Under the pieces are notes generated by a model. That model did not search any database. It was given only the letters and a program-made list of their open reading frames with translations, and was not told where the DNA came from. This document shows, in pieces, positions 1 through 37,062 of a stretch of 37,062 nucleotides of DNA. The stretch's first letter is position 1. Each line of letters starts with the position of its first letter. The stretch lies in assembly GCA_038045165.1 (NCBI GenBank), contig JBBSYR010000057.1:1-37062 (forward strand). Reading direction: 5' to 3'. The translations under genes and the position numbers were made by a program. This stretch comes from Nanobdellota archaeon (GTDB taxonomy: Archaea > Nanobdellota > Nanobdellia > Pacearchaeales > GW2011-AR1).

Positions 1-121
1 TAATAAGAAATAAGGCTATTTAAATTATGTCATCTAAGTAACGCACTTATCTATACCTATCTACAAACTGCTTTTTGTACTTTCAGCCGTAATGATATAT
101 CTATGCTTTTTTGGGGGCAGA

Positions 122-877
122 TTATATCTTATTAAAAATAATTAATATTAGTATTAGTATGACTAAAAAAGGAAAAAGATAAATTGCTGTAAGGCGGAGC
201 TTTTCTTGGCTGGTTATGTATTCCGAAACTCCGGGCTTTTGAATGGAATTTAATATTAATTTTTCACTGGCAGGGCTTGATAGAATTTGCTGAGTTGTTT
301 GGGATTCTTTTGCAGATTCGCTTGATGCAGGAGCTGCAGATTTAACTGGAAGATTTGAACTGGGTGGATTTAAGATTGCACCATCTTTGCTATTTTGAAC
401 GTTCTTAATTTCTTCGTTGTCTTTAGCTTCCCCATTGCTATTTTCCTTTTGTGCTTCAGTTTTGTTTGGTGCATCTGCTGGTTTATTTTCATTAGAATTT
501 TGCGGCGGCTTTATAGTTATAGGGGTGCAGTTTGAGCTGGTTATGCTTGTTTTTCCTGATTTTCTCAGCTTCGCGCATATCTCAAAATCTCCTGCTGACT
601 TTACTGCCTTTAGCAGGTATTCTGTTTTTTCTGGAAAAGCACCCAGCACATAATAAAAAGAACTCTTCCATCCTGAACTGAAAATCTCTGAAAAAATCTT
701 TGCTTCTGAATTTTGAAGATATATTTTTACATCTGATTTTTCAGCGATATCTGAAATTATGGTAACTGAAAAATTTTCATTTAAATTCGCTTCTGAAGGA
801 GATGTTATTTCCAAATTTGCTGCTGAAACAAAGGACAAAAGAAAAAATAGCGAAATACTAATAGCAATAAGATTCAT
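122..877 (-). CDS. secreted / C-terminally membrane-anchored protein, function unknown
   Basis: 251-aa ORF. Signal-like N-terminus (LIAISISLFFLLSFVSA), small beta-rich domain, long S/N/E/K low-complexity linker and C-terminal TM (IYLFPFLVILILILIIF). Start overlaps the upstream nuclease gene by 20 nt. Confidence 0.6.
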   Translation of the reverse strand: MNLIAISISLFFLLSFVSAANLEITSPSEANLNENFSVTIISDIAEKSDVKIYLQNSEAKIFSEIFSSGWKSSFYYVLGAFPEKTEYLLKAVKSAGDFEICAKLRKSGKTSITSSNCTPITIKPPQNSNENKPADAPNKTEAQKENSNGEAKDNEEIKNVQNSKDGAILNPPSSNLPVKSAAPASSESAKESQTTQQILSSPASEKLILNSIQKPGVSEYITSQEKLRLTAIYLFPFLVILILILIIFNKI

Positions 878-1622
878 AATGGGCTATATTTCCTCCTGAA
901 TCAAATAAATAAAGAGAATCGCAATCATTATTCCAGATATCTGTCTTGCTATTCCAAAAAATATCCGTGGTGTTGTCTTTGCCTTCATTGGAATGAATAG
1001 CCAGCTTGATTGCCCCGCTTAAAGAAATATTCTTAAAAAAATAAGTTTTGCGGCTCTCATCTTTGAGATACCAGAGATTTAGATTTATTTGGCTGCATGT
1101 GCTTTCTAAAATCACTTTTTCTTCTTTAGGAAGAATTTTTGATTTGAAACAGCTGAAATATGCTGAATGATTCCAAATGCCTATTCCTTTTTTTATTGCA
1201 TTATCTTCCGCATTCGCAAATTCAGTAAGCTCTGAATTATCAACTAAAAATTTTGAAGAAAGACCAAGTTTAACAAGTTCTAAGTTAAGATAAACCTGCG
1301 AGGGTGTTGAAGTATAAATTCTTGCGAGAAGCCTCTTGTATTTGTCATAGCCTATAATCTCCAGTTGAATTGATTGATTCAGAAATTTTCCTAAAAACTG
1401 CTTTGAAAGTTCTGCATTGATTGTTCCTTTTTCTGGAGTATTTATGTTCAGCAAGCGAATTGTCTGGCCATCTGAGGTTTTTATTGTATCTCCATCAATC
1501 ACTCTCGCCAAAATTTTTGTTTCTTTTGATTTTTTTTGTGATTGAATATTTAAAACAAAAAAGGTATTAGCTAAAAGAATTGTAATTAGTAATGCAAGAA
1601 TAAATGCGTGCTTTTTATTCAA
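858..1622 (-). CDS. secreted thermonuclease (staphylococcal-nuclease fold) fused to a lamin-tail-like domain
   Basis: N-terminal TM/signal. SNase motifs VIDGDTIKT..IRLLNINTPE and YDKYKRLLARIY..LNLELVKLGL. The C-terminal WNNDCDSLYLFDSGGNIAHYESY resembles the LTD consensus. Confidence 0.8.
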   Translation of the reverse strand: MNKKHAFILALLITILLANTFFVLNIQSQKKSKETKILARVIDGDTIKTSDGQTIRLLNINTPEKGTINAELSKQFLGKFLNQSIQLEIIGYDKYKRLLARIYTSTPSQVYLNLELVKLGLSSKFLVDNSELTEFANAEDNAIKKGIGIWNHSAYFSCFKSKILPKEEKVILESTCSQINLNLWYLKDESRKTYFFKNISLSGAIKLAIHSNEGKDNTTDIFWNSKTDIWNNDCDSLYLFDSGGNIAHYESYCY

Positions 1623-2097
1623 GTTTTAAAATCTCCTTTGAACATTTTAAAGAGTTTACAAATTTTGAGAAATCTTCGTGCTGAATTTCCAGCGTTGCGG
1701 TGTTAATATTGGGATGAAATCCAGTGATTTTTGCATTCCAAATTTCTTGGTCTATAATTAGCTTTGTGCTTTTTGCATTAATCATTGCGAAAATTGATAC
1801 GCTTCCCGGAGTTAGATTCAACTCTAATTTCAAATCTTCTGGAGACGCAAAATTTAATTTTTTCACACTTAATTTTTTTTCTAGATGCCTGATATTAAGG
1901 CGTTTTTCACCAGGCATGCAGACAAGATAAAAATTATGCTTTTCGTCGCGCAAAAAAAGATTTTTTGACCTCATCCCTGGAATTTTTTGGATCGCTTCGA
2001 TGCCTTTGGATTCTGCGACTGTGAAAACTGCGGGATGCTCGTGGATTTTGTATTTTATTCCATTTTTAGCAAGGTATTCTTTTAGTTGGACGTTCAT
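1615..2097 (-). CDS. YbaK/ProX-type aminoacyl-tRNA trans-editing deacylase
   Basis: 160 aa, with family-typical length and pattern (HPAVFTVAES...KNLFLRD...LTPGSVSIFA...HPN.NTAT). First gene of a three-gene overlapping operon. Confidence 0.7.
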   Translation of the reverse strand: MNVQLKEYLAKNGIKYKIHEHPAVFTVAESKGIEAIQKIPGMRSKNLFLRDEKHNFYLVCMPGEKRLNIRHLEKKLSVKKLNFASPEDLKLELNLTPGSVSIFAMINAKSTKLIIDQEIWNAKITGFHPNINTATLEIQHEDFSKFVNSLKCSKEILKLE

Positions 2098-2118
2098 TAT
2101 TTAAATCAGATAGAATAG

Positions 2119-2126
2119 TTAATATA
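2119..2126 (-). promoter_or_regulatory. TATA box (TATATTAA) for the ybaK-nuclease operon
   Basis: The 8-mer starts 29 nt upstream of the ATG at 2097, the same spacing seen at most first-in-operon genes in this window. Confidence 0.4.
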
Positions 2127-2379
2127 GTTAATGCTCAACGAAATTTTTTCTTCGGTTAAAATCTAAATCTCTTATTTGCCAATCCCCCACCCGACGGAAA
2201 AGCACGAAAGGTTTTCTTTCAGAAAACAGATAGCAAAAATTCTCAGTTTTTGAGTTCTCGCTAATTACGGAAATAGGAAAGGGGCGTTGTCTTACGAATG
2301 TATTGCTTTTTTCTGCGAAAAGAGATATAAAGAGCACAGAACAGAAATAAGAAGAATTATAATCAGCTGAAGCGAACAA

Positions 2380-2387
2380 TTTAAATA
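2380..2387 (+). promoter_or_regulatory. TATA box (TTTAAATA) for trxB, implying a leaderless mRNA
   Basis: Starts 29 nt upstream of the ATG at 2409. No SD-like sequence lies between them. Confidence 0.45.
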
Positions 2388-2408
2388 ATCTTTCTTTGGA
2401 ATATTATT

Positions 2409-3353
2409 ATGAAAGAAAACTATGATCTTGTAATTATTGGTGCAGGTGTGGCTGGCTTAGCTGCAGCAATGTATAGCGCGCGATTGGGAATGAAAACTCT
2501 TTGCTTGGGAGCAGCTTCTGGCTCTGAAGCTCCTATTGGCGGGACAATAACAACTACTTTTTTAATTGAGAATTATCCAGGTTTTGCAAAAACAAGCGGA
2601 AGAGTTCTTGCTGAGAATATAAAGAATCATGCGCTTTCATATCCCCTTGTTACATTAAAAGAAGAAAGAGTTGAAAATGTTGAAAAAACTGATGAAGGTT
2701 TTGCTGTGAAAACTAACGAGGGAGAATATTTTGGAAAAACAATTTTATTTGCCAGCGGAACGAAACGCAGAAAATTGGAAGTTCCGGGAAGCAAAGAATT
2801 TGAGCATAAGGGAGTGACTTATTGCGCCTTATGCGATGCCACGCTTTATAAAAATAAAACTGCGGCAGTTATTGGGGGCTCTAATTGCGCGGTGGCTGAT
2901 GCTTTAATTCTTGCTCAGCATGCAAAGCGAGTTTATATTATCTACAGAAAAGAAAAGCTGCGCGCAGATTCAGCGAATGTAAAGAAAATTGAAGAAAAAC
3001 AAAATATTGAAGTTATTATCAATACTGAAGTTGTCGAAGTAAAGGGCGATAAAGCTGTTCTGGCAGTTATATTAAACAAAGAATATAAAGGAAGCAAGGA
3101 GCTAAAACTCGACGGGGTTTTTGTTGAGATTGGAAATGTTCCTTTATCTGAACTTGCCGAAAAAATAGGTGTTGCTGTTAATGAAGGCAAAGAAATCATA
3201 ATTAACCATAGAACTTCTGAGACAAATATTGCTGGAGTTTTTGCCGCTGGAGATGTTGTTGATAAGCCTTTTAAGCAGGCGATTACTGGAGTTGCAGAAG
3301 GATGCACTGCCGCATGGAGCGCCTTTGAGTTTTTGAATAGGAAAGGGAAATAA
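2409..3353 (+). CDS. trxB: thioredoxin reductase (FAD/NAD(P)H pyridine nucleotide-disulfide oxidoreductase)
   Basis: 314 aa. FAD motif IIGAGVAGLAAA, redox CxxC (CALC), second dinucleotide motif VIGGSNCAVADA and C-terminal GVFAAGDV. Confidence 0.9.
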   Translation: MKENYDLVIIGAGVAGLAAAMYSARLGMKTLCLGAASGSEAPIGGTITTTFLIENYPGFAKTSGRVLAENIKNHALSYPLVTLKEERVENVEKTDEGFAVKTNEGEYFGKTILFASGTKRRKLEVPGSKEFEHKGVTYCALCDATLYKNKTAAVIGGSNCAVADALILAQHAKRVYIIYRKEKLRADSANVKKIEEKQNIEVIINTEVVEVKGDKAVLAVILNKEYKGSKELKLDGVFVEIGNVPLSELAEKIGVAVNEGKEIIINHRTSETNIAGVFAAGDVVDKPFKQAITGVAEGCTAAWSAFEFLNRKGK

Positions 3354-3381
3354 ACTTCTTATCGGCCGCGAATCCAAAACC

Positions 3382-3389
3382 TTATAAAT
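3382..3389 (+). promoter_or_regulatory. TATA box (TTATAAAT) for the SRP RNA
   Basis: Starts 28 nt upstream of 3410, where the terminal helix of the RNA begins. This matches the TATA-to-start spacing of the protein genes. Confidence 0.45.
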
Positions 3390-3409
3390 CCTCGGCATCT
3401 CGTATAAAT

Positions 3410-3672
3410 GTAGACGAGCTGGCGCGTTCGCCCTGCGCTGTTACACCTGCGGGCGTCAAGTGAGCTTAAAGGAGCGAGTGAGAATGGGTCTTGTCAGTCT
3501 CTTGCTGGACGTTGACGTTTTGTCTTGTTCGATCTTGCTCTTGCGAAATGGGTCAGACCTTGATCGGAGCAGCCCTAAACAGGAAGCGAGGTGCTTACAA
3601 GGTTGCAAAGCTGAGAAAGGCGAGAGGTTAACTTTCAGGGCTTGTTTGAGCAGACTCCCTGTCTACACTTTT
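3410..3672 (+). ncRNA. signal recognition particle RNA (archaeal 7S RNA)
   Basis: GC-rich island in AT-rich DNA. GUAGAC (3410..3415) pairs with GUCUAC (3661..3666). Alu-like UGUUAC motif at 3439..3444. Helix-8 signature GGUCAGACC....GGAGCAGCC (3551..3574) matches the conserved GGUCAGGUCC-loop-GGAAGCAGCC of SRP RNAs. A T-run follows. Confidence 0.7.
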
Positions 3673-3673
3673 T
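3669..3673 (+). terminator. oligo-T terminator after the SRP RNA
   Basis: TTTTT lies immediately after the closing helix. Archaeal RNA polymerase terminates at T-tracts. Confidence 0.45.
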
Positions 3674-3801
3674 GTAATCCCTAATACATTTCGTTATTAA
3701 TTATCTTCGTATAATATTATGTTAAATGCAATCGTTACTGGGCAATTCAAAAAGAAAAGTTTATTAAGAAGAATACAATAAGGCATATTAGGTGCAATAA
3801 A

Positions 3802-4035
3802 ATGACTATACCTGCAGAAAAGTTTATGAGAATGACTTTGGACGAAATCGCACAACTATCTCCTAATCAAAAATGTGGGTGTGGTGAAGTTATAGAAGAG
3901 CACCCTGATGAACAATACGCGATTTCTAAAAAACCTGTGTGTAGTGATTGCTATTTTTCTGCACTCGGAGAAGAATTAGAAAAGCACTCAATACATAATC
4001 CCGCAAGGATTGCCCCTCCACGACTTTCTCGCTAA
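3802..4035 (+). CDS. small Cys-containing (Zn-ribbon-like) hypothetical protein
   Basis: 77-aa ORF with CGCG....CSDC. TTTATTAA at 3760..3767 and a GGTG about 8 nt before the ATG. Locally higher GC. No family recognised. Confidence 0.35.
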   Translation: MTIPAEKFMRMTLDEIAQLSPNQKCGCGEVIEEHPDEQYAISKKPVCSDCYFSALGEELEKHSIHNPARIAPPRLSR

Positions 4036-4305
4036 CGTTCGAACCACATCGTATTTTCTGACTGATGCCCTCATGTCTTCGAACAGGCATTAGCAGATTA
4101 AATGGTTGCATCCTCTCAGCCTAAATTTTTTCATATTCATTCAAAAACTTCTGTTAATGTTAGCATTAAAAATTCTAACAATTAGCATAATTTTGTTCAG
4201 AATTTCTGTGATAGGCAATTCAGAAAAAACCATTTCAATCAAGGGAATTATCTATAATTTAGCTATTTCCTCGTGTTCCTGCTAATTTAGGAAATATCAG
4301 AAATC

Positions 4306-4313
4306 TATAAAAA
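4306..4313 (+). promoter_or_regulatory. TATA box (TATAAAAA) for the pilin-like operon
   Basis: Starts 29 nt upstream of the ATG at 4335. Confidence 0.45.
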
Positions 4314-4334
4314 GCTGTTTTCTTTTCAATAAGC

Positions 4335-4820
4335 ATGAAAAAAAAGGGACAGTTCTTTTTAGCTGCTGCATTGATTTTAGTAAGCATTCTTATAGGAATA
4401 GGAGGAATTTATAGTGATATTTCAATACCCAAGGAAGATACGCGGGTTAATCAGTTGGCAAAGGAGATAAAATACGAATGCGCGCAGACACTAAACTATG
4501 CAGCTTTCCAAGAACTGAATTCTGAAGATACTTTAAAAGTTATTCAATCTCTTGTTGGAGATTATTCAAAATTAAATCCAGAAGTTGGAATATTTTTCTG
4601 GTTTAAATTGAAAGGTGACCCTAATTCTTTTGCGGGATATTACAAAAATGGAAAGGAGGGTGTTAGTTTTATTAAAGCAATAGAAGAATCAAGCAAAGTG
4701 ATTATTCAAGATTCAACGCGGGGCATTTATTATAGTTTGAGTGTCACAGATAAGATTAATAACCTCTACATTTTAGTAGAAAAAGAAGATGCAAATGGCA
4801 GGACATTTGATGTTCAATAA
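4335..4820 (+). CDS. archaeal type IV pilin-like protein (class III signal peptide)
   Basis: N-terminus MKKKGQ/FFLAAALILVSILIGIGG has a basic stretch, then G, then a hydrophobic helix, typical of prepilin-peptidase substrates. 161 aa. Overlaps the next gene by 11 nt. Confidence 0.6.
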   Translation: MKKKGQFFLAAALILVSILIGIGGIYSDISIPKEDTRVNQLAKEIKYECAQTLNYAAFQELNSEDTLKVIQSLVGDYSKLNPEVGIFFWFKLKGDPNSFAGYYKNGKEGVSFIKAIEESSKVIIQDSTRGIYYSLSVTDKINNLYILVEKEDANGRTFDVQ

Positions 4821-6321
4821 AAAAGGCATAAGTGAAATGATTGGTTATGTACTGCTTATAGTTATAGCTCTTAGCTTAAGTGTTTTAGTTTATATTTATC
4901 TTGAAAAATTGACTCCGAAAGGGAAAATAGAATGTCCTGAAGGAGTAAGTATCAGTATCAGAACAGCAGAATGCAACTCAGAAACAAACCAATTAAAACT
5001 TGAATTTTTTAATAATGGTTTGTTTAAAGTAGATGGGGTTTATGTGAAACTTGGTCAGGAAAGAAAAAGCACACGCACTAACTTAAATGACCCTGAAGAT
5101 GAACAAACTGGAAAAAATCCTTTTTATATGTCCTTAGAGCCGCAGAAAGCATTTAGCCAGACTTATAATCTTGCAAGAATATTTGATGTTGAAGATAATA
5201 ATATTTATATTTTAGATTTACAGCCGGCAATTGCTGAAAAAGATGGACCGCGCCTTGCTGTTTGTGAAGGAACAACTATCTCGCAGAAAATAACCTGCAA
5301 ACCTACGGCAGCAGGTGGAACACCTCCAGGTTCTGGCAGTGGAACGTCTCCAGCAACGCCCTCTATAACTATTGATTCTCCAACTAGCGGCGACACATTC
5401 ATTGGAAATGCCGGCACAATTATTAATATTGTATGGTCTACACAAAATTGGCCTGCTAGTATAACTGAAGTTAACATTGAGCTTATTGACACTGCGACTA
5501 ATTTAGCGATTCCTATTGGGAAATATCCAAATAATGGTTTATTTAAATTAAATATCGACCCTGCTCGAACTACTACTAAGACACATCGGATTCGCGTCTA
5601 TGCTGTAAAAGAAGGAGAACTTGCTCCAGGAGAGCAAGGCACCAGCGAGATATTTACTATTTCAGCAGGTTCATGCTACAATAATATTAAAGATCCAGGT
5701 GAAAGGGGAGTAGATTGCGGCGGACCTTGCTCTGCATGTATAACCTTAGAATTTACTGCAGATATTAATGATGCTAGTATACGTGGATATGCTTCAGATT
5801 ATTCAACAGCGAGAAGCACATCATCTAGCAGATCATATAATTATGAAGGAGGCATCTATACGCCTCTTACTGTAGGGCAGTATTTTATGAGTAGCAGTTA
5901 TAGTATCCAAAGGGTATTTTACAAGTTTGATACAAGTTTAATTCCTGATAATGCCATAATTTCACAGGTCAAATTTAAAACTAAAATAAGTGATAGTTCT
6001 TTCACTAATGATTTTGATATTCAAATAGTAAAATATAATTGGGAGGCACAAGAGTCGTTTTATCCAACAACAAAGATTCAAGAGGCTTATATTGGATGTT
6101 TAAATGCCCTTGCTGATGACAATATTTTGACAAGCACGTTAGGCATTTCTACAGGTGTTGAATATACAAGCGGTAATCTTGATATTACAAGAGTAAACAA
6201 AATAGGAAATACATATTACTGCTTGCGAAGCAGCAGAGATAACGGGAATACAGCGCCAACAGGTGGTGAATATGTATCTCTTGCTCGCCCAACTTTAGAG
6301 GTTACTTATACTACTCCTTAA
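4810..6321 (+). CDS. pilin-like N-terminus fused to an adhesin-like ectodomain (Ig-like module A + beta-sandwich module B)
   Basis: MFNKKGISEMIGYVLLIVIALSL resembles the archaeal pilin/archaellin N-terminal domain. ATG 4810 is preferred over the track start 4789 because it places the basic-G motif at the N-terminus. Also has a GSGSGT linker, a module shared with the 9799..12210 gene, and a GERGVDCGGPCSAC knot. Confidence 0.75.
   Translation: MFNKKGISEMIGYVLLIVIALSLSVLVYIYLEKLTPKGKIECPEGVSISIRTAECNSETNQLKLEFFNNGLFKVDGVYVKLGQERKSTRTNLNDPEDEQTGKNPFYMSLEPQKAFSQTYNLARIFDVEDNNIYILDLQPAIAEKDGPRLAVCEGTTISQKITCKPTAAGGTPPGSGSGTSPATPSITIDSPTSGDTFIGNAGTIINIVWSTQNWPASITEVNIELIDTATNLAIPIGKYPNNGLFKLNIDPARTTTKTHRIRVYAVKEGELAPGEQGTSEIFTISAGSCYNNIKDPGERGVDCGGPCSACITLEFTADINDASIRGYASDYSTARSTSSSRSYNYEGGIYTPLTVGQYFMSSSYSIQRVFYKFDTSLIPDNAIISQVKFKTKISDSSFTNDFDIQIVKYNWEAQESFYPTTKIQEAYIGCLNALADDNILTSTLGISTGVEYTSGNLDITRVNKIGNTYYCLRSSRDNGNTAPTGGEYVSLARPTLEVTYTTP
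5356..5670 (+). repeat. module A, copy 1 (315 nt, near-identical to 10471..10785)
   Basis: Hand alignment is colinear without indels. The core 5443..5555 differs from 10558..10670 at 3 of 113 positions. Confidence 0.9.
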
Positions 6322-6381
6322 GACATTTGCACATGCAAGCCTAAAAACTTTGACATTTATTCAAAACTCACCACAATAATG

Positions 6382-6389
6382 TATAAATA
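6382..6389 (+). promoter_or_regulatory. TATA box (TATAAATA) for mre11-rad50
   Basis: Starts 29 nt upstream of the ATG at 6411. Confidence 0.45.
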
Positions 6390-6410
6390 ACATCTATTCT
6401 GAGGAGATTT

Positions 6411-7559
6411 ATGAAATTTGCGCATATGGGTGACTGCCATCTTGGCGGATGGAGACAGCCAGAATTGAGGGAATTGAATCTAAGAAGTTTTCAATTTGCT
6501 ATTGAAAAATGCATTAAAGAGAGGGTTGATTTTATTCTTATCTCTGGAGATTTGCTGGACTCAGCCTATCCTTCAATTGAGACTCTTAAAGAAACATTTG
6601 GCGAGTTTAGAAAAATAAAAGAAGCGAATATTCCTGTTTTTATAATTGCTGGCAGCCATGATTATTCTGTCTCGGGAAAATCTTTTTTAGATGTGCTTGA
6701 AAAAGCAGGATTTTGCAAAAATGTTTCCTTGTTCGAAGAAAGAAACGGCAAGATTATGCTGCACCCCACTATCATGGGCAATGTTGCTATTTACGGCTAT
6801 CCTGGAAAAAAATCAGGCATGGAAACAAAAGATATTGAAAGAATAAAACTGCACGATTCGCCCGGGCTTTTTAGAATCTTAATGCTGCACACTGCGCTCA
6901 GAGATGCTGTTGGAAATTTGCCGATTGATGCTGTAGACCATAAAATGCTGCCAGATGTTGATTATTTGGCTTTATCACATTTGCATATTAATTATCAAAA
7001 AGAAAAAAGAGTTTATTCTGGTCCAATATTTCCAAACAACCTGCCTGAATTAGAAGAACTAAAGGGCGGCTCGTTCTGGATATTTGATAATGGAAAGATA
7101 AGAAGAGAAGAAATAAAATTGAAGGATGTTCTTGTAATAAATTCTGAATTGGAAGATGCCTTCAAAGCAGCTGAAGAAATAATTTCCTTATTTGAAAAGG
7201 AAATCTTAAGAGATAAAATTGTACTGCTGAAATTATGGGGTATTTTGAAAAAAGGAAAAACCAGTGATATAGATTTTCAGAAAATAGAGGAGTATATGAA
7301 GAAAAAAAGTGTTTTTGTTTTTTTAAAAAGCACGAGCAAGCTTCATGTAAATGAGCCCGAGATAAAAATGGACCATTTAGACCCTGCAAACATAGAAGAG
7401 CAAATAATAAAAAGATTTGAAGAAACCAATCCTAATAAATATAATTCAATTGTTCCTTTTCTTATGAAAGCTCTGCAGATTGAGAAGCTTGAAGATGAAA
7501 AAAGCCAAGCTTTTGAAGAAAGAGTATTGTCAGAAACTAAAAAAATACTTCAAATATGA
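6411..7559 (+). CDS. mre11: DNA double-strand-break repair nuclease Mre11
   Basis: Calcineurin-like phosphoesterase motifs (HMGDCHLG, SGDLLD, AGSHD, MLHT, LSHLH). ATGA overlap with rad50. Confidence 0.9.
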   Translation: MKFAHMGDCHLGGWRQPELRELNLRSFQFAIEKCIKERVDFILISGDLLDSAYPSIETLKETFGEFRKIKEANIPVFIIAGSHDYSVSGKSFLDVLEKAGFCKNVSLFEERNGKIMLHPTIMGNVAIYGYPGKKSGMETKDIERIKLHDSPGLFRILMLHTALRDAVGNLPIDAVDHKMLPDVDYLALSHLHINYQKEKRVYSGPIFPNNLPELEELKGGSFWIFDNGKIRREEIKLKDVLVINSELEDAFKAAEEIISLFEKEILRDKIVLLKLWGILKKGKTSDIDFQKIEEYMKKKSVFVFLKSTSKLHVNEPEIKMDHLDPANIEEQIIKRFEETNPNKYNSIVPFLMKALQIEKLEDEKSQAFEERVLSETKKILQI

Positions 7560-9622
7560 AACTAAAAAAAATAAAACTGAAAAATATTAGAAGTTATGAA
7601 GAACAGGAATTTAATTTTCCTGATGGGTCTTTGCTTTTATCTGGTGATGTTGGCTCTGGAAAAACATCAGTATTACTAGCTATAGAGTATGCCTTTTTTG
7701 GCCTGCAGCCTGGACAAACAGGCTCTGCTCTTTTGAGAAACAATTGCGCTGTTGGGGAGGTTTTGCTGGAACTTGAAATTGAAGGGCGCAACATCGTGAT
7801 AGAGCGAAAATTAAAAAAAGGGCAAAAGTCAATAGTTAATGACTATGCTTCAATAACCATCGACGGCGAAAAGGAAGAGTGCTCTATTACTGAACTAAAA
7901 ACAAGAATCCTCAATATCCTGGCATACCCGCCGGAATTCATAAAAAAGAATAATCTTCTTTATAAATACACAGTATACACGCCGCAGGAACAGATGAAGC
8001 AGATAATTCTTGAGGACCCCGAAACAAGGCTGAATGTTCTTAGGCATGTTTTTGGGATAGATAAATACAAAATAATAAGAGAGAATTTAGGGCTTGTTTT
8101 AGCAAAATTGAAAGATGAGATAAAATTTCTGCAGATGTATATTAAGACTTTTGACCAGGACAAATCAAAGATAGAAGCGGCAAAAGAGAGGGTAAAGATA
8201 ATTGAGGGGCAGATGAAAGAAAAAGAGAAAGAACGGGTGCATAAAATAGAAAGGAGAAAAAGCTGCGAAGCAGAACTCTCTGCTCTCGAAGGGCATATAA
8301 AAGAAAAAGAAAAGCTTGAAGTGGAGTTGGAAAAAACAAAAGTTCTGACTACTGCAAAAAACGAAAATTTTTTTCAGGTAAAAAGAGAAATCGCTGAATT
8401 GCAGCGAAACCTGCAGGAATCTGGCGAGCAGTTTGAAGAAAGCAGTCTAAAAGAAATTATGCAAAAGATATTAACTAAAAGGATGAATCTTGACAATTTG
8501 AATGAGCAGCATATTGAGATTGCCAGTCAGATAAAAAATCTTGAACAATCAGGACAGGAGCTTTTAATTAAAAAAAATAGAGTATTCAGCATAGATATCT
8601 GCCCGACCTGCCTGCAGGATGTTCCAGAGGCGCATAAACATAACATTTTAAATGATACTGAAAGAACGCTGGTTGAAATAAACAAAAAATTCGGGGAATT
8701 GATGAATAAAAAAGAGGAGTCTGTGCATTCAATAGAAAAAGAAAAAATTGATTTAATTCAGCTGGAGAGTAGAAAAAATGCTTTGGAAATACTAAAATCA
8801 AAGCAAGAGAGCTATGAAAGAACTAAGAAAAAGCTTGCAGAGCTATTAAAAACAAAAGAACTGCTTGAAAAAGATATCTTAATGCTTGAAAAACATCTGG
8901 AAACAACTAAGCAGGATGTGCTGCAGTTCTTCAAATTTCATAATTTATATAAATTAAAGCAGGATGAATTGAAATCTGCCTTTGTTGATGAGAAAAACTC
9001 TGAAATATCTCTGGCTGAATTAAAAAAAGAAATAGAGATTACTAATAAAGAAATACTAATACTTGAAAAAGAGCTGGCTGAAAAAGAGAGCTCTAAAAAA
9101 AAGCTGGCTGAGCATTTGGGCTTGGTTGACTGGCTGTCGAACCAGTTTATGGCGCTCATAAACCTTACAGAAAGAAATGTTATGATTAAGTTAAGAAATG
9201 AATTTTCTAAATTGTTTGGAAAATGGTTTCATATGCTTGCTGGAGAGATATTTGATACGCAGCTTGATGAAAATTTTACTCCCTTAATAATGCAGGGAGA
9301 ATTTGAGATGGATTATTCTTTTCTTTCAGGGGGCGAGAGGACTGCTGTTGCTTTGGCTTATAGACTGGCATTGAACCAGACAATTAATTCTATAATGAGC
9401 CAGATTAAGACGAGAGATATAATTATACTTGATGAGCCAACAGATGGTTTTTCAGAAGCGCAAATAGATAAAATAAGAGATGTTTTTGAAGAGCTTAATG
9501 TTGGTCAGCTCATAATTGTGAGCCATGAGCAAAAAATAGAGAATTTTGTTGATAATGTTCTGCGATTGAAGAAAGCAAAAGATATCTCGAATATTGAGAC
9601 TATGCCTAATTTGATGCAATGA
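7556..9622 (+). CDS. rad50: DNA double-strand-break repair ATPase Rad50 (short coiled coil)
   Basis: Walker A GDVGSGKTS, central CPTC zinc hook within heptad-rich sequence, signature SGGERTAVALAYRLAL, Walker B IIILDEPT. 688 aa. Confidence 0.9.
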   Translation: MKLKKIKLKNIRSYEEQEFNFPDGSLLLSGDVGSGKTSVLLAIEYAFFGLQPGQTGSALLRNNCAVGEVLLELEIEGRNIVIERKLKKGQKSIVNDYASITIDGEKEECSITELKTRILNILAYPPEFIKKNNLLYKYTVYTPQEQMKQIILEDPETRLNVLRHVFGIDKYKIIRENLGLVLAKLKDEIKFLQMYIKTFDQDKSKIEAAKERVKIIEGQMKEKEKERVHKIERRKSCEAELSALEGHIKEKEKLEVELEKTKVLTTAKNENFFQVKREIAELQRNLQESGEQFEESSLKEIMQKILTKRMNLDNLNEQHIEIASQIKNLEQSGQELLIKKNRVFSIDICPTCLQDVPEAHKHNILNDTERTLVEINKKFGELMNKKEESVHSIEKEKIDLIQLESRKNALEILKSKQESYERTKKKLAELLKTKELLEKDILMLEKHLETTKQDVLQFFKFHNLYKLKQDELKSAFVDEKNSEISLAELKKEIEITNKEILILEKELAEKESSKKKLAEHLGLVDWLSNQFMALINLTERNVMIKLRNEFSKLFGKWFHMLAGEIFDTQLDENFTPLIMQGEFEMDYSFLSGGERTAVALAYRLALNQTINSIMSQIKTRDIIILDEPTDGFSEAQIDKIRDVFEELNVGQLIIVSHEQKIENFVDNVLRLKKAKDISNIETMPNLMQ

Positions 9623-9769
9623 AGTTTCTCGCAGCAAACTACTGGGTATTAGGAGATAAAACCGATTCTTATTTTTAATATCCTATCAACCAAATAAGAA
9701 AGTCAGGATTTCTTAAATAGAAGTTTGATTTTTGCAAAGTTCTCTAAAATTCTCGGCGGCCAAATAAGA

Positions 9770-9777
9770 TTTATAAA
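9770..9777 (+). promoter_or_regulatory. TATA box (TTTATAAA) for the 9799 surface-protein gene
   Basis: Starts 29 nt upstream of ATG 9799. This supports 9799 rather than the TTG at 9784. Confidence 0.45.
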
Positions 9778-9798
9778 GTTGAATTGTGTCAAGTGAAG

Positions 9799-12210
9799 AT
9801 GAATGTTGATAGAAAAAGAGGGGCTGCGAAGCGCATTTTTTTACGGCTCTTTGTTTTAGCATTTGTTTTTATTATTCCTTACTCCCTTGCAGCAAGTGCC
9901 GCTATCACCGTAGAATTTATTGGAAGCACAACTGAAGATGCAAGCATATATGGGTCGGGGACTGATTACTCCATAGTCAAAAGCGCATCATATGGCTATA
10001 GCCCAACATCCAATACAGATATCATAGGGCAATATCTCTCAGGCAGTAGTTATATGCTCTACAGAACATTTTACAAGTTCGATACAAGTTCAATTCCTGA
10101 TGATGCATCAATTTCACAGGCCAATCTTAAAACTGAGATAGCTGGCGATTTTTCTACCACAGATTTTGGCATTCAAATAGTAAAATACGACTGGTCAAGT
10201 TCAACGCCCTTTAGCGATTTAGTTAAAAGAGAAGATGCTTATGATAATTGTTTAAGCGGGAATTATGACAATCTCTGGCAAAACACGAACGGTTTATCTG
10301 CGAATACTCAATATACAAGTGGAAATCTTGATATTACAAGAGTAAGCAAAACAGGAAATACTTATTACTGCTTGCGAAGCAGCAATGATGGGGTAGCACC
10401 TGCAGGTTTAGAATTTGTCTTCCTTAAACCCCCAGTTTTAAGCGTTACTTATATTCCTTCTGCTGGTGGAACGCCCTCTATAACTATTACTTCTCCAACT
10501 GCGGGTCAGACATTCATCGGAAATAGAGGTGCAAGTATTGATGTTACTTGGACTACGCAAAATTGGCCTGCTAGTATAACTGAAGTTAATATTGAGCTTA
10601 TTGACACTGCGACTAATGTAGCGATTCCTATTGGGAAATATCCAAATAATGATTTATTTAAATTAAATATTAACACTGCTCAAACTACTACTAAGACCTA
10701 TCGAATTCATATCTATGCTGCAAAAGAAGGAGAACTTGCTCCAGGAGAGGAAAGCACCAGCGGAATCTTCACTATTTCCGCAGCTTCTTGTGCAGATGAC
10801 CAAATAATAATGCGTCTTTTCAGTTCCAGTAATAGTCATGTTTACCGATGGAGCAATACTGATGCAAATGTAAAAATTTGTTATGATGAGATATTTGGCT
10901 CTGCATACACGGGAGCTAATTCTCACGCATGCACTCCAAATGCAAATAATCCTAATAATGCAGTAGTTAGAACTTTTGGTAATCGCGCGAGCAATACTCA
11001 TGTTGAAAACCCGAGCAGCGCAACTCTTGGATATTTTCCTGCTTGTTACGGAGATTTGAATTGCAGATTAGTTTCTTCAGCTAATAATTGCGGACCTGAC
11101 CCCAAAGAAGAATTAGTTGCTTATCTCTCTAAAGAAACTAATGCTCATATTGCAAAATTTGATGCGCCCCCGAGCGCCGTTATTGGCTGGAGCAAATTGT
11201 GCTGTAAATCATCAAGCGCCCCTATAATTGCTTGCGGTGATGGCGAGAAAAAAGGCACTGAAGAGTGCGATTATGCTGCTGTGCCTGGCTCATTAAATAA
11301 TAATTGTGAGGCGGGAAAGGTTTGCGGTTCGACAGCGCCAAATAAATGCAAATGCATTTCAGTAGTTAAAACAATAAAAACTGCGATTTGGGCAGACCAG
11401 TATGAAATACCAGTAAAACAAGCTTCGCTCAATTCCCAATTGACTCTTTTGGGGACTGTAGAGGGATTTGCTCCTAACGAGAAAATTAGATTTGTAACAT
11501 ATAATTTTGAAACTCCGGAAAATAAGAAAGACCTTGGAACAGCAAGCTTCGATATTAATAATAAAGTATCTATCTCTGGCGTGCTAAGCACTTTGCTTGA
11601 TAATGCTAAAGTAGGAGATAAGTATTATTTTATATTGTCTAGTGAGAAAGGGGATGCTGGGACTTTGACTAGCGAGCCAATTGAAATTGTTTCAGATGAA
11701 ATAGGAATAAGAACTGATTTTGTAAATGAATGCGGAGAATTAAATACCCTTGATATGCCGAGTTTAACCCAAGATGAATTGATATATCGATGCAATACTG
11801 CTCTAGCAAGTGCAAGCTATCTTAAAGAGCCAAGTACTTGCAGAGATGGAACTGAAATAGTAAAATGCAAATGGGATGAGACTAATCAAAAGTGCGTGAA
11901 CTTAGTAACTCGTAAAAATGGAGCACTTATGGGAACTTGCGCATATTCAGTTAAATCCTCTGGAAAATGCGATGAAAAGACAAAGATGAAAACAATTGAG
12001 CTTGAGACTTTATATGAGGGTGCTGAAGAATGCAGGGATTGTATTGCAGAATCAAAAGTGCCCTGCGGAAGGTCTTTATTAGCTTTGCCATTTTTTCAAG
12101 GATGGCAAATAGTAATAAGCATATTAATAATAAGTGCAGTCTATTTTATTACTGCTCGAAGGAAAAGGCATATAGTCAACGACCTTAAAATCTCCCCATT
12201 TTGTCGTTGA
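9799..12210 (+). CDS. large secreted, Cys-rich surface protein (modules B then A, N[STA]H repeats, CGDG..EECD motif, C-terminal anchor)
   Basis: Signal peptide (FVLAFVFIIPYSLAASA). N-terminal module B and module A are paralogous to the 4810 gene. Three N[STA]H/Cys repeats, ACGDGEKKGTEECD, and a C-terminal TM followed by RRKRH. Confidence 0.8.
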   Translation: MNVDRKRGAAKRIFLRLFVLAFVFIIPYSLAASAAITVEFIGSTTEDASIYGSGTDYSIVKSASYGYSPTSNTDIIGQYLSGSSYMLYRTFYKFDTSSIPDDASISQANLKTEIAGDFSTTDFGIQIVKYDWSSSTPFSDLVKREDAYDNCLSGNYDNLWQNTNGLSANTQYTSGNLDITRVSKTGNTYYCLRSSNDGVAPAGLEFVFLKPPVLSVTYIPSAGGTPSITITSPTAGQTFIGNRGASIDVTWTTQNWPASITEVNIELIDTATNVAIPIGKYPNNDLFKLNINTAQTTTKTYRIHIYAAKEGELAPGEESTSGIFTISAASCADDQIIMRLFSSSNSHVYRWSNTDANVKICYDEIFGSAYTGANSHACTPNANNPNNAVVRTFGNRASNTHVENPSSATLGYFPACYGDLNCRLVSSANNCGPDPKEELVAYLSKETNAHIAKFDAPPSAVIGWSKLCCKSSSAPIIACGDGEKKGTEECDYAAVPGSLNNNCEAGKVCGSTAPNKCKCISVVKTIKTAIWADQYEIPVKQASLNSQLTLLGTVEGFAPNEKIRFVTYNFETPENKKDLGTASFDINNKVSISGVLSTLLDNAKVGDKYYFILSSEKGDAGTLTSEPIEIVSDEIGIRTDFVNECGELNTLDMPSLTQDELIYRCNTALASASYLKEPSTCRDGTEIVKCKWDETNQKCVNLVTRKNGALMGTCAYSVKSSGKCDEKTKMKTIELETLYEGAEECRDCIAESKVPCGRSLLALPFFQGWQIVISILIISAVYFITARRKRHIVNDLKISPFCR
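10471..10785 (+). repeat. module A, copy 2 (315 nt, near-identical to 5356..5670)
   Basis: Same alignment as described for copy 1. Direct orientation, 5.1 kb apart. Confidence 0.9.
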
Positions 12211-12217
12211 CTACTGA

Positions 12218-12287
12218 GAGAATTTTTAATTCTCGAGGTGCTCAGAAACGAAGTTTCTGACATTTAGGGAAAGACTTAATGTCTTTC
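12218..12287 (+). other. array of three perfect short hairpins in the intergenic spacer
   Basis: GAGAATT-TTT-AATTCTC (12218..12234), TCAGAAAC-GAA-GTTTCTGA (12242..12260) and GAAAGAC-TTAAT-GTCTTTC (12269..12287). Confidence 0.5.
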
Positions 12288-12301
12288 ACTATAGTTATGT
12301 T

Positions 12302-12309
12302 TTTAAATA
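12302..12309 (+). promoter_or_regulatory. TATA box (TTTAAATA) for the 12329 gene
   Basis: Starts 27 nt upstream of the ATG at 12329. Confidence 0.4.
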
Positions 12310-12328
12310 AAAAAGTGCTGAGAATAGG

Positions 12329-14977
12329 ATGACAAAAAGAGGGATTTTATTAGGCATTTTATTTTTAGCAGCTCTCGCAGCTTTCCTTGCTTCTTTTTCA
12401 GAAGCAAATGTCATTTACAAAAATAATACTATTGAAAAAGAATATTCTGCGGGAGAGGCAATACGAGGAAACGTAAATTTAAGCTTTGATAATGAACTTG
12501 CGCAATCTCTCTTTAAAAGTAATTTTCCTGGAAATATAAGTTTGCTTGACTTGCTTAAAGCAAACTCATTTGAAGAGGGAAAAGATTACAACTGCACAAC
12601 AAAGGACTGCATTAGCGATTATATAATAAAAGCAGAGATAAACAGCTTCTTTTTAAATGAAAGCGAAAAAAAGGCAATAGGTTTTAAAATAACTGGAGAA
12701 GATATAGAAATAAAATCTCTAAAGCTCATCTTGAAAAGCGACGCGCAGCCTGCTTGCTACAGGCAAATAGTGATAGATGCCTTGGGAAAAAATGAAAATC
12801 TTATTCAGAATTCTCGATATACTAATTATGCGTGCGGTTATACTTATAGAGGATGCTTTGAGCCAGATGCGGAAATAGAGCAAGCAGACATTGATGAAGT
12901 TCCTTATTGCGAGAATATCACTCTTCCTTATGGCCCTGCATTTCAGCTTGGAGCAAAAGTAATGAACAGCAGCAAACAGGGAAATCTTAAAATGCAGCTT
13001 TTCAACCAGGATCGCGAGCTGTTAGGAAGTTGCATTCTTCCAAAACACAAAATTTTTAATGAGAATTTGGGATGCATAGTAAACTACAGCAGCACAGAAG
13101 CATCAAATTATTTTGTATGCATTTCGCTTGATTCCGGAAGCAATACAAATTATACTATTGCTTCTGAGAATTCCGGAAGGATATGCGGCATGGCAGGAAT
13201 AGAAGAAGAATTCAGCAGGGATTTTGATATTTTTGCGAAAGAAATGCAATTTGATTCTGTAGATATTGAAATTGCTCAGCCATTATTTGAAAAGCTATTT
13301 TCTGGGGCGAGTTTAATAGAATATGCTCAAAATTATATAGATGAAAAATATAACAAAGACTGCAAAAAGGGCTGTTTTATTCCATTTGAAGTGCAAGGAG
13401 ATGTTCCGCAGACAATTACAATACTAAATCCTGAAATAAAATATTCTGCAAAGCGCGTTAGTTCCACAGCTTCTAAAATTTATGTTTTAGAAAAAGAATC
13501 ACCAAAAATAAAATCTCGATTTCTTAATATTAACATTGAGCACGCAGGATTCAGTATTCCTTTGGGTTCAAAGGAGAACAAATTTAGTTTATACCTTGAA
13601 AATAACATTCTCTTTCAAATTGAAAATTTAACAATTTCTCCAAGTTTTAGTTTTGATATCAGTCCAAAAACTCTTATGATTGCATTTAAAACTGAATTCA
13701 AGATAGACAGCAAAGAGAGTATTGCTTCCTCTAATTGGAAATTTGGAAGTGAGAGCTCTAAGACTGTGAAAGATAAAAAAATAAAATGGATATTTTATAA
13801 TGAAGGAATTTATCCTGTTGAAGTTACCGCTACAAATAAAAAAGGCGTTACATCTAAAAGAAAGTTTTATGTTATAGTTGGAAATGCAAAGGAAGCTGCT
13901 GAACTTTTAGCATCTGATTATCAAAAAGATCTTAATAATTTTTTCAAACAAATAAATTCTTATCCGCAATGGATTAAAGAGGGAATTGATAAAAAAATAA
14001 ATTTCACTGAAATTAATACAAGCTTCAGCGAAATAAAAAATAAAATGAATGAAACGCAGGAAGTTAATTATTCTAAGGTTGTTGCTGAGCTTTCAAATTT
14101 GAAAATTCCGAGTGAGATATTTGCAAGCAAATCATGGAAAAACTTGCCTCTTGAAATAAGTGCTGCGCAAATGGATGTCGGATATATTGAAACCATATCT
14201 AATATGAGTGCTGTAAATAAAGAGGAGCTTAAATTAAATATACTAAACTGGGCCGGGGAGAATTATGCATCTAATATCTCTGGTGAGCTTATTTCTTTGA
14301 AGGTTCAGGATGAAAATGAACCGATTTTGACGAAATTTTTAGTAAGTTTTGAGGCTAAAAGAGAGCAGAGTGAAGCGTATTTTATAATTGATTATCCACG
14401 CAACCAAGTAGTTTTTGCAAAAGATTATGGAGCGAGAGACATCAATTCTGATTCTGCAAGCGCAGCTCATATACCCTTTGCAGGCTCAAAAACATTTGAA
14501 TTTTTAATTTTGCAGGAAATTGAACCTTCTCAGATAAGATTATATCTTTCTCCGAACATAGCGATGTTTAATGAAGAAAGCAATGTGACTCCTGTTGAAA
14601 ATCCAAAGCCAAAGAAAGCCGGATGGGGATATTTTTTTCTCGTGCTTGGAATGCTTATTGTTTACATTGCAATGCAAGAATGGTATAAGAGGAGATATGA
14701 GTTTCATTTATTCAAAATAAAAGATGACTTGTATAACTTAATTAATTTTATCTACAATTCTCGCGCCTCTGGAATGGCTGACAGCAGTATAAAAGCAAAA
14801 TTAGAGGACTCAGGATGGTCTAGTGAGCAGGTAAGTTTTGCATTTAAAAAAATAAATGGAAAAAGAACTGGGATGTTTGAAATTCCCATATTCAAGTTCT
14901 TTGAAAATCTAAAAGTAAAAAAAGAGATTGATAAAAGGCAGCAGACTGGAGACGCAAGGTTTATTAAAAGACTTTAA
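12329..14977 (+). CDS. large surface protein with a PKD-like domain, single C-terminal TM and a short cytoplasmic tail domain
   Basis: Signal peptide (LLGILFLAALAAFLASFSEA) and many N-x-S/T sites. WIFYNEGIYPVEVTATNKKGVTSKRKFYVIV is PKD-like. TM GWGYFFLVLGMLIVYIA, then about 90 cytoplasmic aa. Confidence 0.8.
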   Translation: MTKRGILLGILFLAALAAFLASFSEANVIYKNNTIEKEYSAGEAIRGNVNLSFDNELAQSLFKSNFPGNISLLDLLKANSFEEGKDYNCTTKDCISDYIIKAEINSFFLNESEKKAIGFKITGEDIEIKSLKLILKSDAQPACYRQIVIDALGKNENLIQNSRYTNYACGYTYRGCFEPDAEIEQADIDEVPYCENITLPYGPAFQLGAKVMNSSKQGNLKMQLFNQDRELLGSCILPKHKIFNENLGCIVNYSSTEASNYFVCISLDSGSNTNYTIASENSGRICGMAGIEEEFSRDFDIFAKEMQFDSVDIEIAQPLFEKLFSGASLIEYAQNYIDEKYNKDCKKGCFIPFEVQGDVPQTITILNPEIKYSAKRVSSTASKIYVLEKESPKIKSRFLNINIEHAGFSIPLGSKENKFSLYLENNILFQIENLTISPSFSFDISPKTLMIAFKTEFKIDSKESIASSNWKFGSESSKTVKDKKIKWIFYNEGIYPVEVTATNKKGVTSKRKFYVIVGNAKEAAELLASDYQKDLNNFFKQINSYPQWIKEGIDKKINFTEINTSFSEIKNKMNETQEVNYSKVVAELSNLKIPSEIFASKSWKNLPLEISAAQMDVGYIETISNMSAVNKEELKLNILNWAGENYASNISGELISLKVQDENEPILTKFLVSFEAKREQSEAYFIIDYPRNQVVFAKDYGARDINSDSASAAHIPFAGSKTFEFLILQEIEPSQIRLYLSPNIAMFNEESNVTPVENPKPKKAGWGYFFLVLGMLIVYIAMQEWYKRRYEFHLFKIKDDLYNLINFIYNSRASGMADSSIKAKLEDSGWSSEQVSFAFKKINGKRTGMFEIPIFKFFENLKVKKEIDKRQQTGDARFIKRL
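14960..14967 (+). promoter_or_regulatory. TATA box (TTTATTAA) for the GTPase operon, embedded in the end of the upstream CDS
   Basis: Starts 29 nt upstream of the ATG at 14989. Confidence 0.4.
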
Positions 14978-14988
14978 CTAAAATTTCC

Positions 14989-15627
14989 ATGCTAAGAATA
15001 TTAAGAGACTTTTCAAAAAGAATGCTGAGAAGCTTATTTGGGAAAAAAGAAAGCATAAAAATTGGCTTTTATGGCCCGCCGAATGCAGGAAAAACAAGCC
15101 TCGCCAATAGAATCTGCAAAGACTGGACTGGTGAAGATATCGGGGTTGTAAGCAGAGTGCCTCATGAAACAAGGCATGTCCAGTTCAAAGAAAAAGTTGA
15201 GATAAAACATAAAGGAAAAAGTTTAATATTTAAATTAATAGACACTCCGGGAATAGCGACTAAAATAGATTATGAAAATTTTCTTCATTATGGTATAAAA
15301 AAGGGCGAGGCAAAAAAAAGAGCTAAGGAAGCTACGCAGGGGATCATAGAATCAATTCAATGGCTTGATGACATGAACGCTGTTGTGATAGTGCTTGATG
15401 CTTCTGAAAATCCATACTCCCAAGTGAATATTACAATTATCGGCAATCTTGTTGCCCGAAAGATTCCTGTTCTTATAGTCGCCAATAAAATTGATTTGAA
15501 GAAAGCAGAAGTGAAAAAGGTTGAATCTGCATTTCCAGAGTATGATGTTATTGGCATTTCGGCAAAAGAAGGTATAAATATCGAAGAGTTTTATGAAGCA
15601 TTGTTTAGATTAGCAAAAAAAGTATGA
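14989..15627 (+). CDS. small GTP-binding protein (TRAFAC-class GTPase)
   Basis: G1 GPPNAGKTS, G3 DTPG, G4 NKID, G5 SAK. 212 aa. Confidence 0.85.
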   Translation: MLRILRDFSKRMLRSLFGKKESIKIGFYGPPNAGKTSLANRICKDWTGEDIGVVSRVPHETRHVQFKEKVEIKHKGKSLIFKLIDTPGIATKIDYENFLHYGIKKGEAKKRAKEATQGIIESIQWLDDMNAVVIVLDASENPYSQVNITIIGNLVARKIPVLIVANKIDLKKAEVKKVESAFPEYDVIGISAKEGINIEEFYEALFRLAKKV

Positions 15628-16013
15628 AATATAAAAAATTAAGAGGCTTGAGCTTGCAGGTTATTCCGTTCACAGAGATAGAAAAGCTTAGCATTTCAGA
15701 AAGAGTGAAAAAGGTTTTGAATCTTGTATTAAGCAACAAGATAGTGATAATCCACGGCAGACTTCGAGCCGAAGAGGAAGCGCGGTTGATTGAGGATACT
15801 ATGGCTCTTGTTGACCATGTAAAGAACTTCAAAGGAATTGAGCTGGCAGTCATAGAGCCGGACTTAAAAGATAAGGGCGTGTTTGAGAAGTTCAAGCACG
15901 GCTTGGCGAAAAGGCTTGTTGGGGACAGCGAGGCGCTTACTGTTGTTGGGCCTTCATCAATTGTCAAGGAGATTAAGCGCGATCCGAGAAAGATTGAATT
16001 GTTTTTGAGTTAG
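15624..16013 (+). CDS. conserved archaeal protein, DUF2073-like
   Basis: ATGA-coupled to the GTPase. 129 aa. The pattern ...IVIIHGRLRAEEEARLIEDTM...FKGIEL fits my recollection of DUF2073, which usually sits beside this GTPase. Not verified by search. Confidence 0.55.
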   Translation: MKYKKLRGLSLQVIPFTEIEKLSISERVKKVLNLVLSNKIVIIHGRLRAEEEARLIEDTMALVDHVKNFKGIELAVIEPDLKDKGVFEKFKHGLAKRLVGDSEALTVVGPSSIVKEIKRDPRKIELFLS

Positions 16014-16036
16014 AACTGAGCAATCCCAAACATAAA

Positions 16037-16044
16037 TTTATTAA
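16037..16044 (+). promoter_or_regulatory. TATA box (TTTATTAA) for the Zn-ribbon gene
   Basis: Starts 29 nt upstream of the ATG at 16066. Confidence 0.4.
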
Positions 16045-16065
16045 CTTGGTTTTTTTGGTTATTAT

Positions 16066-16446
16066 ATGCCATACAAATGTGTTCATTGCCTTGAAATTTA
16101 TGAAGACGGCTCGAAGGAAATCTTGACTGGATGCACTAATTGTAAAAGCAAATTCTTTTTTTACATAAAACCTGAGAAACTGAAGGAAATTCTTGAAAGC
16201 GAGGGAAGAGAGCCAGAGCTTTCTGATGCAGAGAAAGAACAGATGGAGCAGGACGTAAGAGAAATTGCTGGCCTTGAAGAGGACGAAGAAACTCCAGTAT
16301 TCCTGGATTTTGAAAGCATACAAGTGCTCAAACCTGGCAAGTATCTTCTGGATTTAACAAAGCTATTTTCAGTCAATAAACCGAGGGTTTATCATCTCGA
16401 GGATGGAAAATATCTAGTTGATTTTACTTCAAAGACTAAGAGTTAA
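16066..16446 (+). CDS. Zn-ribbon protein (DUF2072-like)
   Basis: N-terminal CVHC...CTNC ribbon followed by an acidic linker. 126 aa. Third member of the archaeal GTPase triad as I recall it. Confidence 0.6.
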   Translation: MPYKCVHCLEIYEDGSKEILTGCTNCKSKFFFYIKPEKLKEILESEGREPELSDAEKEQMEQDVREIAGLEEDEETPVFLDFESIQVLKPGKYLLDLTKLFSVNKPRVYHLEDGKYLVDFTSKTKS

Positions 16447-16463
16447 TTTTAGAAAGCAATTAG

Positions 16464-16471
16464 TTTAAATA
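16464..16471 (+). promoter_or_regulatory. TATA box (TTTAAATA) for cca
   Basis: Starts 29 nt upstream of the ATG at 16493. Confidence 0.45.
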
Positions 16472-16492
16472 TACTTTTTTCCTACGGATATT

Positions 16493-17767
16493 ATGGACGC
16501 TAAAAATTTTCTTTCAAAGCTTGAATTTCGGCCTTCTGAAGAAGAATCTAAAATTCTAAGAAAAAAAGCCAATATTTTTGCAGGACTTTTAAAAAAAGAA
16601 TTGAAAAGGAAAAAGATTTTTGCAGAAGTATTTATCGGGGGTAGCATGGCTAAAGGCACGCTTGTTAAAAAAAAGGTAAATGACATTGATTTATTTGTGA
16701 GATTTGACAAAAAACATGAAAATCCTTCTTCTCTGTTGGAGGGTGTTTTGCCGGAATTTTGCAAGAAAAATAAATATAAACTAACTAAAATTCATGGAAG
16801 CAGAGATTATTTTATGCTGCAAAATGAAGAAGGGTTTATTTTTGAAGTTGTTCCAGTACTTAAAATAAAAAATCCGAGAGAGGCGGAAAATGTGACTGAC
16901 TTAAGCTATTTTCATGTTAGATATGCAAAAAAGAAAATGAATAAAGAACTGGCAAGGCAGATTGCCATAATGAAAGCTTTTTGCAAGGCGCAGGATGTTT
17001 ATGGCGCTGAAAGCTATATTGGAGGATTTTCAGGTTATGGCCTCGAATGCCTGATTATTTACTATAAATCATTTGAAAAAATGGCAAAAGCACTCATTAA
17101 TATAAAGTCTAAATTGATTTTAGATCCCGAGAAGAAATATAAAAATAAGAATGATATTTTTCTTGAGATAAATGAAAGTAAAATGCAAAGCCCAATCGTT
17201 CTTATTGACCCTACCTGGAAAGAAAGGAATGTTTTAGCTGCTTTGAGCAATGAGAGTTTTCAGAAATTTCAGAAAGTGCTGAAGGAATTCCTGAAAAAGC
17301 CGAGCTTTGAATTTTTTAAAGATAAAAATGCTGCTGATAAAAAAGCATTGGCTGAATTTGCCAAAAAGAGCAAAGCAGAATTTGTTGAACTAACGCTGTG
17401 GACTGACAGGCAAGGTGGAGATATTGCAGGCACAAAGCTAAAAAGGTTTTATGATTTCCTCGCGGAAGAGCTCGAAAGTGATTTTTCTGTTCTGAAAAAA
17501 GAATTTTATTACTTTGAGAATAAGATGGCTGAAGTTTATTTTGTCTTGGCATCTAAGAAAGAAAAGACCAAAGTGGGGCCATTTACAAATTTGAAGAAAC
17601 ATTGCGAAGCTTTCAGAAAAATGCATAAAGAGATATTTGAAAAAGATGGAAGATTGTATGCCTCTGAAAAAATTAATAAAAGTGCAAAGAAATTTATTAA
17701 GGATTATGCTAAAGGAAATAAGAAAAAGATAAGCGAGATGGGAATAACCGAAGTCGTTATTAGATAA
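16493..17767 (+). CDS. cca: archaeal class I CCA-adding enzyme (tRNA nucleotidyltransferase)
   Basis: 424 aa. Pol-beta NTase motif GGSMAKGTLVKKKVNDIDLFV. Length and downstream layout are typical of archaeal CCA enzymes. Confidence 0.7.
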   Translation: MDAKNFLSKLEFRPSEEESKILRKKANIFAGLLKKELKRKKIFAEVFIGGSMAKGTLVKKKVNDIDLFVRFDKKHENPSSLLEGVLPEFCKKNKYKLTKIHGSRDYFMLQNEEGFIFEVVPVLKIKNPREAENVTDLSYFHVRYAKKKMNKELARQIAIMKAFCKAQDVYGAESYIGGFSGYGLECLIIYYKSFEKMAKALINIKSKLILDPEKKYKNKNDIFLEINESKMQSPIVLIDPTWKERNVLAALSNESFQKFQKVLKEFLKKPSFEFFKDKNAADKKALAEFAKKSKAEFVELTLWTDRQGGDIAGTKLKRFYDFLAEELESDFSVLKKEFYYFENKMAEVYFVLASKKEKTKVGPFTNLKKHCEAFRKMHKEIFEKDGRLYASEKINKSAKKFIKDYAKGNKKKISEMGITEVVIR

Positions 17768-17802
17768 TTCCCAGCCGAAAGAATTTATTATGGATAATTC
17801 TG

Positions 17803-17899
17803 TTACAGAAAACTGCGTAGCTTGTAGCACATTTTGTACGCAGTTTTCTGTCTGGAGAACTGCAACGCAGAGAGCTACAAGTAATGCAGTTATCCATAT
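17803..17899 (+). repeat. 97-nt structured repeat element, copy A
   Basis: Reverse complement of 24344..24435 apart from a 5-nt indel and 1 mismatch. Contains a perfect 15-bp hairpin (17805..17819 with 17837..17851). Confidence 0.9.
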
Positions 17900-18134
17900 T
17901 TTTATTATTCAGCTAATCGTTTACGTCGAAAATAACCTCTTTTCATGAATAGAAAGTTTTGTGCATTTTTAATAAATATAGATGATTCAAGGATATCAAT
18001 TTTGAAAACTAATATTTAATAATCTAAGTTTTTCTCATACTCGCATGAAGGGATTTATTTAAGTGAATGACCTAATTATATCACGCACTCGTTCGCATGA
18101 GAAGTATTAAAAACCCAAAAAAACATTTTAATAT

Positions 18135-19058
18135 ATGAAACATTCTTTAAAAGTAACTATGGTTCTGCTGGCAATGTTTTTTATCAGCCAGTTAATTGGA
18201 TTGGGAGTTAGTGGATATTATTCGCCTGAAGTGCATCAGGTTCAAGCAGAAAATGGAACTTTAGTGAATATTACTGAATATAATCTTCCATACGGAATGA
18301 ACCCTCCGCAAAATACAGACCCCCAGCTTAATGTTATCTCAATAATTATTTCCATAGTGATGGCAGTTGTTCTTATGCTTATTCTTATGAAAGTGAAGGC
18401 GGCGATGTTTCTAAGATGCTGGTTTTTCTTAGTTGTTACTCTGGCAATAGCAATAACCTTAAACACTATTTTATCCTGGCAAAAATATGCTGCCGTGATT
18501 GCAATAATAATAGCTCTGCCTCTTGCGTTTTTTAAAATCTTCAAGAGAAATATAATAGTACATAATTTGACTGAACTGATTATTTATCCAGGAATTGCAG
18601 CAATATTTGTTCCTCTGCTTAATCTCTGGACTGTTTCTTTGCTGTTAGTTGTTATTTCGATTTACGATATTTACGCTGTTTGGCATGCAGGATTTATGCA
18701 AAAAATGGCAAAATATCAGATACAAAAATTGAAGTTTTTCTCAGGATTTTTTATTCCTTATCTTAGCAAAAAGCAGAGAATGCTGGTTGAAAAAATGAAG
18801 AACAAAAAGACTAATAAAATAAAAGTTAGTGTTGCAATTCTTGGGGGAGGCGACGTGGTATTTCCAATTATTCTTGCAGGAGTTGTTTTAGATATCTGGG
18901 GATTTTTGCCTGCTTTAGTTATTTCCATAGGTGCAGCAATTGCTTTGGCTTTGCTGTTTTATTTTTCTGAAAAAGGAAAGTTTTATCCCGCCATGCCTTT
19001 TATTTCAGCAGGATGCTTTGCGGGATTAGGAATTGCTTATCTGATTACTTTATTTTAA
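18135..19058 (+). CDS. presenilin / signal-peptide-peptidase-type intramembrane aspartyl protease (A22 family)
   Basis: Polytopic membrane protein with YD (SIYDIYAV), GxGD (LGGGDVVFP) and PAL (FLPALV) motifs in the canonical order. Confidence 0.8.
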   Translation: MKHSLKVTMVLLAMFFISQLIGLGVSGYYSPEVHQVQAENGTLVNITEYNLPYGMNPPQNTDPQLNVISIIISIVMAVVLMLILMKVKAAMFLRCWFFLVVTLAIAITLNTILSWQKYAAVIAIIIALPLAFFKIFKRNIIVHNLTELIIYPGIAAIFVPLLNLWTVSLLLVVISIYDIYAVWHAGFMQKMAKYQIQKLKFFSGFFIPYLSKKQRMLVEKMKNKKTNKIKVSVAILGGGDVVFPIILAGVVLDIWGFLPALVISIGAAIALALLFYFSEKGKFYPAMPFISAGCFAGLGIAYLITLF

Positions 19059-19300
19059 ACTTAATTATTGAAATGAACAATCTTATAATCTCGTTTAATC
19101 GGGCAATTATTTAAAGTTGTATTTTTTTATTTGTTTGGCTCATGAATATGTATTCGAGGCGGGCGTTCAGTCATTCTTTCTTGTAAATAAGTAGCATCTA
19201 TAGGAATCACAGCAGTTATACTTCGATAGGATACAAATGCAGGTCTATCTGTCTAAATAGATTCATGCTCCAATTTTTCGCCATCTTTAGAGTGCATTAC

Positions 19301-19519
19301 TCAGGGAGAAAAATGTGTTTGATGTGCTAAAAAAGGCTGCAAAACTAAATCCTCATTTCTTAATCCTTGGTATACGCCAATAAATGAGCCTCCTTGGCTG
19401 CAAAATTCAACTAACCTGCCTTTGTGGAAATTGTATGGCTCTCTAGACGAAGAGGCAAACTCGCTCTCTGGAATAGCATTTTCAGGCATTATTCTAATTT
19501 CTTTAAAATTTGTGTTCAT
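19301..19519 (-). CDS. small hypothetical protein (72 aa)
   Basis: The ORF has a TTTAAAAA box exactly 29 nt upstream of its ATG. No family recognised. Confidence 0.4.
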   Translation of the reverse strand: MNTNFKEIRIMPENAIPESEFASSSREPYNFHKGRLVEFCSQGGSFIGVYQGLRNEDLVLQPFLAHQTHFSP

Positions 19520-19540
19520 ATTTATTCAGACGATGCTTTG

Positions 19541-19548
19541 TTTTTAAA
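19541..19548 (-). promoter_or_regulatory. TATA box (TTTAAAAA) for the 72-aa ORF
   Basis: Starts 29 nt upstream of the ATG at 19519 on the minus strand. Confidence 0.4.
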
Positions 19549-19592
19549 GCTTTCTATCCGATTGTCATTTAGTAGTTGCAACATACGAAAGA

Positions 19593-19600
19593 TTTAAATA
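19593..19600 (+). promoter_or_regulatory. TATA box (TTTAAATA) for the repeat-protein/trmB operon
   Basis: Starts 30 nt upstream of the ATG at 19623. Confidence 0.4.
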
Positions 19601-19622
19601 CCCTTTATTTCATTACTATGAC

Positions 19623-20273
19623 ATGACAGAAGAAAAGAAACCAGCAAGACTTGGAGAATACGTAAAGAGAACTTTATATTCTTTATTGGGAGCTGCAGCT
19701 ATTGCAGGAACTTATTCAGCACACGAAGGAGATTGCCCGCCTTTTTATGTAAATAAAACTGGAAATAGCGGAGGAATATGCCTTGGAGTTAGAGTTGATA
19801 TTAAAGAAGGAGCTAAATTTTATGGAGGAGTTATTTCTTTCTACGGAATAAACGGGGGAGAAATTAATGGTATAAGAGTCGGGTTTAGAAATGCAAGCGA
19901 TAGTGGAAAATTAAATGGCTTGGAAGCTGGATTTCTTAATATATTTGATACAACTAATTCTTTACCTGCAAAGATTAATGGTTTGCAGGTTGGAATAGGT
20001 AATGTAATGAGAGATGGAAATGGTTTGCAGGTTGGGTTAGTTAATATGATGAGAGATGGAAATGGTTTGCAGGTTGGGTTAGTTAATATGATGAGAGATG
20101 GAAATGGTTTGCAGGTTGGGTTAGCTAACGGCATGAGAGATGGAAATGGTTTGCAGGTTGGATTAGGTAATAAAGTAGTATGCCAAGATAAAAAGCGCTA
20201 TAGTGTGGGCTTAAACTACTCATTTGAAGGAAATAATAAAGATAAAACAAAAGCGGAGGAATCTAAAAAATGA
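19623..20273 (+). CDS. membrane-anchored/secreted protein built of NG(L/I)xxGxxN 14-aa repeats
   Basis: N-terminal hydrophobic segment (LYSLLGAAAIAGTYSA), then degenerate repeats followed by near-perfect repeats MRDGNGLQVGLVNM. Confidence 0.7.
   Translation: MTEEKKPARLGEYVKRTLYSLLGAAAIAGTYSAHEGDCPPFYVNKTGNSGGICLGVRVDIKEGAKFYGGVISFYGINGGEINGIRVGFRNASDSGKLNGLEAGFLNIFDTTNSLPAKINGLQVGIGNVMRDGNGLQVGLVNMMRDGNGLQVGLVNMMRDGNGLQVGLANGMRDGNGLQVGLGNKVVCQDKKRYSVGLNYSFEGNNKDKTKAEESKK
19977..20186 (+). repeat. 5 x 42-bp tandem repeat inside the CDS
   Basis: Units start at 19977, 20019, 20061, 20103 and 20145. Units 2 and 3 are identical. Confidence 0.95.
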
Positions 20274-21070
20274 TGATAAAACCTGAATTAGTCAAGAGAA
20301 TAAAAGATTACTTTAATCTAAATATCTATGAAACTAAAGTCTGGCTTTCCTTGCTTTCAAAAGGAATTGCCTCTGCAAGAGAGGTTGCTGACCTTTCTGG
20401 AGTGCCTAGAAGCAGAACATACGATGTTCTTGAATCTTTGGAGAAGCGGGGATTCGCAATTACCAAAGTTGGAAAGCCCGTCAAATATATTTCTGTTAAG
20501 CCAACTGAAATAATCGAAAAAATGAAGGGTAATGTTATGCAGGAAGCACATGATAAAGTCAAATCTCTGGTAACATTGAAAGAAACTCAAGAATATACTG
20601 AATTGGTGCAGCTTCATAATTCAGGCATAACGCCTATTAAAGCCTGCGATATTACAGGCTCATTGAAAGGAAGAGCAAACGTTCTTTCAAGATTAAGAGA
20701 ATTGCTTGAAAACTCTAAAGATGAAGTTGTAATCAGCACAACTGTTCTTGATTTTGAAGATAAGAGCAGAGTAATCGGAGCAGTGCTTGAAAAATTGAAC
20801 AAGAATAATATTAAAGTCAAACTTGGCTTATCTGGCGACGTGGAAAAAATAAAAAAGATAAATGCGAAATTTAATTTGAAAGCCAAGCAGATTGAATCAA
20901 GCGCAAGGGCGTTTATTTCTGACAAAAAAGAAGCTGTTTTTTTAATTACCCCTGAAAATTCAGATGAAGAAATAGGGATATGGTTTAATGCTCCTTTTTT
21001 CACAGAATCCATGGCTGGAATTTTTGAGCATTCAATTAAGAACAACGGATTGAATGGCAGCAAGATTTAA
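20270..21070 (+). CDS. TrmB-family transcriptional regulator
   Basis: N-terminal winged HTH YETKVWLSLLSKGIASAREVADLSGVPRSRTYDVLESLEKRGF. 266 aa. ATGA overlap with the repeat-protein gene. Confidence 0.85.
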   Translation: MMIKPELVKRIKDYFNLNIYETKVWLSLLSKGIASAREVADLSGVPRSRTYDVLESLEKRGFAITKVGKPVKYISVKPTEIIEKMKGNVMQEAHDKVKSLVTLKETQEYTELVQLHNSGITPIKACDITGSLKGRANVLSRLRELLENSKDEVVISTTVLDFEDKSRVIGAVLEKLNKNNIKVKLGLSGDVEKIKKINAKFNLKAKQIESSARAFISDKKEAVFLITPENSDEEIGIWFNAPFFTESMAGIFEHSIKNNGLNGSKI

Positions 21071-21073
21071 ATA
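21066..21073 (+). promoter_or_regulatory. TATA box (TTTAAATA) overlapping the trmB stop codon
   Basis: Starts 29 nt upstream of the ATG at 21095. Confidence 0.4.
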
Positions 21074-21094
21074 AGCAGAGGAAAACATTATTAC

Positions 21095-21424
21095 ATGCTG
21101 AATATAACTGACGAACAAAGAGATGCAATAGATGCTCAAGTTAGAGAAAGAGTTTTACATGAAATATATTTAAACCAGCGCCAGAAATTTTTACCTGTTG
21201 CTGCAATGGTTTTTTGTAGAGCAAGCTTAGGACTTGGTATTAATTTAGAAAACGCCTGTCCGTATATGCGAGATTGTGATAATAAGGCTCATGTTCTTTG
21301 CGTTGATAATTCTTATAGGAACTGCCCATATTATACACTGCACTTAACAACAGATTTTCTTGATGGTCAAATAGATTTGGCTCAAGCAGGAATAGAACAA
21401 AATGTTTCTTTGCCTGCAAAGTAA
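21095..21424 (+). CDS. hypothetical Cys-containing protein (109 aa)
   Basis: ORF with canonical TATA spacing. CPYMRDC....C....CPYY. Followed by the hairpin TTTGTCC-TTT-GGACAAA. Confidence 0.5.
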   Translation: MLNITDEQRDAIDAQVRERVLHEIYLNQRQKFLPVAAMVFCRASLGLGINLENACPYMRDCDNKAHVLCVDNSYRNCPYYTLHLTTDFLDGQIDLAQAGIEQNVSLPAK

Positions 21425-21681
21425 AGCGCTCACTCAAATGGTTTGTCCTTTGGACAAATCCTCTTTCAGCGGAGTATGACATCAGAAAACCAAATAAATT
21501 ATTATCTTCTGCAGCGACTTACTTCTCAGACATCGACTGATTATTTATTATATTTTTATTGTGCCCCCGCATTATTTTACTTGCATGGCAAGATTATAGG
21601 GGTATAAAAAATAAATAATAAGAGCATTGTTTTTTGGTAAAATCTATTATAAAAACAACTTGAGTAATCTTAAAGGATTTT

Positions 21682-23574
21682 TTATTTCAGCCTAATCGTC
21701 TCAAGATTTCTTGGCACAGAGGTTTCTATATGAAATTGCTTGTAAAGCGAGGATGCCAAGTCAAGGCATTTTGAAACTTCACCATGATTTACAATTATTT
21801 TTTTTGGCTTTGGAATCATTCTGCTGACGTATTGCAAAAGCTCGGTTCTTCCTGAGTGCGCCGATAATCCATTTAAGGTTTCTACCTGCATTTTAACAGA
21901 AATTTTTTCATTGCCATTGTCTTTGCCGATTATAACTTCTCTGTGGCCTTCCTGCAATTGCCTGCCTGTTGAACCGATTGGCTGATAACAGCCAAAGACA
22001 ATTGCATTATTCGGGTTATCAGCTAAATTCTTAAAATATTCAACTGACGCGCCTCCGACAAGCATTCCAGAAGTTGCAATAATTATGCATGGCCCCCCCT
22101 CTAAAACTTGCTGCCTTTCAACTGGGCTGCCGATTCTTTTTAAGATATCTGAAACAAAAGGGTTATTATCCTGAAAAATTTGATTTCTGACTGATGCGCT
22201 CAAGAAATCTGGATAAGCTGTATGAATTGCGTTAATATCCCATATCATGCCGTCGATATAAACTGGCACTTTTGGAAGCTCGCCTGTTCTGACTGCCTCC
22301 TCGACTCTTAGCACAGTCTCCTGTGCATGGCCTAATCCAAGTTCAGGAAGCAAAATTTTTCCGTTCCTCGCAATTACTGCTTTTGCTATTTCAATAAATT
22401 TATTTTCAGTTTCCTGCCTCGGCGGCAAAATATCTTCTTTTGCGCCGTATGTTGATTCGATAATCAAAGTTTCAACTCTTGGAAAATGATTTACTGCAGG
22501 ATCTAGCAATCGAGTCTTTGCATATTTTGTATCTGCGCCGTAAACTAAATTATGCAGTCCGTTGCCAATATTAATATGAACTTGGGAAGCTCCAAGAACA
22601 TGACCTGCATTGTATAATGTAATTCTTATATCCGGAGTTATATCAGTAACTTCTCCAAAATCTAAAGAAATTGAATGCCTCACCATTTCTTTTACGTCTT
22701 CTGCTTTGTATAATGGAAAGGATGCTTGTTTGTATGCTATTCCTATGAAATCTAAAGTTAACAGAGCAGCTATATCTCTTGTTGGCTCTGTTAAATAAAC
22801 AGGCCCTTTATAACCCATTTTATATAAGTACGGAATTAATCCGGAATGATCCAAGTGAGCGTGCGAAAGTATTACTGCATCTATTGAATTTAAATCTCCG
22901 ATTTCTGGAAGATTTAGATAGGGAAATTTTTCTGAATCTTCTGTTGCTGCAGGATTTATTCCGCAGTCAAGCAAGACTTTTGAATTTGGTGTTTGCAGCA
23001 AGAAACATGAGCGACCAACTTGCCTTCCACTGCCAAGAACAGTAATTCTTACCCAGATATCTTTTTTTTCAGGATTCCACTCATTGTAAATTTTTTTGCC
23101 AATGTCATTAAGAAATTTTCTTCTGTAATTATTATTTGCGTATAAAACAGAGCGTATTTTTTCTGTAATTTTGCTTTGAATTGTCGGGCTTCTTCTGACT
23201 GAGGGAGTCCACATCGTTGATTTTCTAATATCGTTTAGAATAGCGCCTTGCTTTCCTATAACTAAACCTGGTTTTTTTGCCTCTATAATCAGCGAACTTC
23301 GTTGAATGTCAAAGATTATATTCATTATTTCTGCTTCTTCTGGAACAAGTGCACGAATTGTTTTTTCAGTATCTGCTTCTGAAGCAAGAATTGACTGCTC
23401 CGCCCGAAGCTCTATCCTTTTCTTGATTTTATCAACTATTGCTCTTATTTTTGTTTCGCTTGTTTTAAAAAATTCTTTATCACGCGTGTATAAAACTATG
23501 TTTGCCCCTTCAAATGCCGCGTCGTCTATTATATTGGGCAATTCTTCTTTAATGCTTTTTAAAATGTCTGCCAT
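21682..23574 (-). CDS. fttA: aCPSF1/FttA: KH-domain beta-CASP metallo-beta-lactamase ribonuclease (archaeal transcription termination factor)
   Basis: 630 aa. N-terminal KH-like region (GLVIGKQGAILNDI), MBL motif LSHAHLDHSG, and beta-CASP/C-terminal His motif (VNHGE). Confidence 0.9.
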   Translation of the reverse strand: MADILKSIKEELPNIIDDAAFEGANIVLYTRDKEFFKTSETKIRAIVDKIKKRIELRAEQSILASEADTEKTIRALVPEEAEIMNIIFDIQRSSLIIEAKKPGLVIGKQGAILNDIRKSTMWTPSVRRSPTIQSKITEKIRSVLYANNNYRRKFLNDIGKKIYNEWNPEKKDIWVRITVLGSGRQVGRSCFLLQTPNSKVLLDCGINPAATEDSEKFPYLNLPEIGDLNSIDAVILSHAHLDHSGLIPYLYKMGYKGPVYLTEPTRDIAALLTLDFIGIAYKQASFPLYKAEDVKEMVRHSISLDFGEVTDITPDIRITLYNAGHVLGASQVHINIGNGLHNLVYGADTKYAKTRLLDPAVNHFPRVETLIIESTYGAKEDILPPRQETENKFIEIAKAVIARNGKILLPELGLGHAQETVLRVEEAVRTGELPKVPVYIDGMIWDINAIHTAYPDFLSASVRNQIFQDNNPFVSDILKRIGSPVERQQVLEGGPCIIIATSGMLVGGASVEYFKNLADNPNNAIVFGCYQPIGSTGRQLQEGHREVIIGKDNGNEKISVKMQVETLNGLSAHSGRTELLQYVSRMIPKPKKIIVNHGEVSKCLDLASSLYKQFHIETSVPRNLETIRLK

Positions 23575-23601
23575 TTTTTATTTTAAAACTTAAATAATAA
23601 T

Positions 23602-24264
23602 TTATTTGTATTCTGCAATAATTTCTTCAGAAACTACATGCTTGATTCCGTCTTTTGTTATGCTGAAGACATCTATTCCATTGCCAGAGCCAACATCTCT
23701 TTGAGTAGATGATTTTATGCATTCTTTGGCAAGCTCGATGGCTTCTTTGACTGAAAGGTCTTTTTTATAAGCTCTCTCCAAAAATCCGAGGATATAGGGC
23801 ATTCCAGAGGAAAAATTCGCATCATAATCTTCAACTTCATCTACTGCACCAGCAGGTTCAATAGAAAATAGAGAGGCTTTTCCATCCTCATCAACACCTG
23901 CAATCAAACTTCCAACAATATTTGGAATCATTGTCGGATTTCTTATATTTCTATAAGTCATCATGGCTAATAAGTGTGCAGCTTCCTTGACCGAAGGGCG
24001 AGATTTTGTTTTAAGCTCTTTCAACCTTAATTCGGCAGCTAGAACCTTATTGGTCAATTGCAAATCAGCAACACCCCCAGTATATGCCGCAGCAAGATAA
24101 TCATTGATTTTGTTTATTTTTATATGATTCTTGGAGAGCACTATTGTGCCTGCAGTTCCTCTTCTATCTGCACCAATGATAACTCCGTCTTTGCAAACAA
24201 TTCCAACTAAACTCGTATTTGATTTTAATATGTTTTGGCTTATATCTTGATTGTTCGAATTCAT
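23602..24264 (-). CDS. psmB: proteasome subunit beta
   Basis: TSLVGIVCKDGVIIGADRRGT... With Thr as residue 1, Asp17 and Lys33 fall in register. 16-aa propeptide. Confidence 0.9.
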   Translation of the reverse strand: MNSNNQDISQNILKSNTSLVGIVCKDGVIIGADRRGTAGTIVLSKNHIKINKINDYLAAAYTGGVADLQLTNKVLAAELRLKELKTKSRPSVKEAAHLLAMMTYRNIRNPTMIPNIVGSLIAGVDEDGKASLFSIEPAGAVDEVEDYDANFSSGMPYILGFLERAYKKDLSVKEAIELAKECIKSSTQRDVGSGNGIDVFSITKDGIKHVVSEEIIAEYK

Positions 24265-24285
24265 AAGAACTTATATCCTCTAGTT

Positions 24286-24293
24286 ATTTTTAT
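24286..24293 (-). promoter_or_regulatory. TATA box (ATAAAAAT) for psmB-fttA
   Basis: Starts 29 nt upstream of the ATG at 24264 on the minus strand. Confidence 0.4.
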
Positions 24294-24343
24294 TGACTAT
24301 TTCAGTATTTAAGTCTTGCGGTTTTAGTTTTTTTAGGTATCTG

Positions 24344-24435
24344 ATATGGCTAACTGCATTACTTGTAGCTCTCTGCGTTGCAGTTCTCCAGACAGAACGT
24401 ACAAAATGTGCTACAAGCTACGCAGTTTTCTGTAA
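24344..24435 (-). repeat. 92-nt structured repeat element, copy B (inverted relative to copy A)
   Basis: Its reverse complement aligns to 17803..17899 with one 5-nt deletion and one mismatch. Confidence 0.9.
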
Positions 24436-24696
24436 TTATTAATGCCTCGGAGAAAAGAAGAGAAAGTTAAAGTCAGAGGGCGGCATATCTCTGTTTAGAA
24501 CAGCCTTATGAAATAATTTCGGGATAGCACAAAATAAATCCTTTCAGTAACCTTTAAAAACCTCATTTATCTTGAAAAATTGAATCTAATTGAAAGAAAG
24601 ATTTGCTCGCTCTGATAAAGCATACACAAGTCTAAATATTCACAGAAGTAAAGATTGAGTTGCATCTAAAAATGAAATACACAAACAATACAATAG

Positions 24697-25635
24697 ATGG
24701 CAAAGTTATCAAATCCGCACGCAGGAAGTCTGCAGTTCTGGCCGCGCAAAAGGGCAGAAAAAATTATTCCTAGTGTCAACTGGCAGCCAGTAAAAGGCAA
24801 AGGTCTTCTCGGTTTTATTGCATACAAAGTTGGAATGGCCTCTGTTCTCGTAAAAGACAACACTCCTGATTCAATGACCAAAGGCAAAAAAATAGTTCTC
24901 CCTGTAACAATTCTAGAGATTCCCAATATAAAGGTTTATTCAGTCAGATTCTATAAATTCGGAAAAGTCCTGAAAGACGTTATTGTTTCTAATGATAAAG
25001 AGTTAAAGAGGATAGTAAAACTTCCGAAGCAAATCCTGCCTTTTGATTTTCTGATACCTAAAGATTATGATGACATAAAAATAATTATTTACTCGCTGCC
25101 AAAACAAACTTCAATTAAAAAAACTCCAGACTTAATTGAAATCGCATTTGCTGCAGATGACAAGCTCGCTTTTGTTAAATCTCTTTTAGGCAAAGAGCTC
25201 TCGCTAAAAGAATTTTTTACTTCTGATTTAGTTGATGCTCGCGGTTTGACAATCGGCAAAGGTCTCGTAGGTCCAGTCAAAAGATTTGGCATAACTCTAA
25301 AGCAGCACAAAACAGAAAAAGGAGTCAGGCGCCCAGGAAGCTTATCTCCTTGGCATCCAGCAAGAGTCACTTTCAGAACGCCCATGGCTGGTCAATTAGG
25401 CATGTTCTCACGGGTTCACTATAATCTCAAAGTTATCTCTGCGTCTTCAATTACAGAAAAAGATATCAATCCATCAGGAGGGTTTAAAAATTACGGAAAA
25501 ATAAAATCAAATTATATTCTAATAAAAGGAAGTGTCCAAGGTCCGCCAAAGAGGCAGGTTTTGCTGACTCAATCTTACAGACCGACTAAATCTCCAGCAA
25601 AGAAAAAATATGAACTTATCGAGGTGCTAAGATGA
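24697..25635 (+). CDS. rpl3: 50S ribosomal protein uL3
   Basis: N-terminus PHAGSLQFWPRKRA, plus its operon position. Confidence 0.95.
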   Translation: MAKLSNPHAGSLQFWPRKRAEKIIPSVNWQPVKGKGLLGFIAYKVGMASVLVKDNTPDSMTKGKKIVLPVTILEIPNIKVYSVRFYKFGKVLKDVIVSNDKELKRIVKLPKQILPFDFLIPKDYDDIKIIIYSLPKQTSIKKTPDLIEIAFAADDKLAFVKSLLGKELSLKEFFTSDLVDARGLTIGKGLVGPVKRFGITLKQHKTEKGVRRPGSLSPWHPARVTFRTPMAGQLGMFSRVHYNLKVISASSITEKDINPSGGFKNYGKIKSNYILIKGSVQGPPKRQVLLTQSYRPTKSPAKKKYELIEVLR

Positions 25636-26411
25636 AAGCGCAATTATATTCTCAATCAGGCGAAAAGAAATCAGAAATAGAGCTTCCAGAAATCTTTTCA
25701 AGCAAAATAAGAGAAGACCTCGCCGCAAAATCTTCCGAAGTTGAAAAATTCGAATTAAGGCAGCCATATTCTTCATATTCAGAAGCAGGAAAAAGGCATT
25801 CAGCATCAGGAACAATCAGCCACTTGAGGCACACATGGAAAGGGCATTATGGAAAAGGAATTTCAAGGGTGCCAAGAAAAACAATGTGGAGGCGCGGAAC
25901 TCAATTTTATTGGGTTGGCGCAGAAATTTCAGGCTCAAGAGGGGGCAGAATTTCGCATCCTCCACAAGGCATTTACAGCCAGAGAAAAATAAATAAAAAA
26001 GAAACAAAATTAGCATTCGCCTCTGCTTTCGCAGCAACAGCAAGCAGGCGATTTGTTCTAAAAAGATATTCAACTCTGAATGAAAATGCGCTTCCAGTTA
26101 TTCCTTTAGTAATTGAATCTGTTCCTGCAAAAACAAAAGATTTTCTTTCTGTTCTGGAAAAAATATTCGGCAAAGCTTATTCATTAGTGATAAGAAATAA
26201 GGAAGTTCGTCCAGGCAAAGGCAAAAAAAGAGGCAGAAAATATAAGTCAAATGCTGGCCTTTTGCTCGTCACAGCTGCAGATGAAAAAGTCAAATGCAAA
26301 AATATCGAAGTAAAAGCAGTCAAAGAAATTAATATCGCTGACCTTTATCCTTTAGGCAGGCTCACTTTATATACTAAAAAAGCACTGGAGGAGCTTAAGG
26401 ACATAAAATGA
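25632..26411 (+). CDS. rpl4: 50S ribosomal protein uL4
   Basis: Synteny, plus GKGISRVPR...WRRGTQF and RGGRISHPP motifs. Confidence 0.9.
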   Translation: MKAQLYSQSGEKKSEIELPEIFSSKIREDLAAKSSEVEKFELRQPYSSYSEAGKRHSASGTISHLRHTWKGHYGKGISRVPRKTMWRRGTQFYWVGAEISGSRGGRISHPPQGIYSQRKINKKETKLAFASAFAATASRRFVLKRYSTLNENALPVIPLVIESVPAKTKDFLSVLEKIFGKAYSLVIRNKEVRPGKGKKRGRKYKSNAGLLLVTAADEKVKCKNIEVKAVKEINIADLYPLGRLTLYTKKALEELKDIK

Positions 26412-26650
26412 TACTCAAGCCAGTAACATCAGAAAAAGCAGTAAAAATGATAGAATTAGAAAATACTCTTCTGTTCGAAACAGAGCGCAGGGCAAAAAAG
26501 CAGGAAATAAAAAAAGAAGTCGAGGAAGTTTTTGCAGTCAAAGTTGAGAAAGTCAGGACTTTGATTCATGGAAACGCAAAATTCGCCTACGTAAGATTAA
26601 ACAAATTAAATCCCGCGATAGATGTCGCAAATAAGCTGGGGATTATGTAA
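26408..26650 (+). CDS. rpl23: 50S ribosomal protein uL23
   Basis: 80 aa. ILKPVTSEKAVKMIE..NTLLFE, plus synteny. Confidence 0.9.
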   Translation: MILKPVTSEKAVKMIELENTLLFETERRAKKQEIKKEVEEVFAVKVEKVRTLIHGNAKFAYVRLNKLNPAIDVANKLGIM

Positions 26651-26651
26651 A

Positions 26652-27347
26652 ATGGGCAAGCGAATAATTTCACAGGCGCGAGGGCATGGCTCTCTGACAT
26701 ATCAAGTCAGAAAAAAAGCATATATCTACAAGATAAAATATCCTATGCACGAGGGAGAAGCAGAAATTCTTGACATTCTGCATTCAGCAGCGCACACAGC
26801 GCCGTTGATGAAAATAAAAATAAAAAATGAAATTTTTTACGACCCCGCATTTTCAGGAGCAGTCGTGGGCCAAAAAATAACAATTGGCGGCGAGCCAAAA
26901 GAAGGAAATATTCTAATGTTAAAAAATGTGCCTGTCGGGCTAAGAGTTTATAATCTTGAATTAAATCCTGGAGATGGAGGAAAAATGATAAGAGCGGCAG
27001 GAATGAGTGCATTAGTTTTCAAAAAATTAGATAACAATAAATTTATTATTTTAATGCCGAATAAAAAAGAAGTTAATGTCAGCGGCGATTGCAGGGTTAC
27101 CATAGGCACAATTGCCGGCGAAGACAGAAAATTGAAGCCATTTATAAAAGCAGGAAAAATGTTCTATAAGATGAAAGCCAGAAACAAGCTTTGGCCAAGA
27201 ACTTCAGCAGTCAAGATGAATGCAGTAGACCATCCTTTCGGCTCAGGCAGAGGCAAAAGAATTAAGTCCAAAATAGCAAAGAGAAATGCTCCGCCAGGAA
27301 CAAGAGTAGGGCATATTCGCCCAAGCAGAACAGGGAGGAGAAAATAA
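26652..27347 (+). CDS. rpl2: 50S ribosomal protein uL2
   Basis: MGKRIISQARGHGS start. C-terminal VDHPFGSGRG and GRRK. The track start 26622 is rejected because it overlaps uL23. Confidence 0.95.
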   Translation: MGKRIISQARGHGSLTYQVRKKAYIYKIKYPMHEGEAEILDILHSAAHTAPLMKIKIKNEIFYDPAFSGAVVGQKITIGGEPKEGNILMLKNVPVGLRVYNLELNPGDGGKMIRAAGMSALVFKKLDNNKFIILMPNKKEVNVSGDCRVTIGTIAGEDRKLKPFIKAGKMFYKMKARNKLWPRTSAVKMNAVDHPFGSGRGKRIKSKIAKRNAPPGTRVGHIRPSRTGRRK

Positions 27348-27405
27348 ATGAGTTTAGATAAGAGAAAAGACAGAATAGCAATAGTAATAAAGAGGTCACA
27401 ATAAT

Positions 27406-27810
27406 ATGGCAGATGAAATAATAGTAAAATCAAAAGAATTGTTCTATAGAGGCAAACATCTGGAAGAATTGAAAAAACTCGATGTGCGGGAGTTTGCAAA
27501 ATATCTTCCATCAAGAAGCAGGCGCACGGTTTTGCGAAACTTCGATTCAATAGAAAAATTTGTCAATCTTTGCGAAGAAAAAATCTCCCGCAATAAAAAA
27601 ATAAAAACTCATTTAAGAGACATAGTTATTGTTCCGAAAATGGTTGGAATGGCAATTCAGGTGTACACTGGCAAATCTTTTAATGAAGTTAGAATCACCC
27701 ATCTAATGATTGGCCATCGCCTTGGAGAATTTGCATTAACAAGGCAGAGAGTTCATCATGGAAATCCAGGCATTGGAGCCACTAAGAGCTCATCTGCGGA
27801 GGCTAAATAA
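27406..27810 (+). CDS. rps19: 30S ribosomal protein uS19
   Basis: GKSFNEVRITHLMIGHRLGEFALTR, plus synteny. Confidence 0.93.
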   Translation: MADEIIVKSKELFYRGKHLEELKKLDVREFAKYLPSRSRRTVLRNFDSIEKFVNLCEEKISRNKKIKTHLRDIVIVPKMVGMAIQVYTGKSFNEVRITHLMIGHRLGEFALTRQRVHHGNPGIGATKSSSAEAK

Positions 27811-27811
27811 A

Positions 27812-28546
27812 ATGGAAAAACAATACGTTCAAAAAAAAGCAAAAGCATCACAATTGAGCAAAGCAATTGAAAATAAGGATATTAAGAAATCTCCAGATAA
27901 GTCTCCTGCCTCTCTCGCTGGTAATTCCACTTCCGCTTCTTCATCCCCTTCTCAATCTTCTCCTGCTCCCCAATCTGCCACTCCAGCATCTTCCTCTCAA
28001 CCTTCATCTTCTCAAACATCCCCTTCAGCTCCAACAGAAAAAACAGAAGAAAAAGAAAAAAAGCCAAAAGAAGCAGTTAAAGTTAAAAAAGAGGAAGCTA
28101 TTGCAAAAGGCCTCAATCTTCATGCTTCAAAAAAGCACTGCATGTATATCTGTTCATTTATTAAAAACAAATCCATTGACTGGGCAATTTTGGAATTGCA
28201 GAAAGTTATTCAGCTAAAAAGACCTATTCCATTTAAGGGCGAAATTCCCCACAGAAGTTATCCAGGAATGATGTCTGGCAGATATCCTGTAAGCGCATCA
28301 AAGCAATTTATTAATATTTTAAAAGCACTAAAAGGCAATGTAATTGCCAATGGCATGGAATTAGAAAAAACCCGCATTTATTTTGGCTCAGCAAATTGGG
28401 CTTCCCGCCCTCAGAAACGCGGCGGAGCAAGGTTCAAAAGAACCCATGTCTTGTTAAAGGCAAAAGAATTTAATAGTGAAAATAAAGCACAAATGAAAAC
28501 CCAAAAATCAGAAAAAACTGAAATAAAGTCGGAGGCGGAGAAATAA
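27812..28546 (+). CDS. rpl22: 50S ribosomal protein uL22 with a long S/P-rich N-terminal extension
   Basis: uL22 core (LHASKKHCMYICSFIKNKSIDWAILELQKVI...RYPVSASKQF...) preceded by about 95 aa of K-rich then S/P-rich sequence. Start at the TAA-A-ATG junction. Confidence 0.85.
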   Translation: MEKQYVQKKAKASQLSKAIENKDIKKSPDKSPASLAGNSTSASSSPSQSSPAPQSATPASSSQPSSSQTSPSAPTEKTEEKEKKPKEAVKVKKEEAIAKGLNLHASKKHCMYICSFIKNKSIDWAILELQKVIQLKRPIPFKGEIPHRSYPGMMSGRYPVSASKQFINILKALKGNVIANGMELEKTRIYFGSANWASRPQKRGGARFKRTHVLLKAKEFNSENKAQMKTQKSEKTEIKSEAEK

Positions 28547-28547
28547 A

Positions 28548-29258
28548 ATGGACGAGAAAAAATTTGTGGGTTTTAAGAAAGAAGAACTTGGCGTCAAGGA
28601 ATATGTAAAAAGAGCTCTCGGCAAGGGAAAAATAAGCAATATCTCAATTGAATATATCCCGGTTGGAGAAAAAATAGTCGTTGCTACAAGCAAGCCAGGT
28701 CTCGTCATCGGCAGGCGCGGAGAAAAAATAGAAGAATTGACAAGAGTTATTAAAAAAAGATTTCACTTTGACAATCCTCACGTTGAAATAAAAGAAATTA
28801 CAGAGCCATTCTTCGACGCTCATCTTGTTGCTGATGAAATTGCCATGGGATTGGAAAGAGAAGGCTCTTTAAAATTCAAAGTCATTGCTTACAAAATGCT
28901 TCAGGAGATAATGCGGCGCGGCGCCCTCGGAGTAGAAATAGTCCTTTCAGGCAAACTTCCAAGTGAACGAGCAAGGAGCTGGAGATTTGCCCAAGGTTAC
29001 TTGAAAAAAACAGGCAATCCTGCAAAAGTAGTTGATAGGGCAATTTCTCAAGCTAAAACACTTCCAGGCATAATTGGAATTAAGGTAAGCATTCTTCCGC
29101 CAAAGGCCCACATCCATGACAGAATTGTAATAGACGACGCATTAAGAAAGAAAGTCAGCTTTTTGGAAGAAGCTCCAAAAGAAGTCATTCAAGAAGAAAA
29201 AAAGCCAAAGAAAATAAGAAAAAAGAAAGAACAGGAGGCAGAAAATGGCGTTGATTAA
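28548..29258 (+). CDS. rps3: 30S ribosomal protein uS3
   Basis: KH domain GLVIGRRGEKIEEL, plus synteny. K/E-rich tail. Confidence 0.93.
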   Translation: MDEKKFVGFKKEELGVKEYVKRALGKGKISNISIEYIPVGEKIVVATSKPGLVIGRRGEKIEELTRVIKKRFHFDNPHVEIKEITEPFFDAHLVADEIAMGLEREGSLKFKVIAYKMLQEIMRRGALGVEIVLSGKLPSERARSWRFAQGYLKKTGNPAKVVDRAISQAKTLPGIIGIKVSILPPKAHIHDRIVIDDALRKKVSFLEEAPKEVIQEEKKPKKIRKKKEQEAENGVD

Positions 29259-29442
29259 ACTTTCAGACATAAAGAAAATGAATTCTCAAGATAAAAAGGA
29301 TAAAATAAAAGAGCTAAAACTTGAATTAATAAAAAGCCACGTTACTGCAAATACAAATATGAAAACCAAAGAGATTAAAAGGGCTATTGCTCGGTTAATT
29401 ACATTCAACATCCTCCATAAGGAGGAGCTGAATAAGAAGTAA
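29245..29442 (+). CDS. rpl29: 50S ribosomal protein uL29
   Basis: 65 aa, helical K-rich (KELKLELIKS...IKRAIARL), plus synteny. Confidence 0.85.
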   Translation: MALIKLSDIKKMNSQDKKDKIKELKLELIKSHVTANTNMKTKEIKRAIARLITFNILHKEELNKK

Positions 29443-29443
29443 T

Positions 29444-29743
29444 ATGGACACAGATCCACGACTAGGATTGCCAACTGAAACAGGAGTATTTGAAGAGATT
29501 GCAAAAGGCGAACAGAAAATAAATGTTTCAACTGTATCGCGTAGATACGGCAAAATAACAACCCTTGTAAGCGGATTTGACAAAAACTTCGATATCAAAG
29601 GCACTGCAAAGCACCTTAAAGAGCAGCTCGCCTGCGGCGGCACCATCAAGGATGGTGTCATAGAACTTCAAGGAAATCACAAGAAGCAAGTAAAGCCAAT
29701 ACTCATGAAACTTGGTTTTCCAGAAGAATCAATTTCAGATTAA
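29444..29743 (+). CDS. sui1: translation initiation factor aSUI1 (eIF1 homologue)
   Basis: GKITTLVSGFD...LKEQLACGGTIKDGVIELQGNH. Canonical position after uL29. Confidence 0.88.
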   Translation: MDTDPRLGLPTETGVFEEIAKGEQKINVSTVSRRYGKITTLVSGFDKNFDIKGTAKHLKEQLACGGTIKDGVIELQGNHKKQVKPILMKLGFPEESISD

Positions 29744-29747
29744 TAAA

Positions 29748-30107
29748 ATGGAAAAGAAAAAAACAAAAACAGAAGACAATAAGCAAAAAGAAATAGCAGC
29801 GCCAAGCGCGCCAGATAAATTAATTGCAAATAGAGGCAGAACTTTTAAAGGAGTTGTAGTAAAAAAGTTTCCTACTCGGGTAGTTGTTGAATTCGGGCGA
29901 GTTGTTTTTGTTCCAAAATATGATCGTTTCTACAAGAAAAAAACAAGGATTCATGCGAGGCTTCCCCAAGGAATAGAAGTTAATGTCAATGATTATGTAA
30001 AAGTTGCAGAATGCCGTCCTTTAAGCAAAATTATTCATCATGTGGTCATAGAAAAAATACTTTCTATAGAAGAAGCACATTCAGAAAATTCAGAGGAGAA
30101 AAAATAA
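29748..30107 (+). CDS. rps17: 30S ribosomal protein uS17
   Basis: GRTFKGVVVKK...VPKYDRFYKKKTRIHA...GDYVKVAECRPLSK-like pattern, plus synteny. Confidence 0.9.
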   Translation: MEKKKTKTEDNKQKEIAAPSAPDKLIANRGRTFKGVVVKKFPTRVVVEFGRVVFVPKYDRFYKKKTRIHARLPQGIEVNVNDYVKVAECRPLSKIIHHVVIEKILSIEEAHSENSEEKK

Positions 30108-30108
30108 A

Positions 30109-30447
30109 ATGATAAACCCAGAGCAATTAGAAAGAAATCCAGAAGTTATATTAATAATAAAAGGAGAACGAATAAACGCGAGATACATAAGCCTGACAGC
30201 AAGGCGAGATTTAGGAATAAGAACCGCAGAAGATAATGCAGTTTTTGCTCAAGAAGACACAGAAAGAGAGTATATACAAACGTTGAGCATGCCGTATTCT
30301 GATTTAATTGAAGAAGGCAATTTAGTAAGATTAATTGATGATAAAATTTCTGGCACGTTATATTGGCAAACAGGCAGTTTATCTGGCAAGAGAGAAACAT
30401 TCAGAAAACTTCACAAATTTTTACATTCTCAGGAGGTCGCACAATGA
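30109..30447 (+). CDS. ORFan A (112 aa) inserted in the ribosomal operon
   Basis: The full-length ORF fills the gap exactly. TAA-A-ATG junction with uS17. No recognisable motif. Net acidic, with Arg more frequent than Lys. Confidence 0.6.
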   Translation: MINPEQLERNPEVILIIKGERINARYISLTARRDLGIRTAEDNAVFAQEDTEREYIQTLSMPYSDLIEEGNLVRLIDDKISGTLYWQTGSLSGKRETFRKLHKFLHSQEVAQ

Positions 30448-30791
30448 TAGCCTTTGAAGACATAGAAAAAAAGTATTTGCAGGCAAGAGAATGTATGGCT
30501 GATATTATTCAGGCAGTGTCAACTGATAATTATCCTCCTCATGCTACGTGGATTCATCCTCCAGCAATGGCAAGATGGCTCTACCTTTCAAGCTGTGAAT
30601 TTTTAAAAGATTATACTAAAATATCTGGTATGTTTAGGTCAGAAAATGTTGAACAAAGTGCAAAAATAGATTTATGGCGAGACGAATTAGACCAAAAAGT
30701 TAATCATATATGGAATATAGGACCTGATAGATTTATACAAGAAGCAGTAAAAAGGACACTATCTCCTTCTATTAGGGAGCTCTGTGCATAA
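30444..30791 (+). CDS. ORFan B (115 aa) inserted in the ribosomal operon
   Basis: AGGAGG at 30431..30436. ATGA overlap with ORFan A and TAATG overlap with uL14. Probably helical. No recognisable motif. Confidence 0.6.
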   Translation: MIAFEDIEKKYLQARECMADIIQAVSTDNYPPHATWIHPPAMARWLYLSSCEFLKDYTKISGMFRSENVEQSAKIDLWRDELDQKVNHIWNIGPDRFIQEAVKRTLSPSIRELCA

Positions 30792-31192
30792 TGAAAGCAA
30801 TTAATGCATCGGTCACGCGAGGTTTAAACATCGGCAGTCAAGTTGTTGCTGCAGACAACAGCGGAGCAAGAATAGTTAGAATAACCGGAGTCAAGCACGG
30901 AAAAACCAAAAAAGGAAGACAGCAATATGCAAAAGTCGCTGATTGGGTTAAAGTTTCAGTTCGAGCAGGAAAACCAGATATGAAAGGTCAGGTATTTGAT
31001 GCAGTAGTCATAAGGCAAAAAAAGCCGTATATGCGCCTGACAGGTGAGCGTGTCTGTTTCGAAGATAATGCAGTTGCTCTGCTTAAAGATGAAAAAGGAA
31101 ATCCAAAAGGCACAATGATTAAGGGGCCAGTCGCAAAAGAAATTCATGAAAGGTGGGCGCAAGTTGCAAAAATCGCGCAATATGTTTTATGA
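30791..31192 (+). CDS. rpl14: 50S ribosomal protein uL14
   Basis: VADNSGAR...VIRQKKP..R..G....FEDNA. Confidence 0.95.
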   Translation: MKAINASVTRGLNIGSQVVAADNSGARIVRITGVKHGKTKKGRQQYAKVADWVKVSVRAGKPDMKGQVFDAVVIRQKKPYMRLTGERVCFEDNAVALLKDEKGNPKGTMIKGPVAKEIHERWAQVAKIAQYVL

Positions 31193-31593
31193 AATCTCAT
31201 TTTTCATCCCATTGGAATGCAAGCAGGCAGCCGAGGAAGCAAAGAAAATACACTCACAACGCCCCGCTTTCCACAAGGCATAAATTTTTAAGCGCTCAAT
31301 TGTCAAAAGAATTAAGGAAAAAGCATGGCAAGAGATCCCTTCCCTTAAGAAAAGGCGACGAAGTGCTTGTCATGCGGGGCAGTTTTAAGAAGAAGAAAGC
31401 AAAAATCTCTTCAGCTGATCTAAAGAGTTCAATTGTATTCTTGGAAGGATTGCAAAGACAGAAAAAAGACGGAACAAAAGTAAATGTTCCTTTTCACCCA
31501 AGCAATCTTCAGATTCAATCTTTAAACTTAGACGACAAGAAAAGAGCAGATTCATTAAAGCCAGCTACACATAAACAGGAGGAGAAAAAATAA
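31189..31593 (+). CDS. rpl24: 50S ribosomal protein uL24
   Basis: KOW motif LRKGDEVLVMRGSFKKKKAKI. ATGA junction with uL14. Confidence 0.9.
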   Translation: MKSHFSSHWNASRQPRKQRKYTHNAPLSTRHKFLSAQLSKELRKKHGKRSLPLRKGDEVLVMRGSFKKKKAKISSADLKSSIVFLEGLQRQKKDGTKVNVPFHPSNLQIQSLNLDDKKRADSLKPATHKQEEKK

Positions 31594-31594
31594 A

Positions 31595-32212
31595 ATGCAC
31601 CAAACAAGAAGAGAATCATCGACAAAATTACCAATTCCAAGAAAAGGAACAAAATACCTAGTCAGAGCCTCAAGCCATATTAAAAATTCTATTCCCGTGC
31701 TGATTGCCCTAAGAGATATGCTTAAATTAGCGAGAAACGCAAAAGAGGCAAAAAGCATAATCAAAGAAAAAGAAATAAAAATAAACGGAAAGAGAGTAAA
31801 AGACTATCACGAAAGTATTAAGCTGTTCAATATACTCGAAGCAGATAAAACATACGTGTTATCTCTTCTTCCGACTAAAAAATTTATTCTACAAGAATCA
31901 AAAATAAATTTCCGCTTATGCAAAGTCACAGGAAAAAGATTAATTAAAGGAAATACAACACAGATTAATTTGCATGACGGCTCAAATCTTTTAACTAAAG
32001 AGAAAGCAAATGTCGGCGACTCAATTTATCTCGATTTTGCAGGCAAAATAAAGAAAATAGTTCCATTAGAAAAAGGAAAAGAAGTATTTGTCATTGATGG
32101 CAAGCATACAGGCCAGAAAGGCACAATCTCTAGTATAGAAAACAAAAAAGCAGATATTCAATTTAAAGAAGGCGTATTTCAGATTGACTTTGGGAGGGTT
32201 GTCGCGCTATGA
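31595..32212 (+). CDS. rps4e: 30S ribosomal protein eS4
   Basis: STKLPIPRKGTKYLVR N-terminus. KOW-like GKEVFVIDGKHTGQKGTI. Confidence 0.9.
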   Translation: MHQTRRESSTKLPIPRKGTKYLVRASSHIKNSIPVLIALRDMLKLARNAKEAKSIIKEKEIKINGKRVKDYHESIKLFNILEADKTYVLSLLPTKKFILQESKINFRLCKVTGKRLIKGNTTQINLHDGSNLLTKEKANVGDSIYLDFAGKIKKIVPLEKGKEVFVIDGKHTGQKGTISSIENKKADIQFKEGVFQIDFGRVVAL

Positions 32213-32763
32213 GTTCAAAATCAGAAAAGCCAAAACCAAAAAAAGCAGAAGAAAAAGTTCAGGCTGAAAATCCAATGAGAAAAATATTCATAGAAAAAGT
32301 CCTATTAAGCGCAGGAGCAACTGGAGACAATTTGCTGAAAGCGAAAAAGCTTCTCGAGATTCTTTCAAGCAGCAAAGCTCAAATAATTGCCTCAACAAAA
32401 AGAATTCCAGATTTTGGCATTAGCCCAGGTTTAGAAGTCGGAACAAGAGTCACTTTAAGGGGAGACAAAGCAACTGAACTTTTAAAAAGATTACTAAGTG
32501 CAATAGACAACAAAATTAAAAAAAAGCAAGTTGTTGAAAATAATTTTTCCTTCGGCGTTAAAGAGTATATAGAAATTCCAGGAATGGAATACCAAAGAGA
32601 CATAGGGATTCGCGGATTTAATGTAAATGTTGTCTTTATCAGAAAGGGCATTAGAATCTCTTTAAAAAAGATAAAATCTAGCAAAATTCCAAAAAAGCAA
32701 AGAGTTTCAAAAAAAGAAATAATCAAATTTATGGAGGATAATTTCAAAACGGAATTTATTTAA
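32209..32763 (+). CDS. rpl5: 50S ribosomal protein uL5
   Basis: NPMRKIFIEKVLLSAG....GLEVGTRVTLRG, plus synteny. Confidence 0.93.
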   Translation: MSSKSEKPKPKKAEEKVQAENPMRKIFIEKVLLSAGATGDNLLKAKKLLEILSSSKAQIIASTKRIPDFGISPGLEVGTRVTLRGDKATELLKRLLSAIDNKIKKKQVVENNFSFGVKEYIEIPGMEYQRDIGIRGFNVNVVFIRKGIRISLKKIKSSKIPKKQRVSKKEIIKFMEDNFKTEFI

Positions 32764-32764
32764 A

Positions 32765-32995
32765 ATGACAGCCAGCGACCATAGCAAAATATTAAAGCAG
32801 TTGAGAAATAAGCCGGCAGTTATGCAGAAATTCCTGCGCCATTGCAAGCCAAAAGACAGGAAAACAGGAATAGCTGCAAGAAAATGCGAGCGATGCGGCC
32901 GCTTTGGCGCTCATCTCAAGCAATATAATCTAAATTTATGCCGGCAGTGCTTCAGGGAGATTGCAGAAGAAATCGGCTTTGAAAAATACAATTAA
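32765..32995 (+). CDS. rps14: 30S ribosomal protein uS14 (Zn type)
   Basis: CERCGR....LNLCRQCFRE. Start 32765 is chosen from the TAA-A-ATG junction. An internal ATG at 32822 would give the more usual ~57 aa. Confidence 0.85.
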   Translation: MTASDHSKILKQLRNKPAVMQKFLRHCKPKDRKTGIAARKCERCGRFGAHLKQYNLNLCRQCFREIAEEIGFEKYN

Positions 32996-32996
32996 T

Positions 32997-33371
32997 ATGA
33001 GTCAAGATAAAATCGCAGATGCTTTGAATCAAATGATGAACGCTCTAAGAGCAGAAAAAGATTCTATAGTTGTAAATGCGCACTCAAAGTTATTGCTTTC
33101 AATTCTCGCGCTTGCAAAACTTAAAGGTTATGTTAAAAATTATAAATTAGCAGGAAAATCTGTTTCAATAGAATTTGCAAAGCTTAATGGGTGTAATGCA
33201 ATAAAACCGAGATATTTTGTTAAAGTTGAAGAAATCGACAAGTATACTAAGAGATATCTTCCTGCAAAAGAAATTGGAATGCTCATCGTTTCAACCAGCC
33301 AAGGAATAATGGCTCATCAGACAGCTCAAGAAAAGAATATAGGGGGGAGCTTATTAGCTTATTTTTACTAA
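32997..33371 (+). CDS. rps8: 30S ribosomal protein uS8
   Basis: DKIADALNQMMNA....LKGYVKNY....GGSLLAYFY. Confidence 0.93.
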   Translation: MSQDKIADALNQMMNALRAEKDSIVVNAHSKLLLSILALAKLKGYVKNYKLAGKSVSIEFAKLNGCNAIKPRYFVKVEEIDKYTKRYLPAKEIGMLIVSTSQGIMAHQTAQEKNIGGSLLAYFY

Positions 33372-33911
33372 ATGAAAAAAGAAATTATAGAATCCGCAGA
33401 TATTCCAGAAGGCACAACTTGCAGATTTTCAGATTCAATCCTCTTCTGCAAGAAAGATTCATTAGAACTCTCTAAGAAGTTTAAACTCCCAAAAGTAGAA
33501 ATCGAAGTCAAAGGCTCTAAAATAATTTTATCATCTAAAAAAGGAAGCAAGAAAGAGTTTAAAATGATAAAATCAGCAATCGCCCACATAAAAAATATCT
33601 TCAAAGGGCTAAAGAATAAATTTACTTATCACCTCGAAGCGTGCAATCTTCATTTTCCAATGATTCTTAAAGTTGAGAAAGATGAATTAGTAATAAATAA
33701 TTTTTTAGGAGAAAAAGTTCCAAGGCGTGCAAAAATTAGGCCAAAAGTAGAAATTGATGTCAAAGGTTATAAGATTACTCTAACTTCTAATGACCGGGAA
33801 GCTGCAGGGCAGACTGCTGCAAACATAGAAAAAGCTACAAAAATCAGTTATAGGGACAGAAGAATTTTTCAAGATGGGATTTTCATTACAGAAAAACCGG
33901 AGGATAAATAA
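33372..33911 (+). CDS. rpl6: 50S ribosomal protein uL6
   Basis: Two-repeat uL6 layout (VEIEVKGSKIILSS / VEIDVKGYKITLTS), plus synteny. Confidence 0.9.
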   Translation: MKKEIIESADIPEGTTCRFSDSILFCKKDSLELSKKFKLPKVEIEVKGSKIILSSKKGSKKEFKMIKSAIAHIKNIFKGLKNKFTYHLEACNLHFPMILKVEKDELVINNFLGEKVPRRAKIRPKVEIDVKGYKITLTSNDREAAGQTAANIEKATKISYRDRRIFQDGIFITEKPEDK

Positions 33912-34261
33912 TGCCCAAGCAATTTTTAAGAGCAGACACATTCAGGTATAAAAGAATTGGAAAAAATAGACCAAAGCTTCAGAAATGGAGAAGACCGAGG
34001 GGCAAGCATAATAAGCTCAGATTAAAAAGAACAGGGCATCCAGCATGCCCTTCAATTGGATATGGAACAAAAAGGGTCAATTCAGGAAAAATTTTAGGTT
34101 TCAAGCCAATATTAATAAATAATCTTAAAGAGCTCGAAAAAATCGGCAAAGACAACGCAATAATCATCTCTAAGAGAATTGGAGCAAAAAATAAATTAGA
34201 AATAATTAAAATTGCAGAAGGCAGAAAAATAAAAATCTTAAATTTAGGAGCTAAAAAATGA
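33911..34261 (+). CDS. rpl32e: 50S ribosomal protein eL32
   Basis: WRRPRGKHNKLR...GHP..PSIGYG, plus synteny. Confidence 0.9.
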   Translation: MPKQFLRADTFRYKRIGKNRPKLQKWRRPRGKHNKLRLKRTGHPACPSIGYGTKRVNSGKILGFKPILINNLKELEKIGKDNAIIISKRIGAKNKLEIIKIAEGRKIKILNLGAKK

Positions 34262-34665
34262 ATCTCGGAAAGAAAAAAATACTTGCAGCAAGAACACTCG
34301 GAGTCGGGAAGGATAGGATAGTTTTTAACATAAAAAGGCTAAGCGACATAAAAGAAGCAATAACAAAACAGGATATCAGGGATTTATTAAACGCTCACGC
34401 TATTTTTGTTAAAGAGCCAAAGGGAAGAAAGACAAAAGTTAAGAAAAGAAGCAGAAGAAGAGCAGGAAGCATAAGAAAAAAAATAAAAGGCGGAAAAAGA
34501 GAATATATAATTTTAACAAGAAAGCTTAGGGCGCATCTCGCTGAATTAAAGAGAAAAGGCGAAATCACTCCGGAAAAACTTCTAAAAATGAGAAGAGAGA
34601 TAAAATCACATGCCTTTAAAAGCAAGGCGCACATGAAGGAGGTTATTTCACATAAAGCAAAATGA
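34258..34665 (+). CDS. rpl19e: 50S ribosomal protein eL19
   Basis: KKKILAARTLGVGKDRIVF...RRRAGSIRKK, plus synteny. Confidence 0.9.
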   Translation: MNLGKKKILAARTLGVGKDRIVFNIKRLSDIKEAITKQDIRDLLNAHAIFVKEPKGRKTKVKKRSRRRAGSIRKKIKGGKREYIILTRKLRAHLAELKRKGEITPEKLLKMRREIKSHAFKSKAHMKEVISHKAK

Positions 34666-35138
34666 GAGCAGTATTAAAACGAAGAAGACTTGAAGCAAAA
34701 ACAGACTACCATGCAAGAGTTTCATTGTTAAAGTCAGTCAAACCGAGGTTAGTCATTAGAAAAACAAATAGGTATATAATTGCTCAATTTGTTGAATCAA
34801 AATTAGCACAGGATAAGATAATCTTAGGAGTTACCTCAAAAGATCTTCTCCAAAAAGGCTGGCCAAAAGAAAATGCGGGAAGTTTAAAAAGCAGGGCAGC
34901 TGCATATTTAACAGGCGTCATGCTTGCAAAAAAAGCAGCAGGAAAAATAAAAGAAGCAATATTTGACTTAGGATTGCAAAGAAATGTTAAAAAATCCAGA
35001 ATTTATTCTGCTCTTAAAGGAGTTATTGACGGCGGAGTCAAGATACCTTGCACTGAAGAATCGCTTCCCTCCCAAGAAAGCATTGATTTAAACGAAAAAG
35101 TCGGAAGTTTAATAAATAAATTAAAATCAAAATTATAA
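34662..35138 (+). CDS. rpl18: 50S ribosomal protein uL18
   Basis: RLVIRKTNRYIIAQFV....AAAYLTG, plus synteny. Confidence 0.9.
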   Translation: MRAVLKRRRLEAKTDYHARVSLLKSVKPRLVIRKTNRYIIAQFVESKLAQDKIILGVTSKDLLQKGWPKENAGSLKSRAAAYLTGVMLAKKAAGKIKEAIFDLGLQRNVKKSRIYSALKGVIDGGVKIPCTEESLPSQESIDLNEKVGSLINKLKSKL

Positions 35139-35139
35139 A

Positions 35140-35451
35140 ATGGAAACACTAAAAAATATTTTCGAGTTACGCGCACAATGGAATGAAGGAGATAGATTCA
35201 GAGTTGATGGTATAGCATACTCCTTTCACGGAGGAGTTGATAAAGGCGTATTAGCTATATCTAAACAAAATGATGATTGTTATGTTGAGGTTATTATTCA
35301 AGAGCCAAAGGGAACAGATATAAATAATTTAACTGGAAGAATAACATCTCCACAACTTATTAGAAGACATGTTGCTCAACATGATATGGCAAGTTTTGAT
35401 TTCTATGATGGGATATGGAATGCTTCTTCAAGAGAGGAGGTCACAGCATAA
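35140..35451 (+). CDS. ORFan C (103 aa) inserted between uL18 and uS5
   Basis: The ORF fills the gap exactly, with TAA-A-ATG junctions on both sides. Its last codons carry the GGAGG that serves uS5. No recognisable motif. Confidence 0.6.
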   Translation: METLKNIFELRAQWNEGDRFRVDGIAYSFHGGVDKGVLAISKQNDDCYVEVIIQEPKGTDINNLTGRITSPQLIRRHVAQHDMASFDFYDGIWNASSREEVTA

Positions 35452-35452
35452 A

Positions 35453-36271
35453 ATGGCAGAAAAAGAAACAAAAAACAAGCCGAAAGATTTGATTGAAGCT
35501 GTTCCAGAAGAATTGTCCAAAATAGACTTGAATAAACTTATAGGCGAGGAAGCAGCAGAAGCTCCAAAAGAAGTCAAAAGGCTCACTTCAAGCGAAAGAA
35601 GAGCTATTCAAGAAGTAGAAGCAAGAGAAAGGGCCCTTGAATCATGGGTTCCCAAGACGCAATTAGGCAAAGATGTCAAGGCGGGCAAAGAAAAAGATAT
35701 AGATAAAATTCTTGCATCAGGAAAAAAAATACTCGAGTTCCAGATAGTTGAATCTTTACTAAAATTAGAAAATGACTTGCTCTTAGTTGGCCAGGCAAAA
35801 GGAAAATTTGGCGGCGGAAAAAGAAGAGCATGGCGCCAGACGCAAAAGAAAACAATGGAAGGCAATGTCGTTACTTTTTCATGCATGGCAGTTGTCGGAG
35901 ATAAAAAAGGGCATGTAGGCGTAGGCATAGGAAGAGCAAAAGAAACTCTGCCTTCAAGAGAAAAAGCATTTAGAAAAGCAAAATTGAATGTAATCAAAGT
36001 TACAATAGGATACGAATCTCCCGAAGAAAAAGGAAATGAACCTCACACAGTCCCATTCATTGTCCAAGGCAAATGCGGCAGCGTAAGAATAAAACTTATT
36101 CCAGCGCCCCGTGGAACAGGGCTGGTTGTCGGAGATGAATGCAAAAAAATTCTAAGGCTTGCAGGAATAAAAGATGTCTATGGCGTAACGCGCGGTCAGA
36201 CAAGAACAACTATAAATGTCGCAAATGCCTGTATAGATGCGCTAACTAAAACAAATAAAATGAAAATATGA
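35453..36271 (+). CDS. rps5: 30S ribosomal protein uS5 (with an N-terminal acidic/K-rich extension)
   Basis: WVPKTQLGK...FSCMAVVGDKKGHVGVGIGRAKE...GTGLVVGD. Track start 35369 is rejected because it overlaps ORFan C. Confidence 0.93.
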   Translation: MAEKETKNKPKDLIEAVPEELSKIDLNKLIGEEAAEAPKEVKRLTSSERRAIQEVEARERALESWVPKTQLGKDVKAGKEKDIDKILASGKKILEFQIVESLLKLENDLLLVGQAKGKFGGGKRRAWRQTQKKTMEGNVVTFSCMAVVGDKKGHVGVGIGRAKETLPSREKAFRKAKLNVIKVTIGYESPEEKGNEPHTVPFIVQGKCGSVRIKLIPAPRGTGLVVGDECKKILRLAGIKDVYGVTRGQTRTTINVANACIDALTKTNKMKI

Positions 36272-36684
36272 TACTTATAATAAGAATTTCAGGGCTTGTA
36301 GAAATGCCTAGCAATGCGCAGGAAACATTGTTTAGAATGCGCCTTAGAAGAAAATACTCTGCTGTTTTAATAAAAGATACTTCTGAAAATAAAAAGATTC
36401 TTCAAAAAATCAGAAACTTCGTTGCATATGGTCCGATAAATCAAGAGACGCTAATTCAGCTAATTGAAAAAAGGGCGCAAGTTATCGGAAACAATAAAAT
36501 AGATTCTGCAAAAATCACAGAGCAATTGGAAAAAGGCAGGACTGAGGATTTGGGCATCAAACCTTTCTTCAGGCTTCATCCGCCAAGAGGAGGCATTGAT
36601 TCAAAGACGCATTTTCCAATAAGAAAAGGAGTTCTCGGTGACAACAAAGAAAAAATTAATGATTTGGTTAGGAGGATGTTGTAA
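36268..36684 (+). CDS. rpl30: 50S ribosomal protein uL30
   Basis: IIRISGLVEMPSNAQETLFRMRLRRKYSAVLI, plus synteny. Confidence 0.9.
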   Translation: MILIIRISGLVEMPSNAQETLFRMRLRRKYSAVLIKDTSENKKILQKIRNFVAYGPINQETLIQLIEKRAQVIGNNKIDSAKITEQLEKGRTEDLGIKPFFRLHPPRGGIDSKTHFPIRKGVLGDNKEKINDLVRRML

Positions 36685-36685
36685 G

Positions 36686-37062
36686 ATGGAATGGAAAGAA
36701 TTCGATAGGGGAGTTTTTTTAGTGAATGTGCTTGGAATAGTTTTTGACACAAGTAAAAAGAAGATTCTTATAGGTAAAAGAGAAAACGATAGGCACATCA
36801 AAGAGTTAACATGGTGTTTCCCAGGAGGTAGGCCAGAATACGGCGAAGAATTGGAAGATTCCCTAAAAAGTGAAATAAAAAAGAAAACTGGACTTAAAGT
36901 CGAAAGTCTAGGAGCAGTATTTGCAAAAGCATATCCGGAGAAAAAAGAATTTCTTTCAATATATTATTTATGTGAAGTTATAGGTGGAAAAGAAAAAGCA
37001 GGTGAAAAATTTTCTGAACTAAAATGGGTTTCTATAGATGAGCTGCAAAAATATTTTACAAC
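36686..37062 (+). CDS. Nudix-fold protein with a degenerate Nudix box (partial, runs off the window)
   Basis: My own translation from ATG 36686: MEWKEFDRGVFLVNVLGIVFD...FPGGRPEYGEELEDSLKSEIKKKTGL. It fits Gx5Ex7-(R>S)E-U-x-(EE>KK)-x-G-U. Coupled to uL30 by TAA-G-ATG. Confidence 0.65.
   Translation, partial: MEWKEFDRGVFLVNVLGIVFDTSKKKILIGKRENDRHIKELTWCFPGGRPEYGEELEDSLKSEIKKKTGLKVESLGAVFAKAYPEKKEFLSIYYLCEVIGGKEKAGEKFSELKWVSIDELQKYFT

Follow-up and report, generated by a model that had tools for sequence, protein, structure and literature searches.

Two surface-protein genes of a groundwater DPANN archaeon carry the same two modules, A and B, in opposite order and with patches of near-identity, on either side of the recombination genes mre11 and rad50. 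Does this arrangement mark a system for varying the cell surface, or can it be explained by how the two genes were assembled and inherited? The locus lies in a stretch of chromosomal DNA of 37,062 nucleotides (hereafter, the window), and its features are collected in Table 1. A sequence-only reading had described adhesin modules subject to ongoing gene conversion or cassette exchange, and had attached meaning to their lying around the recombination genes. We consider it likely that gene 1 is a modular pilin with modules in common with gene 2, that A later underwent conversion, that B has been under constraint, that the position of mre11–rad50 is inherited, and that the shared modules may serve in attachment. 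The processes involved are known ones, and the locus is a clear case of them and not a new mechanism.

Two paralogous modules in swapped order

Gene 1 has the order A-B (A at aa 190–296, B at aa 315–507), and gene 2, which lies 3.4 kb downstream past mre11–rad50, has the order B-A (B at aa 38–223, A at aa 230–336). Every number given earlier for these repeats was reproduced. Module A differs at 44 of 315 nt (5356–5670 versus 10471–10785; 86% DNA identity) and its core at 3 of 113 (5443–5555 versus 10558–10670), and a patch in B differs at 5 of 74 (6162–6235 versus 10311–10384). By BLASTP, the proteins are 76–78% identical in A (E 1e-51) and 51% identical in B (E 1e-46). The 37-kb window contains two copies of either module and no more. 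Every copy has the same orientation and reading frame, and the repeat search put the direct repeats 5115, 4152, and 4149 nt apart, each a multiple of 3. The A and B copies are true paralogues in swapped order.

We compared four independent assemblies, namely the window and L001–L003 (two from ENA and one from Logan). L001–L003 reproduce A and B of gene 1 and B of gene 2 almost base for base; the A copy of gene 2 is complete in L001 only, as L002 ends at window position 10612 and L003 at 10587. The agreement of the four assemblies, together with a longest exact run between A1 and A2 of only 33 nt, rules against an assembly artefact.

Table 1. Coordinates and assignments of the features at the locus
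Feature	Position in window	Strand	Basis or remark
pil0, small pilin-like gene, first of the conserved pilin pair	4335..4820	+	Class III signal and hydrophobic helix
Gene 1 (AABX07_01965), predicted modular type IV pilin	4810..6321	+	NCBI annotation: 503-aa protein
Pilin module of gene 1 (aa 1–163)	4810..5298	+	Ends at C163, the fourth invariant cysteine
Gly/Ser/Pro/Thr-rich linker, pilin module to module A	5299..5355	+	Sequence KPTAAGGTPPGSGSGTSPA
Module A copy 1 (A1), Ig-like	5356..5676	+	86% DNA identity to A2; Big_7 sub-threshold
Conversion tract in A1 (core of the earlier reading, 5443–5555)	5445..5551	+	Site pattern versus the L004 orthologue
Cys-rich mini-motif (SCYNNIKDPGERGVDCGGPCSAC) joining A and B	5671..5751	+	Site of the 81-nt copy-number polymorphism
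Module B copy 1 (B1), DNRLRE/CBM96-like beta-sandwich	5731..6315	+	51% protein identity to B2
Conserved-motif patch in B1 (YTSGNLDITRVNKIGNTYYCLRSS)	6162..6235	+	5/74 nt differ from B2
mre11	6411..7559	+	Pfam Metallophos, E 6e-12; top NCBIfam matches are archaeal Mre11 models
rad50	7556..9622	+	Pfam AAA_23, SMC_N, SbcC_Walker_B; top NCBIfam matches are archaeal Rad50 models
Gene 2 (AABX07_01980), secreted, C-terminally anchored surface protein	9799..12210	+	NCBI annotation: 803-aa protein
Module B copy 2 (B2), straight after the signal peptide	9895..10452	+	BLASTP to B1; DNRLRE_dom
Module A copy 2 (A2), orthologous to A of P0009	10471..10791	+	Placed like the A of P0009 with respect to the conserved stalk
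Conversion tract in A2, counterpart of 5445–5551	10560..10666	+	Same three-way comparison
C-terminal anchor of gene 2: ...VPCGRSLLALPFF, TM helix, basic tail	12082..12207	+	Read from sequence

Gene 1 as a predicted modular pilin

Gene 1 is better called a pilin with grafted modules than an adhesin. Its order is pilin module, linker, A, Cys-rich motif, and B. In an alignment of 30 orthologues, the N-terminal KKG/xSE is followed by a hydrophobic helix, C42, C55, C152, and C163 are invariant, and most of the proteins end just past C163; the linker is missing from the short orthologues. The orthologues at 40 species loci, with a median of 173 aa, lack A and B. Nine of these loci encode a pilin with other grafted modules (LamG, tandem Ig, Cys-rich, or DNRLRE-like), none of which has a paralogue inside its own locus. 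Sub-threshold matches of gene 1 include the UpsA pilin, the archaellin/pilin N-terminal domain, and DNRLRE, with all of the pilin family matches under curated cut-offs. The AF2 model of the pilin module, of moderate confidence (pLDDT 69.6), has a helix at residues 4–34 and then a beta domain. Foldseek returned no match to this model at E ≤ 0.001; the second-best was the Pyrobaculum archaeal type IV pilus 8fk7 (E 3.8e-3). The window ORFs that we scanned yielded neither a prepilin peptidase nor a pilus ATPase. The alignment and the model point to gene 1 being a modular archaeal type IV pilin.

The gene before it, pil0, has the N-terminus MKKKG/QFFLAAALILVSIL, a class III signal plus hydrophobic helix. 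Orthologues of pil0 were found by tblastn in 37 fetched loci, 3 of which are other assemblies of the same population (L001) or of the L005 strain (L006), and in related species the pil0 orthologue lies immediately upstream of that of gene 1. The identity of mre11 and rad50, the start of the latter overlapping the stop of the former, was borne out at the domain level (for Mre11, the best 80 of 302 relatives in GTDB genomes were kept). The gene 1 orthologue adjoins mre11–rad50 in 40 related DPANN species and is upstream in 39. Because the pilin pair is also upstream of mre11–rad50 in 37 of 39 close relatives without the repeats, the flanking of these genes is inherited synteny and not a property of the repeats.

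Gene 2 and the source of its modules

Gene 2 consists of a signal peptide, B, A, a Cys-rich stalk, and a TM segment, and its anchor motif is common to P0009, P0010, P0011, and the L005 orthologue. Two orthologues, P0009 (from L004, another MAG) and the 873-aa protein of L005, have the same stalk and anchor, with a Gly_rich_2 domain where gene 2 has B. In P0009, A is followed by the same stalk, and the downstream genes are conserved. Since the pilin orthologues lack A and B and a gene 2 orthologue already has A, this module was probably ancestral in gene 2 and grafted from there onto the pilin; we infer the direction of copying from architecture alone. A1 could also derive from a related lineage and not from gene 2 of the same genome, as the flank distances given below are nearly star-like. 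The orthologues of gene 1 and those of gene 2 differ in which modules occupy a given position, which bears out cassette exchange on an evolutionary timescale.

A gene-conversion tract in module A

Module A reaches no Pfam gathering score, and its best direct Pfam match is Big_7 (PF17957). A profile of A matches 227 proteins, the top ones being large tandem-repeat proteins with 13–18 tandem stretches and Pfam Kre9_KNH (PF10342), which indirectly favors the Kre9/KNH-like Ig fold guessed earlier. Unlike the Kre9_KNH and Big_7 arrays, A is single in each protein.

Mismatches between A1 and A2 are clustered, with at most 3 of 44 in a 113-nt interval (permutation p = 1.5e-4), well beyond what chance would give. 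Synonymous divergence (pS) is 0.04 in the core versus 0.35 in the rest. The Fisher test on the synonymous codons of the core used an interval picked after inspection; the maximum chi-square permutation (p ≤ 0.0005) corrects for this and rests on a single outgroup, L004, the only reasonably close one for A. Scans of GTDB genomes and JGI metagenomes brought up no other close A. Variable sites at which A1 and A2 agree but differ from L004 make up 27 of 30 in the tract versus 21 of 64 outside. In the core, the A1–A2 distance is 0.029, and each copy is 0.27 from the L004 orthologue. The three flank distances, each near 0.2, are almost star-like: on the 5' side, d(A1,A2) is 0.265 and d(A2,L004) 0.181, and on the 3' side, the paralogues are 0.168 apart versus 0.23 to the orthologue. 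The core is the part of A most diverged from the L004 orthologue, in DNA and protein (about 0.27–0.36 per site), so it is not unusually constrained. A true gene-conversion tract of about 110 nt is well supported by these comparisons. The earlier proposal of conversion holds in this respect for the A core, through synonymous collapse and incongruence with the orthologue, but not for the B patch, where constraint applies.

Constraint on the patch in module B

All 7 members of the B family match DNRLRE (NF033679) and no other family. The DNRLRE_dom scores, 21.9 bits on B1 and 23.7 bits for full-length gene 2 (over aa 73–141), are under the 34-bit cut-off. The AF2 model of B is a beta-sandwich (pLDDT 84.7) with the carbohydrate-binding modules 8wab and 7vbo as top Foldseek matches (TM about 0.5), and the B family profile had no match among PDB sequences at a significant E-value. 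Of these, 7vbo is an alginate-binding CBM96 and 8wab a chondroitin-sulfate-binding CBM. Published work connects CBM96 with DNRLRE, the two being about 30% identical (PMC9971899). The suggestion of a DNRLRE-like beta-sandwich is indirectly supported, by the sole family match and the CBM-like model. Unlike DNRLRE/CBM96 proteins, the nearest outside relatives of B (P0003 and P0004) are in phage-like structural gene clusters and are not enzymes.

The patch motif is the best-conserved block in the distant homologues P0003–P0006, and a second well-matched block, 5896–5950, also falls on a motif conserved in homologues at 38–42% identity. Synonymous differences affect 3 of 22 codons in the patch versus 21 of 75 elsewhere (p = 0.14), and the B outgroups are too distant for a DNA-level test of conversion. 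With the patch falling on the best-conserved motif of the family and no significant drop in synonymous divergence there, purifying selection on this core motif explains it. The patch gives no evidence for conversion, though conversion may still have acted in B.

Variation within the population

At the A-B linker, L001 has two diverged tandem units identical at 53 of 81 nt. In the window allele, sequence of unit 1 on the 5' side passes into sequence of unit 2 on the 3' side within the 10-nt TAGATTGCGG, where the crossover lies. This is an independent short-homology deletion of an 81-nt unit, and recombination in gene 1 does occur in the population in this form. Apart from this variant, the four assemblies differ by only 6 SNPs across the locus and contain no mosaic alleles; there are no silent cassettes in the 37-kb window. 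One SNP, at 10590 in the A2 core, is T in the window and C, the A1 state, in L002, and is the sole hint of ongoing exchange. Ongoing cassette switching, and with it the surface variation once proposed, is not supported. Unequal recombination had been expected to fuse the two genes and delete mre11–rad50. The geometry for this is correct and in frame, but the event is hypothetical, with no such fusion or deletion in the four assemblies.

Other explanations

The near-identical patches could be the most constrained parts of modules left by a single old duplication with no later exchange, perhaps with AT-rich codon bias. We find this unlikely. It agrees with the B patch and block 5896–5950, which lie on conserved motifs, and with the lack of a significant synonymous reduction in the patch, but the A core is the region most diverged from L004, synonymous divergence in A falls from 0.35 to 0.04, and the segment-wise incongruence is significant. 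The one orthologue available also suggests ordinary synonymous divergence of the core between species. We regard as quite unlikely an active surface-variation system, with frequent reciprocal or cassette exchange between pilin and surface protein and mosaic alleles in the population. One conversion tract is present, the only A2-core polymorphism toggles to the paralogue state, the somewhat greater similarity of the paralogues in the 3' flank of A may point to an earlier, second exchange, the linker has a recombinational copy-number polymorphism, and module content at both positions varies between species. However, the assemblies are nearly identical, both copies of each module are in full-length genes, and homogenisation must be rare, since divergence amounts to 17–27% in the A flanks and 49% in the B protein sequence, with no exact identity in A beyond 33 nt.

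Independent acquisition of the modules from external donors, such as viruses or other DPANN lineages, is very unlikely. The phage-like surroundings of P0003 and P0004 and the nearly star-like A flanks would fit it, and the A-B versus B-A order requires at least two events. However, B1 and B2 are mutually closest (51%, with nothing else in 5.8 billion proteins above 42%), as are A1 and A2 (78% versus 64–68% to P0009, with A2 at 68%), and the conversion tract would be left unexplained.

Comparison with known systems

Conversion or concerted evolution between paralogous surface-protein genes is known, for example, from the Neisseria opa genes and pilE/pilS. As in those systems, a short tract of near-identity, synonymous sites included, lies within diverged paralogues, and A is incongruent with its orthologue. 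Unlike them, this locus has no silent donor cassettes, one clearly resolved tract, and no detected population mosaicism, and conversion in A looks like an occasional event and not a programmed system.

The Ups pili of Sulfolobales (UpsA/UpsB) are UV-induced and mediate aggregation and DNA exchange. UpsA is the best NCBIfam match of the gene 1 N-terminus (E 4e-5), and here, too, there is a pilin gene pair in genomic linkage with DNA double-strand-break repair genes. However, gene 1 scores 23.7 bits against a UpsA cut-off of 130 bits, and no UpsE/UpsF or Ced genes were seen at the window locus. The linkage of pilin and repair genes may be plain synteny.

The closest parallel in design is with bacterial modular type IV pilins, such as PilB with a vWA module and PilC with a ConA-like lectin module in Streptococcus sanguinis (Raynaud et al. 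2021, PMC8179133). In these proteins, too, the pilin module is N-terminal, bears a class III signal peptide, and is joined by a short linker to one or more binding modules, in architectures that vary widely across species, and lectin/LamG-type modules recalling that of PilC occur in the L005, L034, and L038 orthologues of gene 1. Unlike the pilins of that survey, which used a bacterial prepilin signature only, gene 1 is archaeal (DPANN). Its modules are also found in a neighboring non-pilin surface protein, with sequence exchanged between the two.

A proposed history and its meaning

The history that we favor builds on the observed paralogy, architecture, synteny, conversion tract, and short-homology linker deletion. 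A pilin module of about 165 aa, the ancestral form and still alone in most relatives, would have received A, the small Cys-rich motif, and B at its C-terminus via a flexible linker, with A copied from gene 2. In gene 2, B would have taken the place of the Gly-rich domain, and the B copies may be the older or faster-evolving pair. After duplication, short-tract conversion of about 110 nt homogenised the middle of A between the genes. The same ligand-binding modules, probably glycan-binding, would then be displayed on both the pilus and the cell body. Such dual display would suit the attachment of an episymbiont to its host, with the ligand and the attachment role themselves inferred.

Two genes with shared modules

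Gene 1 encodes a predicted pilin and gene 2 a surface protein, and the two share modules A and B (see the feature table). BLASTP between the two proteins returned two alignments, one over A (76–78% identity, E = 1e-51) and one over B (51%, E = 1e-46), with the module order reversed: A–B in gene 1 and B–A in gene 2. At the DNA level, 5356–5670 and 10471–10785 are colinear and in frame, with 44 mismatches over 315 nt (86% identity). A repeat search recovered the copies in direct orientation, 5115, 4152 and 4149 nt apart, each distance being divisible by three. The 37-kb window contains each module exactly twice, always inside a full-length gene. Paralogous modules in swapped order, arranged as direct repeats, had been described in the sequence-only reading, and all of its coordinates and mismatch counts were reproduced. 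The window is a contig of 37,062 nt from a MAG named 'Nanoarchaeota archaeon' in NCBI, where gene 1 has the locus tag AABX07_01965 and gene 2 AABX07_01980.

Features of the two genes and their surroundings (window coordinates)
Feature	Position	Strand	Remark
pil0	4335–4820		small pilin-like gene
Gene 1	4810–6321	+	pilin with A, then B
A1	5356–5676		module A of gene 1
A core, gene 1	5443–5555		113 nt
Linker unit	5671–5751		one 81-nt unit; two units in L001 (5671–5832)
B1	5731–6315		module B of gene 1
B patch, gene 1	6162–6235		74 nt
mre11	6411–7559		Pfam Metallophos
rad50	7556–9622		Pfam AAA_23, SMC_N, SbcC_Walker_B
Gene 2	9799–12210	+	surface protein with B, then A
B2	9895–10452		module B of gene 2
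B patch, gene 2	10311–10384		5 mismatches to gene 1 patch
A2	10471–10791		module A of gene 2
A core, gene 2	10558–10670		3 mismatches to gene 1 core
Gene 2 C-terminus	12082–12207		VPCG(R/Q)xxxxLPFF, TM helix, basic tail
OapB, OapC homologues	15624–16446		PF09846, PF09845
Inverted repeat, copy 1	17805–17862	+	~58 nt, intergenic
Inverted repeat, copy 2	24380–24433	-	~58 nt, intergenic

Assembly collapse can be ruled out as the source of the repeats, because three further assemblies of the same population agree and exact identity between A1 and A2 runs to at most 33 nt, below typical assembly k-mers and reads. These assemblies (two from ENA and one from Logan, from Hainich-type groundwater) are 99.9–100% identical to the window at the locus. 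One of them, L001, covers both genes fully, while L002 stops at window position 10612 and L003 at 10587, within A of gene 2. The possible artefact raised earlier is thus rejected.

Folds and relatives of the modules

Module A scored 19.6 and 22.1 bits against Pfam Big_7, below the cut-off of 24.1, and gave no direct match to Kre9_KNH. An exhaustive profile search with A returned 227 proteins, many of them repetitive (up to 18 stretches in tandem), and the top proteins are Kre9_KNH arrays according to Pfam. The guess of an Ig- or Kre9-like fold therefore has indirect support. Beyond the known relatives, no close ones were found when module A was scanned against GTDB genomes and JGI metagenomes, the latter scans being limited in that the window population's own data are in ENA and not JGI. 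A metagenome scan for an exact 27-nt stretch of A core DNA yielded no relatives either, and neither a second outgroup for A nor recombinant contigs came out of these scans. Protein database searches returned no further close A or B proteins, an absence that is weak evidence, since gene 2 itself was missed by the gene 1 query, its cluster representative being a 44-aa fragment.

For module B, the DNRLRE-like beta-sandwich that had been guessed is indirectly borne out by both family and model. Each of the seven aligned B sequences matches NF033679 (DNRLRE domain) and no other family, with a best E of 2.5e-10; the window copies are below its 34-bit cut-off (21.9 bits for B1 alone, 21.0 for whole gene 1 and 23.7 for whole gene 2, which carries B2). 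The AF2 model is a confident beta-sandwich (pLDDT 84.7). Foldseek placed it closest to 8wab (E = 5e-4, TM 0.52–0.57) and 7vbo (E = 3e-3, TM 0.48–0.51), with lectins and phage T7 tail proteins at lower ranks. Of these, 8wab is a chondroitin-sulfate-binding CBM and 7vbo the alginate-binding CBM96. A search of PDB sequences with the B profile found nothing significant; the likeness to CBM96 (7vbo) lies in the beta-sandwich fold seen with AF2 and Foldseek. CBM96 has been linked to the DNRLRE domain (PMC9971899). A putative glycan-binding role for B is reasonable to infer.

The nearest outside relatives of B (38–42% identity) belong to phage-like clusters of structural genes. The closest are C-terminal domains of two proteins, P0004 (L087, 8001–9554) and P0003 (L088, 8001–9176). 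A Phage_capsid_4 gene is found upstream of P0003, and genes for a PB4_spike/pectate-lyase tailspike and an SH3b protein lie beside P0004. Because both proteins sit in such clusters, these data suggest that the DNRLRE subfamily of B is also a viral receptor-binding domain.

Gene 1 as a probable modular pilin

At the N-terminus of gene 1, MFNKKG/ISEMIGYVLLIVIALSLSVLVYIYL, a class III (prepilin-type) signal with a short basic leader precedes an uncharged hydrophobic helix of ~20 residues. The signal pattern is kept in 30 aligned orthologues, with L16 invariant and K4, S8, Y13 and L15 nearly so, and a regular-expression scan found it in 38 related loci. Pfam scans of gene 1 gave no pilin match. 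In NCBIfam, the archaellin/type IV pilin N-terminal domain (TIGR02537, 17.3 bits vs 20) and the pilin UpsA (NF046073, 23.7 vs 130) matched below their curated cut-offs. An AF2 model of the pilin module, built from a two-sequence alignment (pLDDT 69.6), has a helix at 4–34 and eight strands in a beta domain. With this model of moderate confidence, Foldseek returned no match at E ≤ 0.001; rank 2 was the Pyrobaculum archaeal type IV pilus 8fk7 (E = 3.8e-3, TM 0.38–0.47). No prepilin peptidase, ATPase or platform protein was found among the scanned subset of window ORFs. At L004, a MAG locus that encodes the gene 2 orthologue P0009, two genes for T2SSF platform proteins are found 1.4 kb upstream of that orthologue.

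Gene 1 runs from the pilin module, which ends at C163, through a 19-aa G/S/P/T linker to A, a Cys-rich mini-motif and B. Its orthologues, found in 40 species, have a median length of 173 aa, and an alignment of 30 of them shows a conserved leader, four invariant cysteines and, in most, a stop right behind the last Cys. Because most orthologues end at this residue, gene 1 is best read as an ancestral short pilin onto which the linker, A, the mini-motif and B were probably grafted. Other C-terminal extensions, of 140–2150 aa, are carried by 9 of the 40 orthologues (L005, L018, L021, L022, L025, L030, L034, L038 and L040). They include LamG, tandem Ig (in a protein of up to 2330 aa) and Cys-rich EGF-like modules, with DNRLRE-like modules in L038 and L040. 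Given these nine extended orthologues, the pilin C-terminus is a recurrent grafting site across the clade. No paralogue of any of the nine grafts was found within 10 kb, and modules in common with a neighbouring gene are peculiar to the window genome among the orthologues compared. Bacterial modular pilins consist of a pilin module, a short linker and one or more extra folded modules that are not specific to pilus biology (PMC8179133), and the design of gene 1 matches theirs.

Gene 2 and its orthologues

Gene 2 encodes, in order, an ordinary signal peptide, B, A, a Cys-rich region and a TM anchor at the C-terminus. Conservation of the Cys-rich region extends to three homologous proteins (P0009, P0010 and P0011) and to the orthologue from L005, a locus of a closer relative. 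P0009 (L004, GCA_053535275.1) has Gly_rich_2 at the position of B, then A (64–68% identity) and the same stalk as gene 2; downstream of it, as in the window, are a gene 3 orthologue and genes for a GTPase, OapB and OapC. At L005, pilin–LamG is followed by mre11, rad50 and a gene 2 orthologue in which Gly_rich_2 is combined with a different Ig domain. The occurrence of A with Gly_rich_2 in P0009, and of Gly_rich_2 in the L005 orthologue, argues that gene 2 probably had A before gene 1 did, and that in gene 2 B would have taken the place of a Gly-rich domain. Cassette-like exchange, as proposed from the sequence, therefore holds in an evolutionary sense, as module shuffling at both genes among orthologues.

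Two further observations concern this region. The C-terminal motif of the gene 2 family, also present in P0009, P0010, P0011 and an 873-aa L005 protein, resembles with its TM helix a sorting signal (compare PGF-CTERM, archaeosortase substrates), and no NCBIfam or Pfam model matched it. The OapB and OapC homologues lie behind a GTPase gene, downstream of the surface-protein genes, and the trio is kept in L004.

Conversion and constraint

Patches of near-identity in both modules had been taken to point to gene conversion or cassette exchange. For A, divergence is clearly uneven, with 3 mismatches over 113 nt in the core and 41 over the other 202 nt (window permutation, p = 1.5e-4). Synonymous divergence (pS) is 0.04 in the core and 0.35 elsewhere, and among codons encoding the same residue 1 of 34 differs in the core compared with 12 of 48 outside (p = 0.006, with the window chosen post hoc). 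Strong constraint could also keep two copies alike. With the L004 orthologue as third sequence, a single outgroup, A1 and A2 agree with each other and differ from L004 at 27 of 30 variable sites inside 5445–5551 and at 21 of 64 outside. The observed maximum chi-square was never reached in 2000 permutations (p ≤ 0.0005).

Distances per site among A1, A2 and the L004 orthologue
Segment of A	A1–A2	A1–L004	A2–L004
5' flank	0.265	0.253	0.181
Core	0.029	0.269	0.279
3' flank	0.168	0.232	0.224

The core is the segment of A furthest from the orthologue, and therefore strong constraint is no explanation for the identity of A1 and A2. In the 5' flank, A2 is nearer to the L004 orthologue (0.181) than to A1 (0.265). 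A mosaic of this kind is the mark of short-tract conversion, here over ~110 nt, and the 3' flank may reflect an older, partly eroded event. For the B patch, the same explanation was rejected. Homologues of only ~40% identity conserve two motifs best, the patch (YTSGNLDITRV.K.GNTYYCLRSS) and the other well-matched block (FYKFDTS.IPD), and synonymous differences number 3 of 22 in the patch compared with 21 of 75 elsewhere (p = 0.14). Constraint is sufficient to account for the B patch; conversion may also have occurred there, the B outgroups being too distant for a DNA-level test. The conversion claim consequently stands for A and is unsupported for B.

Variation in the population

Ongoing exchange and surface variation, also proposed earlier, found no support in a comparison of four consensus assemblies, of which two besides the window reach position 10590. 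Apart from an 81-nt linker unit, these are 99.9–100% identical over both genes, and no mosaic A or B allele, gene 1–gene 2 fusion or mre11–rad50 deletion was found among them. Position 10590, one of the three A core differences, is polymorphic, with L002 carrying the A1 state; a second SNP, at 6064 in B1, has an alternative allele unlike the paralogue. The locus differs from programmed systems of the pilE/pilS kind in that no silent or partial donor cassettes are present within the 37-kb window and no high-frequency variants of the expressed genes were found among the independent assemblies compared. Three of the five SNPs separating L002 from the window (9316, 9331 and 9365) cluster within 50 nt at the 3' end of rad50, and this cluster may be a small inter-strain recombination tract.

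No structural variant was found other than the 81-nt unit, in the A–B linker of gene 1. Two diverged units (53 of 81 nt identical) with the motif C..(D/N)..K(N/D)(Q/P)GE.G.DCGGPCSAC are present in L001, whereas the window, L002 and L003 have one, an exact chimera that begins as unit 1 and ends as unit 2 and crosses over within 10 nt, TAGATTGCGG. The two-unit allele must be ancestral, and the window carries a short-homology deletion that segregates in the population. The Cys-rich linker motif, as C.DG..NQGE.G.DCGG.C, is repeated about five times in tandem in P0007 and occurs as two dispersed copies in P0008, metagenomic proteins that are otherwise unrelated; it appears to be an unnamed mini-domain.

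Linkage to mre11–rad50

The best NCBIfam matches of mre11 and rad50 are archaeal Mre11 and Rad50 models, all below equivalog cut-offs. The genes, for a calcineurin-like phosphoesterase and an SMC-like ATPase, are adjacent and co-oriented, and the rad50 start overlaps the mre11 stop. With Mre11 as bait among GTDB species representatives, the best 80 of 302 relatives are all DPANN (Pacearchaeota, Woesearchaeota and Nanoarchaeota), and the pair is kept in nearly all of these 80 where the contig reaches far enough. In the clade with at least 61% Mre11 identity, a pilin-like ORF, usually a pair, lies on the same strand directly upstream of mre11 in 37 of the 39 loci that have enough upstream sequence, within the best 80 of 302. 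L066 shows this arrangement as well, and in L068 the pair is directly downstream of rad50; the loci concerned are window 4335–9622, L005, L007–L046, L066 and L068. A pilin pair beside mre11–rad50 is absent from the more distant clade among the best 80 of 302 Mre11 loci.

The sequence-only reading held that unequal recombination between the repeats would fuse the two genes and delete mre11–rad50. The geometry allows this, as the repeats are direct and recombination within A or B would give an in-frame fusion with loss of the pair, but no assembly carries such a variant. Against the scenario stand the 14–50% divergence of the repeats, the short reach of exact identity (at most 33 nt) and the retention of mre11–rad50 among the relatives, and the deletion is hypothetical. 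Nor does a meaningful tie of the repeats to the recombination genes hold up: a functional role for repeats bracketing mre11–rad50 was rejected in favor of inherited synteny, the pilin genes having been there, as related loci show, long before the repeats. A different question is whether the linkage of pilin pair and mre11–rad50 is itself functional. Sulfolobus Ups pili offer an analogue for contact-dependent DNA exchange and repair. By that analogy, a partner-recognising pilus would be co-expressed with break resection for contact-dependent DNA exchange or repair, its modules diversified by recombination with the neighbouring surface-protein gene. We consider this improbable. If the linkage were functional, pilus tip modules would recognise a partner cell alongside the double-strand-break resection machinery.

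An inverted intergenic repeat

Elsewhere in the window, a ~58-nt intergenic repeat (36 nt exact) occurs in inverted orientation on either side of a 6.5-kb segment with genes for a signal-peptide peptidase, TrmB, aCPSF1/FttA and a proteasome subunit. As RNA, the repeat region is predicted to form a long hairpin (z = -3.2). Neither Rfam nor tRNA scans of the window gave a match. Two other assemblies of the window population end inside the repeat, which is absent from the other 88 loci compared. Possible readings are an invertible segment, a terminator and a small mobile element.

Significance

Modular pilins, domain shuffling and gene conversion between paralogues are already known, and what is new here is a well-documented example in an under-studied lineage and no new mechanism. 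Intragenomic gene conversion and short-homology deletion are documented in an uncultivated archaeon with a reduced genome. Since both occurred at surface-protein genes, the recombination machinery acts on these genes. DPANN archaea rely on physical attachment to host cells, and to our knowledge the proteins behind this contact are largely unknown. The locus provides a testable candidate for such contact, namely a predicted pilin whose Ig-like and CBM-like modules recur in a surface protein anchored in the membrane.

Follow-up and report, generated by a model that had tools for sequence, protein, structure and literature searches.

Inverted repeats bracketing a 6.4-kb gene block in a DPANN archaeon are very probably two independent insertions of a ~95-nt non-autonomous DNA transposon

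The window, that is, the whole 37,062-nt stretch of DNA analyzed here, comes from a Pacearchaeota/Woesearchaeota-type (DPANN) genome of ~1.04 Mb from Hainich groundwater (assembled portion, 82%). Within it, two long spacers flank a 6.4-kb block of genes, and each spacer holds one arm of an inverted repeat. The features of the locus are as follows.

17768..18134, no strand: spacer 1, 367 nt, from the CCA-adding enzyme gene (16493-17767, +) to the presenilin/SPP-like protease gene (18135-19058, +); contains copy 1
17804..17898, plus strand: putative MITE copy 1, 95-nt subfamily, with TA at 17804-17805 and 17897-17898
17805..17851, plus strand: hairpin 1 of copy 1, 15-bp stem ACAGAAAACTGCGTA / TACGCAGTTTTCTGT
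17853..17896, plus strand: hairpin 2 of copy 1, stem GGAGAACTGCA / TGCAGTTATCC, one mismatch
24265..24696, no strand: spacer 2, 432 nt, between the divergent genes psmB (23602-24264, -) and rpL3 (24697-25635, +); contains copy 2
24345..24434, minus strand: putative MITE copy 2, 90 nt, the 91-nt subfamily form minus one more base

An inverted-repeat search of the window joined the two repeats through two adjoining segments, one with arms at 17803-17840 and 24398-24435 (38 nt, 100% complementary) and the other with arms at 17846-17899 and 24344-24397 (54 nt, 98% complementary). The segments are split by a 5-nt indel, CAGTT, which is present in copy 1 and missing from copy 2. All remaining inverted repeats in the window are at most 34 nt long at 70-83%, and the pair therefore stands far above chance. 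The near-identical inverted pair reported in the first-pass annotation is thus real, with 17804-17898 (+) and 24345-24434 (-) differing by the one 5-nt indel and one mismatch. These coordinates are the element borders, the extra flanking base on each side in 17803..17899 and 24344..24435 being a chance match. Both copies are intergenic, as had also been stated, and their spacers of 367 nt and 432 nt compare with a genome median of 62 nt. Copy 2 is located 80 nt upstream of psmB and carries a T>G substitution in its second hairpin, on the 3' arm.

The element was compared by BLAST with its own genome, which returned 40 full-length copies, 34 of them at 91-100% identity and 6 at 72-84%; element fragments are found at a further 10 contig ends. 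At least five further copies match copy 1 at 100% identity. Alignment of the copies revealed sharp TA...TA ends with unrelated flanks, as in a MITE. Genome-wide, the copies are nearly always intergenic and have no constant orientation to genes. Two length subfamilies account for most of them, one of 95 nt (n=21) and one of 91 nt (n=15). Copy 1 is of the 95-nt type and copy 2 of the 91-nt type, and the two are therefore independent insertions. One alternative offered in the first-pass annotation, that the repeats are two copies of a MITE/REP-like element, is accordingly borne out: the ~45-50 scattered copies have TIRs and duplicate a TA at the target site. The BLAST check that it proposed, for copy number and flanking duplications, yielded the 40 full copies and a TA duplicated between empty and filled sites.

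The element consensus reads TA|(C/T)AGA(A/G)AACTGCG-loop-CGCAGTT(T/C)TCT(G/A)..GGA(G/T)AACTGC-loop-TGCAGTTATCCA|TA and describes two tandem hairpins, each formed by an inverted pair of the motif GAnAACTGC. The left half approximates the reverse complement of the right half, which gives a long imperfect TIR. Specifically, TACAGAAAACTGC matches the reverse complement of the 3' end, TATGGATAACTGC, at 10/13 positions (18/25 when extended), and TATAGATAACTGC is the corresponding end in other subfamilies. The inner TIR helix is 69% paired, compared with 30-38% when slid. Over 20 distinct sequences the hairpins are 93% paired, and three stem pairs are altered on both sides across species. The two hairpin loops are reverse complements of each other rather than direct copies, so that the element halves are inverted repeats. 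Copies measure 90-98 nt, and the element is without an ORF of its own; the sole ORF across copy 1, a frame of 52 aa, continues into the flank. Both size and coding capacity are thus those of a MITE.

Insertion could be followed at a second repeat of ~100 nt, family B, of which seven copies hold the element, all at one position. Eight empty B copies read CCCTCGAATAACTC, with one TA, while filled copies read ...GAATA[element]TAACTC; the only difference between empty (n=8) and filled (n=7) sites is therefore the element and one additional TA, which constitutes a target-site duplication. All seven filled sites may descend from one insertion, in which case the duplication is shown for essentially one event, together with the universal TA...TA flanks. 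Among 33 independent flanks, 20 have G at position -2, 21 have A at -1, 14 have C at +2, and 22 have T at +3, giving a palindromic target consensus, AGA|TA|TCT. Neither window copy was polymorphic for presence or absence, which gives no sign that either has moved recently.

Related copies also occur outside this genome. When 185,579 species genomes were scanned for the pattern, 28 loci were found in 16 MAGs. The labels are Pacearchaeota, Woesearchaeota, Nanoarchaeota, or Nanoarchaeia for 15 of the MAGs and simply "archaeon" for the other. Almost all of these copies are 95 nt long and TA-flanked. In the metagenome scan, the left flank of copy 1 had no exact match.

Overall, we conclude that the two repeats are very probably independent, oppositely oriented insertions of a ~95-nt non-autonomous DNA transposon (MITE) with ~45-50 copies in the genome. 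The proposed mover would be a dimeric DDE transposase of the IS630/Tc1-mariner kind, which would act in trans by binding the GAnAACTGC motifs and would be missing from the 82% of the genome that was assembled, or lost. The 6.4-kb block would then be no functional unit, the copies presumably having landed in two long spacers. A duplicated TA target is characteristic of IS630/Tc1-mariner elements; the element is filed as IS630-derived because of this duplication and for no other reason, as no transposase with matching ends was found.

An autonomous partner with the same ends was found neither in the own 82%-complete genome nor in 201 family genomes nor at 80 loci of 318 metagenomic IS630-type transposase relatives. 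The genome contains two IS630-type DDE_3 genes, both frameshifted. The TIRs of the resident IS630-type family are different (TATAGTnAnGGAC...AATTGAACA), both in this genome and in those metagenomic relatives with ends examined; its ~1.09-kb members carry TATAGTnAnGGACnnAAnTAAnTGAACA and have only the outermost TATAG in common with the element. GAnAACTGC ends were found in 0/7 of the DDE_3-bearing genomes among the 201 family members, and the element flanks none of the DDE_Tnp_1 and Y1_Tnp loci. A search of the own genome for TIR motif pairs 130-4000 bp apart recovered only two separate MITEs. The mariner Pfam model had no match in the genome, but as it likewise had none in any control genome, this negative carries no weight. 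Two candidate links were rejected: an AACTGC motif near the transposase on contig C99, the only one among the DDE_Tnp_1 loci, lies inside the ORF, and a weak colinear similarity of the element to the flanks of an insertion sequence on C123 was dropped after the true ends of that insertion sequence had been mapped.

A near-constant length of 95 nt and paired hairpins in at least 17 DPANN species, together with no matching transposase in ~200 related genomes, leave some room for a mover of another sort. There is a slight chance that its mobility depends on an enzyme not yet described, perhaps one that works on hairpin DNA, or that it is a structured DNA or RNA signal adopted by the host; either way, the copies at synteny breakpoints could be actively seeding rearrangements in these tiny genomes.

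Somewhat less probable still is a single-strand hairpin element of the IS200/IS605 or REP/RAYT kind, in which a Y1 (HUH) transposase recognizes both of the similar hairpins on a single strand and inserts the element 3' of TA without true duplication. IS200/IS605 elements insert in this one-sided manner, 3' of a fixed target, and the flanking TAs could have arisen in the same way, with no duplication, from an element ending in TA; formally, target TA plus element-end TA fits. Similar stems lie in the same orientation close to each element end and are kept paired by compensatory changes, and the genome has three Y1_Tnp genes and no TnpB. However, both flanks are constrained, and the palindromic target is that expected of a symmetric DDE dimer and not of a one-sided Y1 target. 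The reverse-complementary loops likewise mark the halves as inverted repeats, and the element flanks none of the three Y1 genes; next to one of these is another repeat family. The TA duplication also speaks against REP/REPIN-RAYT and IS200/IS605 elements.

The lead claim of the first-pass annotation was that the repeats allow the 6.4-kb block to invert. Homologous or site-specific recombination between the inverted copies would flip the block and alter expression of the border genes, and inverted repeats of 90-95 nt at 94% identity are a possible substrate for homologous recombination. The region is also prone to rearrangement, both MITE-bearing spacers being synteny breakpoints relative to 12 congeners. 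Nevertheless, the pair represents 2 of ~50 copies and belongs to two subfamilies; the psmB-MITE2-rpL3 junction is identical, in one orientation, in five further assemblies of the same population; and no congener with contigs across the region has the block flipped as a unit. Congener G001, which is without the element, keeps the order CCA-adding enzyme, protease through TrmB, fttA and psmB, with the CCA-adding enzyme and protease genes ~23 nt apart (367 nt in the window). Congener rearrangements end elsewhere, for example at 21425-21681, where there is no copy. No recombinase gene lies within or adjoining the block: Pfam calls were limited to SPP, TrmB, FttA domains, Proteasome, ribosomal L3, and tRNA_NucTransf2, and three small ORFs of the region had no Pfam match. 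Invertons such as Hin/Gin and fimS have a dedicated recombinase nearby, short unique inverted repeats, and both orientations in the population. The locus resembles them in that a DNA segment is bracketed by inverted repeats; unlike them, it has no recombinase, its repeats are 2 of ~50 dispersed copies, and one orientation occurs in all assemblies. Separate subfamilies, a single junction in five assemblies, the missing flipped block, and the missing recombinase leave the claim without support, and we regard inversion as very improbable, though rare recombination between the copies may occur. A MITE-mediated origin of the local rearrangements was considered separately and rejected, since G001, which lacks the element, is arranged in the same way and no copy lies at the partner breakpoints.

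More improbable again is an assembly artefact, with the second copy, or the junction spanning it, made by the assembler. Because at least five other copies are identical to copy 1, short reads cannot bridge it unambiguously, and six contigs of other assemblies end inside it, at 17831, 17848, and 17856. The join across copy 1 consequently rests on this contig and on synteny with one congener, G001, where the CCA-adding enzyme and protease genes are likewise neighbors and keep their orientation. Against an artefact, independent assemblies show each flank of copy 1 with its half-element, copy 2 and the whole of spacer 2 are identical in five other assemblies, and ~50 copies exist with differing flanks.

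Equally remote is the other suggestion of the first-pass annotation, a small structured RNA gene, or a cis-regulatory RNA, in many copies. Copy 1 folds strongly into two hairpins (dG -25.4 kcal/mol, z -6.5), the stems show compensatory changes across species, the 95-nt length is conserved, and each window copy is oriented towards its downstream gene. On the other hand, the opposite strand folds equally well, the two-hairpin fold is mostly gone from copy 2 (z -2.1), 15 copies have a 4-nt deletion in a stem, the flanks bear a target-site duplication, and orientation and distance to genes vary genome-wide. Rfam 15 gave no match at the gathering score in the window or at E<=1 in 17600-24800, and a tRNA scan had no match. 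The suggestion is therefore not supported, if not strictly refuted.

The MITE reading places the element beside several known systems. RUP (repeat unit of pneumococcus) and MITEEc1/ERIC are bacterial MITEs tied to IS630-family elements. Like RUP and other IS630-tied bacterial MITEs, the element is ~100 nt long and non-coding, with many intergenic copies, TIRs, a duplicated TA, and stable hairpins. RUP has ends in common with the resident IS630-Spn1, whereas here no insertion sequence with GAnAACTGC ends was found and the TIRs of the resident IS630-type family are unrelated; the element differs further in its DPANN archaeal host and its two tandem hairpins. Correia elements (CREE) of Neisseria are 100-155 bp long, with 26-bp TIRs and promoter and IHF sites. 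The element is comparable to them in being small, TIR-bounded, and hairpin-forming, with a TA duplication, no known autonomous partner, and abundance in a small genome, although the sequences are unrelated and no promoter or IHF sites were noticed in the element. Sulfolobus SM1-SM4 are archaeal MITEs and provide a precedent for non-autonomous elements in archaea. The name MITEEc1_IS630 appears in PMC11602168. The same paper, a MITE census of 8,220 archaeal genomes, found high densities in DPANN, with 105 per Mb in one Woesearchaea genome (PMC11602168). The 95-nt family with GAnAACTGC ends is named in none of the papers found by a literature search.

Under the favored MITE reading, the repeats are selfish DNA of an ordinary sort, and they do not delimit a switchable cassette made up of the protease, TrmB, fttA, and psmB genes. 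The ~50 near-identical copies make up ~0.45% of a 1-Mb genome, and the assembly is interrupted by them at 10 or more contig ends. These copies are markers for typing strains and may serve as rearrangement substrates. More broadly, genome-reduced, episymbiotic DPANN archaea would still carry recently active selfish DNA, with several MITE families residing in the same genome.

A repeat search of the window bore out the near-identical inverted repeats of the first-pass annotation, resolving them into two adjoining pairs of arms, one of 38 nt with 100% complementarity (17803-17840 and 24398-24435) and one of 54 nt with 98% complementarity (17846-17899 and 24344-24397), separated by a 5-nt indel, CAGTT, that is absent from copy 2. 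The remaining inverted repeats of the window are all 34 nt or shorter, at 70 to 83%. Both copies are intergenic, as had been stated, and their spacers are unusually long, at 367 and 432 nt compared to a genome median of 62 nt in an ORF-based gene set made in the present analysis.

Element copies of the window and their gene setting
17804-17898, (+) strand: copy 1, in spacer 17768-18134, 36 nt past the stop of the CCA-adding enzyme gene (16493-17767) and 236 nt ahead of the presenilin/SPP-like protease gene (18135)
24345-24434, (-) strand: copy 2, in the divergent spacer (24265-24696) between psmB and the gene for ribosomal protein L3, 80 nt from psmB and 262 nt from the L3 gene

The genes first listed for this region agree with Pfam calls on other assemblies (SPP, TrmB, FttA domains, and Proteasome); in the same calls, three small ORFs have no Pfam match. 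Upstream of TrmB, 4 to 5 near-identical 42-bp tandem units (19977-20186) lie within the 216-amino-acid repeat-protein ORF (19623-20273), and a contig of another assembly stops at 20328, no more than approximately 200 nt beyond the array.

The suggested copy-number check, a BLAST search of the element against its own genome (1.04 Mb in 144 contigs, 82% complete, 34% GC; the window is contig C57), placed the pair in a dispersed family of approximately 45 to 50 copies, which make up about 0.45% of the assembled sequence. The search returned 40 full-length copies, 34 of them at 91 to 100% identity and 6 at 72 to 84%, together with a few partial copies and fragments at 10 contig ends (C92, C70, C14, C61, C113, C91, C66, C106, C41, and C67); the element is a main cause of fragmentation in this MAG assembly. 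When flanks were included in the alignment, the ends of the element were sharp, with all copies reading TA(C/T)AGA...CCATA between unrelated flanks. Two length classes predominate: 21 copies measure 95 nt, and 15, with 4 nt deleted from the 3' arm of the first hairpin, measure 91 nt. Copy 1 belongs to the 95-nt class and has at least five identical counterparts elsewhere in the genome, and copy 2 is the sole 90-mer, a 91-type copy minus one further base and with a T>G change. As the two belong to different subfamilies, their sequences indicate that they arose as separate insertions.

Seven element copies occupy one position inside a second dispersed, MITE-like repeat of approximately 100 nt, family B, which numbers at least 15 copies, is bounded by TIRs of its own (AGAGGATTTGGAAAAACCCC ... 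GGGTTATTCAAAGCTCTCT), and is likewise TA-flanked. Eight family B copies are empty and read ...CCCTCGAATAACTCAAAA... with a single TA (type, C61:5485-5594), whereas filled copies read ...CCCTCGAATA[CAG...CCA]TAACTCAAAA... (for example, C23:1380-1570 and C130:6640-6835); the two states differ by exactly the element and one TA. Insertion of the element thus leaves a duplicated TA, the target-site duplication that the first-pass annotation had proposed to look for. Because the outer flanks of the filled copies differ, the composite itself has spread; the nested unit seems to have moved as a whole, and the seven filled sites, in which the fixed TA of family B bears a 95- or 91-nt element, may represent one original insertion. 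The 4-nt stem deletion is found in nested and free copies alike, beside undeleted copies of both kinds (C48:206-296, C42:8065-8155, and C92:1-87 versus C23, C123:8677-8771, C130, and C39). To account for this pattern, the deletion must have recurred, the element must have inserted more than once at the same TA, or copies must have undergone gene conversion. The copy at C123:8677-8771 adjoins the left half of family B at its left but unrelated sequence at its right; two element copies may have recombined here, or the repeat may have given rise to a chimeric assembly.

In 33 independent flanks, base preferences are evident to either side of the TA, giving a palindromic consensus, AGA|TA|TCT.

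Preferred bases at the target
Position -2: G, 20/33
Position -1: A, 21/33
Position +2: C, 14/33
Position +3: T, 22/33

This symmetric, two-sided target fits a dimeric DDE transposase making a 2-bp staggered cut, and fits less well with the one-sided target of IS200/IS605-type elements.

Copy 1 is predicted to fold into two tandem hairpins (dG -25.4 kcal/mol, z -6.5), and its opposite strand folds equally well (z -7.0); in copy 2, the fold is largely gone (z -2.1). The stems are built of four GAnAACTGC motifs in the order forward, reverse, forward, reverse, and the hairpin 1 loop (CTTGTAGC) is reverse-complementary to a stretch of the hairpin 2 loop (GCTACAAG). The left half of the element therefore repeats the right half imperfectly, in inverted orientation. 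The halves agree at 18 of 25 terminal positions and at 10 of the terminal 13, and the terminal match is better in divergent subfamilies (TATAGATAACTGC). Pairing across 20 distinct sequences reaches 93% in the two hairpins and 69% in the inner TIR helix, the latter compared to 30 to 38% in slid controls; as the search pattern fixed much of the 3' arm, only free positions carry weight. Three stem pairs are altered on both sides (U-A to C-G, G-C to A-U or U-A, and G-C to A-U). Compensation is confined to single hairpins, pointing to maintenance of the palindromes as such, which could reflect selection on hairpin form or template switching within quasi-palindromes.

The first-pass annotation had centered on the possibility that the repeats allow the 6.4-kb block between them to invert, a claim for which we find no support. 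Frequent flipping would make the psmB-rpL3 junction ambiguous, yet the identical 432-nt spacer with copy 2 joins these genes in four ENA assemblies from Hainich groundwater well H43 and in the NCBI MAG GCA_964363325.1. Among 16 congeners compared, none whose contigs span the region carries the block flipped as a unit, and no recombinase is encoded near it. Six contigs (ENA, NCBI, and Logan) end inside copy 1, at 17831, 17848, or 17856, as expected of a 95-nt exact multicopy repeat; consequently, the window's contig is the only one that shows copy 1 joined on both sides. The two copies may still recombine homologously at low frequency.

Both element-bearing spacers do coincide with synteny breakpoints. 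In 12 of the 16 congeners, psmB, fttA, the protease gene (PSH), and TrmB lie on one strand, followed by a convergent CCA-enzyme cluster, and mre11-rad50 adjoins psmB in 13 of 16. The order in these 12 is rad50, psmB-fttA, PSH-TrmB, and the reversed CCA-enzyme cluster; that shared by the window's genome and congener G001 is rad50, CCA-enzyme cluster, PSH..TrmB, and reversed fttA-psmB, such that window positions 6411-24696, compared with loci L076-L091, differ by nested inversions. G001 has no element copy detectable by BLAST, and only about 23 nt separate its CCA-enzyme gene from PSH. That the order is shared by a genome in which no copy was detected places the arrangement before the insertions and also supports the window's join. 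The old breakpoints include 21425-21681, without an element copy, and in this comparison the psmB-rpL3 junction was found in the window's genome alone, with rpL3 24 to 47 kb from fttA in G001, G009, and G010. Most simply, breakpoints would give rise to long and permissive spacers where MITEs can persist. The other breakpoint of the PSH-TrmB inversion is spacer 21425-21681 (from the Cys-protein ORF to the 3' end of fttA), which holds a third dispersed repeat, family C (21480-21560; approximately 18 copies at 72 to 80% identity; core CATCAGAAAACAAAACCAATTATTATCTTCTGCAACGACTTGCC..TCAGACATCAGCTAATTATTTATTTT), a candidate MITE, 3' UTR element, or small RNA.

That the element is instead a small structured RNA gene is opposed by its strand-symmetric fold, by orientations and distances to adjacent genes that differ from copy to copy, by the stem deletion in 15 copies, and by the lack of any tRNA in a tRNA scan or Rfam match at gathering score or at E≤1.

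Given the TA duplication, the element behaves like an IS630/Tc1-mariner MITE. Two IS630-type DDE_3 genes are present in the genome; in both, the reading frame is interrupted by a frameshift at a run of A, a possible sign of programmed frameshifting or of decay.

IS630-type genes of the genome
C123:17131-18131, (-) strand
C118:15414-16573, (-) strand

Metagenome tracing of the C123 gene gave a family of 318 relatives, with an IS of approximately 1.09 kb and TIRs TATAGTnAnGGACnnAAnTAAnTGAACA, which has only the outermost TATAG in common with the MITE ends. This IS type occurs in groundwater and sediment metagenomes (loci L103-L149), many members being stand-alone contigs of 1.0 to 1.1 kb. GAnAACTGC ends were not found beside DDE_3 genes, either in this genome or in the 7 genomes with DDE_3 genes out of 201 from the family; one defining feature of membership, the sharing of ends with an IS630-family element, was thus not seen for the candidates at hand. 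Within the genome, neither the DDE_Tnp_1 matches (three above the Pfam cutoff and four weaker) nor the three Y1_Tnp genes are flanked by the element, TnpB was not found, and no gene lies between any two element ends spaced 130 to 4,000 bp apart. Another repeat family, the fourth, has a unit of approximately 108 nt (C123:714-892) with over 20 genomic matches; it immediately precedes one of the three IS200/RAYT-like Y1 genes (C123:890-1207), and the two may form a REP/PATE-type system.

By BLAST, recognizable relatives of the element were found in 2 of 60 related genomes and 1 of 16 congeners, and a structure-aware pattern scan of one genome per species (185,579 species) recovered 28 loci in 16 MAGs. 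Fifteen of these are labeled Candidatus Pacearchaeota, Woesearchaeota, Nanoarchaeota, or Nanoarchaeia, and one just "archaeon." A census of 8,220 archaeal genomes reported very high MITE densities in DPANN, with 105 per Mb in a Woesearchaea genome (PMC11602168). Copies extracted from the MAGs of the pattern scan have flanking TAs, and almost all of them measure 95 nt. We found no paper naming the family; its nearest analogues are the RUP, Correia, and ERIC-type MITEs of bacteria and, in archaea, MITEs like those known from Sulfolobus. With dispersed copies, TIRs, and a TA duplication, the alternative first offered, two copies of a MITE-like element, was right, and the family is a new MITE family of an already known sort.

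Follow-up and report, generated by a model that had tools for sequence, protein, structure and literature searches.

RESULTS

Two small acidic genes lie between uS17 and uL14

The stretch of DNA analyzed here (the window) spans 37,062 nucleotides of the genome of an uncultured groundwater DPANN archaeon. In its ribosomal-protein operon two small acidic proteins are wedged in the order uS17-ORF A-ORF B-uL14, at a junction that is the seam of the bacterial S10 and spc operons. The locus is laid out as follows.

29748..30107, forward strand: uS17 gene (Pfam Ribosomal_S17, 1.5e-15)
30093..30098, forward strand: SD-like GAGGAG, 11-16 nt 5' of the ORF A start codon (sequence reading)
30105..30111, forward strand: uS17 stop TAA (30105-30107), A (30108) and ORF A ATG (30109-30111), the AATAAAATG junction type
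30109..30447, forward strand: ORF A, 112 aa, pI 5.4 (open reading frame)
30431..30436, forward strand: Shine-Dalgarno-like AGGAGG for ORF B, within ORF A (sequence reading)
30444-30447, forward strand: ORF A/ORF B overlap ATGA (sequence reading)
30444..30791, forward strand: ORF B, 115 aa, pI 5.6 (open reading frame; phmmer family)
30789..30793, forward strand: ORF B stop TAA overlapping the uL14 ATG (TAATG; sequence reading)
30791..31192, forward strand: uL14 gene, anchoring the slot on its downstream side (Pfam Ribosomal_L14, 1e-31)

Every coordinate that a first-pass annotation of the sequence had given for the TAA-A-ATG, AGGAGG, ATGA and TAATG signals held, and the translational coupling that it described agrees with the geometry of the overlaps; from junction geometry alone, we infer that A and B are expressed in this way. 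Tight nucleotide packing characterizes the operon throughout, so the ORF A and ORF B junctions are not special: 23 of 24 operon junctions have a gap of -32 to +4 nt, and the AATAAAATG type recurs before uL22, uS3, uS17, eS4 and a third ORFan. Beyond its conserved IIHHxVIEK end, uS17 carries a nonconserved C-terminal tail that holds the SD-like GAGGAG of ORF A and co-varies with the inserted cassette among relatives. Upstream of uS17, Pfam identified SUI1; Rpp29 is missing from its usual spot between SUI1 and uS17. Neither profile nor fold comparisons supported an identity of A or B as a displaced Rpp29.

ORF A and ORF B are both real coding frames: frame +1 alone is open in 5/5 A homologues and 10/10 B homologues, while the other five frames contain 1-17 stops. 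Scanning the window for Rfam families and tRNAs returned nothing, which, with +1 as the sole open frame, led us to reject a noncoding explanation of the region. Composition is native, with GC (0.351) and GC3 (0.22-0.26) of the two genes inside the host-gene range and Arg codons that are mostly AGA or AGG, the host-like usage already reported in the annotation. Its description of both proteins as nonbasic, with Arg at least as frequent as Lys, was likewise correct (K5/R10 and pI 5.41 for A; K7/R7 and pI 5.57 for B); the ribosomal proteins of the operon have pI values of 9.6-11.5. All 21 neighboring ribosomal proteins were recognized, whereas A and B had zero matches in Pfam, NCBIfam, PADLOC and PHROGs, and across profile, PDB and Foldseek searches neither matched a known family or fold; the annotation, too, had recognized no motif in either protein.

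A and B occur independently in related lineages

The annotation had proposed surveying the uS17-uL14 junction in other archaea, and our survey found B-family homologues in this slot in at least 12 lineages in which B stands alone between uS17 and uL14 (loci with B only: L006-L019, L022 and L024-L027). At the B-only loci, the uS17/B and B/uL14 junctions are both 4-nt ATGA overlaps, with GGAGG or AGGAG 5' of B, inside uS17. The B/uL14 overlap is TAATG in the window and ATGA in other relatives; in L004, where the B tail differs, it extends to 14 nt. All B contexts with readable flanks lie in the operon, nearly always at uS17/uL14. One locus (L021) has two B genes in tandem and another (L020) a B-like gene at the uL3/uL4 junction, and a B-HMM search for paralogues at other junctions returned only these two cases. 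The genome scan for B used a 10-sequence subset of the B alignment. B is present in almost every clade member, in the same slot, and this near universality also fits a conserved housekeeping role.

The two genes stand together in the window clade only, and no A-less or B-less genome was found within the window's own species-level clade. A alone, without B, is found in L005, so that at clade level, in L005 versus the window, the slot is polymorphic for cassette presence. A and B are not an obligate pair.

ORF B belongs to a clade-restricted family with a selected N-terminal module

The label ORFan, applied to both genes in the annotation, holds for B only in part. Exhaustive phmmer searches recovered 29 relatives of 102-126 aa; the family comprises about 30 clusters, was seen here in Woesearchaeota-type DPANN only and is predicted to be helical. 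The window protein aligns over its full length with 30 relatives and fits the B-family profile, including both of its motifs (motif 1, W-I-x-x-P-T-[LM]-[AV]-R-W-[LF]-Y-x-S-S-x-E-F; N-terminal motif, F-x-D-[VI]-E-x-x-Y). Across the family W45 is invariant and F4, Y11, W36, T41 and E52 are nearly so. Two parts of the gene evolve differently.

30444..30629, forward strand: B N-terminal module, codons 1-62 (omega 0.17-0.22, p 0.01-0.03)
30534..30602, forward strand: motif PPHATWIHPPAMARWLYLSSCEF in the B N-terminal module (family alignment)
30630..30788, forward strand: variable C-terminal half of B (omega about 0.7-0.9; indels, unalignable tail)

Codons 1-62, on these omega estimates, are under purifying selection. 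The AF2 model of B, built from a 2-sequence alignment and of moderate confidence (pLDDT 67), is a predicted helical bundle, and Foldseek searches with it against the PDB returned generic helical bundles only. The N-terminal module alone gave nothing in a PDB sequence-profile search, and a word-index profile search with the B alignment found 7 proteins only and no domain fusions. When all 31 B members were compared with Pfam, PADLOC and PHROGs, scattered noise was all that emerged; one member matched phrog_9508 (HNH) at an E value of 0.34.

The nearest resemblance was to NDUFB4 (PF07225), a subunit of mitochondrial complex I, whose DPALIRWTxARS recalls the B-family HPTLARWLYGSS. For Pfam NDUF_B4, 10 of 31 B members matched below threshold (best E value, 0.011, all under the gathering threshold), and the best PDB profile match of B was 6g2j_m (NDUFB4; E value, 0.13). 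NDUFB4 is, however, a membrane subunit of another architecture from another taxonomic domain, and about 12 residues match B; given the subthreshold scores and the 12-residue motif, we judged this a chance resemblance and rejected B as an NDUFB4 relative. B belongs to a so far undescribed, new protein family residing in a ribosomal-protein operon. Our full-text literature search found no description of such ribosomal-operon inserts; the FESNov paper contains other ribosome-linked novel families only.

B alleles are replaced within conserved flanks

Nonsynonymous divergence (dN) of A and B runs 10-60 times faster than that of their neighbors; omega is 0.012 for uL14, and between the window and L004 identity is 99% for uL14, 74% for B and 81% for A. 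Pairwise identities of B and uL14 show no rank correlation (Spearman -0.01).

Two comparisons locate the exchange. Over about 8 kb, L009 and L012 share 90-100% identity in almost all 100-nt windows; the exceptions are B, an ORF of 381 nt that only one of the two contains, two short patches of indels and the beginning of a uL14/uL24 ORF. Their B proteins share 40% amino acid identity, and pS is 0.72 in B versus 0.21 in uL14 (p = 1e-9), a pattern that marks the replacement of a whole B allele between flanks that are about 95% identical. The reverse appears between L012 and L026, where the flanks are saturated (pS 0.69-0.86) and B codons 1-56 have a pS of 0.11 (p = 4e-8); here the B module has been transferred between genomes whose flanks are about 75% identical. 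The 381-nt ORF encodes 126 aa, is present in L009 and absent in L012, and has an 11-nt direct repeat, TAAAATGACGG, on both sides.

Several sources of this variation were considered and rejected. Neither blastn nor tblastx found any part of A or B repeated elsewhere in the window, which speaks against an origin by duplication; A and B are unlikely to be the target of a diversity-generating retroelement, as the window has no template copy and the variable positions are not adenine specific; and a mobile-element origin was rejected because IMG/VR viral contigs, GenBank phages and PLSDB plasmids contained no relatives of either gene. It is also unlikely that A or B is a core ribosomal protein: neither has a Pfam, NCBIfam or PDB sequence match to known ribosomal-protein families, and B, being absent in L005, uncorrelated with uL14 and replaced by alleles, lacks vertical codivergence with the ribosomal proteins.

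ORF A keeps its frame and ends while its middle varies

Besides the window clade, whose A homologues are 81-97% identical, the only homologue of A found was P0007 (47%), in the sister contig L005, where A is present in place of B. Three regions of the gene stand out.

30134..30194, forward strand: ORF A SNP hot spot (R9K, I16V, L29P, all nonsynonymous; contig comparison)
30187..30348, forward strand: variable middle of ORF A, codons 27-80 (dS 0.35-0.42, omega 0.6-1.4)
30349..30447, forward strand: ORF A 3' block, codons 81-112 (0 synonymous and 3 nonsynonymous changes, the latter in L004, among four clade genomes)

Omega of A (0.6-1.4) is not different from 1 and remains close to 1 however far the compared sequences have diverged, down to 47% identity. 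The annotation had held that frame-disrupting variants evolving neutrally in close relatives would speak against a functional role; in close relatives A does show a dN/dS close to 1, but none of them has a disrupted frame. The chance of the frame staying open over the 115 differences to the 47%-identical homologue is 0.003 under random substitution, and the indel in the middle of ORF A in L004 is a single codon, in frame. Synonymous changes are confined to the middle (0/36 sites in codons 1-26 plus 81-112 versus 9-11/33 in the middle; Fisher p = 7e-4 and 1e-4), and the 3' block supplies ORF B with its SD and restart context. Between the window and L001 there are 4 mismatches in 16,735 nt, three of them in ORF A, and between the window and L002 there are 3 in 7,839 nt, all in ORF A; codon 29 encodes L, P or Q depending on the genome. 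The three clustered SNPs could be one short recombination tract rather than three selected changes.

Between the homologues of only 47% identity, the blocks AVFxQE, PYSDL and NLVRL are kept. AF2, from a 4-sequence alignment, predicted a beta-rich body and a C-terminal helix (pLDDT 75, pTM 0.71; moderate confidence), for which Foldseek gave no fold match in the PDB or BFVD (TM <= 0.33); the best Foldseek E values for the A and B models were 0.06 and 1.4 (PDB; BFVD for A only). A PDB profile hit to the SipD C terminus (E value, 0.006; 47 residues) was discarded, as this region is helical in SipD and predicted to be beta in A. Also unsupported was a single superfamily uniting A with other inserted ORFs through a C-terminal [FWY][RK]x[LF]xx[FIL][LI] helix: the A-HMM gave hints only against the other inserted ORFs (E value, 8e-4 in a database of 27 sequences), and a comparison by hhalign with the family of the uL2/uS19 slot gave a probability of 0.2%. 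A would be a young, weakly constrained cassette.

Other junctions of the operon carry cassettes

A further gene of this kind lies downstream in the window.

35140..35451, forward strand: third acidic ORFan, 103 aa, pI 5.0, at the uL18/uS5 junction (no Pfam match)

Its sequence is unrelated to A or B; it is also found in L001 and is absent from uL18/uS5 in L009 and L010. It is a cassette analogous to A and B. Many more small, variable ORFs are found at further junctions of related operons, and unrelated genes also occupy such slots, among them a DnaQ-like exonuclease and a NUDIX gene (Pfam matches) and ORFs that read as wHTH-like by sequence (no above-threshold Pfam match), so that position alone is weak evidence of function. 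Cassette dynamics may extend across these compact genomes as a whole instead of being peculiar to the ribosomal operon.

DISCUSSION

We lean, somewhat more than evenly, toward reading uS17/uL14 as a cassette slot in Woesearchaeota-type DPANN that holds two independent, exchangeable cassettes in the window. B would be the slot resident, a genuine protein of a clade-restricted family, coupled on one side to uS17 (in the window, to ORF A) and on the other to uL14; its selected aromatic N-terminal module would span about 60 residues and its C-terminal half would evolve freely, and its alleles and modules would be exchanged horizontally. A would be a younger insertion between uS17 and B, its amino acid sequence barely constrained or diversifying; it would keep its reading frame and its ends, the 3' end carrying the SD/restart context needed by B and uL14. 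Gain, loss and replacement of whole ORFs probably proceed via recombination at the repeated stop/start motif (AATAAAATG or ATGA), and recombination at such a junction motif would not disturb the coupling of the essential genes downstream; the basis of this microhomology mechanism is one clean insertion/deletion together with the junction consensus. The products may be nonessential accessory proteins made at ribosome-like levels. The pattern of A and B evolution points to a strain-variable, possibly antagonistic interaction, and our best guess is that the conserved module of B docks on a conserved partner in the translation apparatus and the variable half faces a variable partner.

The most serious alternative, which we regard as possible but improbable, casts B, perhaps together with A, either as a ribosome-associated protein specific to the lineage or as a factor dedicated to assembly or escort, for example, an acidic chaperone for the neighboring basic uS17 or uL14, whose coupling to uS17/uL14 would ensure stoichiometric production. 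For B, this part of the first-pass annotation draws support from a slot and a double ATGA coupling kept in at least 12 lineages, by the purifying selection on the N-terminal module and by the position of acidic proteins beside very basic neighbors; moreover, conserved genes within the archaeal ribosomal superoperon mostly serve translation or protein biogenesis (SUI1, Rpp29, SecY). It is weakened by the loss of B in the sister lineage L005 and by its mosaic, horizontally replaced alleles, since B proteins of 40% identity in close genomes and modules crossing distant lineages are unexpected in a partner of ultraconserved ribosomal proteins. B-like genes at uL3/uL4 and in tandem, unrelated genes in such slots at other junctions and an omega near 1 in A also count against it. 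Small nonbasic proteins that act on uL14 or nascent ribosomal proteins are known (the eukaryotic Bcp1, acting on uL14, the bacterial RsfS and the archaeal aIF6), and an acidic protein cotranslated with uS17 and uL14 would be in keeping with this kind of task; A and B, however, have no sequence or fold similarity to them, and the hypervariability of B and its loss in L005 would be atypical. The other nonribosomal residents of the superoperon (SUI1/aIF1, Rpp29, SecY, adenylate kinase and the EMC3/DUF106-like insertase) are likewise codirectional and tightly packed and, as with B, keep a fixed slot across a clade. They are ancient, widespread, vertically inherited and recognizable by profile, whereas A and B match none of them, belong to one DPANN clade and are exchanged or lost.

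Somewhat less probable still is that A and B are conflict genes (immunity, antitoxin-like, antiviral or antidefense) for which the ribosomal operon is a mere constitutive, high-expression platform and whose diversity is kept by frequency-dependent selection. Deeply divergent alleles in near-identical backgrounds, mosaic exchange, tandem duplication and slot hopping would follow from this, as would the excess of nonsynonymous polymorphism in A, the presence/absence polymorphism of other cassettes and the small, acidic, cytoplasmic products. Hypervariable immunity and specificity loci similarly hold divergent alleles in conserved flanks, and B shares with them backgrounds of about 95% identity, breakpoints within the gene and tandem duplicates. 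They differ from our locus in that a cognate toxin, receptor or specificity partner is not evident here, and we know of no such loci inside a ribosomal-protein operon. Further points against conflict genes are that PADLOC, PHROGs, Pfam and PDB/BFVD searches gave no similarity, that no toxin or nuclease partner was seen nearby, that viral, phage and plasmid collections held no relatives and that B is nearly universal in its clade and not patchy.

For A alone, a reading of about equal, low probability is that it is a nonfunctional translated spacer, selected only for an open frame and intact ends, through which ribosomes reach the B and uL14 starts. Its omega near 1 at every divergence level, its open frame and its ends without synonymous change around a middle free to evolve are what a spacer would show. 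A spacer would not be expected to carry SNPs above the neutral expectation (3/4 of them in 2% of the sequence), to keep AVFxQE, PYSDL and NLVRL at 47% identity, to yield a compact AF2 fold with a pTM of 0.71 from 4 sequences or to persist in a sister lineage that has lost B.

We give a smaller chance to a composite proposal in which the superoperon hosts exchangeable cassettes and B is a strain-variable, ribosome-proximal protein anchored by its N-terminal module, or else the cassettes are new mobile genes homing to junctions. The variable half of B and add-ons like A would then be shaped by an arms race, for example, over protection of the ribosome against toxins or viral factors; alternatively, the new mobile genes might home to operon junctions by duplicating the stop/start motif.

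That the cassettes are selfish mobile genes cleaving conserved junctions, like free-standing homing endonuclease genes ("intronless homing"), seems to us quite improbable. Insertion exactly between highly conserved genes, near-identical operons of which one has a cassette, with 11 nt of the junction duplicated, and the other lacks it, a divergent uS17 tail that travels together with the B allele and the number of junctions affected all recall the seg and mob genes of T4-like phages, which are likewise small, lie between conserved genes, vary among close relatives and have a divergent adjoining flank. No nuclease motif or fold was detected in A or B, however, including GIY-YIG, HNH, LAGLIDADG and PD-(D/E)xK signatures; the proteins, of just 100-120 aa, are half the usual size, they reside in an archaeal chromosome, variation in B takes the form of allele replacement and not of presence or absence, and purifying selection of the ordinary kind acts on the N-terminal module of B.

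The toxin-antitoxin layout suggested by the first-pass annotation, which rests on two ORFs of about 110 aa with a 4-nt ATGA overlap as in type II operons, we reject as very improbable, because A and B occur independently (separate in most lineages, together only in the window clade) and without a match to a toxin-antitoxin, defense or phage family (Pfam, NCBIfam, PADLOC and PHROGs; Foldseek PDB/BFVD E values >= 0.06), and because they form no conserved pair, have no autonomous promoter region or intergenic space and, in the case of B, usually neighbor uS17 and uL14.

The ribosomal-protein cluster is a textbook case of frozen gene order and a backbone of marker-gene phylogenies and of the binning of uncultured archaea. 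If the cassette-slot reading is right, the ribosomal cluster of one DPANN clade has slots in which fast-evolving small genes are inserted, duplicated, swapped and lost, a turnover that apparently spares translational coupling. A new protein family (B) would be made alongside ribosomal proteins, and the locus would offer a natural system for how new genes enter essential operons. Contigs carrying ribosomal proteins may then include horizontally exchanged segments, which calls for caution in their use. Were the ribosome their target, the cassettes would give archaea a first described case of ribosome accessories that vary between strains.

Layout and composition of the uS17/uL14 insert

Sequence reading confirmed the layout described in the first-pass annotation for two small genes.

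30109..30447 (forward strand): ORF A, 112 aa
30444..30791 (forward strand): ORF B, 115 aa

A single A separates the uS17 stop TAA (30105-30107) from the ORF A start codon ATG at 30109, AGGAGG (30431-30436) lies before the A/B overlap ATGA (30444-30447), and the stop codon of B and the start codon of uL14 overlap in TAATG (30789-30793). Pfam identified the flanking genes (uS17, 1.5 × 10−15; uL14, 1 × 10−31), with SUI1 upstream. The gapless fit claimed for the pair held for A and B but is no special trait, as gaps of −32 to +4 nt are the rule between uL3 and uL30 (23 of 24 junctions), and AATAAAATG and ATGA are junction motifs repeated along this stretch. Both proteins are non-basic with Arg at least as frequent as Lys, as had been counted (A, K5/R10, pI 5.41; B, K7/R7, pI 5.57), whereas the operon's ribosomal proteins all fall at pI 9.6 to 11.5. 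The Arg codon use was correctly called host-like, and GC (0.351) and GC3 (0.22 to 0.26) are native too. The NCBI MAG record lists B as a hypothetical protein.

The window comes from an archaeal chromosome and encodes Mre11/Rad50, a CCA-adding enzyme, TrmB, a proteasome subunit, and aCPSF1. The CCA-adding enzyme (16493..17767, +; tRNA_NucTransf2, 1.6 × 10−29) also has a SMODS-domain match (6.5 × 10−10), probably reflecting a shared nucleotidyltransferase fold. The Rpp29 (RNase P protein) gene usually lies between SUI1 and uS17 in archaea; it is absent there in the window and all related loci examined, with SUI1 leading directly to uS17 across a 4-nt gap (29444..29748). The uL22 gene (27812..28546, +) has a long low-complexity N-terminal extension, rich in Ser/Pro/Ala/Gln and continuing as a Lys/Glu-rich stretch ahead of the conserved domain; relatives are alignable only from about residue 46-114 on. 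A structured repeat of ~95 nt occurs in two inverted copies (17803..17899, −; 24344..24435, +), the second immediately upstream of uL3 and with a 5-nt deletion. It holds a perfect 15-bp stem, the 17.8-kb copy folds at z −5.7 to −6.4, and Rfam and tRNA scans gave no match; a small RNA gene and a MITE-like element are both possible.

Relatives of A and B and states of the slot

As first reported, neither protein has a recognisable motif (Pfam, NCBIfam, PADLOC, and PHROGs all without match). In AF2 models built on very shallow alignments, A has a beta-rich body and a C-terminal helix (pLDDT 75, pTM 0.71), and B forms a helical bundle (pLDDT 67, pTM 0.59); neither had a meaningful PDB match, and A had none in BFVD either. 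The +1 frame was the sole open frame across all A and all B homologues. A word-index search returned close relatives only, from metagenomes of Hainich groundwater and elsewhere. With A and B concatenated as the query, an exhaustive phmmer search across 1.84 billion representatives added one A relative only (P0007, a distant homologue, 47% identity) and 29 B relatives (26 to 48% identity, 102-126 aa). The label "ORFan" is thus partly right for B, and neither protein has recognisable relatives beyond one clade. Relatives were absent from the viral, phage, and plasmid collections searched, and we found no description of such inserts in the searchable literature.

The order uS17-A-B-uL14 is constant in the window clade (the window and L001-L004), and the remaining B relatives with readable flanks all lie inside the ribosomal-protein operon. 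B stands between uS17 and uL14 in L006-L019, L022, and L024-L027, three of them GTDB genomes labelled Woesearchaeota or Nanoarchaeota; a tandem pair of B paralogues fills this slot in L021, and in L020 a B-family gene lies between uL3 and uL4. B-only loci have the ATGA overlap at both the uS17 stop/B start and the B stop/uL14 start, with an SD-like motif upstream. The nearest outgroup, the sister lineage L005 (SUI1 95% identical), has an A-like gene between uS17 and uL14, without B. Because the four slot states observed (B, B+B, A+B, and A) exclude an obligate pair, the toxin-antitoxin reading drawn from the coupled layout is rejected, with hardly any probability left to it. Separately, codon 11 of the L016 uL14 gene (490..891, on a contig of coverage 1) reads as an in-frame stop, which probably reflects an error in sequencing or assembly.

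Selection on A and B

Between the window and L004, uL14 was identical at 132 of 133 positions (dN = 0.003, dN/dS [omega] = 0.012), and A and B were 81% and 74% identical, respectively. With few substitutions behind the selection statistics of both ORFs, omega was 0.17 to 0.22 in B codons 1-62 (P value = 0.01 to 0.03) and about 0.7 in codons 63-100, the C-terminal tail being unconserved; in A, omega was 0.6 to 1.4, with no significant departure from 1 in any comparison, that with the 47%-identical homologue included. B is a clade-wide slot resident with a selected N-terminal module.

The first-pass annotation had held that neutral evolution with frame disruption would argue against function; omega in A is indeed near 1, but its frame stays open (P value = 0.003 when 115 substitutions were simulated at random), and the sole indel is in frame. 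Synonymous changes were missing from codons 1-26 and 81-112 (0 of 36 sites) and common in codons 27-80 (9 to 11 of 33; P values = 7 × 10−4 and 1 × 10−4), which implies nucleotide-level constraint on both ends of A; B's SD and restart context lies in the 3′ end. Across 16,735 aligned bases, the window and L001 differed at only four, and three of these differences are nonsynonymous changes in A (30134, 30154, and 30194); against L002 these three positions alone differed across 7,839 bases. Codon 29 of A has three states in four genomes. This SNP excess exceeds the neutral expectation, unless one short recombination tract brought all three. A and B are protein-coding cassettes that are independent of each other; A, which is held open, is young and either hardly constrained or diversifying.

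Horizontal replacement of B

The operons of L009 and L012 (~8 kb) were 90 to 100% identical in nearly all 100-nt windows, the main exceptions being the B gene plus the uS17 tail (27 to 57% nucleotide identity; 40% amino acid identity), a 381-nt ORF (126 aa) present in L009 only, and the start of a small uL14/uL24 ORF. Two further local dips fell at the uL23/uL2 junction and in the uS14-uS8 interval. The 126-aa ORF (L009 3250..3630, uS19/uL22 junction) is precisely missing in L012, the operon being otherwise ~95% identical, and the stop/start junction itself, TAAAATGACGG, bounds it as an 11-nt direct repeat. The proportion of synonymous differences (pS) was 0.72 in B versus 0.21 in uL14 (P value = 1 × 10−9). 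Between L012 and L026, the flanks were saturated (pS = 0.69 to 0.86), and B codons 1-56 were nearly identical (≤4 mismatches in 145 nt, pS = 0.11, P value = 4 × 10−8). Pairwise identities of B and uL14 showed no rank correlation (Spearman, −0.01); near-identical pairs account for the Pearson value (0.56). These results show that B alleles and modules travel between lineages independently of the surrounding ribosomal genes. All sequences are metagenomic assemblies, in which chimeric joins could imitate recombination, yet the patterns repeat across independent samples and assemblers.

Inserts at other junctions

Many further small ORFs occupy the uL23/uL2, uL2/uS19, uS19/uL22, uL22/uS3, uL14/uL24, uL5/uS14, uS14/uS8, eL32/eL19, and uS5/uL30 junctions of related operons. 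They vary by lineage (L006, L008-L012, L014, L019, L024, and L026), with about 13 in L008. Ten were scanned, and one was recognisable, the 209-aa exonuclease.

L008 11550..12179: DnaQ/RNase_T-like exonuclease, 209 aa, eL32/eL19 junction
L009 6755..7000, L012 4719..4949, L019 717..962: wHTH-like ORFs, 76-81 aa, uL14/uL24 junction
Window 36686..37062 (+), cut by the window end, and L001 16359..16781: NUDIX hydrolase gene, uL30/uL15 junction
Window 35140..35451 (+): third acidic ORFan, 103 aa, pI 5.0, uL18/uS5, TAA-A-ATG junction

The third ORFan has no Pfam match and no sequence relation to A or B; it is present in L001 and missing at the uL18/uS5 junction of L009 and L010. None of the ORFs at other junctions is related to B, and an A-like superfamily common to the inserts was not supported.

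Proposed mechanism and possible roles

The junction geometry and SD-like motifs suggest that A and B would be expressed through translational coupling. One clean case and the junction consensus point to whole-ORF gain and loss through recombination at the repeated stop/start motif. In textbook operon structure, the uS17/uL14 junction is the boundary of the ancestral S10 and spc operons, which may make it a favoured site.

A core ribosomal protein is unlikely, since A and B are acidic and B was lost in L005 and is exchanged. For B, a ribosome-associated or escort role is a serious rival, if an improbable one; a conflict-type role matches the evolutionary pattern and is doubtful, and A as a pure translated spacer is possible, at similarly low probability. 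These estimates overlap because our main explanation is about what the cassettes are and how they change, not about their biochemical activity.

Three known systems come closest: the classical non-ribosomal genes housed in the archaeal ribosomal superoperon, free-standing homing endonuclease genes that sit between conserved genes of phages, and hypervariable allelic loci with conserved flanking genes; A and B lack the defining sequence features of all three. No new mechanism is demonstrated; B is a new protein family, its evolutionary behaviour unusual and well supported and its place unexpected.

Follow-up and report, generated by a model that had tools for sequence, protein, structure and literature searches.

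An orphan gene at the uL18-uS5 junction of an archaeal ribosomal protein operon, a probable junction cassette

Ribosomal protein operons are the textbook case of frozen gene order and, for this reason, are used as phylogenetic markers. Non-ribosomal genes also reside in the archaeal S10/spc clusters, namely SUI1/aIF1, the RNase P protein Rpp29, the adenylate and cytidylate kinases and an EMC3/DUF106-like insertase; these residents are of ancient origin, keep a fixed position and show conservation across phyla. Small genes inserted between conserved genes are known from phages as morons; these are intergenic and usually come with a promoter and a terminator of their own. Further, a published study of foreign genes in the most conserved gene cluster of prokaryotes reported that few foreign genes invade it; in that study, the insertions analyzed in detail were mostly located between operons and preceded operon separation.

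We examined a stretch of 37,062 nucleotides (hereafter, the window), in which an earlier note, made from the sequence, had described a 103-aa ORF (ORFan C) between the normally adjacent genes of uL18 and uS5. The host is an uncultivated, Pacearchaeota/Woesearchaeota-like (DPANN) groundwater archaeon. The ORF was found at 35140..35451, and Pfam identified the genes on both sides. We consider it probable that ORFan C is a dispensable, translationally coupled accessory gene, a "junction cassette", that is gained or lost by recombination at junction repeats. The features of the locus are as follows.

24697..36684, + strand: S10/spc-type ribosomal protein operon (ORF list and junction table; Pfam labels on identical contigs)
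30109..30447 and 30444..30791, + strand: ORFan A and ORFan B, cassettes between uS17 and uL14, both unrelated to ORFan C
34662..35138, + strand: uL18 (Pfam Ribosomal_L5e, 4e-23), with a Lys/Asn-rich 3' end that has no SD-like motif
35135..35143, no strand assigned: upstream copy of ATAAAATGG (uL18 stop TAA 35136..35138, spacer A, ORFan C ATG 35140..35142)
35140..35451, + strand: ORFan C CDS, 103 aa, 11.7 kDa, pI 5.04 (coding statistics, homologue P0002, three-member alignment A1, AlphaFold model)
35435..35441, + strand: SD AGGAGGT for uS5, in the R-E-E-V codons of ORFan C and 11 nt upstream of the ATG of uS5
35448..35456, no strand assigned: downstream copy of ATAAAATGG (ORFan C stop TAA 35449..35451, spacer A, uS5 ATG 35453..35455)
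35453..36271, + strand: uS5 (Pfam S5 N- and C-terminal domains), start MAEKETKN
36686..37062, + strand: start of a NUDIX hydrolase gene between uL30 and uL15, which continues past the end of the window (Pfam labels on the identical contig L001, offset 25139)

The operon reads uL3, uL4, uL23, uL2, uS19, uL22, uS3, uL29, SUI1, uS17, ORFan A and ORFan B, followed by uL14, uL24, eS4, uL5, uS14, uS8, uL6, eL32, eL19, uL18, ORFan C, uS5 and uL30. This gene order was identical in all 80 related loci. As a non-ribosomal gene inside a ribosomal cluster, ORFan C is comparable to the S10/spc residents, of which SUI1 and the EMC3-like gene are present in the same operon. However, the family of ORFan C is known from two genomes and three junctions. 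Like a phage moron, ORFan C is small, present in one genome, missing from close relatives and set precisely between conserved syntenic genes, and genes of both kinds are mostly orphans with a high turnover. Unlike a moron, it is separated from its neighbors by spacers of 1 nt, which leave no room for a promoter or terminator, and it is part of the translational coupling of a cellular ribosomal operon, in which it supplies the SD of the next gene. As in the study of foreign genes in the most conserved cluster, an otherwise stable cluster has been invaded; in contrast to that study, the insertions described here lie within the operon at gene-gene junctions, affect about 11% of the junctions and leave the gene order fully intact.

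ORFan C is a genuine protein-coding cistron and deserves annotation. Its frame is open and codon-biased (codon log-likelihood of +0.115 per codon in frame versus -0.36 and -0.85 out of frame), its interior stayed open in frame in only 3 of 20000 mononucleotide shuffles, and a homologue with 40% identity exists; we therefore regard it as a real gene. Each of the five other frames at the locus contains 5-14 stops. The encoded N-terminus reads METLKNIFELRAQW, and the ORF fills the gap between uL18 and uS5 exactly, with one spacer nucleotide on each side. Further, the DNA of ORFan C was identical in 9 contigs, which were assembled independently in at least 3 studies. Seven contigs were compared across ORFan C and all were identical, indicating that the population carrying it is clonal. 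In other groundwater runs the reads and contigs were too fragmentary to reveal a strain of the same species with an empty site. It is extremely unlikely that ORFan C is non-functional, whether because it is the remnant of a gene in decay, because the assembly is faulty or because non-coding DNA inserted here happens to be open. Although it has no known domain, a fold of low confidence and no match in any RNA run searched, and is missing from close relatives, a chance open frame is very improbable in DNA of 35% GC, and the full-length homologue retains the frame and the hydrophobic pattern despite divergence of the DNA. The recurrence of the identical sequence in independent assemblies and the precise fit between the neighbors likewise argue for a functional gene.

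The 25 nt 5' of ORFan C (aataaattaaaatcaaaattataaa) contain no SD-like run. The GGAGG core of the SD within its last codons occupies 35436..35440 and precedes the ATG of uS5 (35453) by 12 nt, in agreement with the earlier reading that the end of uL18 has no SD and that ORFan C supplies the one for uS5. GGAGG-like motifs were also found 10-14 nt before other starts in the operon of the window and in the related locus L010. The MAEKETKN start is kept in uS5 of relatives, and thus the true start of uS5 is 35453. Because ORFan C has no SD of its own, its output is probably below that of its neighbors. The layout suggests that ORFan C is transcribed together with the operon rather than from a separate promoter, and that it may be translated by termination-reinitiation at TAA-A-ATG. 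We also considered a programmed frameshift that fuses uL18 to ORFan C and rejected it: neither a slippery codon nor a stimulatory context was present, and junctions of this form recur throughout the operon.

Both borders of ORFan C consist of the same 9-mer, ATAAAATGG, as had been noted. The two copies are 313 nt apart, and each comprises a stop TAA, one A and ATG-G. The 9-mer was found 7 times in the window, compared with an expectation of 1.09, and 5 of these 7 copies are stop/start junctions of the ribosomal operon. ATAAAATGG is the junction consensus of the operon. Since it stands at five junctions, it is not specific to ORFan C, and its duplication by itself proves nothing; selection for coupling would yield identical borders under any insertion mechanism.

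No insert of at least 150 nt was present at uL18>uS5 in 67 of the 70 non-redundant relatives covering the junction. In most of them the two genes abut directly, and 3 of the 67 have gaps of 109-128 nt. Empty sites carry the junction once: the closest ones read TAAAATGGCAGAAAAAGAA a single time, and the full TTATAAAATGGCAGAAAAAGAA is present in that of L012. Deletion in silico of one repeat and the 304 nt between the copies (a 313-nt unit) recreates the empty-site junction of L012. As judged from these relatives, ORFan C is an insertion relative to an ancestral state in which uL18 and uS5 were adjacent. Because close relatives do not possess it, ORFan C is dispensable for the lineage, which is no proof that it is functionless where it is present.

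In a search of 1.84 billion representatives, P0002 was 40% identical to ORFan C over residues 7-97 (E 2.8e-11), and P0003 was 29% identical over 89 aa (E 0.002, in a small local database). The motifs of the three proteins are collinear in alignment A1, and P0002 is a clear homologue, whereas P0003 is a probable one, with only moderate support for homology. Both P0002 and P0003 are encoded in the same ribosomal operon of one related genome, L010, at uL23>uL2 and uL5>uS14, and uL18>uS5 of this genome is occupied by an unrelated ORF. The flanking ribosomal proteins of L010 have a median protein identity of 73% to those of the window, and a repeat of 12 bp, ATAAAATGGGCA, flanks the ORFan C homologue in L010. 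When 5.8 billion proteins were searched with the family profile, these three members alone were returned; the family as known thus spans two genomes and three junctions, and all its members are located in ribosomal protein operons only. L010, the sole other genome with a homologue of ORFan C, has neither ORFan A nor ORFan B, and the co-occurrence of the three, proposed earlier as a check, was therefore not observed.

ORFan C had no match below E 0.1 in Pfam, NCBIfam, PHROGs, PADLOC or the PDB (sequence and profile), in line with the earlier statement that no motif was recognized in it. A word-indexed search returned the query itself only. No member of the family was detected by a scan of JGI metagenome DNA with the family profile or by an HMM search of the 80 related operons and their flanks, and no relative was detected in IMG/VR, the INPHARED phages or the PLSDB plasmids. 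ORFans A and B also had no match below E 0.1 in Pfam, NCBIfam, PHROGs or PADLOC, and BLASTP showed no similarity between them and ORFan C, as had been stated. Alignment A1 shows no conserved Cys or His pattern.

Two candidate relationships were rejected. Many inserted ORFs of ~100 aa have in common an N-terminal L..L..G..V.V and a C-terminal Y..LD..L.EAGL; a link of the ORFan C family to them was dismissed because the hhalign probability was 0.5%. An origin by duplication of a neighboring gene was hinted at by a 17-nt repeat common to uL18 and ORFan C and by a BLASTP match to the uL18 C-terminus (E 0.75); however, the hhalign probability of the family against uL18 was 0.1%, there was no similarity to uS5, and the profile matched no protein of the operon. 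For a KOW/SH3-like beta-barrel (motif W-N-E-G-D-R-F-R-V-D-G), there was no Pfam match at E <= 1 and Foldseek was uninformative; the family profile also did not match uL24, eS4, uL2 or uL14 of the operon.

The protein is acidic, as the earlier note had recognized: it contains 16 D+E versus 11 K+R, and its pI of 5.04 compares with a median of 10.05 for the proteins of the operon. The AlphaFold model of ORFan C, built from the three-sequence alignment, reached a pLDDT of 47 and predicted four beta strands at about residues 19-54, with helices toward the C-terminus. The best Foldseek match of the model to the PDB had an E of 1.2 and was unusable, and the model of a positional counterpart, P0006, was also poor (pLDDT 52). 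As both models are of low confidence, any statement on the fold is weak; ORFan C is predicted to be a small, acidic, soluble beta-then-alpha protein. Unlike a new ribosomal protein, it is conserved neither in position nor in presence across the lineage and is not basic. A protein-binding accessory factor or a tolerated passenger is more likely than a structural ribosomal protein. With regard to toxin-antitoxin or anti-phage defense systems, ORFan C had no PADLOC match and stands as a single gene between those of ribosomal proteins.

ORFan C could be a factor for translation or ribosome assembly that is specific to the lineage. It might, for instance, serve a neighboring ribosomal protein as a dedicated chaperone or binding partner and be kept in the operon so as to be made together with this client. 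The perfect coupling architecture inside the operon, with the SD of uS5 in the tail of ORFan C, is consistent with this explanation, and so is the finding of the family in ribosomal protein operons only. Further, an acidic protein could bind basic ribosomal proteins, and archaeal ribosomal operons already contain translation-related non-ribosomal genes such as SUI1. However, a family with members in two known genomes at three junctions has no constant neighbor, uL18>uS5 is without such an insert in nearly all relatives and holds an unrelated ORF in the nearest one, and singleton cassettes with a very fast turnover are unlike a factor with a conserved client. We consider a role of this kind unlikely.

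The other junctions of related operons bear on the favored explanation, a junction cassette. Extra ORFs, mostly orphans, were present at 100 of 870 junctions across the relatives (~11%; one DPANN clade surveyed), and 27 of the 31 long loci contained at least one. Most cassettes are singletons with very fast turnover, and related cassettes occupy different junctions in different genomes. In L044, a family of mini-ORFs of ~40 aa is found at 10 or more junctions of one operon. Among cassettes within 12 nt of a neighbor, the spacer was -4, -1 or +1 at 72 of 79 borders on the upstream side and at 72 of 86 on the downstream side. Of the ribosomal genes that follow a cassette, 78% were preceded by an SD, compared with 59% otherwise. 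Cassette starts resembled the start of the downstream gene at 4.87 of 12 nt, versus 4.45 for other starts; this degree of similarity was reached in 63 of 10000 permutations.

In other lineages, strain pairs that are 96.9-99.3% identical differ by whole cassettes, the bounds of which are direct repeats of 8-9 bp that include the downstream start codon. L041 and L050 (99.3% identical) differ by 362 bp bounded by TATGACCG, and L081 and L078 (96.9% identical) differ by segments bounded by ATGATAGCA and by about TAAAATGAA. The direction of these differences, gain or loss, was assigned by parsimony. Outgroups do not possess the two cassettes that distinguish L081 from L078 (at uS8>uL6 and uS5>uL30), and thus recent gain is favored. 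Donor copies were found for none of the cassettes. The 9-mer at the borders of ORFan C had earlier been read either as the footprint of an insertion or as a junction consensus, and each reading is partly true: its presence at five junctions supports the consensus, and the repeat-bounded strain-level cassettes and the 12-bp repeat in L010 support the footprint.

We also asked whether ORFan C is the cargo of a dedicated junction-targeting mobile system with its own enzymes (integron-, transposon/MITE- or homing-endonuclease-like). Direct repeats at the flanks look like target-site duplications, and the proliferation of cassettes within one operon, as well as the positions of relatives at different junctions across genomes, are in line with such a system. 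Like integron cassettes, the junction cassettes are promoterless single-ORF units, often orphans, in one orientation, with a presumably shared upstream promoter and frequent gain, loss and reshuffling. In contrast to integron cassettes, they are dispersed across an essential operon and not arrayed at one attachment site. The single nucleotide between the ORFan C stop and the uS5 ATG leaves no room for attC or another recombination site, and no attC, IntI or attI was found; no integrase domain was present in the larger non-operon ORFs of the window or among the genes of identical contigs (operon and ~8 kb downstream). With regard to a target-site duplication of the IS or MITE type, a 9-bp direct repeat flanks ORFan C and is single in empty sites; the same 9-mer is also the consensus of five junctions. 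Unlike IS or MITE elements, ORFan C has no transposase domain and no terminal inverted repeats; a repeat search at 35135-35143 and 35448-35456 found none, the best pair being one (I2, 12 nt, 83%) that falls outside the two borders. ORFan C is also reminiscent of the seg/mob homing endonuclease genes of T4, which are wedged between highly conserved genes and patchy among close relatives; unlike these, it is acidic, ~100 aa in length and without a detectable GIY-YIG, HNH or LAGLIDADG domain, and there was no evidence of homing-type cleavage or co-conversion tracts at ORFan C. Given that neither ORFan C nor the scanned ORFs of the window encode an integrase, transposase or nuclease domain, and that PHROG/PADLOC matches and viral or plasmid relatives are lacking, a dedicated mobile system is very unlikely.

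Ordinary homologous recombination with a related carrier strain, in which the ribosomal genes served as arms and the 9-mers are a mere product of coupling selection, is in our view an unlikely explanation for the arrival of ORFan C. The flanking ribosomal genes are highly conserved, even to L010, and could act as such arms; the 9-mer is a consensus of junctions; and the first codons of ORFan C share 6 of 12 nt with the uS5 start (control, 5.2), which is not notable beyond ATGG and shows no extended likeness. However, this explanation does not account for the spread of the ORFan C family over three junctions, for the mini-ORF family of L044 or for the non-consensus repeats TATGACCG and ATGATAGCA that exactly bound strain-level indels. 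Further, none of the collections searched contained a donor that has ORFan C at uL18>uS5.

In the junction cassette model that we favor, ORFan C would have arrived, and could depart, by illegitimate or microhomology-mediated recombination at near-identical stop/start junctions. Such junctions would permit the entry of a cassette, its shift between junctions and its precise excision, with translational coupling unharmed. Precise excision of ORFan C would leave uL18 and uS5 adjacent, in an allele reading AAATTATAAAATGGCAG.

More tentatively, ORFan C may belong to a class of junction-hopping cassettes in Pace-/Woesearchaeal archaea that has not been described before. Its members would be small ORFs without promoters, able to enter the stop/start junctions of the ribosomal protein operon, to spread from one junction to another by copying and to leave again by excision, and recombination would act on the junction sequence next to the start codon. 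If such a class exists, orphan genes would find in the most conserved operon a landing pad, or nursery, with high expression, and some cassettes may make ribosomes or their assembly vary between strains. If the survey figures hold in a full census, genes would be actively gained and lost in the ribosomal operon of these archaea. It would then offer a tractable natural system for the entry and exit of orphan genes in essential, highly expressed transcription units, for how coupling survives insertion, and for whether episymbiotic archaea with tiny genomes express lineage-specific factors from the ribosomal operon.

In the window, no Rfam family reached its gathering threshold, and tRNA genes were absent. 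A TATA-like sequence, TTTAATAA, is located at 35108..35115, within the codons of uL18.

ORFan C occupies the junction between uL18 and uS5 (written uL18>uS5) of a ribosomal protein operon in a chromosomal, archaeal setting. The window also encodes an Mre11-like phosphoesterase, an SMC/SbcC/Rad50-like ATPase, the CCA-adding enzyme, FttA/aCPSF1, a proteasome subunit and the origin-associated proteins OapB/OapC. Its operon carries four inserts: ORFans A, B and C and a NUDIX gene at uL30>uL15.

Features of the window
15624..16446: OapB and OapC (origin-associated proteins)
24697 (uL3) to 36684 (uL30), + strand: archaeal S10/spc-type ribosomal protein operon (ORF list, junction table)
30109..30791: ORFans A (112 aa) and B (115 aa), filling uS17>uL14 with ATGA overlaps
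34662..35138, + strand: uL18 (Pfam)
35135..35143 and 35448..35456: ATAAAATGG at the ORFan C borders, each being stop TAA, one A and ATG-G
35140..35451, + strand: ORFan C, 103 codons, between uL18 and uS5
35435..35441: Shine-Dalgarno (SD) sequence AGGAGGT in the last codons of ORFan C, 11 nt 5' of the uS5 ATG (12 nt for the GGAGG core)
35453..36271, + strand: uS5 (Pfam)
36686..37062: NUDIX hydrolase gene at uL30>uL15, continuing at 11547..11969 of L001, a contig identical to the window

No purine-rich SD motif was present in the 25 nt 5' of ORFan C. The layout is therefore one of 1-nt spacers, an SD in the tail and none upstream. The earlier note had described the ORF, the same 9-mer at both borders, the lack of an SD at the end of uL18 and the supply of the uS5 SD by the ORFan C tail; all were verified, and the description was thus correct in each element.

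ORFan C is a genuine gene on four grounds. Its interior stayed open in only 3 of 20,000 shuffles (genome GC content, 35.7%), and the other five frames of the stretch hold 5-14 stops. A codon log-likelihood model trained on genes of the window's operon gave +0.115 per codon in frame and -0.36 and -0.85 out of frame. Nine contigs, assembled independently in three or more groundwater studies, carry identical ORFan C DNA, the locus being clonal in the sampled population. Further, exhaustive searching of 1.84 billion representative proteins with phmmer yielded one homologue, P0002 (40% identity, residues 7-97, E = 2.8e-11).

The operon that encodes P0002 (L010) comes from a JGI metagenome and is related to that of the window, with a median identity of 73% between their ribosomal proteins. 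The P0002 gene lies between uL23 and uL2, not between uL18 and uS5, likely starts at 3299, one nt past the preceding stop, and is flanked by the 12-bp repeat ATAAAATGGGCA. L010 also encodes a more distant paralogue, P0003, between uL5 and uS14; it aligned to ORFan C over 89 residues (29%, E = 0.002 in a small set) and has the family motifs in the three-member alignment (A1), suggesting probable homology. The uL18>uS5 junction of L010 is filled by another ORF (119 aa), for which no similarity to ORFan C was detectable. Profile searching of 5.8 billion proteins returned nothing beyond ORFan C, P0002 and P0003, and no member was found by a JGI metagenome DNA scan, in 80 related operons and their flanks, or in IMG/VR, phage and plasmid collections. 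Thus, the family is tiny, has relocated among junctions at least once and, in the sampling so far, occurs only in ribosomal operons.

The protein (11.7 kDa) has no hydrophobic segment and is acidic (pI 5.04), as had been noted. As to the suggestion that it is beta-rich, AlphaFold with the three-member alignment predicted four beta strands (about residues 19-54) and then helices, at a mean pLDDT of only 47; a second structure model, that of the positional counterpart P0006, was poor as well. The profile and structure searches proposed earlier agreed with the view that ORFan C has no recognised motif, as sequence and profile comparisons with Pfam, NCBIfam, PHROGs, PADLOC and PDB gave no match and Foldseek with this model gave no useful match (best E, 1.2). 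BLASTP likewise showed no similarity to ORFans A and B. ORFan C is new as a family. Comparisons with uL18, uS5 and other operon proteins gave no support for kinship. A role as a structural ribosomal protein is disfavoured because ORFan C is acidic, rare and mobile; most likely, it is either an accessory factor that binds protein or a passenger that the operon tolerates.

Scanning of metagenome contigs with a uL18 profile gave 80 related loci (uL18 48-67% identical to that of the window), for which we used our own ORF and junction calls, not curated annotation. Records matching these loci are labelled Candidatus Woesearchaeota and Candidatus Pacearchaeota. No insert of at least 150 nt separated uL18 and uS5 in 67 of the 70 non-redundant relatives covering the junction. 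Most of these pairs abut (spacers about -4 to +2); gaps of 109-128 nt occur in L031, L044 and L056, that of L044 containing a mini-ORF of roughly 40 aa. Inserts of at least 150 nt were found in the window, L010 and L033, the last MazG-like. The two genes are adjacent or overlapping in more distant archaea too, in line with the earlier statement that they normally adjoin, and this comparison indicates that adjacency is the ancestral state. ORFan C is dispensable across the lineage. As the earlier note had envisaged, the nearest empty sites read the junction once, with TAAAATGGCAGAAAAAGAA in L012, L013 and L014; that of L022 reads TAAAATGGCAAAAAAAGAA. Subtraction of the 313-nt repeat unit from the window gives AAATTATAAAATGGCAGAAAAAGAAACAAAAAACAA, identical to the L012 junction, which in full reads TTATAAAATGGCAGAAAAAGAA.

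The 9-mer had been read as either an insertion footprint or a junction consensus. ATAAAATGG occurs seven times in the window (1.09 expected), and five copies are operon stop/start junctions (uS19>uL22, uL22>uS3, SUI1>uS17 and both ORFan C borders); TAAAATG occurs at three further operon junctions. It is the coupling consensus of the operon and alone is no proof of a footprint. The footprint reading gained partial support from relatives of the window, in which strain-level indels of cassettes (extra ORFs inserted at junctions) at 96.9-99.3% identity have 8-9 bp repeats at their ends, with the downstream start codon lying inside these repeats. Between L041 and L050 (99.3% identity over 3.3 kb), the difference is a 362-bp cassette at uL5>uS14 with the 8-bp repeat TATGACCG at its ends; the cassette begins with ATGACCG, a copy of the start of uS14, and uses as its stop codon the TGA within the ATGA of that gene. 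Between L081 and L078 (96.9% identity), two cassettes differ: one at uS5>uL30, where the bounding repeat ATGATAGCA is the uL30 start, and one at uS8>uL6, where it is about TAAAATGAA. The differences at L041 2620..2985 (against L050) and at L081 8375..8665 and 11276..11584 (against L078) precisely locate the breakpoints of recent gains or losses. Because more distant relatives lack the two cassettes by which L081 departs from L078, parsimony, by which the direction was assigned, favours recent gains.

Further, over the 12 nt past ATG, 86 cassettes shared 4.87 identities with the downstream gene versus 4.45 with other genes of the same locus, a value reached in only 63 of 10,000 permutations; ORFan C and uS5 have only ATGG beyond the junction in common (6/12; control, 5.2). 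These comparative data show that cassettes come and go at junction repeats. Thus, the insertion interpretation stands for the gene, which is a cassette, and in part for the ATAAAATGG repeat, which is a junction consensus and also a plausible recombination substrate.

ORFan C would be co-transcribed with the operon and translated via termination-reinitiation at TAA-A-ATG, probably at a level below that of its neighbours because it has no SD of its own. Recombination between near-identical junctions, either illegitimate or mediated by microhomology, may have brought it in and could excise it, and the operon would tolerate it because neither coupling nor the uS5 SD is lost. Machinery dedicated to mobility is not visible: the borders have no terminal inverted repeats, the spacers are too short to hold an attC site, and the ORFs examined contained no domain of an integrase, transposase or nuclease.

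The main interest of ORFan C is the cassette pattern to which it belongs. Across the related loci, the genes from uL3 through the EMC3-like gene always follow the same order, and at least 150 extra nt are present at 100 of 870 junctions and at one or more junctions in 27 of 31 long loci. Nineteen of the 22 junction types are occupied somewhere; uS19>uL22, uL29>SUI1 and SUI1>uS17 never are at this threshold. The 163 inserted ORFs form 115 BLAST clusters (94 singletons), and of the 95 ORFs that reach 60 aa only about 15 have Pfam matches, including RNase T-like, MazG, NUDIX, NTPase_I-T, hydrolase and rubredoxin-like zinc ribbon proteins. Their median length is 107 aa, and 46% have a pI below 6, versus a median pI of 10 for ribosomal proteins. 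Several families occupy different junctions in different genomes. The cassettes are tightly built into the operon: among those no more than 12 nt from the adjacent gene, 72 of 79 borders on the upstream side and 72 of 86 on the downstream side have spacers of -4, -1 or +1, and an SD precedes the ribosomal gene in 78% of cases after a cassette (in the cassette tail) versus 59% at ordinary junctions. Our literature search found no paper describing this pattern; in the homologous bacterial cluster, the insertion events analysed in detail were mostly between operons (PMC8046335).

In L044 (Ga0209542_10002029), a family of roughly 40-aa mini-ORFs (36-47 aa; for example, 726..845, 2934..3071, 8155..8268 and 10459..10587) occupies at least 10 junctions of one operon, with the pattern M-T-T-Q-K..I-N-N-K-S..S-Y-x-Y-I-N..G-G. 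A second repeated mini-ORF has the hairpin CCAAAACCCGAAGAGGTTTTGG at uL2>uS19 and eS4>uL5 and a variant with different downstream sequence at eL32>eL19 and uL30>uL15. An N-terminal L..L..G..V.V and a C-terminal Y..LD..L.EAGL-stop are common to many of the inserted ORFs of about 100 aa, across numerous junctions and genomes (L010 2893..3297, 4333..4674 and 12973..13332; L033 2547..2912; L081 4478..4789 and 11276..11584; L041 2620..2985; and others). These ORFs are barely linked by sequence searches, each being nearly unique among 5.8 billion proteins, and may represent a superfamily of junction cassettes that evolves very fast. Few inserts could be identified; nucleotide house-cleaning enzymes recur among them. 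An RNase T/DEDD-type exonuclease gene (~200 aa) lies at uL4>uL23 in three lineages (L026 1126..1725, L048 838..1476, L089 1684..2331), and MazG-like pyrophosphatases occur at three junctions (L033 uL18>uS5, L067 uL30>uL15, L074 eL32>eL19).

Within the window, AGGAGGT also occurs in the ORFan A tail, 5' of ORFan B. Otherwise near-identical contigs differ by four SNPs in 11.9 kb, three of them within 60 nt of ORFan A; as these are clustered and all change the protein (R9K, I16V, L29P), they hint at relaxed or diversifying selection. The uL30>uL15 junction is the one most often occupied in relatives (22 of 45 loci); its occupants include small zinc-ribbon proteins (CxxC...CxxC) with charged tails, and this family of 13 members could be a conserved resident of the operon that has gone unrecognised. 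In uL22 (27812..28546), a long low-complexity extension at the N terminus is rich in Ser, Pro and Gln. In uS5, an N-terminal extension of about 125 residues precedes the S5 domain (35453..35830); the extension begins with MAEKETKN..PEE, which is conserved among the relatives. A replication origin may lie near OapB and OapC, since both are encoded at 15624..16446. Large ORFs of 510, 808 and 882 aa (4335..6321 and 9784..14977), with no Pfam match or only a PKD domain, probably encode surface proteins of the sort that DPANN archaea typically have.
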